This document shows positions 1 to 24,000 of a stretch of 24,000 nt of DNA, piece by piece (positions within the stretch are counted from its first letter, which is position 1; each line of letters begins with the position of its first letter). Position numbers and translations under genes: made by a program. Source of the DNA: Propionibacteriaceae bacterium (GTDB lineage Bacteria; Actinomycetota; Actinomycetes; Propionibacteriales; Propionibacteriaceae). The stretch is taken from contig JAUNSA010000015.1 in assembly GCA_030539405.1 (NCBI GenBank), positions 395 to 24,394 on the forward strand, given 5' to 3'. The notes under the pieces are model-generated. The model was not told the DNA's origin and did not search any database. It saw only the letters and a program-made list of their open reading frames with translations.

Positions 1-751
1 CGTGGCCGTCCACATCGTCGACGAAGTCGGCCAGGTCATCGGCCTCGGCGGTGGGAACCGGGCGGGAGTCGACCAGCTTGATCGTCAGGCCCTTGTTCAG
101 GAACGCCATCTCGCGGAACCGCGTGGCCAGCGTCTGCCAGTTGTAGTGCGTGGTCTCGAAGATCGTCGGCGAGGCGTGGAACGTGACCGTCGTGCCGGCC
201 TCATCGCCCTCACCCAGCGGCTCGAGGCGCTGCAGGTCGTAGTCGGGGACGCCGAGGCTGAACTCCTGGCGCCAGTGGTAGCCGTCGCGGCGCACGTCCA
301 CCTGGAAGCGGTCGCTCAGCGCGTTCACCACCGAGGCGCCCACGCCGTGCAGGCCGCCGGAGACCTTGTAGCCGCCGTCGCCGAACTTGCCGCCGGCGTG
401 CAGGACGGTCAGCGCCAGCGTGACGGCCGGGATCTTCTCCTTGGGATGCAGGTCGACGGGGAAGCCACGCCCGTTGTCGGTGACCCGGACGCCGTCGCCG
501 GGCAGCAGCTCGACCGTGATCAGGTCGGCGAACCCGGCCAGCGCCTCGTCGACGGAGTTGTCGACGATCTCGTACACCAGGTGGTGCAGGCCGCGTTCAC
601 CGGTCGAGCCGATGTACATGCCGGGCCGCTTGCGCACCGCCTCGAGCCCCTCGAGCACCGTGATGGCACTGGCGTCGTACACGCCCGCCTCCACCGAGTG
701 CGAGGATCCGTTGCGGGGCGCCGACTCGTTCGTGTCCGTCACAGACTTCAC
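1..751 (-). CDS. gyrB: DNA gyrase subunit B, N-terminal ~250 aa (3' part lies beyond the window start)
   Basis: Absent from the ORF track because it has no in-window stop. Manual minus-strand translation from GTG 751 gives [85 protein letters not shown], the GHKL ATPase motifs of GyrB. The 2..787 + ORF is its antisense shadow. AGGGAG SD at 754-759; the start could instead be GTG 742. Confidence 0.93.
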
Positions 752-770
752 ATCTCCCTAGCACGCGGAC

Positions 771-799
771 GCCGCCCTCACCCGTGAGTGCAGGGCGGC
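771..799 (-). promoter_or_regulatory. GC-rich stem-loop 20-48 nt upstream of the gyrB start
   Basis: GCCGCCCT(771-778) pairs with AGGGCGGC(792-799), and the inner CAC/GTG pairs extend the stem to 11 bp with one bulge and a 6-nt loop. No U-tract follows on either strand. Confidence 0.35.
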
Positions 800-917
800 G
801 ACCCTTGAACTCGTTCATCCTACTAGGAAGGCCCCCAAAACCACGCCTCTGTGAGCCGTGTGTGGCCACCAACGGCCTTCTGTGACGGTGTGGAGCCACG
901 TCACCCCCCAAATCCGA

Positions 918-939
918 CCCCCGGTATGCGCCCCGGGGG
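918..939 (-). terminator. candidate weak terminator hairpin downstream of the membrane-protein gene
   Basis: CCCCCGG(918-924) and CCGGGGG(933-939) form a 7-bp stem with an 8-nt loop. On the minus strand it is followed by TCGGATTTGG, which is only a short U-run, and it lies ~175 nt past the stop at 1114. Confidence 0.25.
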
Positions 940-1113
940 TTCGTGGACGCCCAGCGCGCACTGGGCCTCGTCCGGTGACGGTGGACGGCCTGGCGTAACC
1001 GCCCGGCACCACCCCTAACGAACATCCGCCGACTGCCCGGTAGTGGTCGCGGCCCGGGGTGGGCGCCTCCCGGGGCCTCGACCAGTACGGAGACGGTGGG
1101 CCGACACCAAGGC

Positions 1114-1725
1114 TCAGCCCTGCGCGGTCTCCCGCTGCGGCGCCTGCGGGGCCTGGCGGTGCGGGTTCCACCCGGGGCCGGCGACCTTGTCGGCGGCTGC
1201 CCCCGAGATGACCACCATCACCGCGGTCATGACACAGCCGTAGGCGAAGATGCCCACGACCCAGGGCCAGCTCAGCACGGGGGCGCCGGCCTGCACGATG
1301 CCGGGGTTGTTGAAGATGAGCAGCACCATCAGCATCTGGAGGAAGCCGACCAACACCGCGGGCACCACGGCGAACGGGGTGCGGCCGAGCAGCAGCGGGT
1401 GCACGGCGAGGATCAGGAAGATCACGAGCGTGACCCCGACCCCCAGCACCATGGGCGTCGACGCCGGGTTCGCGCCGATCATCGGGCCGGCCACGAGGTT
1501 GAACAGGAAGCCCCACACCGTGCCGGCGAGGAAGCTGAGGAACAGCGCGACCAGCCCGCCCAGCGGCATGCGCAGGGCGAAGAACAGCGGGATCGGCAGG
1601 ATCGCGAAGGGCGTGTAGGGCGCCATCTGGGGGAAGGCCGCCTGCACGGGCAGCAGCAACAAGGTGATGATCACGGCGCCGAGGATCGCCTCGACCAGCG
1701 TGCCCTTCACGAGCTTGGGGGACAT
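1114..1725 (-). CDS. uncharacterised polytopic integral membrane protein (~203 aa, about 5-6 hydrophobic segments)
   Basis: ORF 1114..1797, trimmed to ATG 1725 (MSPKLVKGTLVEAILGAVIITLLLL..), which is preceded by AAGGAG 5 nt upstream. The protein is strongly hydrophobic throughout and I recognise no family motif. It is divergent from the TetR gene. Confidence 0.75.
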   Translation of the reverse strand: MSPKLVKGTLVEAILGAVIITLLLLPVQAAFPQMAPYTPFAILPIPLFFALRMPLGGLVALFLSFLAGTVWGFLFNLVAGPMIGANPASTPMVLGVGVTLVIFLILAVHPLLLGRTPFAVVPAVLVGFLQMLMVLLIFNNPGIVQAGAPVLSWPWVVGIFAYGCVMTAVMVVISGAAADKVAGPGWNPHRQAPQAPQRETAQG

Positions 1726-1751
1726 GGGTTCTCCTTGGGAGTCGTCATCAT

Positions 1752-1841
1752 TGACGGTAAGTAGCGTCACTGCACACGGTAGAAACTCACGCGACACTAT
1801 GTCAAGAGTCTGACCATGGTGAGGTTTCTCTGTTGTATGTT
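1752..1841. promoter_or_regulatory. divergent promoter/operator region between the membrane-protein gene and tetR
   Basis: Minus strand: TTGACA (1805-1800), 18 nt, then TACCGT (1781-1776). A 14/18 dyad TGACGGTAAGTAGCGTCA (1752-1769) lies just downstream of that -10. The motif cGACActaTGTCA (1792-1804) overlaps the -35. Plus strand: TATGTT (1836-1841) ends 6 nt before ATG 1848, which would allow a leaderless tetR transcript. Confidence 0.5.
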
Positions 1842-1847
1842 CGGGGC

Positions 1848-2468
1848 ATGGCCAGCCTGAGGGACGCGCAGAAGCGCATGACGCGGGAGCTGTTGCTCGA
1901 CAACGGCCTGGAGCTGTTCACCCAGAAGGGGTACAACGCGACCACGATCGAGGACATCGCGGGCGCAGCCGGCACCACCCGCACCACCTTCTACCTGCAC
2001 TTCGCGTCGAAGAGCGAGCTACTGGCCCAGTTGCTCGAGCGCATCGCAGGCCAGGTGACAGACGCCGACGAGCACAAGCTCGAGGACTGCGTCGCCAGCG
2101 GCGACATCACCAAGATCAGGGGCTGGCTGAACCGCAACTTCGACAACTGGGACACCCTGCGCCCCTACCTGCTGCCCGCCTACGAGGCAGCGCCCTCAGA
2201 CCCCGTGATCCACGCGTCCCTGATCACCTGGTTCGAGGACACCATCTCGGCCATGCACCGCGGCCTCGACCGGGCCGACCGCTACGCCGAGGACGACCGG
2301 CGCGCGCGCTGCGTCATGGCGTTCGGCCAGTTCGAGTACACCGCCCACCGCTACTTCAGCCTGGGCTGGCGGACGCCCCGGGACGCCGTCCTGCGCAACA
2401 TGACCGACTCGTGGGCGTACTTGCTCACCGACCGGGGGCTGGCAGGTCCCGCCGCGGCGGACGCGTGA
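1848..2468 (+). CDS. TetR/AcrR-family transcriptional regulator
   Basis: The N-terminal HTH region TRELLLDNGLELFTQKGYNATTIEDIAGAAGTTRTTFYLHFASKSELL is typical of TetR_N. Start taken as ATG 1848. The alternative is TTG 1833, with GAGG 8 nt upstream, as in the track. Confidence 0.88.
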   Translation: MASLRDAQKRMTRELLLDNGLELFTQKGYNATTIEDIAGAAGTTRTTFYLHFASKSELLAQLLERIAGQVTDADEHKLEDCVASGDITKIRGWLNRNFDNWDTLRPYLLPAYEAAPSDPVIHASLITWFEDTISAMHRGLDRADRYAEDDRRARCVMAFGQFEYTAHRYFSLGWRTPRDAVLRNMTDSWAYLLTDRGLAGPAAADA

Positions 2469-3618
2469 GCACGGGTAACACGGCCCCGACCAGGGCGATA
2501 CCACCCAGCACGCTGAACGCCACCACGTAACCCCCGACCCCACCGGCCAACCACGCCCCCAGCAGCGGCCCGACCACCCCGGCCAGGCTCCAGCCGACGA
2601 GCATCAGGCCGTAGATCGCGCCCGCGTGGGCGACCCCGAAGAAGGTCCCGGCCGTGGACGGCATCACCCCAAACGCGCCGCCGTAGCAGAGGTAGACCAG
2701 CGCAGCCAGGGCCAGGAAGGTGAGGCCCGAGGTGTGCGGCAGGGCGATCAGCGCGAGCCCCTCCAGCACCAGGATCGTGGCGAGCACCCGCAACCTCCCC
2801 ACCTTCTGCGCCAGCGACGCCCAGACCACCCGGCCCGCACCGTTGAACAGGGCGAGGACGCCCACCGCGGCAGCCGCACCCGCGGCGTCCAGACCACCGA
2901 CGTCGGCAGCAGCACCGGCCATCATCGAGATCAGGGCGATCCCGGCCAGCACCGCGACGGTCAGCGTGGCGGTGAGCAGGTACCACTGCGGGGTGCGCAA
3001 CGCCTGCGCCACGGTGAAGTCGGACGCCGCGGCCGTGCGGTCACCCTCCTGCCGCGGCGGGCTGACCAGGAGCGCGGCCCCGATGAGGCCCAGGACGAGG
3101 TAGGCCAGGCCGAGGGGTCGGAAGGCGAGGGCGGGGGCGTCCGGGTTCTGTGCGATGAAGAACTGCGCTGCGGGCGAGGTGAGGGTGGCACCAAATCCGA
3201 ACCCCCCGACCGCGAGCCCGGTGACGATCGCGGTGTGCCGCGGGAACCACTTCTGCAGCAGCGCCACCGGCACGATGTAGGCCATGCCCAGCCCGAACCC
3301 CCCGACCACGCCGTAACCGAGCACGAGCAGCCACAGCAGGTCGGGCGTGGTCGCCAACGAGGCGAGCAGCACACCGGCACCGTAGAGGGCGACGCCCACC
3401 AGGGCGACGAACCGCGGCGAGCGACGATCCTGCAGGCGTCCACCCACGAACGCCCCGATGAAGATCATGCCGATGGCCACCTCGAACGGGATCGCCGCCT
3501 CGACCGCGCTCAGCCCCGGCTGGAGGGCACGCCCGAACAGACTCCAGGCGTACACGCCGCCGATCACGACCTGCACGACCACCCCGCCCACCAGGGCAGC
3601 CCACCGCGCATGCGTCAT
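2425..3618 (-). CDS. MFS transporter, oxalate/formate antiporter (OFA)-like family
   Basis: 397 aa with about 12 hydrophobic segments. The N-terminal GGVYAWSLF motif is characteristic of OFA/YhjX-type MFS proteins. Last gene of the minus-strand operon. Its 3' end overlaps the tetR 3' end by 44 bp. Confidence 0.85.
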   Translation of the reverse strand: MTHARWAALVGGVVVQVVIGGVYAWSLFGRALQPGLSAVEAAIPFEVAIGMIFIGAFVGGRLQDRRSPRFVALVGVALYGAGVLLASLATTPDLLWLLVLGYGVVGGFGLGMAYIVPVALLQKWFPRHTAIVTGLAVGGFGFGATLTSPAAQFFIAQNPDAPALAFRPLGLAYLVLGLIGAALLVSPPRQEGDRTAAASDFTVAQALRTPQWYLLTATLTVAVLAGIALISMMAGAAADVGGLDAAGAAAAVGVLALFNGAGRVVWASLAQKVGRLRVLATILVLEGLALIALPHTSGLTFLALAALVYLCYGGAFGVMPSTAGTFFGVAHAGAIYGLMLVGWSLAGVVGPLLGAWLAGGVGGYVVAFSVLGGIALVGAVLPVLTRPPRRDLPAPGR

Positions 3619-3636
3619 GGGGTCATCTTGGCAGGG

Positions 3637-5355
3637 CTACCCCGTGGTGTACGGCAGGACGATCCGGCTGGGGTGCTCGGCGTCCCGGTAGATCGTGTGG
3701 GTGACGGGGCGACCGACGGGCAGGTGGAAGGAGTCCGGCGGCAGCAGTGCGTTGTGCTCGTCGGCCAGGGGCTCGTTGTTGGAGAGCTCCAGGACGAGCT
3801 TGTGTCCGGGCAGGAACGCGTTCGCGAACGGGTAGAGCCGGATGACGTACTCGTTCACCTCCCCCGGCGTCACCGGCACCGCACGGGTGTGCGGGTGCAC
3901 GGGGCTGCCCTCGGTCGTCCGTTCGAGGTCGAGCTCGCGGTGCGACGCCTTCAGGTAGCCGGTGGTGATGAGCTGCCGCTTGCCGTTGGGGGCGGCGTCC
4001 CACAGCCGGAGGATGAAGTTGGTGTCCTCGGCGTCGATCGCGGCGAAGATGTGCGCCGCACCGGTGCCCATCATCTCGACCTTCTCGGTGAACGGCGCGG
4101 TCTCCCAGCTCAGGATCTCGACCTTGTCGGTCACCGTCAGCGGCGCCTGGAAGAAGCCGTCCGGGGCGGCGTACTCGGGCCCCATCAGCTCGGGCTCGGC
4201 CGACAGCTTGCGACGCGGGCGCAGGTACAGCGGACGGTACTCGGTCGGCTTCGGCGGCCACTCCTCGGCGGTCACATACTCGCGCGAGCCCTCGACGAAC
4301 ACGGTCACCGCCGACTCCTCGTCGACGCCGTTGTCGATGCCCTTGAGATACTTGTCGTACCAGCGGAACATCTTGTCGTGCTCCTCGATGAACGGGCGGC
4401 TCTGCATCGGCGGGTACGGCCCGAGGTCGAGCTTCTTCGGGCCGGTCACGGCGTTGAAGACCTCGATGGTGCCGTCCAGGGTCCAGCCGCGGCCGTGGTC
4501 GAGCTGCAGCCACACCGGGATGTCGATGTTGCCGGCAAGCTCGTTGGGGTTCCGCTCGGTGTACCAGGGGCCGTCGAGCTCGTTGGTGATGATGTCGAAC
4601 CACGGCTCGTGGTTCTTCGGGTAGTGCAGGACGTGCACCATGTTCGGCCACGCGGCGATGTCGGGGTCGGCCAGCCGGGCCTCGACCCGAGCGCGCACCT
4701 CGTCGGCCGACAGCTCGGAGAGCATCCGCGACTTCACGCCGTCGGTGAACGCCCAGCCCGAGTCGCCGCCTCGTCCCTCGCGCGCGGCGCGCGGCATGAG
4801 CCACATGATGCCGCCGTGGTAGGTGGTCTCGTAGAAGTCGTAGTGCCCGCCCGAGACGAAGATCGCCTTGAGCGACGGCGGGCGCTCGGCCGCCGCGATC
4901 ACCTGCATCGAGCCGAAGTAGCTGATGCCGATCATGCCGACGTTGCCGTCGCACCACGGCTGCGCGGCGACCCACTCGATGAAGTCGTAGGCGTCCTCGC
5001 CCAGCGACACGCCCCCGGCGTTGTAGTTGCCGATGTGCTCACCGTCGGAGTGACCGGTGCCGCGCAGGTCGCCGATGACGTGCACGTAGTCCTCGGCGAC
5101 GACGCGGGCGATGTCGCCGGCCTCGATGCAGCCGTCCCACATCGGGGAGGGACGCCGCTGCGGCGGCATGGTCAGCGCCAGCGCCTGGAGCTCCTTGCCG
5201 TAGGGGCTGAGCGCCACCAACGCCGGGCGCGGCTTCTCGTCAGTGCCCTCGTAGGCGTCGGCGACCAGCTCCACGCCGTCGCGCATCGGCACGCGCAGGT
5301 CCTTACGGATACGGATCGTCTGCCCGCCCGCGTCCCAGGTCCGGATGTCAGCCAT
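3637..5355 (-). CDS. CocE/NonD-family (S15, X-Pro dipeptidyl-peptidase-like) serine hydrolase
   Basis: 572 aa. Contains DLRGTGHSDG and the nucleophile elbow GISYFGS (GxSYxG), and has the long C-terminal domain typical of the family. Confidence 0.88.
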   Translation of the reverse strand: MADIRTWDAGGQTIRIRKDLRVPMRDGVELVADAYEGTDEKPRPALVALSPYGKELQALALTMPPQRRPSPMWDGCIEAGDIARVVAEDYVHVIGDLRGTGHSDGEHIGNYNAGGVSLGEDAYDFIEWVAAQPWCDGNVGMIGISYFGSMQVIAAAERPPSLKAIFVSGGHYDFYETTYHGGIMWLMPRAAREGRGGDSGWAFTDGVKSRMLSELSADEVRARVEARLADPDIAAWPNMVHVLHYPKNHEPWFDIITNELDGPWYTERNPNELAGNIDIPVWLQLDHGRGWTLDGTIEVFNAVTGPKKLDLGPYPPMQSRPFIEEHDKMFRWYDKYLKGIDNGVDEESAVTVFVEGSREYVTAEEWPPKPTEYRPLYLRPRRKLSAEPELMGPEYAAPDGFFQAPLTVTDKVEILSWETAPFTEKVEMMGTGAAHIFAAIDAEDTNFILRLWDAAPNGKRQLITTGYLKASHRELDLERTTEGSPVHPHTRAVPVTPGEVNEYVIRLYPFANAFLPGHKLVLELSNNEPLADEHNALLPPDSFHLPVGRPVTHTIYRDAEHPSRIVLPYTTG

Positions 5356-6274
5356 CGTTGCTCCTTCTCAGGTGTCCGTGCAGGGTCGTGAAGAACGACC
5401 ACGGTTCGTGCGTGGGGTCGCCCGCGTAACCGAGTTCGGACGCCGCCGCCTCGAACGGCGAGTACGGCGAGGCCGTCTCCCGGACGCCGTCAGCCGCGGT
5501 CTGCTCCCACACGGCCGCGATGCGGTCGGCGACCGCGATGCTCTCGGCCAGGGCGCGAGCGGCGTCCTCCACGACGACGCCGGGGGACTCGCCGGTCGTC
5601 CAGCGGTAGGGGTGACCGAGGTAGAGCCGCTGTGGCCGCACCTCGTCGCGCAGGCGGACCAGGCTCGCCCGGTAGTCGACCGGGTCGTCGTAGCCGGGGA
5701 TGCCGGAGGCCGCCCCGTTCAGCATCACCGTGTCGCCGGTGAACAGGTCACCCTGGCCGACCACTTCGTAGGCGACCGACCCGGCGGTGTGACCGGGCAC
5801 GTGGTGCACCACGATCCGGACGCCGCCGCCCAGGTCGAGCTCTTCGCCGCCCTGCAGCAGCACAGTGGGCTCGACGCCCCCGGAGATGACGGTGTCGGCC
5901 TGCGCCTGCTGGTCTGCCTCCAGCGTGGGGGTCGGCGCGTACCGGGCACCGATCTCGAGGTTCTTGGCGATGATCCCCGCCGGGGAACGCAACAGGTCGG
6001 CGTCCGCGGTGTGGATGGCGACCTGGGCACGGCGTCCGGTCGCCTCCACCAGGGCGGCCGTCCCGCCGATGTGGTCGATGTGCCCGTGCGTGTGCAGGAT
6101 CCACCGGACGTCCTCGAGCCGGCGCCCGAGCGTGGCCAATGCCGGGGCCATGCCCTCGGCCGGCGAGCTCGCGATGCCGGTGTCGATGATCGCCGGCTCC
6201 GGCGCGTCGATGAAGTAGCTGTACAGCCCGAACCGACCCCACGGGGAGACGAGCGGATGGATCCCGACGGTCAC
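5348..6274 (-). CDS. MBL-fold metallo-hydrolase
   Basis: Carries the HTHGHIDHIGG motif (HxHxDH) and a later HHVPGHT motif. Track ORF 5348..6826 is trimmed to GTG 6274, which forms a GTGA overlap with the upstream MFS stop. The upstream extension overlaps the MFS gene in another frame. Confidence 0.85.
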   Translation of the reverse strand: MTVGIHPLVSPWGRFGLYSYFIDAPEPAIIDTGIASSPAEGMAPALATLGRRLEDVRWILHTHGHIDHIGGTAALVEATGRRAQVAIHTADADLLRSPAGIIAKNLEIGARYAPTPTLEADQQAQADTVISGGVEPTVLLQGGEELDLGGGVRIVVHHVPGHTAGSVAYEVVGQGDLFTGDTVMLNGAASGIPGYDDPVDYRASLVRLRDEVRPQRLYLGHPYRWTTGESPGVVVEDAARALAESIAVADRIAAVWEQTAADGVRETASPYSPFEAAASELGYAGDPTHEPWSFFTTLHGHLRRSNDG

Positions 6275-7611
6275 GACGCCGCCCGCTCCGGCGCAGGCGC
6301 CTGCGTGTTGGCGGTCAGGTTGCGGTTCAACGGCACGAACCAGAAGGCCAGCGCGGCGATCAGGCCGGGCAGGCCGAACCACACGAAGTTCATCGCGACG
6401 GGCAGGTTCATGGTGAGCAGGATGCCACCGAAGATCGGGCCGAAGATGGCCCCGATCCGGCCGACGGCCGAGGCGAGCCCGATCGCCGTGGAACGCATGA
6501 ACGGCGGGTAGTACTGCGCGACGAACGCATACGAGATGTTCTGCGCGCCGTTGGCGGTGGCGCCCGTGACGGCGACTAGGGCCAGCAGCAGGACCAGTCC
6601 GCTGCCGAATCCGAGCAGCGCCAGCGAGACCGCCGCGCCGATGTACATCGGCACCAGCACCTTCTTCACGCCCAGCTTGTCGGCGAGGCGTCCGAGGAAG
6701 AGGGTGCCGATGATCGCGCCGATGTTCTGGAAGATCGGGAAGTTGAGGCTCGAACCCAGGTCGTAGCCCGACCTCACCATCAGTTGCGGCAGCCACACGG
6801 TGAGGCCGTTCAGCATGAGCAGGCACATGAAGAACGCCACCCAGATCATGAGGGTGCCCAGGGCGCGGCCCTCGGTGAACAGTGCGGCGATGGGCGCCTT
6901 CTGCTGCTTGGCCTCGGGGGCGGGGAAGGTGACCTCGGACGCCGTGACCGGGCGTCCGGCCAGATCACTCAGGACGCCCAGGGCAGCATCCTGACCGCGC
7001 CGGTGCGCCAGCACCGACGGCGAGTCGGGGAAGTAGCGGCCCATGAAGGGCACGAACAGCAACGGGATCGCGGCGACCCAGTAGGCGGCCTGCCAGCCCA
7101 GCGTCGGAATCATCGCCATGGCCACCAGCGCCGCGAGGATGCCGCCGACGTGGAAGAAGCTCATCACGATCGCGACGTAGCTGTTCGCCCGCCCCTTGGG
7201 TGCGTAGTCGGTCAGCGTCGCGATGACCGTGGGCAGGATGCCGCCGATCCCGAGACCGGCGAGGAACCGGAAGATCGAGAACACCGTCGGATTGGGCGCG
7301 AACCCACACAGTGCGGTGGCCGCACTGAACAACACCACGGCGGTGAGCAGGACCCGCTTGCGGCCGAACCGGTCGGCGAGCATGCCGAAGCCGACAGCTC
7401 CCAGCATCATGCCGAAGAAGCCGTAGCTGCCGATGGCTCCGGCCTCGACGGGGGTGATGCCCCACTGCTCGATGAGCACCGGGAGGACCGACCCGTAGAT
7501 CACGAGGTCGTACATGTCGAAGGTGATGATGAAGCAGGTCCAGAACAGCATCCAGAAGTGGAAGCGGTTGAACCTGGCCTCCTCGATGAATTCGCGCACG
7601 GTCGTGGTCAT
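6271..7611 (-). CDS. MFS transporter, aromatic-acid:H+ symporter (AAHS)-like
   Basis: 446 aa with 12 predicted TM segments. The N-terminus (FHFWMLFWTCFIITFDMYDLVIYGSVLP) and the GMLADRFGRKRVL loop resemble PcaK/BenK/MhpT-type transporters. Confidence 0.85.
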   Translation of the reverse strand: MTTTVREFIEEARFNRFHFWMLFWTCFIITFDMYDLVIYGSVLPVLIEQWGITPVEAGAIGSYGFFGMMLGAVGFGMLADRFGRKRVLLTAVVLFSAATALCGFAPNPTVFSIFRFLAGLGIGGILPTVIATLTDYAPKGRANSYVAIVMSFFHVGGILAALVAMAMIPTLGWQAAYWVAAIPLLFVPFMGRYFPDSPSVLAHRRGQDAALGVLSDLAGRPVTASEVTFPAPEAKQQKAPIAALFTEGRALGTLMIWVAFFMCLLMLNGLTVWLPQLMVRSGYDLGSSLNFPIFQNIGAIIGTLFLGRLADKLGVKKVLVPMYIGAAVSLALLGFGSGLVLLLALVAVTGATANGAQNISYAFVAQYYPPFMRSTAIGLASAVGRIGAIFGPIFGGILLTMNLPVAMNFVWFGLPGLIAALAFWFVPLNRNLTANTQAPAPERAAS

Positions 7612-7635
7612 GGGTCGGTCTCCAGGGTCGGGGTG

Positions 7636-8517
7636 TCAGCGGTTGAGGAACGCGGCGGTCTGGTCGAACACCCGGGCGAAGTCGCCGATCCAACCGAAGT
7701 TGGCCACGAAGCCGTGGTTGGCGCCTTCGTAGCGGGTGTGGGTGACCGGGACGCCGGCCTCGGCCAGGCGTCGGGCATACAGCTCGCCCTCGTCGCGGAG
7801 CGGGTCGTGCTCGGCGGTGACGACCAGCGCCGGGGGCAGCCCGGTCAGGTCGGCGCGCTTGATCGGGGAGACCCGTGGGTCGTCCGGGTCGGCACCCGAG
7901 TCGAGGTAGAACGCGTTGAACGGCGCCAGCCCTGCGGTCTCCAGGCCGTACCCGGTCGCCTCGGTGCGCAACGACTCGTAACGCGTGGTGTCGAAGTCGA
8001 GGTCGAGGCTCGGGTAGTACAGGACCTGATGGGTCACGGCGTCCAACCCCTCATCGGCCGCACGGGCCGCGAGCGCGGCAACGAACGTACCCCCGGACGA
8101 GTCGCCGGCCAGGGCGACCGGGCCGCCCTGCCCGGCGGCCCACCTGACCACCGTCCAGCAGTCGTCGAGTCCGGCCGGGAAGGTGTGCTCGGGCGCGAGC
8201 CGGTAGTCCACCGACACGACGGTCCAGTCGGTGGCGTTGGCCAGGGCGCGTGCCACGTGGTCGTGGGTGTCGAGGCTGCCGAGGAAGAACGCTCCGCCGT
8301 GGAAGTAGACGAGCGTGCCGTCACTGACGGCGTCCGAGCGGTAGACCCGCACGGGAACGCCGTCGACGTCGGCGTCCTCGACGGACGCCACGGGGATGCG
8401 GTCGGCGGGCGCGGGGACCTGCGCGGCCTCTCCGGCCCGCATGGCGACCGGGTCGAGCGGGCCCGGCGGCGGTGCCGGCAGGGAGGCCAGCACCTCCGCG
8501 ATCTGTGGGTGGATCAC
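7636..8517 (-). CDS. alpha/beta hydrolase fold-3 esterase/lipase (hormone-sensitive-lipase family)
   Basis: Has an HGGAF oxyanion motif, a GDSSGG nucleophile elbow, and DPLRDEG plus a C-terminal HGF for the triad. Track ORF 7636..9366 is trimmed to GTG 8517, which forms a GTGA overlap with the upstream stop. Confidence 0.85.
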   Translation of the reverse strand: MIHPQIAEVLASLPAPPPGPLDPVAMRAGEAAQVPAPADRIPVASVEDADVDGVPVRVYRSDAVSDGTLVYFHGGAFFLGSLDTHDHVARALANATDWTVVSVDYRLAPEHTFPAGLDDCWTVVRWAAGQGGPVALAGDSSGGTFVAALAARAADEGLDAVTHQVLYYPSLDLDFDTTRYESLRTEATGYGLETAGLAPFNAFYLDSGADPDDPRVSPIKRADLTGLPPALVVTAEHDPLRDEGELYARRLAEAGVPVTHTRYEGANHGFVANFGWIGDFARVFDQTAAFLNR

Positions 8518-9644
8518 TCGTCGACACCGACCTTCTCGCCGGGGCGCTTCTGGCCGGGGAAGACGTCGTTGACCTCGTCCTCGCTCCAGCCCTGGCGCGA
8601 GATGCGCTGCAGCTCGTCGGTGATCGGCTTGCGCTCGGCGGCGTAGGCGGCCACGGCCTCCTTGACGGTGTCGTTGTCCTTCAGCGCCTGGGCGAGCGCC
8701 CCGGCATCGAGGATCGCCGAGTTGGCGCCCTGGCCCTGGTGGTGGCACATGGCGTGGGCGGCGTCGCCGAGGAGCACGACGGAGTCGGAGTGCCAGACGT
8801 CGACCGGGTCGATGTCGTAGACGGCGCGGATGTTGACCTTGTCCATGTCCAGGTCCTGCACGAGCTTCACGATGCGCTCGTCGAAGCCCTCGACGGTGGC
8901 GAGCAGGTCCTCCTTGGTGCGGACCGGGTTGCGCGTCGGGTCGGTGTTGAGCGCGGTGACGTCGAAGCTCATCTGGTTGCGGTGGCGCAGCGGCAGGACG
9001 TACACCTTGGTGCCGCGGCCCAGGTACATGCGCAGGTTGTCGTCGGTGACCAGGCCGTGCGCGGCGTCGGCGTCCACGACCACACGGTAGGCGTGCTCGC
9101 CGGCGAAGACGGGCTGCTGGTCGCTGAACAACTGCGCCCGGACGGTGGAACGGATGCCATCGGCACCCACGACCAGGTCGGCCTCGACGGTCTCGCCGTC
9201 GGCGAAGGTCAGCGTGGCGGTGCCGCCGTTGTCGACGATCTTCTCCAGCTTCTTGTTGGTCTTCACCATGCCCTCGGGCAGCGAGCCGACCAGCGCCTGG
9301 ATGAAGTCGTTGCGGTGGACGAGGTGGGTGTGGGTCTTGGTCTCGTAGTCGTCCATGCCCGGCCACTGGTCCTTGGCGATGGTGTGGCCCTCAGCGGTGA
9401 GGATCTCGAAGTAGTTGGACGCCGAGGTGACATCGGCGATCGCGTCGAAGATGCCCCACTGGCGGAACTGGTCCATCGACGAGGGGCGCAGGCCGATGCC
9501 GGCGCCGACCTCCCTGATCTCCTTGGCCTGCTCGTAGACGGTGACCTGGGCACCCAGGTTGGACAGGGCCTTGGCCGCGGAGGCGCCGCCGTAGCCGCCG
9601 CCGACGATGGCGACGCGCAGGTTCTTCAGCTGGTCAGTGTTCAT
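8514..9644 (-). CDS. FAD-dependent aromatic-ring monooxygenase (class A, salicylate/3-hydroxybenzoate hydroxylase-like)
   Basis: Contains VAIVGGGYGGASAA (GxGxxG), VGADGIRSTVR (DG motif) and LLGDAAHAMCHHQGQGAN (GD motif). Start is ATG 9644, preceded by AAGGAAGAG. The longer track ORF overlaps the PTE gene. Confidence 0.88.
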   Translation of the reverse strand: MNTDQLKNLRVAIVGGGYGGASAAKALSNLGAQVTVYEQAKEIREVGAGIGLRPSSMDQFRQWGIFDAIADVTSASNYFEILTAEGHTIAKDQWPGMDDYETKTHTHLVHRNDFIQALVGSLPEGMVKTNKKLEKIVDNGGTATLTFADGETVEADLVVGADGIRSTVRAQLFSDQQPVFAGEHAYRVVVDADAAHGLVTDDNLRMYLGRGTKVYVLPLRHRNQMSFDVTALNTDPTRNPVRTKEDLLATVEGFDERIVKLVQDLDMDKVNIRAVYDIDPVDVWHSDSVVLLGDAAHAMCHHQGQGANSAILDAGALAQALKDNDTVKEAVAAYAAERKPITDELQRISRQGWSEDEVNDVFPGQKRPGEKVGVDE

Positions 9645-9681
9645 GGTGTTGTCTCTTCCTTGAGGCGTTGGTTGCAGGAGG

Positions 9682-10638
9682 TCAGGTGATCGGCTGGACG
9701 GTGTAGAACTCGGCGGGGCGGGTGACGAAGAGGCGGGTGATCTCGGCATCGTCGATGCCGGCCTCGCGCAGGTCGGGGATGAGCTCCTCGAACAGGTAGT
9801 TGACGGTGTGGCCCTTGACGCCGGGCCAGCCCAGGGGTGAGCAGTTGGCGTCGACGCCGGCCAGCACCTGGTCGGGGTACTCGGCGTGGAACTGCCGGAA
9901 GTGGGCGAGCCGCTCGGCGCGCTTGCGACCCCAGAACGGCGGGTCGGGAAGCTCCAGGTCGTAGCCGAACGTGTCGAACCCGACGATGCCGCCTTGGGCG
10001 GCGATCCACGCGTGGTTGGTCTTGTCGTGGTTCACCCCGTCGTCGGCGTGGCCGAAGATCACGCGGTCCAGGGGCATCCTCTCGTCGTGGAAGATCTCCA
10101 CGGCCGGCTCGGCGTCGATAGCCAGGTGGGTCACGATCGGGACGCCGGTGGCGCGGGCTGCGCGCCCGGCCGCGCGGTAGATGCGCTTGTCGAGCTCGGT
10201 CATCCTGCCCCCGCGGCTGACGCCGACCTTGATCACGCCGGCCTTGGCGCCGGTGGTGCCGATGCCCTCGGTGATCTCGTGGACGAAGACGTCGGCGAGG
10301 TACTCCACCGACGCGGTGGCGAAGTGCTTCAGGGCGGTGTCGCCACCGACGAAGCCGGTGCACGCGATGATGTGCACGCCGGTCTTGGCCGACAGCACTT
10401 GGTAGTAGTCGACGTCGCGACCGTTGCAGATGCCGGTCATGTCGACGAACGTGCGACCGCCGTACGCGTGGAACTGGCGCAGTTGCGCCATCGTCTCGTC
10501 GACGCGGGCCTCGAACGGCTTCCACCACTTGGTGTCCAGCTCGCTGCCGGGCATGCCGTAGCCGACGTGCTCGTGGATGGCGACGTAGCCGAGCTCCTCG
10601 GGCGCGACGGGGCCCAGCACGGTGTTGACGTGTGCCAT
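9682..10638 (-). CDS. phosphotriesterase (PTE) family hydrolase, apparently intact binuclear metal site (PTE-like lactonase/PHP type)
   Basis: 318 aa. Metal ligands seen: IHEHV (HxH), GVIKVG (candidate carbamylated Lys), VTHLA, FGHAD and GVDAN. A GAAGGAGG SD lies inside the 3' end of the upstream gene, 8 nt before the ATG. Confidence 0.88.
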   Translation of the reverse strand: MAHVNTVLGPVAPEELGYVAIHEHVGYGMPGSELDTKWWKPFEARVDETMAQLRQFHAYGGRTFVDMTGICNGRDVDYYQVLSAKTGVHIIACTGFVGGDTALKHFATASVEYLADVFVHEITEGIGTTGAKAGVIKVGVSRGGRMTELDKRIYRAAGRAARATGVPIVTHLAIDAEPAVEIFHDERMPLDRVIFGHADDGVNHDKTNHAWIAAQGGIVGFDTFGYDLELPDPPFWGRKRAERLAHFRQFHAEYPDQVLAGVDANCSPLGWPGVKGHTVNYLFEELIPDLREAGIDDAEITRLFVTRPAEFYTVQPIT

Positions 10639-10641
10639 GTC

Positions 10642-11637
10642 TCAGGCCTCCTTCTGGATGGTCAGCCAGGTGGCCGGGTTGGTGGTCGTCAGGGCGGTGG
10701 TGTCGGCGTCCGACAAGCCGCGGGCGGCCAACAGCGGGACGAACGACGTGAGCACGTGCTCGAACGCGGTGCCGGGGCGGGGCAGCCCCTTGGCGACGCC
10801 GATGGCGCCGCTGGCCACCAAGACGCGGTCGCGGTGACCCGCCTGCACGAGCTCGACGACCAGGTCGGCCCGTTCGTCGTCGGAGAGGAGGTCGTCGGAC
10901 GCGGTCCCCACCTGGGTGAGCCCCACCAGGGCGCCCTTCTCGGCGACGGCGACGGCCGCACCCGCGGCGTCCTTGCTGTCGAGGCCGACCACGAGCACGC
11001 GGGCCGGGTCGACCTCCTCGGCGAGGACGAGGTCGAGCTCGGCCACCGCGTCGGCGCCATAGCGGAACGCCATGGGCGCGCCGGTGGCGGCAGCCGTCCG
11101 GGCGGCACCGCGCAGCAGCGACTCGTCGGTGCCGGTGAGCCCACCGGTCGTGCCGGCGGTGACCACGAGGCCCGCGGCCGCGCGGCGCTCGATGCGGGGG
11201 ACGACCATGCCTTGGCTCACCTCGGCGGTGAACAGCTCGGCGAACCGGTCGGCCGGCCACGGCGTCGGCGGGTTGGTCTGGGGAGTCTTGAAGTAGCCAC
11301 CCAGGTTCTCTTCGGGGCCCATGCCGGTCGAGGCGACGATGTGGACGCCGGTGGCCTTCGACACGGCCTCGAGCAACGGCAGGTTGCGCCCGTGGAACAT
11401 GCCCGAGGCGTCCACCACCGTGCCGCCGCCGGCGGCCTTGAAGGCGTTCAGTTGGGCGACGAGTTCTGTCACGACCTCGGCGCGGTCGATCGTGATGTCA
11501 GGCGCGTGCTCGGCACCGGGAACCACGCTGAGCAGGGCCTCGTGCGCCGCCACCACGCCGAGCTCGTCGGCCGGGACCGGGCCGAGCACGGTGTTGACGG
11601 TGCGCCCGGAGTCACCGGGGGACGTCGTTGTCGTCAT
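10642..11637 (-). CDS. PTE-family paralog with degenerate metal-binding site (probable non-catalytic or neofunctionalised)
   Basis: Aligns by eye with the neighbouring PTE (VNTVLGPV, TGVHIVASTG). However HEH is replaced by HEA, the Lys by Thr (VVTAG), a His by Arg (AFRYG), a His by Leu (VGLDS) and the Asp by Gly (ASGAI). Start trimmed to ATG 11637, with GAAAGG 5 nt upstream. Confidence 0.8.
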   Translation of the reverse strand: MTTTTSPGDSGRTVNTVLGPVPADELGVVAAHEALLSVVPGAEHAPDITIDRAEVVTELVAQLNAFKAAGGGTVVDASGMFHGRNLPLLEAVSKATGVHIVASTGMGPEENLGGYFKTPQTNPPTPWPADRFAELFTAEVSQGMVVPRIERRAAAGLVVTAGTTGGLTGTDESLLRGAARTAAATGAPMAFRYGADAVAELDLVLAEEVDPARVLVVGLDSKDAAGAAVAVAEKGALVGLTQVGTASDDLLSDDERADLVVELVQAGHRDRVLVASGAIGVAKGLPRPGTAFEHVLTSFVPLLAARGLSDADTTALTTTNPATWLTIQKEA

Positions 11638-11658
11638 GGGAACCTTTCGTGGCTTCAC

Positions 11659-11706
11659 TGACACTGTGTCATTCAAATATACGTAGCGTCACCGACGCGG
11701 TGTCAA
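11659..11706 (-). promoter_or_regulatory. promoter/operator of the hydrolase operon
   Basis: Minus strand: a perfect TTGACA (11706-11701) and an A/T-rich TATATT (11681-11676, 19-nt spacing). A perfect 13-bp palindrome TGACACTGTGTCA (11659-11671) lies just downstream of the -10 and 22 nt upstream of the ATG. A related cGACgcggTGTCA (11693-11705) overlaps the -35. Confidence 0.5.
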
Positions 11707-11848
11707 GGGGTTGTCGCGAGTCGCCTGAGCTTGGGGATGGGAATGGAGGCTGCGCCGGCCAGGGCCTGGCCCGACTCGAGGGTGCAGGCGGCGCTGACCG
11801 CGCTGGCCCGCCACGTGAAGTCGTTCCTGCCTGAGCCCACCAGGAGGC

Positions 11849-12418
11849 TCAGCCGTAGGTGTCGCGCGGTCCGCGCCCCTTCACGGTGCGCGGGCCGTGC
11901 CGCCAACTCGGGGCCTCGGGGCCGAGGATGCGCACGGCCTTGACGCTGCCGTCCCCCAGCGAGGCGTTCATCTTCGCCACGATCTGGGGGGCCATCAGCC
12001 GCAGTTGTGCGGCCCAGTTCGTCGAGGTCGTGCGCACCACCACGACCCGATCCACGTACGCCTCCGGCGTGGAGTGCTGCGCCACGGCGTCCCCGACGAG
12101 GTCGGGCCAGCGACCCAGCAGCAGGTGCACGCTCACCTGCCGGCCCCAGCCGCGGTTCTCGATGACGCTCTCCAGCGCCTCGCCCAGGGCGGTCGGCTCG
12201 CCGCGTTCCTGGCCGGACGCCGGACGCCGCGGCCCGGTCTTCTTCCGCGGGGACGGCTTCCGCACCGGCGGCGTGGCCCGCCCTGCGGCGGCCGCGATCT
12301 GGCGCGCCAGGTCCAGCCCGGTGGGGTCGAACGGGATCTCCTCGGACGCCCCTTGGGCTGCCGGCTCAACAGGGTCCGGGGCGTCGGCGTCCGGGGTGGT
12401 CGGGTCACTCATCGTCAT
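11849..12418 (-). CDS. dciA: DUF721/DciA-like protein
   Basis: 189 aa. The conserved C-terminal half (WPDLVGDAVAQHSTPEAYVDRVVVVRTTSTNWAAQLRLMAPQIVAKMN) and the position immediately after recF match actinobacterial DUF721 (Rv0004-type). Overlaps the recF stop. Confidence 0.85.
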   Translation of the reverse strand: MTMSDPTTPDADAPDPVEPAAQGASEEIPFDPTGLDLARQIAAAAGRATPPVRKPSPRKKTGPRRPASGQERGEPTALGEALESVIENRGWGRQVSVHLLLGRWPDLVGDAVAQHSTPEAYVDRVVVVRTTSTNWAAQLRLMAPQIVAKMNASLGDGSVKAVRILGPEAPSWRHGPRTVKGRGPRDTYG

Positions 12419-13580
12419 CCAGCCTGACCGTGCCGGCGTCGATGATCCAGCGGCGTCCGGCCAGGGCGTCCGGGACGTCGGAGGCGACGGCCGCGGTGAT
12501 GATCACCTGCTCGGCGCCGGCGATCCGCTCCGCCAGGCGGGCGCGGCGCACCTCGTCCAGCTCGGCGAACACGTCATCGAGGATCAACACCGGTTCGACC
12601 CCGTCGGCGCGCAACAGGGCGTAGGCACCCAGGCGCAGCGACAGGGCGAACGACCACGACTCGCCGTGGCTGGCGTACCCCTTCGCCGGGAGGTGCCCCA
12701 ACGAGAGCACGAGGTCGTCGCGGTGGGGGCCGACCAGCGTCACGCCGCGGGCCATCTCCTCGGCGCGACGCTCCCCCATCCGGACGCGCAGGCGCTCGGC
12801 GAGCTCCTCGGGGGTGGCGTCCAGGAGTGCCTCGGGGACCGCCTCGCCCGGACCAGGGTCGAGACCCAGCGAGCTGGACCGGTAGGCGACCTTTGCGTCG
12901 TTGTTGCTCGGCGCGATCGCCAGGTAGGCCTCGGCGACATGGGGTCCCATCTCGTCCAGGGTCTGCAGCCGGGCGGCGACGATCTCCCCGCCGAGGCGGG
13001 CCAGTTGCTCGTCCCACACCTCCAAGGTCGCGGCAGCGTCGCCCGAGGTGGGCCCACGGCGTCCGGACAGTGACTTCAGCAGCATCGACCGCTGCCGCAG
13101 CACGCGGTCGTAGTCGGCGCGGACGCCCGCCAACCGCGGCCAGCGCTGGGTGAGCAGGTCGTCGATGAAGCGGCGCCGGTCCGAGGGGTCGCCCTTGACC
13201 AGGGCGAGGTCCTCGGGCGAGAACAGCACCACCCTGAGCGCGCCCAGGATGTCGCGCACCCGGCGCAGCGGCCCCCGGTTGAGGGCGGCCTTGTTGGGCT
13301 TGCCGGAGTGGAGTTCGATCTCCAGGGCGAGCGCGCGGGTGTCCTCGATGCCAGCCTGGACACGGGCCCGGACGATCGCCCGGGGGGCGCCGAACCGGAT
13401 CAGCGGGGCGTCCGAGGCCACCCGGTGCGACCCGAGGGTGGCCAGGTACTCGATCGCCTCGACGAGGTTGGTCTTGCCCTGCCCGTTGCGCCCGGTCAGC
13501 GTGGTGACGCCGGGTTCGAGCGTGAGCTCGGCGAACTCCCAGGAGCGGAAGTCCGCGAGGCTGAGCTGGGTGACGAACAA
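12405..13580 (-). CDS. recF: DNA replication/repair protein RecF
   Basis: Contains LSLADFRSWEFAELTLEPGVTTLTGRNGQGKTNLVEAI (Walker A) and C-terminal LILDDVFAELD (Walker B). TTG start lies 1 nt after the dnaN stop. Confidence 0.93.
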   Translation of the reverse strand: MFVTQLSLADFRSWEFAELTLEPGVTTLTGRNGQGKTNLVEAIEYLATLGSHRVASDAPLIRFGAPRAIVRARVQAGIEDTRALALEIELHSGKPNKAALNRGPLRRVRDILGALRVVLFSPEDLALVKGDPSDRRRFIDDLLTQRWPRLAGVRADYDRVLRQRSMLLKSLSGRRGPTSGDAAATLEVWDEQLARLGGEIVAARLQTLDEMGPHVAEAYLAIAPSNNDAKVAYRSSSLGLDPGPGEAVPEALLDATPEELAERLRVRMGERRAEEMARGVTLVGPHRDDLVLSLGHLPAKGYASHGESWSFALSLRLGAYALLRADGVEPVLILDDVFAELDEVRRARLAERIAGAEQVIITAAVASDVPDALAGRRWIIDAGTVRLDDDE

Positions 13581-13581
13581 C

Positions 13582-14742
13582 CTACTGCGGCAGGCGCATC
13601 AGCATGATGACGTGCTTGTAGTCGGTCGACGGCTCACCGTCGAACTCGACCAGCGGCGTCAGCAGGCAGGGCTTGCCGGGCGCGGTGAAGGCGAAGTTCA
13701 CGTACGGGGTGTCCAGCGCGTTCAGGGCGTCCAGCAGGTAGTGCGGGTTGAAGCCGGCCGCGGTCATGGCCAGGCCGTTGCCCGTCTCGTCGACCACGGT
13801 CGCCTCGACGGCCTCGACCGCCTGGGCCTGGTCGCCGGTGGCGGCCTCGAGCGTGATGTGGTCCTCGGCGATGACCATGCGCAGGCTCGTGTTGCGCTCG
13901 GCGACCAGCGCGACGCGCTTGACCGCGGCCACGATCTCGGCCGTGTTCGCGCGCACGGTCAGGCTCGGCTGGACGTTCATCAGGTGGCGCACCTTGGGGA
14001 ACTCGCCGTCCAGCAGGCGCGTGGTGATCTGGCGGACGCCGTTGGTCCCCTCCCCCTCGAAGCCGATGAGGCCGTCGCCGCCCTCGGACGACGACAGCGA
14101 CAGCGACACCTTCTCGCCGGCGGTCATGGACTTCGACGACTCGGCGAGCACCTTCGCCGGCACCAGCGCGGCCGCCTCGGTGTTGCGCGACGTGGGCGAC
14201 CAAGGCAGCTCCTTGAGCGCCATGCGGTAGCGGTCGGTGGCCAGCAGCGACACCGTGTCGCCCTCGATCTCGACGCGGACGCCGGTGAACACCGGCAGCA
14301 GCTCGTCACGCCCGGCGGCGACGACCACCTGCGAGACGGCCTGGGCGAACGTCTCGGGGGTCAGCGTGCCGGTGGAGACGGGCATCTCCGGCAGGTCGGG
14401 GTACTCGGCCAGCGGCAGGAGCTGGAGGGTGAAGCGCGCGGAGCCGCAGGTGATCTCCATGCGCGAGGAGTCGGCGTCCAGGTCGACCGGCTTGGCCGGC
14501 AGGCTGCGGGCGATGTCGGCCAGCAGGCGTCCGGACACCAAAGCCACGCCCTCGTCCTGGACGTCGGCGGCCACCGTCACCTTGGCCGAGGTCTCGTAGT
14601 CGAAGCTGGACAACACGACCTGGTCACCGGACGCCTCGAGGCGAAGCCCGGCCAGGATCGGCACGCTCGGCCGGTTCGGCAGGCTGCGCGCCACCCACTG
14701 GACGGCGTCGGCCAACACGTCACGCTCGACACGAATCTTCAC
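13582..14742 (-). CDS. dnaN: DNA polymerase III beta sliding clamp
   Basis: VKIRVERDVLADAVQWVARSLPNRPSVPILAGLRLEA.. is a typical DnaN N-terminus. Start trimmed to GTG 14742, with GGGAG 5 nt upstream. The track start at 14781 adds 13 atypical residues. Confidence 0.92.
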   Translation of the reverse strand: MKIRVERDVLADAVQWVARSLPNRPSVPILAGLRLEASGDQVVLSSFDYETSAKVTVAADVQDEGVALVSGRLLADIARSLPAKPVDLDADSSRMEITCGSARFTLQLLPLAEYPDLPEMPVSTGTLTPETFAQAVSQVVVAAGRDELLPVFTGVRVEIEGDTVSLLATDRYRMALKELPWSPTSRNTEAAALVPAKVLAESSKSMTAGEKVSLSLSSSEGGDGLIGFEGEGTNGVRQITTRLLDGEFPKVRHLMNVQPSLTVRANTAEIVAAVKRVALVAERNTSLRMVIAEDHITLEAATGDQAQAVEAVEATVVDETGNGLAMTAAGFNPHYLLDALNALDTPYVNFAFTAPGKPCLLTPLVEFDGEPSTDYKHVIMLMRLPQ

Positions 14743-15123
14743 TGATGCTCCCAGGTCGATGAACGGCGCCCGGAGGTGCACGGGCGGCTGCGTGGCCGAT
14801 CCTATCGTGCGATGTGGGCGTCGTCGGCACCGACGGCGTTACCCACAATCGCGCAGGGTCCTGAGGTTGAAGAGAAGGAGATGTCTAACTTCTCTTCTTC
14901 GTCTTCACACCTGTGGATCTCGTGGACAGTCGGCGTCTGCCCAAGCCGCATCGGTGTTTCGGCCCAGCACATCCTGTGGGAAAACCGGAACTACACGGGG
15001 AGGATTTGTGGAGCCGTTTCCGGGTCGATCCGGCTGTCCACAGCACGGCCTGGTTGTCCACAGGGTTGTTGGGGAGAAATCCCCACGTTCGCGACTCGTC
15101 GGATGCCGTCGCGGCACGCCGCA
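14743..15123. other. probable oriC: DnaA-box cluster plus AT-rich element in the dnaA-dnaN spacer
   Basis: Matches to the 9-mer TTGTCCACA: 15054-15062 (9/9), 15034-15042 (8/9), TTACCCACA at 14839-14847, and reverse-orientation boxes at 14912-14920, 14921-14929, 14975-14983 and 15007-15015 (6-7/9). An AT-rich stretch at 14862-14910 contains a perfect 9-bp inverted repeat, GAAGAGAAG (14869-14877) and CTTCTCTTC (14889-14897). Confidence 0.8.
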
Positions 15124-16515
15124 CTAGCGGGCCGAGGCCGCCTGCTTGATCCGGTTGGTGAGCTCGGTGACCTGGTTGTAGATCGTCCGACGCTCCGCCA
15201 TGAGCTGGCGGATCTTCTTGTTGGCGTGCATCACCGTCGTGTGGTCGCGACCACCGAAGAGGCGTCCGATGGCCGGCAGCGAGAAGTCGGTGAGCTCGCG
15301 GCACAGGTACATGGCGATCTGGCGGGCGGTGACCAGCACGTGCGTGCGCGCGGGGCCGCACAGGTCGTCGACGGTGATGTTGAAGTAGTTCGCGGTCTGG
15401 CTCATGATCAGCGGCGGCGTGATCTGGGCCTCCACCCCTTCGGGGATGAGGTCCTTGAGCACCTCCTCGGCCAGGCGCATGTCGACGGGCTGGTGGTTGA
15501 GCGAGGCGAACGCCGTCACCCGGATCAACGCCCCCTCCAGCTCGCGGATGTTCGTGGCGATCTTGCCGGCGATGAACTCCAGCACCTCGGGGGTGGCGCT
15601 CAACTGCTCGGCGGTGGCCTTCTTCCGCAGGATCGCGATGCGCGTCTCCAGGTCGGGCGGCTGGATGTCGGTGAGCAGGCCCCACTCGAACCGGCTCCGC
15701 AGGCGGGGCTCCAGGGCCTCGAGCGCCTTGGGCGGGCGGTCCGAGGTCATCACGATCTGCTTCTGCGCGTTGTGCAGCGTGTTGAACGTGTGGAAGAACT
15801 CCTCCTGGGTCTGGATCTTGCTCTCCAGGAACTGGATGTCGTCGATCAACAGCACGTCGATGTCGCGGTAGGTCTTGCGGAACTCGACCGTCCGGTTCTC
15901 CGAGATCGCGTTGATGAAGTCGTTGGTGAGCTCCTCGGTCGAGACGTACTTCACCCGCACCTGCGGCAGGTACTGGCGCACATAGTGACCGATGCCGTGC
16001 AGCAGGTGCGTCTTGCCCAGCCCCGAGGGGCCGTAGATCATCAGCGGGTTGTACGCCTTGCCGGGGGCCTCGGCGACCGCGACGGCCGCGGCGTGGGCGA
16101 ACCGGTTGGACGAGCCGATGACGAAGTTCTCGAAGATGTACTTGGGGTTCAGCCGATCGCCCGCGGTCGCCGGCGTCGAGCTGGACGCCGTGGCGTTCAG
16201 CGTGGGTGCGCTCAGCGGGAGTTCGGGCGACGCGGTGGCCTGGGCGTCCTCCAGGTCGGTCTCCAGCGAGGGGTCGACCGAGACGGCCAGATGAATCGGA
16301 CGCCCGAAGTGGCCGGCCAGCGTCGATTCGATCCAGTCGCGGTGGCGCACGGCGACGCGTTCGCGGGAGAAGTCGTTCGGCACGGCGATGACGAGGGTCG
16401 ACTCGTGCAGGGCCAGGGGCTTGGCCGCCTTGACCCACGGCTTGATGGGGGTGCTGGCGAGCTCACACACCTGGTCCCATGCTCCGGTGAGGGCACCGAC
16501 GCCGTCCTGGGTCAT
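15124..16515 (-). CDS. dnaA: chromosomal replication initiator protein DnaA
   Basis: Contains the AAA+ motif GPSGLGKTHLLH, LLIDDIQFL, and the C-terminal DNA-binding domain (RQIAMYLCRELTDFSLPAIGRLFGGRDHTTVMHA). Start is ATG 16515, preceded by GGAGGAG 7 nt upstream. The longer track ORF would translate through the DnaA boxes. Confidence 0.94.
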   Translation of the reverse strand: MTQDGVGALTGAWDQVCELASTPIKPWVKAAKPLALHESTLVIAVPNDFSRERVAVRHRDWIESTLAGHFGRPIHLAVSVDPSLETDLEDAQATASPELPLSAPTLNATASSSTPATAGDRLNPKYIFENFVIGSSNRFAHAAAVAVAEAPGKAYNPLMIYGPSGLGKTHLLHGIGHYVRQYLPQVRVKYVSTEELTNDFINAISENRTVEFRKTYRDIDVLLIDDIQFLESKIQTQEEFFHTFNTLHNAQKQIVMTSDRPPKALEALEPRLRSRFEWGLLTDIQPPDLETRIAILRKKATAEQLSATPEVLEFIAGKIATNIRELEGALIRVTAFASLNHQPVDMRLAEEVLKDLIPEGVEAQITPPLIMSQTANYFNITVDDLCGPARTHVLVTARQIAMYLCRELTDFSLPAIGRLFGGRDHTTVMHANKKIRQLMAERRTIYNQVTELTNRIKQAASAR

Positions 16516-16541
16516 GGATTCACTCCTCCGATGATGCTGAG

Positions 16542-16574
16542 CCGTCCACACTACTGTCCACAATCTGTGGAAAA
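16542..16574. promoter_or_regulatory. three DnaA boxes upstream of dnaA (autoregulatory region)
   Basis: CCGTCCACA at 16542-16550, CTGTCCACA at 16554-16562, and TGTGGAAAA (reverse complement TTTTCCACA) at 16566-16574. These lie 27-60 nt upstream of the dnaA ATG. Weaker boxes occur at 16751-16760 and 16782-16790. Confidence 0.7.
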
Positions 16575-16838
16575 CCAGTGCCCGACCGCCGACCGAGTGG
16601 GGTCGCTTCGGTGTCGTGGGACGCTACGGTAGTCGCTAGCGGAGAAGCCCCGCAAATACCCCGTCCGTGATCTCGCGCCTCGTCGGCGTGTCGGGTCGAC
16701 AAGACGGACGCCGAGGGACCAGTTTGCCCGGACGCCCCTGGACCGCGTATCGTTGGACAGTCGCCTTCTCGGGCGACGCCTGTGTCCACGTGGGCGCAGT
16801 CGATCCGCACCCGTGGTCAAAAATGTAGGGAGATTGGC

Positions 16839-16976
16839 GTGAGCAAGCGCACTTTCCAGCCGAGCAACCGGCGTCGCAGCCGCACCCATGGTTTCCGCCT
16901 TCGCATGCGCACCCGCGCCGGGCGCGCCATCTTGGCTGACCGCCGCCGCAAGGGCCGCGTCCGCCTCGCCGGCTGA
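16839..16976 (+). CDS. rpmH: 50S ribosomal protein L34
   Basis: [45 protein letters not shown] (45 aa) is unmistakably L34. Start is GTG 16839, with AGGGAG 6 nt upstream. The track ORF starts too early. Confidence 0.95.
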
Positions 16977-16990
16977 CCTGGCTGCGCGCG

Positions 16991-17332
16991 GTGTTGCCCG
17001 CCCCGCAGCGACTTCGCGCCTCGGACGAGTTCCGCTCCGTGGCGCGCAGTGGCGTCCGGGTGGGCCGGTCAACCCTCGTGGTGCACGCTCGCACCAAGCA
17101 GAGCCCGCCGTCCCGGGCGGGCTTTGTCGTGTCCAAGGCCGTGGGTGACGCCGTGACCCGCAACCGCGTGAAGCGGCGCCTGCGCCACCTGGTGGCCGAC
17201 GCCCTCCCCAGCACCCCGGTCCCCCTGGATGTCGTGGTGCGCGCACTGCCACCCGCGGCGTCCGGCCCGCTCGCCGATGACTTCGCATCGGCCTGGTCCG
17301 CTGTCGTCGCCAAGGTCGGGCGAGCGGCATGA
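16991..17332 (+). CDS. rnpA: ribonuclease P protein component
   Basis: 113 aa. Contains LRASDEFRSV..GFVVSKAVGDAVTRNRVKRRLRH (the RNR motif) and follows rpmH, the conserved position. Confidence 0.9.
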   Translation: MLPAPQRLRASDEFRSVARSGVRVGRSTLVVHARTKQSPPSRAGFVVSKAVGDAVTRNRVKRRLRHLVADALPSTPVPLDVVVRALPPAASGPLADDFASAWSAVVAKVGRAA

Positions 17333-17568
17333 GGTGGGTCCTCGTCGGCCTGCTCAAGGCCTACCGCGCGGTCATCAGCCCGCTGTACGGCGACGTCTGC
17401 AAGTTTCACCCCACGTGTTCTGCCTACGCCCTGGACGCGGTGCGCGCCCACGGCACGGTGCGGGGCACGTGGCTCACCCTGAGGCGCCTCGTGCGCTGCC
17501 ACCCGTGGTCACTCGGCGGTTACGACCCCGTCCCGGCCACTGACGCACAGAAGGTGCATCGTGCTTGA
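17329..17568 (+). CDS. yidD: membrane protein insertion efficiency factor YidD
   Basis: LLKAYRAVISPLYGDVCKFHPTCSAYALDAVRAHG..RCHPWSLGGYDPVP is the YidD signature. ATGA overlap with rnpA. Confidence 0.9.
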   Translation: MRWVLVGLLKAYRAVISPLYGDVCKFHPTCSAYALDAVRAHGTVRGTWLTLRRLVRCHPWSLGGYDPVPATDAQKVHRA

Positions 17569-18652
17569 ATTCCTGGACACGCTCATGCAGCCCATCTACT
17601 GGGTCATGTCGGGCATCCTCGTCGGCGCCCACCAGTTGTGGAGCTTCATCCTGGACCCGAACTCCGGGTGGACGTGGGTCCTGGCGATCGTCTCGCTGAC
17701 CGTGGTGGTCCGGACGCTGATGATCCCGCTGTTCGTGCGGCAGATCAACAGCTCGCGCGCCATGCAGCTGATGGCCCCCAAGCAGCGGGCCCTCCAGCAG
17801 AAGTACGGCTCTGACAAGGAGCGTTACGGCCAAGAGGTCATGAAGCTGTACAAGGAGGAGGGCGTCAACCCGGCCGCCTCCTGCCTGCCGCTGTTGCTGC
17901 AGATGCCCGTCTTTCTGGGCCTGTTCTATGTGCTGAACGGTGCTGCCACCGGCAACCCGAAGGGTCACTGGTTCGTCACGCGTCCGGACCTGGTGGATTC
18001 CCTGCGCGAGTCCACGATCTTCGGCGCCAAGATCTCGGCGACGTTGAGCCAGAACGGCTTCGTCGTCGGCCCGACGATGTTCGTCGCGGTCTTCCTCATC
18101 ATCACCATGACCGCGTCGCTGTTCTTCATGCAGCTCATGCTGATGCGCAAGAACATGCCGCCGGAGGCGCTGGAGGGCCCGTTCGCCCAGCAGCAGAAGA
18201 TGATGCTGTACCTCTTCCCGGCCATTTACCTGTTCACCGGCGTGGCCTTCCCCATCGGCGTGATGATCTACTGGCTGGCCTCCAACCTGTGGACGATCGG
18301 CCAGCAGTTCATCCTGATCCGCAACAACCCGACCCCGAACACCCCGGCGTTCATCGACTGGGAGGAGCGCATGCGCGCCAAGGGTCGGGACCCCGAGGAG
18401 ATCCTGCGCAAGCGCAACGCGAAGCTGCAGCGCAAGCGTTCCGGCGGCACCGCCACGGCTGACCCGACGAAGGTCGCCCGCCAGGGCACCGCCAGCACCA
18501 CGACGTCCGCGTCCACGACGCCGGACGCCGGCGACACCACCGAGAGCACGGCATCCACCCAGCGCGTGAAGCGGCAGCAGCCCAGCCGCCAGACCCGCGC
18601 TCGACGCAAGCAATCCCGCCCGCACCAGTCGGGCGGCGGCAACAAGGAGTGA
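17561..18652 (+). CDS. yidC: membrane protein insertase YidC
   Basis: 363 aa. Contains the 60-kDa insertase core (IPLFVRQINSSRAMQLMAPKQRALQQKYG.., PIGVMIYWLASNLWTIGQQ) and a basic, Thr-rich C-terminal tail. Confidence 0.92.
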   Translation: MLEFLDTLMQPIYWVMSGILVGAHQLWSFILDPNSGWTWVLAIVSLTVVVRTLMIPLFVRQINSSRAMQLMAPKQRALQQKYGSDKERYGQEVMKLYKEEGVNPAASCLPLLLQMPVFLGLFYVLNGAATGNPKGHWFVTRPDLVDSLRESTIFGAKISATLSQNGFVVGPTMFVAVFLIITMTASLFFMQLMLMRKNMPPEALEGPFAQQQKMMLYLFPAIYLFTGVAFPIGVMIYWLASNLWTIGQQFILIRNNPTPNTPAFIDWEERMRAKGRDPEEILRKRNAKLQRKRSGGTATADPTKVARQGTASTTTSASTTPDAGDTTESTASTQRVKRQQPSRQTRARRKQSRPHQSGGGNKE

Positions 18653-18657
18653 CACAG

Positions 18658-19284
18658 ATGAGCCAGGACGAGCAGGTCATCACCGAGGTCGAGGCGGACG
18701 CCCCGGTCGCGGAGCAGGCAGACACGGACGCCGCGGACGCCGCGGAGACCGAAGCCCCAGAGGCGGACGCCGACGGCGGCGGGCAGACGGACGCCCCGGC
18801 TGACGACGCACCGCGCGTCAGCAAGCGCGAGGAGGCCCTGAACAACGAGGGCGAGATCGCCGCGGACTACCTCGAGGAACTCCTCGACATCGCCGACCTC
18901 GATGGCGACATCGACACCTTCAACGAGGGTGGCCGTGCGCACGTGTCGATCCTCACCGACGCCGAGGTGCTGGTCGGCAAGGATGGCCAGGTCCTGGACG
19001 CCCTCCAGGAGCTCGCCCGCCTGGCGGTCATGACCGAGACCGGGCATCGCAGCCGCCTCATGCTCGACGTGGCCGGCTTCCGGGACAAGCAGCGCGCCTC
19101 GCTGCAGGACCTCGCCGCCGACGCCATCGCCGAGGTCAAGGAGTCCGGGGAGTCGGTGCGCCTCTCCCCCATGAACCCCTACCAGCGCAAGATCGTGCAC
19201 GACGCCGTCGCCGCTGCCGGGCTCGTCAGCGAGTCCGAGGGCGAGGAGCCGCGCCGACGCGTCGTGGTCCTGCCCCAGGGCTGA
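18658..19284 (+). CDS. jag: Jag/KhpB-type KH + R3H RNA-binding protein
   Basis: Acidic N-terminus followed by the C-terminal R3H region LSPMNPYQRKIVHDAVAAAGLVSESEGEEPRRRVVV. ATG 18658 lies 8 nt after AAGGAG. The track start, GTG 18649, is the alternative. Confidence 0.88.
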   Translation: MSQDEQVITEVEADAPVAEQADTDAADAAETEAPEADADGGGQTDAPADDAPRVSKREEALNNEGEIAADYLEELLDIADLDGDIDTFNEGGRAHVSILTDAEVLVGKDGQVLDALQELARLAVMTETGHRSRLMLDVAGFRDKQRASLQDLAADAIAEVKESGESVRLSPMNPYQRKIVHDAVAAAGLVSESEGEEPRRRVVVLPQG

Positions 19285-19286
19285 CC

Positions 19287-19943
19287 ATGGACGCCCCCGC
19301 TGCGGCCACCGCGGTCTTCGGGGACGAGCTGCCCCGCGCCGTGGCGTTCGCCGAGTTCCTGGCGACCCACGGCGTGGAGCGCGGCCTGTTGGGGCCGCGC
19401 GAGGTCGATCGGATCTGGGAGCGGCACGTCCTCAACAGCGTGGCCGTGGGGCATGCCATGCCCGAGGGCGCCACGGTGGTCGATGTCGGCAGTGGGGCCG
19501 GCCTGCCCGGCATGCCTGTGGCCCTGGCGCGCCCCGACCTGCAGATCACCTTGTTGGAGCCCCTGCTGCGACGCTCGCAGTTCCTGGAGGAAGCCGTCGA
19601 GGTCTTGGACCTAGGTGAGCGTGTCCGCGTGGTGCGCGGCCGGGCCGTTCCCCCCGGCGACAACGACCCCCTGGGGCACCACGAGCGCTACGACGTCGTC
19701 ACCAGCCGCGCCGTGGCCGCACTCCCCCGCCTGCTGGGCTGGTGTGTGCCGCTGATGAACGCTGACGGCCGGATCGTGGCGCTGAAGGGCGCGACGGCGA
19801 CGGACGAGATCAACCAGGCAACCCAGGACCTACGCCGTCACCGCCTCGACGCCGAAGCCCGCAGCGTGGTGACCCACGAGGGCGCCGAACCCACCTGGCT
19901 AGTCGTCTGCACCGGCTCCCACGCCCACCCCCGCACCGCGTAA
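19287..19943 (+). CDS. rsmG: 16S rRNA (guanine527-N7)-methyltransferase RsmG
   Basis: Contains RIWERHVLNS and the SAM-binding motif VVDVGSGAGLPGMPVALA. The gene order jag-rsmG-parA-parB is conserved. Confidence 0.92.
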   Translation: MDAPAAATAVFGDELPRAVAFAEFLATHGVERGLLGPREVDRIWERHVLNSVAVGHAMPEGATVVDVGSGAGLPGMPVALARPDLQITLLEPLLRRSQFLEEAVEVLDLGERVRVVRGRAVPPGDNDPLGHHERYDVVTSRAVAALPRLLGWCVPLMNADGRIVALKGATATDEINQATQDLRRHRLDAEARSVVTHEGAEPTWLVVCTGSHAHPRTA

Positions 19944-20044
19944 CCGCCGAGGACCGGCGCCTGCACCGCCGAGGACCGGCGGTGACGCTGCCGAAGACCG
20001 GCGGTGACGCCTGCCGAGGACCGGGAGAGGCAGCCGCAGGACGG
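19944..20044 (+). repeat. array of 4 (possibly 5) phased direct repeats, core CCGAGGACCGGCG
   Basis: Cores sit at 19947-19959, 19969-19981, 19991-20003 (CCGAAGACCGGCG) and 20014-20026 (CCGAGGACCGGGA), with spacings of 22, 22 and 23 bp. A degenerate copy occurs at about 20034. The array starts immediately after the rsmG stop. Confidence 0.85.
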
Positions 20045-20196
20045 ATATCTCCCTGTGCCTTAACAAATAAACACACAAGAAGATAAGTCGATATAAAGCT
20101 ATACAGAGAACATTGGCCCTACAAGCGTGGTTGGCGGCGTCCGCATGTAGGAGCGGGTAGATTGTCCCGGTCCGTACGTTTCTGCAGGAGGTTCAT

Positions 20197-21114
20197 GTGG
20201 TGGCAACTTCCCCAGCCACGCCACGCCGAGCGGCAACCTTGGAGCCGGAGATCGCCGAGGGCGTGCCTGAAGCGCCTGACGACCTGGCGCCGGGTGTTTC
20301 ACGTGAAACACCGACGCTCCCCCAGCCTGGATCGCCCCGCATTATGGTGGTGGCCAACCAGAAGGGCGGTGTGGGAAAGACCACGACCGCTGTGAACGTG
20401 GCGGCGGGGCTCGCCGCCGGAGGGTTGAAGGTGATGGTGATCGACATTGATCCCCAGGGGAACGCCTCGACCGCCCTCAGCGTGGAGCACGGAGAAGGGA
20501 CGCCGGGGACCTACGAGGTTCTGGTGGATCAAGAACCCATCATTGACTCTCTGCAACGCTGCCCAGACCTGCCCGGGCTCTGGGTGCTGCCCGCCACGAT
20601 TGACTTGGCCGGTGCAGAGATCGGGCTGGTTGCCACCGTTTCACGTGAAACACGCCTCAAGCAGGCGCTGGACGCCTTCTTCGACCACTACTACGTCGAC
20701 TACGTCATCATCGACTGCCCGCCATCCTTGGGGCTGCTCACCCTCAACGCACTCGTGGCCGCTCACGAGATCATGATCCCGATCCAGTGCGAGTACTACG
20801 CCTTGGAGGGGGTAACCCAGCTCCTGAAGACAATCAACTTGGTCAAGGGACGCCTCAACGACAGCCTCGTCCTGTCCACCGTGCTGTTGACCATGTACGA
20901 CGGTCGGACGAACCTGGCCTCACAGGTGGCGGACGAAGTCCGGCGCCACTTCGAGCGCGAAACGCTCACCGCGGTGATCCCCCGCTCGGTGCGCGTCGCG
21001 GAGGCACCGTCCTACGGACAGACGGTCATCACCTACCAACTCAACTCGGTGGGCGCACAGGCCTACCTGGCGGCCGCCAGCGAGATCGCGGAACGCGGCG
21101 CAACCGGCTTCTGA
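20197..21114 (+). CDS. parA: chromosome partitioning ATPase ParA/Soj
   Basis: Deviant Walker A NQKGGVGKTTTAVNVAAGLA, plus IIDCPPSLGLLTLNAL. GTG start lies 5 nt after AGGAGG. Has an N-terminal extension of ~45 aa. Confidence 0.92.
   Translation: MVATSPATPRRAATLEPEIAEGVPEAPDDLAPGVSRETPTLPQPGSPRIMVVANQKGGVGKTTTAVNVAAGLAAGGLKVMVIDIDPQGNASTALSVEHGEGTPGTYEVLVDQEPIIDSLQRCPDLPGLWVLPATIDLAGAEIGLVATVSRETRLKQALDAFFDHYYVDYVIIDCPPSLGLLTLNALVAAHEIMIPIQCEYYALEGVTQLLKTINLVKGRLNDSLVLSTVLLTMYDGRTNLASQVADEVRRHFERETLTAVIPRSVRVAEAPSYGQTVITYQLNSVGAQAYLAAASEIAERGATGF
20295..20310. other. parS centromere site (perfect 16-mer palindrome)
   Basis: TGTTTCACGTGAAACA matches the universal chromosomal parS consensus at 16/16. 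It lies inside the parA N-terminal extension and encodes VSRET. Confidence 0.9.
20637..20652. other. parS centromere site (15/16)
   Basis: CGTTTCACGTGAAACA, inside the parA ATPase core, encodes VSRET within the conserved ..SRExRLK.. segment. Confidence 0.85.
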
Positions 21115-21133
21115 CTAGGAGGAACGTACTCTC

Positions 21134-22075
21134 ATGGCAACACCACGTCAGCGCAGCGGACTCGGCCGTGGTCTGGGTGACTTGATTCGACCCACCTCAG
21201 CGGAACCCGCACCAGAGTCGAACCAGCCACGTCAGCAGGAAGAGCCCGAATCCGGCAGCCTCGTACCCGCACCGGCGGGCGCGGCCTTCGTTGAGCTGCC
21301 CGTTGACGAGATCGCGGCCAACCCCCGACAGCCGCGCCACGTCTTCGATGAGGACGACTTAAGTGAGCTGGTCGAGTCGATCAGGGAGGTCGGACTCCTG
21401 CAGCCGGTGGTCGTTCGGCGCGTCGAGGATGGTTATGAGCTGGTCATGGGCGAGCGACGTCTCCGTGCCACACGGAAGGCGGGACTCACGCACATCCCGG
21501 CCATCGTTCGCGAGACCGCCGACCACGACCTTCTGCGTGATGCACTACTGGAGAACCTCCATCGGGTGCAGCTCAACCCCTTGGAAGAGGCTGCTGCTTA
21601 CCAGCAGATGCTCGATGACTTCGGGTGTACGCAGGAGGAACTCGCCACGCGGATCAAGCGGTCACGCCCCCAGATCTCGAACACGATCCGCCTGCTGCGT
21701 CTGCCAGCCCCCGTGCAGCGTCGCGTGGCAGCCGGCGTCCTGTCGGCTGGGCACGCCCGGGCCCTCCTGATGGTGCAGGACCCCGTTGAGCAGGAGCGCT
21801 TGGCCCAGCGGATCGTGGCCGAAGGATTGAGCGTTCGGTCGGTCGAGGAGCTCGTCGCAGTGGGGGAGCGAGCTCCTCGCACGCGTCGCACGATCGCTCG
21901 GACGCCCTCGCCCAGGGCTGCGCACCTGGCCGAGGTCTTCTCCGACAGCTTGGACACCAGGGTGAACGTCCAGATCGGCAAGTCCAAGGGCAAGATCACC
22001 ATCGAGTTCGCCGGTGAGGACGACTTGGACCGCATCCTGACGGTGCTGCGGGACGGAGTCTCGACTCAGGGATAA
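21134..22075 (+). CDS. parB: chromosome partitioning protein ParB/Spo0J
   Basis: Contains N-terminal [10 protein letters not shown], the ParB box [25 protein letters not shown], and HTH region [34 protein letters not shown]. Confidence 0.93.
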
Positions 22076-22100
22076 GTAGACAAAACTGCTTTTGGCCATG

Positions 22101-22205
22101 GAACCGGTCCTCGACGTTCAAAGCACCGGTCTTCGGCGTTTCTGCCGCCGGTCCTCGGCGACTTAGGCGCCGGTCGTCGGTGACCGTATCGCCGGTCCTC
22201 GATGG
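22101..22205 (-). repeat. array of 5 phased direct repeats, core CGCCGGTCCTCGG (reverse complement of the upstream array)
   Basis: CCGGTC(C/T/G)TCG cores start at 22104, 22126, 22148, 22170 and 22192, an exact 22-bp period. The spacers between them are not conserved. Confidence 0.88.
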
Positions 22206-22259
22206 GTGGACGATTAGTCGACAAACGGCTAAAGCCCTAAACGGCTAATCGGCTCCGCC

Positions 22260-22625
22260 TCAGGCGCGGACAGCATCCAACCGGGTCCGGACGTCCTTGG
22301 TGGCGTAGTGCTCGGCGACGAACGACAGGAACGGGATGGTGCCGGCCAGCGCGATCAGGATCAGGCGCATCCAGGGCCAGCGCACGCGGCGTCCGAGATC
22401 GTAGGCGGTGATCAACAGCACCATGTACAGCCAACCGTGCGGCACACCGGTGGCCACGACGACGGCATCGTTGTCGCCGAAGTACTTCAGGGGCATCCCG
22501 ACCACCACGAGAACGACCAGCAGGACGCCGACCAACCAGGCCATCACGCGGTAGCGCAGCAGGGCACCTCGGATGCCGGCAACCTCCTCGGCCTCGATGG
22601 GGCTGTCGTCGAGCGACATGCTCAT
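22260..22625 (-). CDS. DUF3817-type small integral membrane protein
   Basis: 121 aa with 3-4 TM segments. LRYRVMAWLVGVLL..VPHGWLYMVLLITAYDL resembles the DUF3817 family. ATGA overlap with the upstream gene. Confidence 0.75.
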   Translation of the reverse strand: MSMSLDDSPIEAEEVAGIRGALLRYRVMAWLVGVLLVVLVVVGMPLKYFGDNDAVVVATGVPHGWLYMVLLITAYDLGRRVRWPWMRLILIALAGTIPFLSFVAEHYATKDVRTRLDAVRA

Positions 22626-23368
22626 GCGGTCACGTCCTTCCTGTGGTTCTCGAGCAGAGCGGCCTCCTTGGCCTTGCGGTCACGGACGCCGAGGCCATGG
22701 GCCAGCTTGATGGCCATGCCCATCCCGAACACGGCGAACACCCACCACTGCAGGGCGTACCCGCTGTTCTGTGCGGATCCCTCACCGGTCGGCAGCGCCA
22801 CGGACGCGGCGTCCAGGCCGTGGGCTGCGGCGTCCGCCTCGCCCAAGGTCACGAAGCCGGGCACGAGCTGTTCGGGCCACTCCTGGGCCAGCGCGGGCAT
22901 CCGCACCGACGGAAGCTGGCCGGCCGGGACATCGACGTGGACGCCCTGGTCGTTGAGCACGTTGCCCTCCCCGGGCAGGAAGATCCCGGTCTCGGAGCGC
23001 ACACCGGTCGGGGGAGCGGCAATCGCCGCAGGGTCAGCGGTGAGGCCGCGCACGATGGGCAGGGTGCGGCCGTCGGCGATCTCGATCGCCCCCAGCACGC
23101 GGTAGGCCCCGTCCGTCGGGACCAGGATCTGGTGGTCGGGCAGGTAGGTCCCCTCGACGACGACCTGCTTGCCGTACAGCTCCCCGAGCTCGTCGTCCGA
23201 GGCGAGGTGATCGTCCAGCACCTCGGCGGGCTGGGCGGCGCGCTGCTCGACCGAACGGGCCCCCTCGTCGACGAAGACCTGCATCTGCCACAGGCCGAGG
23301 AACACCATCCCGAGCGCGATGGCAGCGGCGACCGTGATGATCAGGACCTGCTTGAGGCGCGTGCTCAT
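22622..23368 (-). CDS. SURF1-family protein
   Basis: Has an N-terminal TM segment with LGLWQ and a C-terminal YALQWWVFAVFG TM segment, the SURF1/Shy1 architecture. Start trimmed to ATG 23368 (MSTRLKQVL), 2 nt after the ddl stop. The track's longer N-terminus is Arg/Pro-rich and overlaps ddl. Confidence 0.8.
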   Translation of the reverse strand: MSTRLKQVLIITVAAAIALGMVFLGLWQMQVFVDEGARSVEQRAAQPAEVLDDHLASDDELGELYGKQVVVEGTYLPDHQILVPTDGAYRVLGAIEIADGRTLPIVRGLTADPAAIAAPPTGVRSETGIFLPGEGNVLNDQGVHVDVPAGQLPSVRMPALAQEWPEQLVPGFVTLGEADAAAHGLDAASVALPTGEGSAQNSGYALQWWVFAVFGMGMAIKLAHGLGVRDRKAKEAALLENHRKDVTA

Positions 23369-23370
23369 GA

Positions 23371-24000
23371 TCAGGCGACACCCTCGATCCGGGTGCGCGC
23401 CGCAGCGACGAGGGCGGCACACACGTCCGCGAACGAACCGTCGGACGCCTCGATGGCCAACGGCAGCAGGGACGTCTCGGTCATGCCGGGGGCCACGTTC
23501 ACCTCGAGGAAGACCGGGACGCCGTCGCGGACGATCAGGTCGGTGCGGGACAGGTCCCGCAACCCGAGGACGCGGTGGGCGGTCAGCGCCATCTCGGCGC
23601 ACGCCTCGGCCACCTCGGCGTCCAGGTCGGCGGGCGCGAGGAAGCGGGTGGCGCCGGCGGTGTAGCGCGCCGTGTAGTCGTACAGGCCCGACCGTGGCTG
23701 GATCTCCACCCCCGGCAGCGCCCGCGGCCCCTCCCCGGTGTCGATCACGGAGACGGCCACCTCGACGCCCTCGATGAACTCCTCCACGATGGCGATCTCG
23801 CCGTAGCTGAAGGCGGCGACCACGGCGGCCGGGAGCTCGGCGGCGGTGCTCACCTTGGTGCAGCCCAGCGCCGAACCGCTGCGGGCGGGCTTGACCATCA
23901 TCGGGAAGCCGATCCGCTCGGCGAGGGCCCCGATGAGGTTGGCCGCACCCAGCTCGCGGAACATGTCGTGGGGCAGCGCCGAGGCCCGCGGCGTCCGAAT
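23371..24000 (-). CDS. ddl: D-alanine--D-alanine ligase, C-terminal ATP-grasp part (5' part lies beyond the window end)
   Basis: GFPMMVKPARSGSALGCTKV..EIAIVEEFIEGVEVAVSV..FLEVNVAPGMTETSLLPLA are Ddl ATP-grasp motifs. The reading frame stays open to position 24000. Confidence 0.85.
   Translation of the reverse strand: MRTPRASALPHDMFRELGAANLIGALAERIGFPMMVKPARSGSALGCTKVSTAAELPAAVVAAFSYGEIAIVEEFIEGVEVAVSVIDTGEGPRALPGVEIQPRSGLYDYTARYTAGATRFLAPADLDAEVAEACAEMALTAHRVLGLRDLSRTDLIVRDGVPVFLEVNVAPGMTETSLLPLAIEASDGSFADVCAALVAAARTRIEGVA

What the first reader, a model, noticed from the sequence alone, without database searches (positions are those of the whole stretch)
1105..11854. A ~10.7 kb accessory block splits the conserved dnaA-dnaN-recF-dciA | gyrB origin synteny
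In Actinomycetota the DUF721/dciA gene is normally followed directly by gyrB. Here ten non-core genes sit between the dciA stop (11849) and the gyrB start (751): a membrane protein, TetR, two MFS transporters, five hydrolase-superfamily proteins and an FAD monooxygenase. The 8-gene operon is co-oriented with the flanking core genes and with the leftward replication fork from the presumed oriC about 3 kb away, so it would have the highest gene dosage in the chromosome. I see no integrase, transposase, tRNA or obvious shift in GC or codon usage, so this is not a classical mobile island. An insertion into one of the most conserved gene strings in bacteria is unusual and probably lineage-specific.
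Basis: partly seen in the sequence, partly recalled or inferred. Interest (0 to 1): 0.7.

Follow-up and report, generated by a model that had tools for sequence, protein, structure and literature searches.

The report
Accessory catabolic operon beside replication origin
Ten accessory genes, centred on a widely shared enzyme operon of unknown substrate, do sit between dciA and gyrB next to the replication origin, but in this bacterial family that junction is a routine swap site for accessory genes, so this is an ordinary gene-exchange hotspot.

Summary
Ten non-core genes lie between the dciA stop (11849) and gyrB. They include a tight 8-gene minus-strand operon. There is no integrase, transposase, tRNA, flanking repeat or composition shift.

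1. The window is a Propionibacteriaceae MAG. In that family the dciA|gyrB junction is usually split: 14 of 18 species representatives, against 1 of 56 other Actinomycetota.
2. Within the window's own genus-level clade (DnaN+RecF 87-92% identical) the site has four states. These are this block, a lanthipeptide cluster, a kinase plus hydrolase pair, or (in the sister lineage) nothing. All four keep the same ~205-nt gyrB leader.
3. The block is not unique to this genome. Three related lineages carry it at the same junction, with an extra CYP199 P450-lysR-ferredoxin-reductase module. The window keeps ~95 nt of the P450 gene and the last codons of the reductase gene, so it lost that module by deletion.
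4. The six-enzyme core keeps its gene order in Streptomyces, on a Caballeronia plasmid and in 55 metagenome contigs. None of those copies lies near an origin.

Best reading: a TetR-controlled, horizontally spread catabolic cluster parked in an integrase-free hotspot. It is a new member of a known kind, of modest interest.

The parts
2..751 (-). gyrB, N-terminal part (runs off the window). The start is GTG 742 or GTG 751.
   Evidence: HATPase_c domain. 87-91% identical to GyrB of L087 and L081. Alignment with the called starts of relatives favours 742.
752..956 (-). Conserved gyrB leader/promoter region. It is the fixed right-hand boundary of the variable site. It contains a conserved stem-loop (768-802) and a CCTAGTAGGATG motif (816-827).
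   Evidence: Aligns with L087 (empty site), L081 (block) and L094 (other cargo). Homology starts near 956. No Rfam family matches.
1114..1725 (-). Membrane protein of 203 aa with about 5-6 hydrophobic segments and no Pfam family. It travels with the block in this clade.
   Evidence: No Pfam or NCBIfam hit. Hydropathy scan. 63% identical homologue in L081 between tetR and gyrB.
1726..1847 (.). Divergent promoter region between the membrane-protein gene and tetR. It holds an operator-like half-palindrome, CGACACTATGTCA, at 1792-1804.
1848..2468 (+). TetR-family regulator. It is the only block gene on the plus strand, and its 3' end overlaps the 3' end of MFS1.
   Evidence: TetR_N E=1.5e-16. 77% identical homologue in L081 directly after S15. 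TetR genes accompany the cluster in Caballeronia and in many metagenome loci.
2425..3618 (-). MFS transporter 1, last gene of the operon. It is absent from the other copies of the cluster that were examined.
   Evidence: MFS_1. NCBIfam SfMCT L-lactate MFS transporter 323.9 bits against a cutoff of 320. No hit in L081, L086 or L100.
3637..5355 (-). CocE/NonD (peptidase S15) family serine hydrolase with a GISYFG nucleophile motif.
   Evidence: Peptidase_S15 plus PepX_C. TIGR00976, 224 bits. Homologues 80-87% identical across Actinomycetota and in Acidovorax. Only about 118 bits to cocaine esterase structures.
5348..6274 (-). MBL-fold metallo-hydrolase with an HGHIDH motif. This is a mosaic allele shared with L089 only.
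   Evidence: Lactamase_B. Motif. 78% identical to L089 but 61-64% to L081, L083 and L086, which are 72-86% alike among themselves.
6271..7611 (-). MFS transporter 2, of the aromatic acid/H+ symporter type, inserted between the esterase and the MBL gene.
   Evidence: TIGR00895, 322 bits; MhpT and PcaK relatives. 93% identical in L089. The same position is occupied in L107, L116 and L144.
7636..8517 (-). Abhydrolase_3 (hormone-sensitive-lipase type) esterase with HGG and GDSSG motifs.
   Evidence: PF07859 E=1e-67. LipP1 family, 271 bits, below cutoff. Motifs.
8514..9644 (-). Group A FAD-dependent monooxygenase.
   Evidence: FAD_binding_3. Nearest solved relatives are tropone 2-monooxygenase, 6-hydroxynicotinate 3-monooxygenase and salicylate/vanillate decarboxylative hydroxylases, E 1e-39 to 1e-30.
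9682..10638 (-). PTE1: phosphotriesterase-family (amidohydrolase-fold) enzyme with all six binuclear-metal ligands.
   Evidence: PF02126 E=2e-47. H22, H24, K137, H171, H197 and D263 are conserved in all orthologues. 92-94% identical within the clade.
10642..11637 (-). PTE2: phosphotriesterase-fold paralogue lacking five of six metal ligands, so a probable non-catalytic partner. First gene of the operon.
   Evidence: PF02126 E=4.6e-33. Ligand substitutions are visible in the alignment to PTE structures and in all orthologues that cover those positions.
11638..11758 (-). Operon promoter region plus a remnant of the ferredoxin-reductase 3' end. Features: TTGACA-19-TATATT, the perfect palindrome TGACACAGTGTCA (minus-strand reading; + strand TGACACTGTGTCA) at 11659-11671, and a second operator-like site at 11693-11705.
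   Evidence: 84% identical over 104 nt to L089 8756-8859, which is the fdR end plus the PTE2 promoter. The remnant translates to ...IPIPKLRRLA, as in FdR of L081 and L089. Palindrome hits: 5 found against 1.0 expected, three of them in the two block promoters. The motif recurs upstream of PTE2 in L081, L089 and L092.
11759..11838 (+). Remnant of a CYP199-family P450 gene, about 95 nt in total including its stop codon. It is a pseudogene scar of a ~3.4 kb deletion.
   Evidence: 91% identical over 80 nt to an internal part of the L089 P450 gene. It translates to VQAALTALARHVKSF, matching the P450 C-terminal regions of L089 and L081. The intact P450 of L089 scores 263 bits to a CYP199 structure.
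11849..12418 (-). dciA. Its stop codon is the fixed left-hand boundary of the variable site.
   Evidence: PF05258 E=4e-21. Homology with L081 and L089 ends at the stop codon. 100% match to a protein named 'MAG: DciA family protein [Propionibacteriaceae bacterium]'.
12405..16563 (-). recF, dnaN and dnaA, with DnaA-box clusters in the dnaA-dnaN spacer (14782-15123) and upstream of dnaA.

Best explanation
The ~10.9 kb segment 957-11848 is the current cargo of an integrase-free gene-exchange hotspot. In Propionibacteriaceae this hotspot sits exactly between the dciA stop codon and the conserved gyrB leader.

**What the cargo is.** It is a partly decayed copy of a widely distributed, horizontally spread catabolic cluster. 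The full form of that cluster is tetR, a CYP199-type P450 with ferredoxin and reductase, an inactive/active pair of phosphotriesterase-fold proteins, an FAD monooxygenase, an esterase, an MBL-fold hydrolase and a CocE/NonD hydrolase, with or without MFS transporters.

**History (shown by sequence).** An ancestor of the window, L081, L089 and L091 carried the cluster at this junction. The window's lineage then deleted about 3.4 kb holding P450-lysR-fdx-fdR. It also carries a variant MFS2-MBL segment, shared with L089, and an extra MFS gene.

**How the operon works (inferred).**
- The eight-gene operon is transcribed from its own promoter, 150-210 nt downstream of dciA.
- It is repressed by the adjacent TetR at palindromic sites that overlap the promoter.
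- It is induced by its substrate.
- The MFS transporters import an aromatic carboxylic acid derivative carrying ester, lactone or amide bonds.
- The hydrolases and the flavin monooxygenase then dismantle that compound.

**How the site turns over (inferred).** Cargo changes by homologous recombination in the highly conserved flanking genes (dnaN-recF-dciA on one side, gyrB-gyrA on the other) after DNA uptake from relatives, plus local deletions. Site-specific integration is not involved.
For: **Hotspot.**
- Four states of the site occur in lineages whose DnaN+RecF are 80-92% identical. These are the block (window, L081, L089/90, L091-93), a two-component system plus lanthipeptide genes (L088), Kinase-PPPase plus a 555-aa hydrolase (L094-96), and empty (L087).
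- The boundaries are identical in all states that could be read.
- Family-wide, 14 of 18 junctions are split, against 1 of 56 elsewhere.
- There are no recombinase genes, tRNAs or repeats.

**Deletion.** blastn of the 241-nt spacer hits an internal P450 fragment (91% over 80 nt) that abuts the fdR 3' end plus promoter (84% over 104 nt).

**Widespread cluster.**
- The same gene order is found in Streptomyces prasinus away from the origin and in a MAG near clpP1P2.
- It is on Caballeronia insecticola plasmid p2, with tetR-P450-fdx-fdR, at 48-72% amino-acid identity for the nine enzyme and electron-transfer genes (tetR 35%).
- It is in 55 metagenome contigs of GC 0.56-0.74, none with dciA, recF or gyrB nearby.
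- Its S15 gene stands alone beside IS21 in Acidovorax at 80% identity.

**Regulation.** The palindrome is conserved upstream of PTE2 in four lineages, and a related site lies in the tetR divergent promoter.

**Substrate class.**
- The P450 belongs to the CYP199 family.
- MFS2 is of the aromatic-acid symporter type.
- The FAD monooxygenase is nearest to decarboxylative or aromatic hydroxylases.
- Catalytic motifs are intact in PTE1, MBL, the esterase and S15.

**Concept.** MGE-free hotspots that turn over by recombination at flanking core genes are described in PMC5635113.
Against: - Recombination at the flanks was not measured. There are too few close genomes, and most are fragmentary metagenome contigs.
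- The NJ tree of two proteins cannot tell one ancestral gain with two replacements from repeated gains.
- No member of the cluster is characterised, and literature searches found nothing.
- All enzymes score far below the cutoffs of named NCBIfam equivalogs, so the substrate is a guess.
- The window lacks the P450 module, so the substrate class inferred from CYP199 may not apply to this truncated version.
- The promoter's 19-nt spacing fails a strict sigma-70 scan.
- TetR binding is untested.
- The window comes from a MAG. Independent assemblies with the same junction argue against misassembly.
Confidence: 0.72

Rival explanations
1. Ancestral synteny. The block, or some filling of the gap, is the ancestral state of the family. 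Adjacent dciA-gyrB in a few members would then reflect secondary loss, so nothing was 'inserted' in this lineage.
For: - Most Propionibacteriaceae, and half of the other Propionibacteriales sampled, have genes in the gap.
- A homologous Pfam-less membrane protein of about 450 aa follows dciA in seven species representatives, including Kribbella. Some filling may therefore be old.
- Within the window's clade the block is present in the earliest-branching member, L091.
Against: - None of the 18 family representatives has any of this block's genes in its dciA-gyrB gap; the only homologue near an origin is a weak TetR N-terminal match upstream of recF (L012, L017).
- The fillings differ from genus to genus: a gluconate operon in L003, GH3/HAD in L002, SLAC1 in L039.
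- The sister lineage L087 has a clean 230-bp junction whose sequence is the gyrB leader.
- The cluster occurs in non-origin contexts in other phyla.
Confidence: 0.1
2. Classical mobile island. The block arrived by site-specific integration (ICE, IME or phage-like), and the recombinase and att sites have since decayed or lie outside what was examined.
For: - The cluster is clearly mobile between genomes and phyla. It is plasmid-borne in Caballeronia, and one of its genes sits beside IS21 in Acidovorax.
- Insertion is precise, at an intergenic point.
- Decay is demonstrably ongoing, as the P450 scar shows.
Against: - No integrase, transposase or tRNA was found in the window or in the cargo of L081, L088, L089, L091 or L094.
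- There are no flanking repeats.
- All intergenic space is accounted for.
- Three unrelated cargos use the same boundaries. This is easier to explain by flank recombination than by three elements sharing one att site.
- Composition is identical to the core genes.
Confidence: 0.1
3. Selected origin-proximal placement. The site is used because proximity to oriC, and co-orientation with the replication fork, give the cargo high dosage or couple it to the supercoiling-sensitive gyrB promoter. On this view the position itself is adaptive.
For: - The block lies 3-14 kb from the DnaA-box clusters.
- Nine of ten genes are co-oriented with the leftward fork.
- The gap is repeatedly occupied across the family.
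Against: - The cargos are functionally unrelated: lanthipeptide, gluconate, hydrolases, membrane proteins.
- In L081/L089/L091, L088 and L094 the first cargo gene is convergent with dciA.
- The same cluster works from non-origin sites and from plasmids elsewhere.
- The operon has its own repressor-controlled promoter.
- The dosage effect depends on growth rate, which is unknown for this MAG.
Confidence: 0.08

Closest known systems
MGE-free horizontal-transfer hotspots flanked by core genes (Oliveira et al. 2017, Nat Commun, PMC5635113)
   Same: - It is a single inter-core-gene spot.
- Close relatives carry different accessory cargo there.
- No integrase, transposase or tRNA is present.
- The boundaries are sharp and sit at conserved core sequence.
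- Turnover includes deletions.
   Different: - The spot lies inside the origin-proximal dnaA-dnaN-recF-dciA-gyrB-gyrA string, which is otherwise nearly invariant in Actinomycetota.
- Elevated recombination in the flanks, the paper's key signature, was not measured here.
Canonical actinobacterial origin cluster dnaA-dnaN-recF-dciA(Rv0004)-gyrB-gyrA (e.g. Mycobacterium, PMC5720831; Streptomyces with gnd between dnaN and recF)
   Same: - dnaA, dnaN, recF and dciA are contiguous and co-oriented.
- DnaA boxes lie in the dnaA-dnaN spacer.
- rpmH-rnpA-yidD-yidC-jag-rsmG-parA-parB lie on the other side.
   Different: dciA and gyrB are 11.1 kb apart here. In 55 of 56 non-Propionibacteriales loci the gap is 0.1-0.9 kb.
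CYP199A-type para-substituted benzoate oxidation systems (CYP199A2/A4 with their ferredoxin and ferredoxin reductase)
   Same: Relatives of the window carry a CYP199-family P450 (263 bits to PDB 9g9q, about 228 bits to CYP199A4). A small ferredoxin and an FAD reductase lie directly upstream of the six-enzyme core.
   Different: - In the window only about 95 nt of the P450 gene and the last codons of the reductase gene remain.
- No CYP199 system is known to me to be linked to this hydrolase set, and no paper was found.
Phosphotriesterase-like lactonases / PTE family (PF02126), e.g. P. diminuta PTE and related solved 'phosphotriesterase' structures
   Same: PTE1 has the full H-x-H, K, H, H, D binuclear-metal ligand set and aligns end to end with PTE structures.
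   Different: - The match is only about 120 bits and far below every NCBIfam equivalog cutoff.
- PTE1 is always paired with a ligand-less paralogue, PTE2. I know of no described PTE or lactonase with this arrangement.
TetR-repressed catabolic or efflux operons
   Same: - A TetR gene is adjacent.
- A palindromic 6-1-6 site lies between the -10 element and the ribosome-binding site, and another overlaps the -35 element.
- A related site lies in its own divergent promoter.
   Different: - The ligand and the binding are untested.
- The regulator sits 9 kb from the promoter it is proposed to control.

Membership tests
Classical integrase-mediated genomic island | Integrase, recombinase or transposase gene in or beside the island | tested here: not met
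   All ten ORFs were assigned to other families or are membrane proteins, and no unassigned space remains. None was found in the cargo of relatives either.
Classical integrase-mediated genomic island | Insertion at a tRNA/tmRNA gene, or flanking direct repeats (att) | tested here: not met
   No tRNA. Only chance-level repeats.
Classical integrase-mediated genomic island | Composition or codon usage deviating from the core genes | tested here: not met
   GC3 is 0.91-0.96 for eight correctly framed block genes (the membrane-protein gene was computed one base out of frame and reads about 0.99 by inference). It is 0.90-0.97 for the seven core genes other than parA/parB (0.80 and 0.77). RSCU r = 0.98, equal to the split-half controls.
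Classical integrase-mediated genomic island | Presence or absence varying among close relatives | tested here: met
   Present in L081, L089/90 and L091-93. Absent in L087, L088 and L094-96.
MGE-free HGT hotspot (sensu PMC5635113) | Interval bounded by the same two core genes across the clade | tested here: met
   The dciA stop and the gyrB leader are the boundaries in every state.
MGE-free HGT hotspot (sensu PMC5635113) | Several different accessory gene sets in that interval among related genomes | tested here: met
   Four states within one genus-level clade. Many more across 18 family representatives.
MGE-free HGT hotspot (sensu PMC5635113) | Excess homologous recombination or phylogenetic incongruence in the flanking core genes | not tested
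   This needs many complete genomes of one species or genus. Only fragmentary contigs were available.
Conserved actinobacterial origin gene string | dnaA-dnaN-recF-dciA contiguous and co-oriented next to DnaA-box clusters | tested here: met
Conserved actinobacterial origin gene string | gyrB immediately downstream of dciA (gap under 1 kb) | tested here: not met
   The gap is 11.1 kb in the window. It is also not met in 14 of 18 Propionibacteriaceae representatives.
Catalytically active PTE-family enzyme (PF02126) | Six binuclear-metal ligands (H, H, K/E, H, H, D) | tested here: met
   PTE1 (9682-10638): all six are present in the window and in five orthologues.
Catalytically active PTE-family enzyme (PF02126) | The same six ligands in the second copy | tested here: not met
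   PTE2 (10642-11637): only the first His is kept. The other positions read A, V/T, R, G/D and G/N. The full-length orthologues show the same pattern; the truncated L083 copy lacks the first two positions.
CYP199-linked ten-gene cluster (as in Caballeronia p2, L081, L089) | Six-enzyme core in the order PTE2-PTE1-FADmo-esterase-MBL-S15 | tested here: met
CYP199-linked ten-gene cluster (as in Caballeronia p2, L081, L089) | Intact P450, ferredoxin and ferredoxin reductase genes | tested here: not met
   Only scars remain at 11700-11838.
TetR-regulated operon | TetR_N helix-turn-helix regulator encoded adjacent to the operon | tested here: met
   PF00440 E=1.5e-16.
TetR-regulated operon | Regulator binds a palindromic operator in the target promoter and is released by a ligand | not testable with these tools
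   A candidate operator was found and is conserved. Binding needs EMSA or footprinting.

The most novel reading that the evidence does not exclude
Two unexcluded readings go beyond 'ordinary hotspot'.

(a) The tetR-CYP199-fdx-fdR-PTE2/PTE1-FADmo-esterase-MBL-CocE/NonD cluster keeps its gene order from Actinomycetota to Burkholderiaceae. It includes an obligatory inactive/active phosphotriesterase-fold pair. It may encode an undescribed multi-step pathway for a common natural aromatic ester or lactone.

(b) In Propionibacteriales the dciA|gyrB junction may be a dedicated origin-proximal 'cargo bay'. Its use would then be favoured by selection, through dosage, co-orientation or coupling to the gyrB leader, rather than simply tolerated.
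Probability: 0.2. Interest if true: 0.55.

Novelty: new member of a known kind. Interest (0 to 1): 0.3.

Why it matters
- **For genome scanning.** It shows that 'broken universal synteny' must be judged against the clade and not the phylum. The dciA-gyrB junction is nearly invariant in most Actinomycetota but is a routine swap site in Propionibacteriaceae.
- **For evolution.** It adds a clean, sequence-resolved example of an integrase-free hotspot. It has sharp boundaries, four alternative states, a datable internal deletion and a mosaic allele, and it lies within a few kb of oriC.
- **For enzymology.** It flags a conserved but uncharacterised cross-phylum cluster with a pseudo-enzyme/enzyme PTE pair. 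That cluster may be worth biochemical study.
- **Limits.** None of this changes current understanding of replication-origin organisation.

Tried and rejected
- **Exact look-ups.** Look-ups of window proteins in the contig index failed, so the source contig itself could not be fetched. Its identity rests on 100% protein matches named 'MAG ... Propionibacteriaceae bacterium', contig 29,662 bp.
- **Cluster-member look-up.** It gave no organism names for the metagenome relatives.
- **Flanking repeats or att sites.** Only chance-level matches.
- **Rfam.** No family in the window, including the gyrB leader stem-loop.
- **Strict sigma-70 and terminator scans.** Nothing above the shuffle expectation. 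The proposed promoter has 19-nt spacing and is an inference.
- **DnaA boxes at one mismatch or fewer.** Not enriched window-wide: 5 found against 3 expected. Only the positional clustering at two mismatches or fewer is informative.
- **Literature.** No paper was found linking CocE/NonD, PTE, MBL and FAD monooxygenase genes, or CYP199 with PTE, or describing a dciA-gyrB hotspot ([malformed term], 33, 50, 51, 69, 70, 77, 78).
- **PDB searches.** No close characterised homologue for any of the six enzymes.
- **Ideas considered and dropped.**
  - Quorum-quenching lactonase operon: PTE and MBL are only distant relatives of known AHL lactonases, and no acyl-chain genes are present.
  - Antibiotic-inactivation island: MBL, chloramphenicol-hydrolase-like and Tet(X)-like hits are all far below family cutoffs.
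  - Vitamin B6 or nicotinate degradation: only the flavoenzyme resembles those pathways.
  - Misassembly: the same junction appears in six independent assemblies.
- **A flawed computation.** My GC3 value for the membrane-protein gene was computed one base out of frame. The correct frame (1725 to 1114) has GC3 of about 0.99.

Full report
**1. What is in the window**

The window has about 69% GC, so genes were placed using third-codon-position GC together with ORFs.

Pfam and NCBIfam scans give the following on the minus strand: gyrB (N-terminal part, 2-751/742), then ten non-core genes, then dciA (11849-12418), recF, dnaN and dnaA (to 16563). On the plus strand come rpmH, rnpA, yidD, yidC, jag, rsmG, parA and parB. 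DnaA-box-like sites cluster only in the dnaA-dnaN spacer and upstream of dnaA. This is a chromosomal origin region, and the block lies 3-14 kb from oriC.

The ten genes, read from dciA towards gyrB, are:
- PTE2, 10642-11637
- PTE1, 9682-10638
- FAD monooxygenase, 8514-9644
- Abhydrolase_3 esterase, 7636-8517
- aromatic-acid-type MFS transporter, 6271-7611
- MBL-fold hydrolase, 5348-6274
- CocE/NonD S15 hydrolase, 3637-5355
- a second MFS transporter, 2425-3618
- TetR on the opposite strand, 1848-2468
- a Pfam-less membrane protein, 1114-1725

The first eight are packed with gaps of -8 to +37 nt, and three junctions have overlapping stop and start codons. Several mobile-element signs are absent:
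- No tRNA.
- No recombinase domain.
- No meaningful flanking repeat.
- No Rfam hit.
- No compositional difference from the core genes. GC3 is about 0.91-0.96 for the correctly framed block genes against 0.90-0.97 for the core genes other than parA/parB, and the RSCU correlation is 0.98, the same as the split-half controls.

**2. Whose genome, and what do relatives have at this junction?**

The S15 hydrolase and DciA match, at 100%, proteins named as coming from a Propionibacteriaceae MAG on a 29,662-bp contig.

A RecF-based scan of one genome per species returned 80 origin regions. tblastn with the window's proteins showed two things.

- Nine of the ten block genes have no homologue in any of those 80 regions; the TetR alone gave two weak N-terminal matches (L012, L017), both upstream of recF and outside the gap.
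- The dciA-gyrB gap depends strongly on the clade.
  - Among 56 loci outside Propionibacteriales, 55 have a gap of 0.1-0.9 kb.
  - In the Propionibacteriaceae clade, only 4 of 18 do. Nine have 1.5-6.5 kb and five do not reach gyrB within 4.4-9.5 kb.
  - Three of six other Propionibacteriales are also split.

The fillings differ between genera: a gluconate operon (gnd, gluconokinase, permease) in a Propionicimonas, a GH3 glycosidase and a HAD protein in L002, a SLAC1 channel in Nocardioides insulae, and a recurrent Pfam-less membrane protein in seven representatives.

**3. The window's close relatives**

A DciA search and context look-ups gave a tight clade. DnaN+RecF are 87-92% identical among its members and 80% identical to the sister lineage L087, a Propioniciclava MAG. 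The junction has four states:

- **Empty.** L087 has a 230-bp gap that is simply the gyrB leader.
- **The hydrolase block preceded by P450(-), lysR(-), ferredoxin and ferredoxin reductase.** This is seen in L081, where the whole interval recF-dciA-...-gyrB-gyrA is visible. It is also seen in L089/L090 and L091-L093.
- **A two-component system plus a lanthipeptide cluster.** L088.
- **A Kinase-PPPase gene plus a 555-aa alpha/beta hydrolase.** L094-L096.

The left boundary is the dciA stop codon in every case. The right boundary is the start of a ~205-nt conserved gyrB leader, window 752-956. Six independent assemblies share the dciA-to-block junction, which rules out a chimeric contig.

**4. 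The window's copy is a decayed version**

The 241-nt stretch between the dciA stop and the PTE2 start is a composite.
- After about 20 nt comes the P450 stop codon with its last codons.
- Next come 80 nt that are 91% identical to an internal part of the L089 P450 gene. They translate to VQAALTALARHVKSF.
- These are fused directly to 104 nt that are 84% identical to the 3' end of the reductase gene (…IPIPKLRRLA…) plus the PTE2 promoter.

The window's lineage therefore once had the P450-lysR-fdx-fdR module and lost about 3.4 kb of it, plus about 75 nt more inside the P450 remnant.

The block is also mosaic. The window and L089 share an MFS2-MBL segment whose MBL is 78% identical between them. 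That MBL is only 61-64% identical to the MBL of L081, L083 and Streptomyces, which are 72-86% alike among themselves. PTE1 (92-94%) and the monooxygenase (87-92%) show no such split.

**5. The cargo is a widespread, mobile cluster**

- **S15 hydrolase.** It has homologues 80-87% identical in Rhodococcus, Arthrobacter, Streptomyces, Georgenia, Corynebacterium and even Acidovorax. This is far above the 57-69% seen for RecF across the same span. In Acidovorax it stands alone with a TctC binding protein and a GntR regulator beside IS21. In Rhodococcus rhodochrous it stands beside an NRPS.
- **Six-gene order PTE2-PTE1-FADmo-esterase-MBL-S15.**
  - It recurs in Streptomyces prasinus between gas-vesicle and protease genes.
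  - It recurs in a MAG next to octopine-dehydrogenase-family and clpP1P2 genes.
  - On Caballeronia insecticola plasmid p2 it is preceded by tetR-P450-fdx-fdR and followed by transporters, at 48-72% amino-acid identity for the nine enzyme and electron-transfer genes (tetR 35%).
  - It is present in 55 metagenome contigs with GC 0.56-0.74, often with P450-fdx-fdR and tetR. None of these has dciA, recF or gyrB within 10 kb.

The origin-side location is thus peculiar to the window's clade, while the cluster itself is common.

**6. How it probably works**

*Regulation (inferred from sequence).* The operon has its own promoter-like element, TTGACA-19-TATATT. A perfect palindrome, TGACACAGTGTCA, lies between this element and the ribosome-binding site. 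A second related site overlaps the -35 element. A third lies in the divergent tetR/membrane-protein promoter. The pattern gives 5 hits in the window against 1.0 expected, and three of them are in these two promoters. The motif recurs upstream of PTE2 in L081, L089 and L092 and nowhere else in those loci. TetR repression relieved by a substrate is the natural reading.

*Chemistry (inferred).*
- The lost P450 belongs to the CYP199 family. From my own knowledge, characterised members of that family oxidise para-substituted benzoates.
- MFS2 is of the aromatic-acid/H+ symporter type.
- The flavoenzyme is nearest to decarboxylative or aromatic hydroxylases.
- PTE1, the MBL, the esterase and S15 keep their catalytic motifs.
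- PTE2 lacks five of six metal ligands in every orthologue that covers those positions and is translationally coupled to PTE1. This suggests a non-catalytic partner.

I therefore favour uptake and stepwise hydrolysis and oxidation of an aromatic acid derivative with ester, lactone or amide bonds. No member is characterised, every enzyme scores far below named-family cutoffs, and no paper was found. The substrate is open.

*Turnover of the site (inferred).* The evidence is the sharp common boundaries, unrelated cargos, absence of recombinases, and flanks that are among the most conserved genes of the genome. [quoted passage not shown] I could not measure recombination.

**7. Rivals**

- **Ancestral synteny.** This is contradicted by the empty sister lineage, the absence of the block's genes from every dciA-gyrB gap in the rest of the family, and the cluster's non-origin contexts elsewhere.
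- **Decayed integrative element.** This cannot be excluded, but it has no positive evidence. It would also need three unrelated cargos to share one att site.
- **Selected 'high-dosage bay'.** This is possible but unsupported. The cargos are functionally unrelated, the first cargo gene is convergent with dciA in the three cargo types read at that junction, and the cluster works from other positions in other genomes.

**8. Verdict**

The feature is real and was correctly described. It is accessory and restricted to one sub-lineage.

It is one more cargo in a family-typical, integrase-free hotspot, and the cargo is a truncated copy of a widespread orphan catabolic cluster. I classify it as a new member of a known kind, with interest 0.3.

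The parts most worth a second look are the conserved cross-phylum cluster with its pseudo-PTE/PTE pair, and the fact that a hotspot has opened inside the otherwise near-invariant origin gene string of one order.

Noticed in passing
window 10642-11637 (PTE2) and 9682-10638 (PTE1); orthologues in L081, L083, L086, L089, L092: The first of the two adjacent phosphotriesterase-fold genes lacks five of the six binuclear-metal ligands in every full-length orthologue examined (the truncated L083 copy lacks the first two positions). The second keeps all six. The pair is separated by 3 nt and is conserved from Streptomyces to Caballeronia. This suggests an inactive/active heteromer.
   Followed up: partly
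window 11700-11838: Two gene scars lie in the dciA-PTE2 spacer: about 95 nt of a CYP199-family P450 gene on the plus strand, and the last codons of a ferredoxin reductase gene on the minus strand. They mark a ~3.4 kb deletion relative to L089, L081 and L091.
   Followed up: yes
window 752-956, especially 768-802 and 816-827 (minus strand): The gyrB leader is conserved across lineages with different upstream cargo. It contains a GC-rich stem-loop (GGTCGCCGCCC...GGGCGGCGTCC) about 25-35 nt upstream of the start codon and an invariant CCTAGTAGGATG motif. No Rfam family matches.
   Followed up: partly
   Followed up: partly
L001 11688-13121, L007 11774-13141, L010 13462-14832, L014 11700-13205, L015 14646-16013, L019 12338-13657, L022 11879-13222: A homologous Pfam-less multi-pass membrane protein of about 440-500 aa lies within about 3 kb downstream of dciA (directly after it in five of the seven) in seven Propionibacteriales species representatives, including Kribbella. 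Small Pfam-less proteins often accompany it. It may be an older filling of the same gap.
   Followed up: partly
L088 3247-13256: In a close relative (RecF 82%), the gene directly abutting dciA is a histidine kinase. It is followed by a response regulator, an ABC transporter and LanB/LanC lanthipeptide genes, so a biosynthetic cluster occupies the same origin-proximal slot.
   Followed up: no
L100 (Caballeronia insecticola plasmid p2, 124527-137194): A betaproteobacterial plasmid carries tetR-P450-fdx-fdR-PTE-PTE-FADmo-esterase-MBL-CocE/NonD-transporters in the same order. Identity to the actinobacterial proteins is 48-72% for the enzyme and electron-transfer genes and 35% for tetR. Three other Burkholderia replicons have the PTE and S15 genes at the same spacing.
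   Followed up: partly
L097 (Acidovorax chromosome) 4002-11719: An 80%-identical S15 hydrolase stands alone with a TctC-family binding protein and a GntR regulator. It is next to an IS21-type transposase/IstB pair and a seryl-tRNA synthetase gene. This points to recent cross-phylum transfer of the single gene.
   Followed up: no
window 5348-6274 versus L081, L083, L086: The MBL gene is mosaic. The window and L089 (the MFS2-containing versions) share one allele type. It is only 61-64% identical to the type in L081, L083 and Streptomyces, although the neighbouring genes are 82-94% identical.
   Followed up: partly
window 20197-22075: parA and parB have clearly lower third-position GC (0.80 and 0.77) than the eight other core genes analysed (0.90-0.97). 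The region 20000-22500 is the GC minimum of the window (0.62-0.66).
   Followed up: no
window 22260-24000 (minus strand): Beyond parB lie a DUF3817 membrane protein, a SURF1-family protein and a D-Ala-D-Ala ligase gene that runs off the window end. The longest SURF1 ORF overlaps the ddl 3' end by about 230 nt, so its real start is probably further downstream.
   Followed up: no

What the first reader, a model, noticed from the sequence alone, without database searches (positions are those of the whole stretch)
9682..11637. Tandem PTE-family pair: a paralog lacking 5 of 6 metal ligands, closely coupled to an intact enzyme
The two adjacent genes are clear paralogs (VNTVLGPV, GGxTxVD and TGVHI(I/V)AxTG line up). 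The downstream one keeps the full binuclear-metal ligand set of the phosphotriesterase/amidohydrolase fold: HxH, Lys, His, His, Asp. The upstream one retains only the first His (HEA, K to T, H to R, H to L, D to G). The genes are 3 nt apart, and the SD for the active gene is embedded in the end of the degenerate one, which suggests stoichiometric co-production. PTE-family proteins are dimers, so an obligate active/pseudoenzyme heterodimer is plausible, as is a substrate-binding or regulatory subunit. I am not aware of such a pair being described for this family.
Basis: partly seen in the sequence, partly recalled or inferred. Interest (0 to 1): 0.65.

Follow-up and report, generated by a model that had tools for sequence, protein, structure and literature searches.

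The report
Ligand-less PTE paralog paired with enzyme
Two neighbouring phosphotriesterase-family genes, one with an intact two-metal catalytic site and one that has lost it, form a strictly conserved pair across many soil bacteria, so they probably work as a two-subunit hydrolase of a kind not yet described for this enzyme family.

Summary
Gene A (10642-11637, minus strand) and gene B (9682-10638, minus strand) both match PF02126 and are 31% identical. B has the full ligand set (H22, H24, K137, H171, H197, D263). A keeps only the first His. The junction reads TGA-GAC-ATG, with AAGGAGG inside the end of A.

A is not a decaying copy. 124 of its 331 positions are at least 95% conserved in 120 homologues, and dN/dS is about 0.33. 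Every locus chosen through A with enough downstream sequence has B directly downstream (76 of 76). Every genome chosen through B has A directly upstream (10 of 10). The pair occurs in Actinomycetota and Bacillota. Two much more distant ligand-less relatives (35% and 53% identical to A) also sit directly upstream of a canonical PTE gene.

A belongs to a clade made only of ligand-less proteins. Their former active-site positions are not conserved, which argues for a non-catalytic partner rather than a new enzyme.

A physical heterodimer remains inferred. AlphaFold2 on read-through A-B fusions folded both halves but did not place them confidently (pTM 0.63 and 0.53). No natural fusion and no publication were found. 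First-stage notes of this scan recorded the same kind of pair in another genome.

The parts
10642..11637 (-). Gene A: a phosphotriesterase-family paralog (331 aa) without the binuclear-metal ligand set (H32 kept; A34, V159/T160, R192, G218/L219, G277). It is the first gene of the operon.
   Evidence: PF02126 at E=4e-33. Ligand columns. 124 of 331 positions are at least 95% conserved in 120 homologues. Median dN/dS is 0.33.
11254..11286 (-). A-specific insertion TPQTNPPTPWP (residues 118-128). It is invariant or nearly invariant in the A family and absent from B and from canonical PTEs. It is a candidate interface or lid loop.
   Evidence: T118, P119, Q120, P123, P124, P126 and W127 are invariant in 68 sequences. 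P123 is kept in 13 of 15 deep-clade members. It is the only internal segment of A with pLDDT below 50 in both AF2 models.
9682..10638 (-). Gene B: a canonical phosphotriesterase-family hydrolase (318 aa) with the full ligand set H22, H24, K137, H171, H197, D263.
   Evidence: PF02126 at E=2e-47. Aligns to solved PTEs at E about 1e-33. Orthologues are 70-77% identical.
10636..10653 (-). A/B junction: SD AAGGAGG (10653-10647) inside the last codons of A, stop TGA (10644-10642), GAC, then the start ATG of B (10638-10636). A and B are in frame.
   Evidence: Read directly from the sequence. The read-through translation is open. No promoter-like or terminator-like site lies between the genes.
11654..11676 (.). 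Inverted repeat (core TGACAC-N-GTGTCA) just upstream of the A start. It is probably the operator of the cassette's TetR regulator.
   Evidence: Inverted repeat with 11-nt arms and the sequence itself. A TetR gene accompanies the cassette here and in most related loci. The operator role is inferred.
8514..9644 (-). Group-A FAD monooxygenase, third gene of the cassette.
   Evidence: PF01494 at E=1e-32. The nearest solved relatives are tropone 2-monooxygenase, 6-hydroxynicotinate 3-monooxygenase and salicylate hydroxylase.
7636..8538 (-). Abhydrolase_3 (hormone-sensitive-lipase type) esterase. The exact start was not determined.
   Evidence: PF07859 at E=1e-67. Best NCBIfam match is LipP1, below its cut-off.
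6271..7611 (-). MFS transporter of the aromatic acid/H+ symporter type. It is inserted into the cassette in this lineage.
   Evidence: PF07690; TIGR00895 at 322 bits, below its cut-off. It is absent at this position in most related loci.
5348..6268 (-). Metallo-beta-lactamase-fold hydrolase. The start is approximate.
   Evidence: Weak matches to MBL-fold chains. The orthologous cassette gene carries PF00753 in related loci.
3637..5355 (-). CocE/NonD-family (Peptidase_S15 + PepX_C) hydrolase, the last conserved cassette gene.
   Evidence: Cocaine esterase is the best solved relative, E=3e-33. Orthologues are 76-88% identical in related loci.
1833..2468 (+). TetR-family regulator associated with the cassette.
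   Evidence: ORF. TetR homologues sit next to the cassette in many loci.

Best explanation
A and B are the two parts of one conserved functional module.

B is a canonical binuclear-metal hydrolase of the phosphotriesterase / phosphotriesterase-like-lactonase family. It most likely acts as a lactonase or esterase.

A is an ancient paralog that lost the metal site. It is retained under purifying selection as a non-catalytic partner. Most probably it forms a heteromer with B, as an A-B dimer in place of the usual homodimer, and contributes stability, substrate binding or an active-site lid through its invariant proline-rich loop.

The pair opens a TetR-controlled catabolic operon. This operon also encodes a decarboxylating-type FAD monooxygenase, three further hydrolases of other folds and transporters, and it probably degrades an ester- or lactone-containing aromatic natural product.

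Shown here:
- the loss of the ligands;
- purifying selection on A;
- strict co-occurrence, adjacency and co-divergence of A with B;
- the generality of the pairing across a ligand-less clade.

Inferred:
- physical association of A and B;
- which subunit does what;
- the substrate.
For: 1. Ligand loss in A and an intact set in B.
2. A is conserved, not decaying. 124 of 331 positions are at least 95% conserved in 120 homologues of at least 59% identity. Median dN/dS is 0.33, against 0.26 for B.
3. Adjacency and co-occurrence:
- 76 of 76 A-selected loci with at least 300 nt downstream have B next, on the same strand.
- 10 of 10 B-selected genomes have A directly upstream.
- In 401 evenly sampled Actinomycetota genomes, A orthologues and B orthologues occur in the same 3 genomes only.
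- 20 other PTE genes from that sample are all canonical and single.
4. The pair stays together while the rest of the cassette is rearranged. In Kocuria the MBL gene is inverted. In Bacillota a thiolase-like/DUF35 pair replaces the monooxygenase and esterase. In this window an MFS gene is inserted.
5. Two deep lineages (35% and 53% identical to A) again show a ligand-less gene followed by a canonical PTE, with a 2-nt gap and a 4-nt overlap.
6. A and B co-diverge (r=0.91 over 1770 locus pairs). A evolves faster in 98.6% of comparisons.
7. A lies in a 15-member clade (SH-aLRT 99) made only of ligand-less proteins. In that clade the conserved positions are structural ones shared with canonical PTEs, and the six ligand columns vary freely.
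8. There is a precedent in the same superfamily. AibH1H2 is a heterodimer of two amidohydrolase-like paralogs in which one subunit is mainly structural (PMC12141560).
Against: - No direct evidence of a complex exists. AF2 on read-through A-B fusions gave good domains (pLDDT 86.7 and 85.4) but only pTM 0.63 with the 2-residue linker and 0.53 with a 22-residue natural linker.
- No natural A-B fusion protein appears among the best 150 of 2186 HMMER matches in 1.84 billion representatives.
- Tight translational coupling is not conserved.
- In one same-genus genome (G024) A lacks its first 117 codons, while B is intact and 94% identical to the window's B. This may be a recent lesion or a mis-assembly.
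- An Arg or Lys at the former third-His position is common in the clade (10 of 15). This could hint at a residual ligand-binding function of A's own.
Confidence: 0.55

Rival explanations
1. A is an independent protein that acts on its own. It could be a metal-free enzyme or a ligand-binding protein for another step of the same pathway. It would be co-inherited with B only because both serve one pathway, with no A-B complex.
For: - AF2 did not place the two halves confidently.
- No natural fusion was found.
- The other cassette genes (monooxygenase, esterase, MBL, CocE) are also strongly syntenic without being expected to form complexes.
- Within the A family, H32, R192 and D220 are highly conserved.
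- Metal-independent members of the amidohydrolase superfamily exist (LigI; from my own knowledge, not tested here).
Against: - Across the wider ligand-less clade no polar residue specific to the clade is conserved at the barrel's catalytic face. A shared catalytic mechanism is therefore unlikely.
- A-B adjacency survives rearrangements that separate or replace the other cassette genes.
- The A-like and B-like lineages co-diverge as a unit across three deep lineages.
Confidence: 0.25
2. A is a transient helper for B rather than a stoichiometric subunit. It could be a maturation or metal-loading factor, or a regulator that senses the substrate.
For: - The same co-occurrence evidence applies.
- The variable intergenic distance, with a separate SD for B in most genomes, does not enforce 1:1 production.
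- In G024 B stays intact beside a truncated A.
Against: - No precedent is known to me for a paralogous TIM-barrel acting as a metallochaperone.
- A keeps the complete barrel fold with high model confidence, as structural partner subunits usually do.
- This was not testable here.
Confidence: 0.15
3. A is a decaying duplicate (pseudogene) of B with no function.
For: Five of the six ligands are lost.
Against: - The frame is open in about 90 loci from two phyla.
- 124 of 331 positions are at least 95% conserved.
- dN/dS is 0.33.
- A is not B's sister but belongs to an old ligand-less clade.
Confidence: 0.02

Closest known systems
Phosphotriesterase / phosphotriesterase-like lactonase family (PF02126; e.g. 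Brevundimonas diminuta PTE, OpdA, SsoPox, Geobacillus GKL, E. coli PHP)
   Same: Both proteins match the family profile over its full length. Both are modelled as the same barrel, and Foldseek TM is about 0.85 to solved PTEs. B has the complete HxH-K-H-H-D set.
   Different: The characterised members are single-gene enzymes, mostly homodimers (my own knowledge). Here a ligand-less paralog is always encoded next to the canonical one. Neither A nor B reaches any NCBIfam equivalog cut-off, so neither can be assigned the activity of a characterised member.
AibH1H2, the heterodimeric 2-aminoisobutyrate hydroxylase of Rhodococcus (amidohydrolase-superfamily paralogs)
   Same: It consists of two paralogous amidohydrolase-fold subunits in which one carries the catalytic dimetal site and the other mainly maintains the structure of the complex (PMC12141560).
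   Different: It belongs to a different family of the superfamily and has oxygenase rather than hydrolase chemistry. AibH1 still binds metal, whereas A has lost the ligands. No sequence relationship was tested here.
PyrC' of Pseudomonas aspartate transcarbamoylase (an inactive dihydroorotase homologue used as a structural subunit)
   Same: It is an amidohydrolase-superfamily protein that lost its metal ligands and is retained as an obligatory non-catalytic subunit (my own knowledge, not tested here).
   Different: Its partner is an unrelated enzyme (PyrB), not a catalytically intact paralog.
Actinobacterial heteromers of adjacent paralogs with one catalytic subunit (HadAB/HadBC dehydratases, ChsE4-ChsE5 acyl-CoA dehydrogenase, ChsH1-ChsH2)
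   Same: These are adjacent paralogous genes in which one partner lacks catalytic residues and the enzyme is an obligate heteromer (my own knowledge).
   Different: They have different folds and pathways. A physical complex is proven for them and is not proven here.

Membership tests
Phosphotriesterase family (PF02126) | Full-length match to the family profile above the gathering score | tested here: met
   A scores 115.6 bits and B 162.5 bits against a cut-off of 22.4. Both cover about profile positions 2-298 of 298.
Phosphotriesterase family (PF02126) | (beta/alpha)8 barrel fold like solved PTEs | tested here: met
   In the AF2 model of the read-through fusion both halves show alternating strand/helix structure, with mean pLDDT 86.7. 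Foldseek gives target-normalised TM 0.81-0.87 to PTE chains. Which half gave the best superposition was not reported.
Phosphotriesterase family (PF02126) | Binuclear metal ligand set: HxH, bridging (carboxylated) Lys or Glu, His, His, Asp | tested here: not met
   B meets it (H22, H24, K137, H171, H197, D263). A does not: it has H32 only. 117 of 120 A homologues have Ala at the second His, and none has the Lys. A is a sequence member of the family but not a canonical metalloenzyme.
Phosphotriesterase-like lactonase or organophosphate hydrolase (activity classes) | Equivalog-level match, or measured lactonase or phosphotriesterase activity | tested here: not met
   The best NCBIfam scores for B are 112 bits (OPH, cut-off 500), 105 bits (PRK09875, cut-off 486) and 57 bits (phospho-furanose lactonase, cut-off 630). 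Activity cannot be tested with these tools.
Pseudoenzyme (non-catalytic homologue of an enzyme) | Homologous to active enzymes, catalytic residues lost, yet under purifying selection | tested here: met
   Homology. Ligand loss. Conservation of 124 of 331 positions and dN/dS 0.33. Ligand columns vary freely across the ligand-less clade.
Pseudoenzyme (non-catalytic homologue of an enzyme) | Demonstrated lack of catalytic activity | not testable with these tools
   This needs purified protein and assays.
Heteromeric enzyme made of an active and an inactive paralog | Conserved adjacency and reciprocal co-occurrence of the two genes | tested here: met
   76 of 76 A-selected loci. 10 of 10 B-selected genomes. 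3 of 3 in the phylum sample. Two further deep lineages.
Heteromeric enzyme made of an active and an inactive paralog | Physical complex of the two proteins | tested here: inconclusive
   AF2 (monomer weights) on read-through fusions gave pTM 0.63 and 0.53. No natural fusion was found. AlphaFold-Multimer and experiments were not available.

The most novel reading that the evidence does not exclude
The ligand-less PTE clade as a whole consists of obligate non-catalytic subunits. Each pairs with a co-evolving canonical PTE subunit to give a heterodimeric hydrolase. This would be a quaternary architecture not described for the phosphotriesterase / PLL family, spread across at least Actinomycetota and Bacillota. 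The partner's invariant proline-rich loop (TPQTNPPTPWP in this family) would complete or gate the single active site.
Probability: 0.45. Interest if true: 0.7.

Novelty: new variant of a known kind. Interest (0 to 1): 0.6.

Why it matters
Phosphotriesterases and PLL lactonases are heavily studied as models of enzyme evolution, as organophosphate decontamination enzymes and as quorum-quenching enzymes. They are almost always treated as single-gene homo-oligomers.

A widespread clade of metal-site-less paralogs that always accompanies a canonical partner has two consequences:
- Many database entries named 'phosphotriesterase' are not enzymes of that kind.
- Canonical partners of this type may misbehave when expressed alone, through poor solubility, low activity or wrong specificity.

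The pair also offers a clean bacterial system for studying how a pseudoenzyme subunit arises from a TIM-barrel metalloenzyme. In addition, it marks an uncharacterised but common soil catabolic cassette of six conserved genes whose substrate is unknown.

Tried and rejected
1. A single alignment of the fusion with unpaired A and B homologues. MAFFT stacked the paralogs on one half (A1), or staggered the fusions when many singles were added. This was solved by using 17 in-frame read-through pairs plus 35 A and 30 B singles (A4, A5).

Those rows were dropped and not sent anywhere else.

3. AF2 on the window's own fusion (2-residue linker) and on a metagenome pair with a 22-residue natural linker. 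pTM was 0.63 and 0.53, which is inconclusive. No coordinates or PAE were available for inspecting an interface.

4. Rosetta-stone search. No A-B fusion appears among the best 150 HMMER matches. The only long protein (958 aa) has a single C-terminal PTE domain.

5. Identifying the cassette's substrate from the nearest solved or curated relatives of its other genes and from the literature. Only generic hints emerged: a decarboxylating hydroxylase type, esterases and an aromatic-acid symporter. No characterised cluster was found.

6. Literature searches for a PTE pseudoenzyme or heteromer. Nothing was found. Subscription-only papers are not covered.

7. The consensus promoter and terminator scan of 9500-11900 found nothing.

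8. The pseudogene reading of A was rejected on the conservation and dN/dS evidence.
Full report
**What is in the window**

The window is high-GC DNA around a chromosomal origin. dnaN, recF and the DUF721/dciA gene lie at 11849-14781 on the minus strand, and gyrB starts at 751.

Between dciA and gyrB sits an accessory operon on the minus strand:
- gene A, 10642-11637;
- gene B, 9682-10638;
- an FAD monooxygenase, 8514-9644;
- an Abhydrolase_3 esterase, 7636 to about 8538;
- an MFS transporter, 6271-7611;
- a metallo-beta-lactamase-fold protein, about 5348-6268;
- a CocE/NonD hydrolase, 3637-5355;
- a second MFS transporter, 2425-3618.

A TetR gene lies at 1833-2468 on the plus strand. An inverted repeat (TGACAC-N-GTGTCA, 11654-11676) lies just upstream of A. 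No promoter-like or terminator-like site separates A from B.

**Check of the observation**

A (331 aa) and B (318 aa) both match PF02126 over its whole length, at E=4e-33 and 2e-47. They are 31% identical to each other, E=1e-30.

Alignments to solved phosphotriesterases and to family alignments place the six ligand columns as follows:

| Ligand column | B | A |
|---|---|---|
| first His | H22 | H32 (kept) |
| second His | H24 | A34 |
| Lys | K137 | V159 or T160 |
| third His | H171 | R192 |
| fourth His | H197 | G218 or L219 |
| Asp | D263 | G277 |

The two alternatives for A depend on the alignment register. No register restores a ligand.

The junction reads AAGGAGG (10653-10647), 2 nt, TGA (10644-10642), GAC, ATG (10638).

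**A is a conserved protein family, not a relic**

A search of 5.8 billion proteins returned 1917 hits. The best 120 are 58-88% identical to A and come from Arthrobacter, Leucobacter, Nonomuraea, Streptomyces, Saccharopolyspora, Blastococcus and many metagenomes. All are annotated only as 'phosphotriesterase'.

In these 120 sequences the first His is kept in 119, the second is Ala in 117, the Lys is A, T or V, the third His is Arg in 112, the fourth is G or D, and the Asp is N or G. Of the 331 positions, 124 are at least 95% conserved.

An insertion, TPQTNPPTPWP (residues 118-128), is invariant or nearly so. Median dN/dS over 31 orthologue pairs is 0.33 for A and 0.26 for B.

**The pair is strictly conserved**

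Five Bacillota genomes (Neobacillus, Sporosarcina, Psychrobacillus, Planococcus) carry an A orthologue of about 50% identity, followed 61-102 nt later by a B orthologue of about 56% identity.

Named actinobacterial genomes show the same order A, B, FAD monooxygenase, esterase, MBL, CocE/NonD, with TetR and MFS genes nearby. These are Arthrobacter, Nonomuraea, Saccharopolyspora, Rhodococcus rhodochrous and Kocuria.

The counts are:
- Of 90 loci chosen through A (80 from metagenomes), 76 have at least 300 nt after the stop of A. All 76 have B next, on the same strand, with gaps of -13 to 102 nt and a median near 47 nt.
- Of 10 genomes chosen through B, all have A directly upstream.
- In an even sample of 401 Actinomycetota genomes, A orthologues and B orthologues (E below 1e-40) occur in the same three genomes.
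- Twenty other PTE genes from that sample are canonical and single.
- Within the window's own genus only 2 of 25 genomes have the pair, so the cassette is accessory.

**Depth of the arrangement**

An exhaustive HMMER search of 1.84 billion cluster representatives showed that A's nearest relatives outside its own family (32-47% identity) all lack the ligand set. Their replacement patterns vary: QQCQGN, SSTKQD, VASRND, AKLCSG and others.

In a maximum-likelihood tree, A falls in a 15-member clade (SH-aLRT 99) made only of such proteins. B falls elsewhere, next to canonical sequences. A and B are therefore not recent duplicates of each other.

The genomic context could be looked up for two distant ligand-less members. 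Each again lies directly upstream of a canonical HHKHHD gene, with a 2-nt gap in one case and a 4-nt overlap in the other, inside other hydrolase-rich catabolic clusters.

The upstream proteins are 35% and 53% identical to A, and their partners are 47% and 66% identical to B. The two lineages therefore diverge in parallel. Over 60 pairs the pairwise identities of A and B correlate at r=0.91, and A is the more diverged partner in 98.6% of comparisons.

**What A probably does**

Fifteen diverse members of the ligand-less clade were compared with 15 canonical relatives. The positions conserved in the ligand-less clade are almost all structural residues shared with canonical PTEs: Gly, Pro, the GR motif, D76, T104-G105 and E139. 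The six ligand columns vary freely. Only a tendency to Arg or Lys at the third-His column stands out.

The clade therefore shares no alternative catalytic constellation. This argues against a new enzyme and for a structural, binding or regulatory partner.

Taken together, these features are what is expected of a non-catalytic subunit of a heteromer: invariant adjacency through rearrangements of the rest of the cassette, parallel divergence and faster evolution of A.

The same superfamily offers a precedent in AibH1H2 (PMC12141560). From my own knowledge, so do PyrC' of Pseudomonas ATCase and the actinobacterial HadAB and ChsE4-E5 type of paralog heteromers.

**Attempt at structural evidence**

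A and B are in frame here, so reading the TGA through gives a natural A-G-D-B fusion. Sixteen other loci are also in frame.

An alignment was built from these 17 paired rows plus 35 A and 30 B singles. With it, AlphaFold2 folded both halves well (mean pLDDT 86.7) but gave pTM 0.63. A second pair with a 22-residue natural linker gave pLDDT 85.4 and pTM 0.53. The relative placement is therefore not confidently predicted, and the test is inconclusive.

The only internal segment of A with pLDDT below 50 in both models is the invariant TPQTNPPTPWP loop. This is the pattern of a segment that orders only on binding, but that reading is an inference.

Foldseek matched the model to solved PTEs with target-normalised TM of about 0.85. 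No natural A-B fusion protein was found.

**Evidence against an obligate pairing**

In the one other genome of the same genus that carries the cassette (G024), homology to A starts abruptly at residue 118. The upstream DNA holds unrelated minus-strand genes, and the missing third of A is nowhere else in that assembly.

B there is intact and 94% identical to the window's B. The A remnant is 81% identical, has no stop codon, and gives dN/dS 0.24. This is either a recent lesion or a mis-assembly in a 400-contig genome.

The 3-nt gap with an embedded SD is real, but it is a lineage-specific feature. Most genomes have about 50 nt and a separate SD for B.

**Literature**

Full-text searches found no paper describing a phosphotriesterase-family pseudoenzyme, a PTE heteromer or this cassette. 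The library does not include most subscription journals.

NCBIfam has no specific model for either protein. First-stage notes of this scan recorded the same kind of tandem in another genome.

**Verdict**

The pseudoenzyme-partner reading is the best supported, with about 0.55 for a physical heteromer and much higher for a functional pair. It remains unproven. The finding is a new variant of a known kind, an active/inactive paralog pair, that is new for this enzyme family.

Noticed in passing
L118 (G024:C68) 1-2914, compared with window 10642-11637: In the only other genome of the genus that has the cassette, A lacks its first 117 codons. Homology starts exactly at the TPQTNPPT motif. A second FAD-monooxygenase-like gene and another unrelated minus-strand open reading frame lie upstream. 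B and the rest of the cassette are intact, and the MFS gene between the esterase and MBL genes is absent.
   Followed up: partly
window 1105-11854: The whole cassette is an accessory insertion between dciA (DUF721) and gyrB, next to the origin. Only 2 of 25 genomes of the genus have it. In Kocuria (L014) the cassette sits beside TniQ/TniB/transposase and resolvase genes, which suggests mobility.
   Followed up: partly
L003 8071-9699 (Psychrobacillus): In the Bacillota version of the cassette a thiolase-like protein (Thiolase_C_1) and a DUF35/ChsH2-type OB-fold protein follow B, in place of the monooxygenase and esterase. The FAD monooxygenase and an IclR regulator lie upstream, and the regulator is IclR rather than TetR.
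   Followed up: no
L010 3441-5982 and L013 3754-6271: A P450, ferredoxin and ferredoxin-reductase triplet lies next to the cassette in both Arthrobacter and Rhodococcus rhodochrous. It may belong to the same pathway.
   Followed up: no
G268:C98:7916-8701, G255:C219:6501-7280, G076:C112:23809-24600, G229:C55:1658-2437: Several Actinomycetota carry open frames of about 760 aa that contain a PTE-like domain (35-38% identical to A over about 265 residues). The one checked (G268) has the canonical ligand set. The rest of the protein was not examined.
   Followed up: no
window 11654-11676: An inverted repeat with core TGACAC-N-GTGTCA lies directly upstream of the A start codon and overlaps the alternative TTG start at 11676. 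It is a likely TetR operator.
   Followed up: partly
tree (proteins P0258, P0265, P0270, P0273, P0276, P0278, P0279, P0291, P0295, P0296, P0301, P0307, P0320, P0385): Further groups of ligand-deficient PTE-family proteins lie outside the A clade, and some sit close to the B lineage.
   Followed up: no

Follow-up and report, generated by a model that had tools for sequence, protein, structure and literature searches.

The DNA analyzed here, a window of 24 kb (GC 0.69) on the one 29.6-kb contig of a MAG that served as the source, is the chromosomal origin region of a high-GC actinobacterium; motif counts given below cover this window. Its minus strand carries recF, dnaN, and dnaA and its plus strand rnpA, yidC, jag, rsmG, parA, and parB, while after parB the minus strand is used again for a DUF3817 gene, a SURF1-like gene, and ddl. 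The order yidC, jag, rsmG, parA, parB was confirmed with NCBIfam. The genes, sites, and repeat arrays around parAB are the following.

19287..19943, plus strand: rsmG, 16S rRNA m7G527 methyltransferase (TIGR00138, 2.9e-34)
19944..20026, plus strand: array A, four 22-bp units directly 3' of the rsmG stop codon
20075..20115 (about 20060-20119), plus strand: AT-rich element, GC 0.33, between array A and parA; holds TAAGTCGATATA
20158..20163, plus strand: TAGATT, probable -10 hexamer of the parA promoter, assigned from conservation
20197..21114, plus strand: parA, ParA-family ATPase; GTG start with AGGAGG ahead; both parS sites inside
20295..20310: parS site 1, TGTTTCACGTGAAACA, perfect, inside parA
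20637..20652: parS site 2, CGTTTCACGTGAAACA, single mismatch, inside parA
21134..22075, plus strand: parB, ParB/Spo0J
22097..22211, minus strand: array B, five reverse-complement units of 22 bp, in the spacer where parB and DUF3817 converge
22260..22625, minus strand: DUF3817 membrane-protein gene, convergent with parB

The encoded ParB matches, at 100% identity, a protein from a MAG annotated as Propionibacteriaceae bacterium; it has the standard ParB_N, HTH_ParB, and ParB_C domains and nothing further, and no parS-like sites besides the two in parA were found in the 24-kb window. Third-position GC is 0.80 in parA and 0.77 in parB versus 0.90 to 0.95 in the neighboring genes, and the dip is smaller in the parA and parB of relatives (0.84 to 0.92). 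At the far end of the window (2-11676) lie two tandem phosphotriesterase-family genes and genes for an FAD monooxygenase, an esterase, MFS transporters, an S15 peptidase, and a TetR regulator; they occupy the place downstream of recF and dciA that an adjacent gyrB-gyrA pair usually takes, and an open reading frame with a HATPase_c domain runs off the window start.

A preliminary description of this DNA had reported four good copies and one degenerate copy of a short core behind rsmG, at spacings of 22, 22, and 23 bp. The four copies were borne out by the sequence and by Tandem Repeats Finder (period 22, 3.7 copies, score 104): the rsmG stop codon TAA occupies 19941-19943, array A begins right behind it, and the CGANGACCGG cores lie at 19948-19957, 19970-19979, 19992-20001, and 20015-20024. 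The cores can be extended to CCGAGGACCGGCG from 19947 and 19969, CCGAAGACCGGCG from 19991, and CCGAGGACCGGGA from 20014, and the longer unit CCGA(G/A)GACCGGCGGTGACGC, said to be common to copies 2 and 3, is likewise present. The proposed fifth copy, CCGCAGGACGG (20034-20045, plus strand), did not hold up; it is roughly in phase (about 21 bp), it needs two indels, and the unit profile misses it even at E<=10. It is unsupported and was left out of the unit count. About 115 bp separate the end of array A from the likely -10 hexamer of parA, and both the array and the AT-rich box lie upstream of that hexamer. The TAGATT is contained in GGTAGATTG (window 20150-20170), about 35 to 40 bp upstream of the parA start, which recurs in the same place in the related loci L160 (about 2530) and L163 (about 2525), with the counterparts GATAGATTG in L164 (about 2528) and GGTAGAGTG in L085 (about 2500), and it is probably the promoter's -10 element. 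A promoter consensus search gave no match.

Downstream of parB lies a second array, overlooked in the preliminary description, which starts 22 bp past the parB stop codon and has its cores at 22192-22201, 22170-22179, 22148-22157, 22126-22135, and 22104-22113, all four spacings being exactly 22 bp. Arrays A and B form a mirror pair around parAB and its two internal parS sites, with the core orientations facing the operon, and between them lie roughly 2.1 kb with parA, parB, and both of the parS sites that the window has. Over 36 nucleotides, part of the spacers included, the segments A1-A2 and B2-B3 show 86% complementarity, which argues that the arrays share ancestry and that one was derived from the other. 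The presence of an inverted second array across parAB strengthens the link of the repeats with this operon, and the layout suggests that the two blocks may act together around parAB and parS, by looping or as barriers. An 8-bp repeat, AAACGGCT, occurs in four copies (22223-22254; 70% matches) between array B and the stop codon of DUF3817.

The preliminary description had also stated that the motif is neither parS nor a DnaA box, and this was confirmed. The core CGANGACCGG is unrelated to the 16-bp palindrome of the parS centromere (TGTTTCACGTGAAACA type), which is found only inside parA, and by reading of the sequence it matches at best five of nine positions of a DnaA box; a datA-like cluster of TTGTCCACA-type boxes was rejected. 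DnaA boxes of the form (T/C)TGTCCACA lie at 15034-15062, in the dnaA-dnaN spacer, and at 16554-16574, at the dnaA start; oriC-type clusters with variants included cover 14840-15062 and 16545-16574. With up to one mismatch allowed, boxes are found around dnaA and once inside yidC, and none near the arrays; the distance from the arrays is about 3.4 kb to the dnaA gene and about 5 kb to the box cluster between dnaA and dnaN (oriC region).

When the nine units are aligned in register, CGANGACCGG is kept in all of them, and nine columns, CGA.GACCGG, are invariant. The remaining 13 columns of the unit have a mean pairwise identity of 0.41, compared with about 0.30 for random sequence of this composition and 1.00 for the core, and the chance of nine invariant columns falling within ten adjacent columns is 0.0004. 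These values uphold the earlier claim of a conserved core with variable spacers that is not a recent tandem duplication. They also reject membership among VNTRs or minisatellites as defined by near-identical whole units. Of the eight intervals in the two arrays, seven measure 22 bp and one measures 23 bp, a pitch maintained even though the orthologous spacers are rich in indels. All nine exact matches to CGANGACCGG in the 24-kb window lie in the arrays, compared with 1.05 +/- 1.02 in shuffled sequences, none of which (0/100) reached nine. A unit profile scored the nine copies at 12.6 to 19.6 bits and the best other site in the 24 kb at 8.3 bits, and neither the exact nor the profile search of the window found a copy outside arrays A and B, degenerate copies included. 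A chance origin of the arrays is excluded. Two more specific patterns were considered and rejected: a second half-site at +11 bp, as in OmpR/PhoB-type sites, is inconsistent across the units on reading their alignment, and CsrA-like GGA loops do not fit a second loop base that varies (AGGAC, AAGAC, ACGAC).

The unit can also be written as a hairpin, ACCGCCG-AGGAC-CGGCGGT, that is, as a 22-bp imperfect palindrome. The canonical hairpin forms in five of the nine units (A1-A3, B3, and B4; -6.6 to -16.2 kcal/mol), while A4, B1, B2, and B5 have no canonical fold and perfect cores; units with 3-bp stems likewise have perfect cores. Over the nine units, 76% of the cells are paired versus 72% in column shuffles, 25 of 500 of which reach the observed value, and the two strands are equivalent for pairing (55 versus 54 paired cells). 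The conserved portion of the unit corresponds to the would-be loop and the three inner pairs, and the outer stem drifts. As RNA, array A folds with a z score of -3.4, and array B with -1.94 on the minus strand and -0.74 on the plus (parB) strand. No match to the intrinsic terminator consensus was found on either strand of 19800-22400, and the units have no T-runs or U-tracts; the Rfam 15 covariance models gave only a chance mir-308 match (19.7 bits versus a gathering score of 60, E 0.86). With five of nine units folding and pairing near the shuffle level, hairpin or RNA structure was rejected as the main conserved property. Since sequence and phase are conserved and structure is not, recognition of the sequence, as in iteron-like sites, is the best reading of the units.

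Conservation of the arrays was assessed in related parAB loci. The closest relatives (Propioniciclava, Nigerium, and metagenome contigs) have ParB proteins 81 to 85% identical to that of the window, and the fully syntenic closest relative, represented by L160-L162, shares 84% identity in YidC, 75% in Jag, 73% in RsmG, 92% in ParA, 81% in ParB, and 88% in DUF3817. The order rsmG-parA-parB-DUF3817 is conserved in relatives without the arrays, where DUF3817 and SURF1 also lie on the opposite strand. No clustered cores were found in 84 related parAB loci from metagenomes and genomes (near-core background, 0.30 per kb), the motif was not found in six further loci that include L160-L162, and a search of the 23 closest loci with the unit profile returned nothing below E = 0.4. 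The best subthreshold matches, in L077 and L078 (8.8 bits), belong to or descend from the coding sequence of an RHH protein and were discarded. The preliminary description had made conservation in orthologous spacers a mark of a specific role; across about 90 related loci, the closest fully syntenic one among them, matches were neither clustered nor significant, and on these comparisons the arrays are lineage-specific. A mirror layout of other repeats could not be recognized in the relatives either, since the 10-mers common to their upstream and downstream spacers were noise and L114 was negative. The identity ranking of the relatives is the same for every gene and gives no hint of horizontal replacement. 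Given the synteny kept in array-less relatives, this concordant ranking, and the lack of a transposase in the window, transposon ends and a parAB cassette acquired by transfer were both rejected.

Wider searches placed the 10-mer in other contexts. A scan of one genome per GTDB species for three CGANGACCGG units at 22 to 23 bp returned 65 loci, which are heterogeneous VNTR-type arrays with periods of 11 to 23 bp in GC-rich genomes (Streptomyces, Nocardioides, and others); their spacers are mostly near-identical, a few arrays having diverged ones, and none of the 65 loci has parA, parB, or rsmG nearby. In viral contigs the two-unit pattern gave 10 chance or unrelated matches. BLAST against plasmid and phage collections gave chance matches only (E >= 0.02), and a plasmid or phage origin of the arrays was rejected on these results. 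A literature search on the motif and on repeat arrays at chromosomal parAB loci found nothing relevant.

The spacers themselves offer a possible local source of the arrays. At the very position of array B, in the parB-DUF3817 spacer, relatives carry one strong GC hairpin (-27.1 kcal/mol, z -4.2 in L160; -33.8 kcal/mol, z -3.4 in L104); the parB-DUF3817 spacer of the window has no other strong hairpin, and in a MAFFT alignment the first unit of array B aligns with the left arm of the relatives' hairpin. L160 contains single core-like sequences in matching orientation, ACGGCGAGGACG after the rsmG stop codon and, in the hairpin, the reverse-complement CCGAGTGCCGG (9/11). Taken singly, these matches are by a rough estimate barely above the chance level; in combination, they suggest growth of the arrays from local terminator sequence. 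Several relatives have unrelated arrays, with repeats of 8 bp (x5.5) in L077, of several sizes in L083, of 19 bp (x3.6) in L084, of 23 bp (x3.2) in L113, and of 16 to 17 bp (about x6) in L121. They lie in the rsmG-parA spacer or downstream of parB, at 2702-2782 in L077, 580-900 and 3929-4092 in L083, 2437-2506 and 6072-6121 in L084, 2668-2800 in L113, 1648-1984 in L121, and 2407-2445 in L076. L121 has about 12 or more GTCCA(C/T)GCGGCAC cores at a variable spacing of 16 to 23 bp, and the 22- to 23-bp array of L113 has a CACCGTCCGAGG core. The spacers flanking parAB appear, from these sequences, to be prone to or permissive for repeat arrays in this group. One Nigerium-like contig, L078, has an RHH/PemK toxin-antitoxin pair downstream of parB (1906-2513), and L077, which is syntenic with it, has an apparent remnant of RHH/PemK sequence in the parB-DUF3817 spacer.

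A different element recurs at these spacers in this family. A 12-bp box of the TAAGTCGACAAA type, TAA(A/G)TCGA(C/T)AAA, a near-palindrome (TWWGTCGACWWA), flanks parAB and is present three times in the window.

20084-20095, plus strand: box TAAGTCGATATA, between array A and parA
22073..22084, plus strand: box TAAGTAGACAAA, overlapping the parB stop codon, between parB and array B
22214..22225, plus strand: box TTAGTCGACAAA, beyond array B as seen from parB

In most close relatives a copy of the box overlaps the stop codon of parB, and copies are also seen in a clade at 59 to 60% ParB identity; upstream of parA it is found in the window and in L160-L162. Its positions are 2342 and 4449 in L160, 663 in L104, 4964 in L079, 2367 in L082, 3373 in L083, 4424 in L085, 4428 and 4475 in L086, and about 50 bp past parB in L147-L159. 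Over all fetched loci, 30 boxes were counted, nearly all of them upstream of parA or at the parB end, against a background of 0.03 per kb. The box is not parS and differs from the DnaA box of the source organism. Its conservation extends much further than that of the 22-bp arrays, and it may be the more general regulatory element of the locus.

For the arrays themselves, we tentatively favor the reading that both are phased binding sites for a sequence-specific DNA-binding protein, and put its chance at somewhat below even. What is conserved is a contiguous, asymmetric 10-bp sequence and its helical phase, not a secondary structure, as a directional array of DNA-binding sites would show. Each protomer would read the core CGANGACCGG together with weakly conserved flanks (roughly YGYCGANGACCGGCG), and at a spacing of 22 bp, or about 2.1 helical turns, four or five protomers could sit side by side on nearly one face of the DNA. 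Two directional arrays that face each other across about 2.1 kb would yield two nucleoprotein blocks bracketing parAB and the two parS sites; if the blocks bridged, the operon might be looped out and regulated, or, alternatively, the blocks might be barriers that flank the sites of ParB loading. Protein binding, its cooperativity, the looping or barrier action, and any effect on parAB are what we infer from the arrangement of the sites. The preliminary description had called the array iteron-like and protein-binding, and part of this stands: the anatomy, the phase, the mirror layout, and an invariant core beside near-random spacers are all present in the sequence, which is conserved as sequence and not as structure. 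On the other side, none of the related parAB loci examined has the motif, which counts against the proposal, as a role important for parAB should be conserved. No candidate binding protein is evident among the genes of the 24-kb window, in which one TetR-family gene lies at a distance, and this also counts against it. So do the location of the arrays at the positions of the relatives' terminator hairpins together with the good folding of five units, and the unrelated arrays in the same spacers of relatives, because the spacers may merely tolerate repeat expansion.

Several other explanations account for part of these observations. We consider it unlikely, though worth serious thought, that the units are members of a REP/BIME-like or MITE-like family, short extragenic palindromes specific to this lineage and dispersed in the genome at gene 3' ends; the core would then be kept by the propagating enzyme or process, and the arrays would be two of many, with no role specific to parAB. 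Such a family would explain imperfect 22-bp palindromes at gene ends (right behind the rsmG stop codon and where parB and DUF3817 converge) and would account for a unit at two separate places in opposite orientation more easily than local slippage does; absence from relatives is as expected of a young family, and with about six to eight sizeable spacers in the window, two arrays would fall in neighboring spacers with a probability estimated at about 0.25. However, no further copy, even a degenerate one, occurs anywhere else in the 24 kb, transposases, of RAYT/IS200 type or otherwise, are missing from the window, conservation does not fall on the hairpin stem, and the units run head to tail at a fixed 22-bp phase, whereas in classical BIMEs the repeat orientation alternates. 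The fixed phase is also unfavorable to a role of the arrays at the RNA level as tandem terminators or RNA-stabilizing 3' untranslated region hairpins, amplified from the single terminator hairpins that relatives have after rsmG and parB, because RNA hairpins need no fixed 22-nucleotide phase. In that case array A would insulate parAB from read-through of rnpA-yidC-jag-rsmG and array B would be a bidirectional terminator, as might be expected from the relatives' strong GC hairpin exactly at the position of array B, where the window has no other, from the single core-like sequences of L160 at both places in matching orientation, and from the folding of A1-A3, B3, and B4 (-6.6 to -16.2 kcal/mol) and of array A as a whole (z = -3.4). 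Yet four of the nine units cannot form the hairpin although their cores are perfect, and conservation falls on the loop while the outer stem varies, opposite to the effect of selection on a stem; U-tracts and a consensus terminator were not found, and array B folds like shuffled sequence on the parB strand (z -0.74) and weakly better on the other (z -1.94). We regard this RNA-level explanation as quite unlikely.

It is very unlikely that the arrays are neutral, functionless minisatellites produced by VNTR-type slippage in long permissive spacers, the core being an accident of unit decay. Short tandem arrays of other sequence in the same spacers of relatives (L077, L083, L084, L113, and L121) and the tandem arrays with this 10-mer that are scattered over GC-rich genomes (65 loci, period 11 to 23 bp) are in its favor, but neutral decay cannot leave 81 core positions unchanged beside near-random columns, most VNTR-type arrays elsewhere have near-identical spacers and few have diverged ones, and slippage does not explain a second, inverted array. 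Highly improbable, and in our estimate the least probable of the readings considered, is that the arrays are protein-bound directional boundary elements around parS, which would loop parAB and parS or stop ParB clamps, SMC, or transcription. They would then amount to a bacterial insulator around the centromere, built from a repeat that differs from lineage to lineage, and the unrelated arrays of relatives might hint at this.

If a protein does coat the arrays, as would follow from their being phased binding sites, they would represent an undescribed accessory layer on a chromosomal ParABS system, in the origin region and a few kilobases from oriC, with control of parAB expression or a limit on the extent of the ParB-parS complex as candidate roles. 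If they instead belong to a dispersed repeat, the finding is of smaller value, a new family of small extragenic repeats in an uncultured Propionibacteriaceae lineage. Either way, the arrays are confined to one lineage, and their general importance is limited accordingly.

In layout the arrays resemble known repeat arrays on plasmids. Among plasmid iterons, two arrays flank the rep gene in P1 (incC/incA) and in mini-F (ori2/incC). The arrays described here resemble iterons, as these are generally described, in their head-to-tail repeats with a conserved core, a variable spacer, and a pitch of about 22 bp, in the AT-rich stretch beside one array, and in the two arrays that flank a short gene block. 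They differ in being chromosomal, in flanking parAB, in having no sequence match to any plasmid, and in having no rep or initiator gene in the 24 kb and no adjacent DnaA box; no Rep gene and no RAYT/IS200-type or other transposase was found among the sizeable open reading frames of the window. The AT-rich element is also present in the closest relative L160, which has no array, and being conserved in array-less relatives it is not part of an iteron origin. Of the features of such an origin, the repeat pitch is found here, and a Rep gene and associated DnaA boxes with an AT-rich unwinding element are not. Plasmid centromeres offer a second comparison, since repeat arrays lie upstream and/or downstream of the par operons of pB171 (parC1/parC2), R1 (parC), and F (sopC). 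As in these, short phased direct repeats are found on both sides of an operon of the parA-parB type; unlike them, the present system is a chromosomal type Ia ParABS with canonical parS inside parA and a standard ParB, and the core is unrelated to parS.

Among chromosomal repeats, the mycobacterial TRIT motif is an example of a lineage-specific terminator-like repeat, akin to REP and BIME elements. With REP and BIME elements the units share their short, imperfectly palindromic, extragenic, and clustered character, their location at gene 3' ends, their restriction to a lineage, and their occurrence in both orientations. They differ from them in the fixed head-to-tail phase, in the conservation of loop and inner stem and not of the whole stem, and in the lack of a RAYT gene in the window. 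The VNTRs or minisatellites of GC-rich Actinobacteria are likewise intergenic with a period around 22 bp, and dozens contain the same 10-mer; most of them, however, have near-identical units that reflect recent expansion, whereas the spacers here are near-random and the core is invariant. The feature belongs with the phased direct-repeat arrays, a known kind, of which the variant at this parAB locus is lineage-specific.

Follow-up and report, generated by a model that had tools for sequence, protein, structure and literature searches.

The parA and parB genes of this Propionibacteriaceae bacterium, together with both of their parS sites, are enclosed by two arrays of a 22-bp repeat in mutually inverted orientation, one of four units directly behind rsmG and the other of five units in the gap between parB and a convergent DUF3817 gene. 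In the window (the whole 24-kb stretch of DNA that was analysed), the arrays are a real feature of a single lineage, with a function that, judged from sequence, is unproven. They are probably either hairpin-type boundary elements or sites for a putative binding protein; phased repeat arrays and hairpin arrays are both known kinds of element, and the present case is a variant in a single lineage. The preferred interpretation, with a probability of roughly one in three, is that the arrays are REP-like tandem stem-loop boundary elements at transcript ends, recognized through their loop and closing base pairs, and this is ranked slightly above protein binding to iteron-like duplex DNA.

Position and phasing of the repeat arrays

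The locus is an origin-proximal chromosomal partition locus comprised of the following features.

13582-14781, minus strand: dnaN (Pfam)
15124-16563, minus strand: dnaA (Pfam)
17561-18652, plus strand: yidC (Pfam)
18649-19284, plus strand: jag/R3H (Pfam)
19287-19943, plus strand: rsmG, GidB methyltransferase (PF02527, E 1e-44)
19942-20030, minus strand: upstream array, four 22/23-bp units (pattern search and Tandem Repeats Finder)
19948-19957, 19970-19979, 19992-20001 and 20015-20024, minus strand: cores CCGGTCNTCG of the upstream array, at spacings of 22, 22 and 23 bp
20158-20163, plus strand: TAGATT, candidate -10-like hexamer read from the sequence, ~34 nt upstream of the parA start
20197-21114, plus strand: parA, Walker ATPase (AAA_31, CbiA, ParA, MipZ), with both parS sites inside
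20295-20310: parS 1, TGTTTCACGTGAAACA
20637-20652: parS 2, CGTTTCACGTGAAACA, 342 bp from parS 1
21134-22075, plus strand: parB, canonical chromosomal type (ParB_N, HTH_ParB and ParB_C domains)
22098-22207, plus strand: downstream array, five 22-bp units (pattern search and Tandem Repeats Finder)
22104-22113, 22126-22135, 22148-22157, 22170-22179 and 22192-22201, plus strand: cores CCGGTCNTCG of the downstream array, all at spacings of 22 bp
22260-22625, minus strand: DUF3817 membrane protein gene (PF12823), convergent with parB
Downstream of DUF3817, minus strand: SURF1 and ddl (Pfam)

ParB (313 aa) has a 100% identical counterpart in an NCBI MAG assigned to Propionibacteriaceae, and its next best match is at 82%. 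Canonical DnaA boxes (TTGTCCACA, CTGTCCACA) cluster at the dnaA-dnaN gap and upstream of dnaA (15034-15062 and 16540-16800), marking oriC; within the window, DnaA boxes were found only around dnaA (15034-16574) and in yidC, with none beside the arrays. The dnaA-rpmH spacer also contains an 18-bp tandem duplication at 16600-16635. A search of the window for the 16-bp parS palindrome TGTTTCACGTGAAACA, allowing up to three mismatches, returned only the sites at 20295 and 20637 and left the array units unmatched. The upstream array is adjoined by an AT-rich stretch (20050-20125, GC 0.45) and lies ~130 nt upstream of the -10-like TAGATT, the conservation of which suggests a separate parA promoter downstream of this array. 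At the other end of the locus, the SURF1 open reading frame as listed (22622-23602, 326 aa) overlaps that of ddl (23371-23964) by ~230 nt and the SURF1 proteins of relatives are 243-254 aa long, so the true SURF1 start is probably internal.

Nine copies of CCGGTCNTCG were found in the window, compared with 1.23 ± 1.17 expected from dinucleotide shuffles, where the highest count among 100 shuffles was five. All nine fall in the two arrays, on opposite strands, and allowing one mismatch added a single match, at 4675, attributable to chance. A weight matrix was derived from the nine units, which score 17.4-22 bits with it, compared with 13.7 for the best other site in the window. No further copies were detected by pattern or matrix scan in the ~20 other intergenic regions of the window. 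Tandem Repeats Finder gave a period of 22 for both arrays, with the upstream array reported at 19943-20024 (3.7 copies, 85% matches). The pattern search thus confirmed the nine copies and the positions and 22-bp spacing of the downstream five, all of which had been noted in a preliminary description of this DNA, as well as the string CGA(G/A/C)GACCGG common to all nine and the inverted bracket that the two phased arrays form around parA, parB and both parS sites.

The upstream array starts 1 nt past the rsmG stop codon. The downstream array fills the 184-bp parB-DUF3817 gap, starting 29 nt past the parB stop and ending ~55 nt before the opposite-strand stop of DUF3817. Each array has the identical orientation relative to the gene that it follows (rsmG on the plus strand, DUF3817 on the minus strand); because the arrays are same-oriented in this sense, each directly 3' of a gene, the bracket can be read as incidental. 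Neither this relationship nor the dyad symmetry of the units formed part of the preliminary description. Just past the downstream array, at 22212-22254, are an 8-bp tandem repeat (AAACGGCT, four copies) and a 9-bp inverted repeat (GATTAGTCG...CGGCTAATC), the latter a predicted hairpin by the DUF3817 stop that may be the terminator of this gene.

Anatomy and predicted folding of the repeat unit

Alignment of the nine units in one orientation revealed nine invariant columns, CCGGTC.TCG. Semi-conserved bases adjoin this core (cg...gcg) and extend it to ~15 bp (a 15-16-mer in the best units), CGCCGGTCCTCGGCG. The units are pairwise 94% identical across the core and 40% identical in the flank columns, where random expectation is 30%. 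The upstream units are 85% alike across the whole unit and their spacers are therefore related; the downstream units have drifted in their outer columns with zero indels, and adjacent downstream spacers are more similar (7/12) than distant ones. The spacers had initially been described as unrelated, a view that the semi-conserved bases, the flank identity and the likeness of the upstream units do not bear out.

Each 22-bp unit is an imperfect palindrome (21 nt + 1 nt) about an invariant asymmetric 5-nt center, GTCNT, which reads ANGAC on the other strand and is enclosed by invariant closing pairs, CCG/CGG, with a variable outer stem. Conservation is highest in this center and the closing pairs, an arrangement that fits a recognized loop and would be odd for a symmetric dimer operator. 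Over eight positions of the dyad, 76.4% of cells pair, compared with 69-72% in column shuffles, and the observed pairing was reached by 6/500 and 24/500 shuffles, a control that overstates the significance of the modest excess because the units are related by descent. When the partner was slid by one or two columns, pairing fell to 25-53%. Changes on both sides are present in four of the eight base pairs, with pair types AU, CG, GC, and GU. The pairing in the units is identical on both strands and, consequently, no strand can be assigned to the hairpins.

Fold prediction gave stems that span 2 to 8 bp. The stem of unit U2 is perfect over 8 bp and carries a 5-nt loop (-16 kcal/mol, z -5.0). Other stems are weak (2-5 bp); D2 is predicted at -5.7 kcal/mol, and D1, D5, and U4 have just two to three contiguous pairs. 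Compared with shuffles, the array regions have somewhat more stable folds (z-scores of -2.2, -2.5, and -3.1). No terminator-like sites (a GC-rich hairpin followed by a U-run) were found in the region 19700-22500, and the arrays had no match in Rfam. A CsrA-type sponge with GGA loops was also considered and rejected, as three of the nine loops have no GGA (AAGAC twice and ACGAC once).

Related loci and matches elsewhere

The comparison set consisted of ten parAB loci from Propioniciclava, Nigerium, and MAGs, with ParB 76-82% identical to that of the window, and included the apparent sister lineage from the ParB tree. The core was absent, phased or unphased, from 10/10 of these loci by pattern search, and their best matrix scores were 6-13 bits. 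Conservation of both arrays in relatives, as proposed earlier for checking, was thus found in 0/10 loci. The same relatives keep parA, parB, parS, the TAGATT -10-like element and an AT-rich motif. The two parS sites are again exactly 342 bp apart in L001, L004, L006, and L008, and in L004 a further parS-like site, the third, lies upstream at about position 2283. The TAGATT element lies ~30-40 nt before parA, as GGGTAGATTG in the window, L005, and L007, and as GATAGATTGAG in L008 and L287. With the arrays absent from ten relatives that retain parAB, two parS sites, TAGATT and the AT-rich motif, the earlier suggestion of a second protein-binding system organizing the partition locus finds no support here and is weakened, although even the nearest relative in public data has a ParB of just 82% identity; the arrays look like a lineage-specific add-on, not a general part of the partition machinery.

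The order rsmG-parA-parB-DUF3817-SURF1-ddl is shared by L002 and L005. In L005, the most syntenic relative, the parB-DUF3817 gap is 75 bp long and holds one 11-bp GC hairpin (z -3.0), and one strong hairpin each also follows parB in L008 (13-bp stem) and L284 (z -4.0). The arrays are therefore a lineage-specific replacement or addition where relatives hold ordinary hairpins. Other, unrelated short tandem repeats are found in the parAB-flanking spacers of several relatives: TGCGGTGC (5.5 copies) and GCGCGGGAG (four copies) in L002 (2702-2745 and 5260-5330), a 14-bp unit (2.8 copies) in L001 (2407-2445 and 2573-2599), a 17-bp unit (3.2 copies) and a 9-bp unit (3.1 copies) in L004 (2011-2070 and 2408-2435), and GTCCACG (four copies) in L284 (1417-1444). 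Judging from these repeats, new repeats seem to arise readily in the spacers flanking parAB. CGGTCC, part of the window core, is also found in the sister-lineage repeat GTCCACG. In the Nigerium locus L002, the two best matrix matches, both CTCGTCCTCGGCG, lie in the parB-DUF3817 spacer at 5095-5110 and 5156-5171, 61 bp apart, and agree with the window core in 11 of 13 positions; this may be a remnant or a chance likeness, GCC-GAG-GAC being a frequent string of codons.

The AT-rich motif, T(T/A)A(A/G)TCGA(C/T)AAA, is found in the window at 20082-20096, 22071-22085, and 22212-22226, and its ideal form is the palindrome TTGTCGACAA or TTATCGATAA. Considered as a candidate DnaA box, it differs at a core position from the canonical boxes of the origin, TGTCCACA. 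The copy at 22071-22085 overlaps the parB stop, and the downstream array sits between two copies of the motif. In every relative examined (L001-L008, L284, and L287), the motif is located upstream of parA and at the parB stop; it is better conserved than the arrays and itself flanks parAB.

Searches outside the locus were made at several levels. A two-copy phased pattern, applied to one genome per species, gave at least 109 matches, mostly single chance ones in unrelated high-GC taxa. A three-copy pattern in JGI metagenomes gave at least 120 loci, and almost all of those listed are whole-unit tandem repeats, mostly 21-bp coding ones, with none adjoining parAB among those listed. As ordinary whole-unit tandem repeats, the matches listed were rejected as a homologous family; L013, L015, and L059 were discarded as analogues because they are perfect 22-bp tandem repeats and L187 because it lies on a satellite-rich contig. 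The only look-alike among the matches listed is L134, on soil metagenome contig Ga0308176_10045785, where three 22-bp units (CCGCCGGTCCTCGGCGG, CACCGGTCCTCGGTGG, and CACCGGTCGTCGGCAG) at 650-740 have the hairpin core CCG-GTCCT-CGG as in the window, with a stem pair that changes in compensatory fashion from G-C to A-T. These units lie between convergent LysR-type and DUF4142 genes, a context unrelated to that of the arrays. BLAST against PLSDB plasmids (best E 0.06) and a scan of IMG/VR viral contigs revealed no similar array. Four of the at least 120 metagenome loci (L119, L167, L176, and L192) carry 21-bp repeats adjoining yidC or jag homologues, which are probably coding, for the YidC C-terminal tail or the Jag N terminus, and unrelated to the arrays, but which mark a place where repeats recur.

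Interpretation and known repeat systems

As REP-like tandem stem-loops, the arrays would occupy the two boundaries of the parAB transcript, one closing the rpmH...rsmG operon at its 3' end and the other between the convergent genes parB and DUF3817. They would act on single-stranded nucleic acid, most likely transcripts, where hairpins of the REP 3'-end or boundary type would serve as a barrier or stabilizer of the transcript end and a specific factor would recognize the conserved loop and closing pairs. One array would have been copied, inverted, to the other boundary, leaving the mirror bracket as a by-product and not a functional unit. On this reading, the arrays would be transcribed and form hairpins in vivo, and they may bind a factor and affect parAB. 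It draws on the palindromy of the units past the core, the U2 stem and the fold z-scores of the arrays, on the conserved asymmetric center and closing pairs, on the contiguous 21+1-nt packing with partly covarying outer stems, on the location of the arrays at gene 3' ends, where relatives have hairpins, and on their identical orientation to the genes that they follow. Against it are the several weak stems, the absence of a U-tract terminator and the absence of dispersed copies in the 24 kb; intrinsic termination by mycobacterial RNA polymerase needs a U-tract, and REP-like families are usually dispersed. Conserved motif families of terminators or extragenic palindromes are known from actinobacteria, an example being TRIT (cited in PMC3384566). 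Such families are also widespread in other bacteria, as REP elements.

The exact 22-bp phasing and diverged outer positions are equally explained by proteins on one face of duplex DNA. In this second reading, a strong rival that is somewhat less probable, the arrays are iteron-like, with a putative sequence-specific protein bound to the 10-15-bp cores, which are phased by two helical turns (22 bp), to either side of parABS, and they could regulate parAB, pair into a loop, or act as a roadblock confining the sliding of ParB from parS. The core is asymmetric, with nine of ten positions invariant in direct repeats at exactly 22 bp, and the downstream array has zero indels even though its outer positions have drifted to 40% identity; in addition, AT-rich DNA (20050-20125) lies beside the upstream array, as would suit this reading. 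The architecture is that of plasmid iterons, as on F, where ori2 and incC lie around repE and the two iteron sets are looped by RepE (PMC13028717), and on F and P1 the spreading of ParB is blocked by RepE-iteron complexes (PMC6238139). The pB171 par2 locus likewise has the order parC1-parA-parB-parC2 (PMC4270457). However, no candidate gene for the binding protein is present at the locus, where ParA is ordinary, ParB is of the HTH type and parS is canonical; the conserved part of each 22-bp unit is 10-15 bp compared with 17-19 bp in the F iterons; and a model of asymmetric double-stranded sites leaves the palindromic flanks unexplained. The absence of the arrays from ten relatives with intact parABS, of DnaA boxes beside them, and of similar arrays on PLSDB plasmids or IMG/VR contigs also speaks against it. 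A more elaborate and doubtful proposal is that of a boundary system for the chromosomal partition locus, in which a protein encoded elsewhere would fill the 4+5 phased mirror sites, pair the arrays and loop out or insulate parA-parB-parS; for example, ParB-CTP clamps could be stopped within 2.2 kb, as RepE-iteron complexes stop SopB on F.

It is unlikely that the arrays are neutral or selfish leftovers, a hairpin-bearing 22-bp unit amplified by slippage, copied once in inverted orientation and without function for the cell. Their presence in a single lineage, the unrelated short tandem repeats of relatives in the same intergenic regions, the 85% likeness of upstream units over the whole unit, and the greater likeness of neighboring downstream spacers, which is consistent with stepwise duplication, would all agree with such an origin. 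Nevertheless, nine invariant columns, contiguous but for one, across nine units, with the 22-bp phase kept while the flanks stand at 40% (random 30%), indicate that uniform neutral decay is insufficient and that constraint on the core or active homogenization is needed. The least probable account, which we consider very unlikely, is that of a long-range RNA bracket, where the arrays would pair in a read-through rsmG-parA-parB transcript as an ~80-bp interrupted duplex that would be processed (RNase III type) or would guard the ends of the parAB message, like the stems flanking rRNA. The predicted inter-array duplex has an energy of -133.7 kcal/mol compared with -77.6 ± 5.9 in shuffles, and a net gain over the separate folds of -47.7 compared with -9.3 ± 3.8, such that the earlier dismissal of RNA pairing on the grounds of non-complementary spacers was too strong. 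Pairing is best in the mirror register (U4-D1, U3-D2, U2-D3, and U1-D4), in which the rare A variant of U3 is opposite the rare T variant of D2, and a 36-nt stretch is 86% complementary between the arrays. Complementarity is, however, automatic from an inverted copy of the same repeat, and the units within one array are alike although RNA pairing needs no such likeness. Moreover, U1 and D4 form a mismatch at their variable position, the single co-variation would arise by chance with a probability of ~0.2-0.25, and the conserved -10-like element of parA downstream of the upstream array would leave the main parAB transcript without its 5' partner.

Were the arrays to bind a protein or to form recognized hairpins, this would be, to our knowledge, the first chromosomal parABS fenced by a dedicated repeat system, with a bearing on the limits of ParB spreading and on parAB expression in the vicinity of the origin. 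As REP-like boundary hairpins, they would show fast birth and copying of such elements at origin-proximal intergenic sites in Propionibacteriaceae. In both cases the arrays belong to a single uncultured lineage, so that the understanding of ParABS in general is unchanged.

The preliminary description had likened the arrays to plasmid repeat clusters, with parC of R1 as the example. The comparison is reasonable, but R1 parC is not the closest case, mini-F ori2/incC and the parC1-parA-parB-parC2 locus of pB171 (PMC4270457) being nearer. Mini-F, checked on NC_002483, resembles the window in having four ori2 (incB) iterons upstream of repE and about five incC iterons, in reverse complement, downstream. 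The ori2 spacings are 21/33/22 and those of the window 22, 22, 22, 22 and 22, 22, 23, both including ~22 bp; like plasmid iterons, the window repeats are direct and asymmetric and recur about every two helical turns (~22 bp). The spacing of incC is irregular, whereas that of the downstream array is exactly 22 bp. The flanked gene in mini-F, repE, encodes the binding protein, in contrast to parA and parB in the window, where no Rep-like domain was found in the open reading frames tested (the neighbors being RsmG, Jag, YidC, DUF3817, and SURF1). Mini-F iterons are conserved over 17-19 bp and not palindromic, unlike the window units of 10-15 bp with dyad symmetry; more generally, iterons are conserved over most of 17-22 bp, whereas the window repeat has nine invariant and about five semi-conserved columns with the rest near random. 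DnaA boxes and an unwinding element adjoin the iterons of mini-F, and the window arrays have no nearby DnaA boxes.

Plasmid centromeres of type Ib/II (pB171 par2, R1 parC, and pCXC100) are similar to the window in that a repeat array adjoins the parA-parB operon. Short direct repeats lie both upstream and downstream of this operon in pB171 (PMC4270457), as in the window, and in the actinobacterial pCXC100 nine direct repeats, which are non-palindromic, precede par (PMC3074162). The centromere repeats of this type are 6-11 bp, contiguous and overlap the par promoter; the window repeats have a period of 22 bp and the upstream array ends ~130 bp before the -10-like element. The plasmid centromeres are bound by small ribbon-helix-helix proteins or ParR, the product of the second par gene, whereas ParB of the window is of the large HTH chromosomal type with parS inside parA.

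REP/BIME elements and conserved terminator motifs such as mycobacterial TRIT are, like the window units, extragenic short imperfect palindromes at gene 3' ends or between convergent genes. REP palindromes, whose sequence is conserved between copies, sometimes form tandem clusters and are associated with a RAYT transposase. Orientation usually alternates within REP clusters, in contrast to the window units, which are all direct within an array, and the REP and TRIT families are defined by many dispersed copies, in contrast to the two adjacent arrays of the 24 kb.

The Tn7 TnsB sites and the ends of Mu comprise several ~22-bp protein-binding sites, direct within an end and inverted between ends, and this direct-within, inverted-between layout of ~22-bp repeats is shared by the window. 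Multi-site transposon ends of the Tn7/Mu kind were nonetheless rejected as an explanation; no terminal inverted repeat or target duplication was read from the sequence at the array edges, no transposase lies inside, and the enclosed parAB is ancestral and syntenic in all relatives. Horizontal transfer of the bracketed parAB was likewise rejected. The GC3 of parA (0.80) and parB (0.77) is lower than that of the flanking genes (0.90-0.97), but the window ParB branches inside the clade and all relatives share the same tendency, so the low GC3 of parAB is a property of the clade and no sign of recent transfer.
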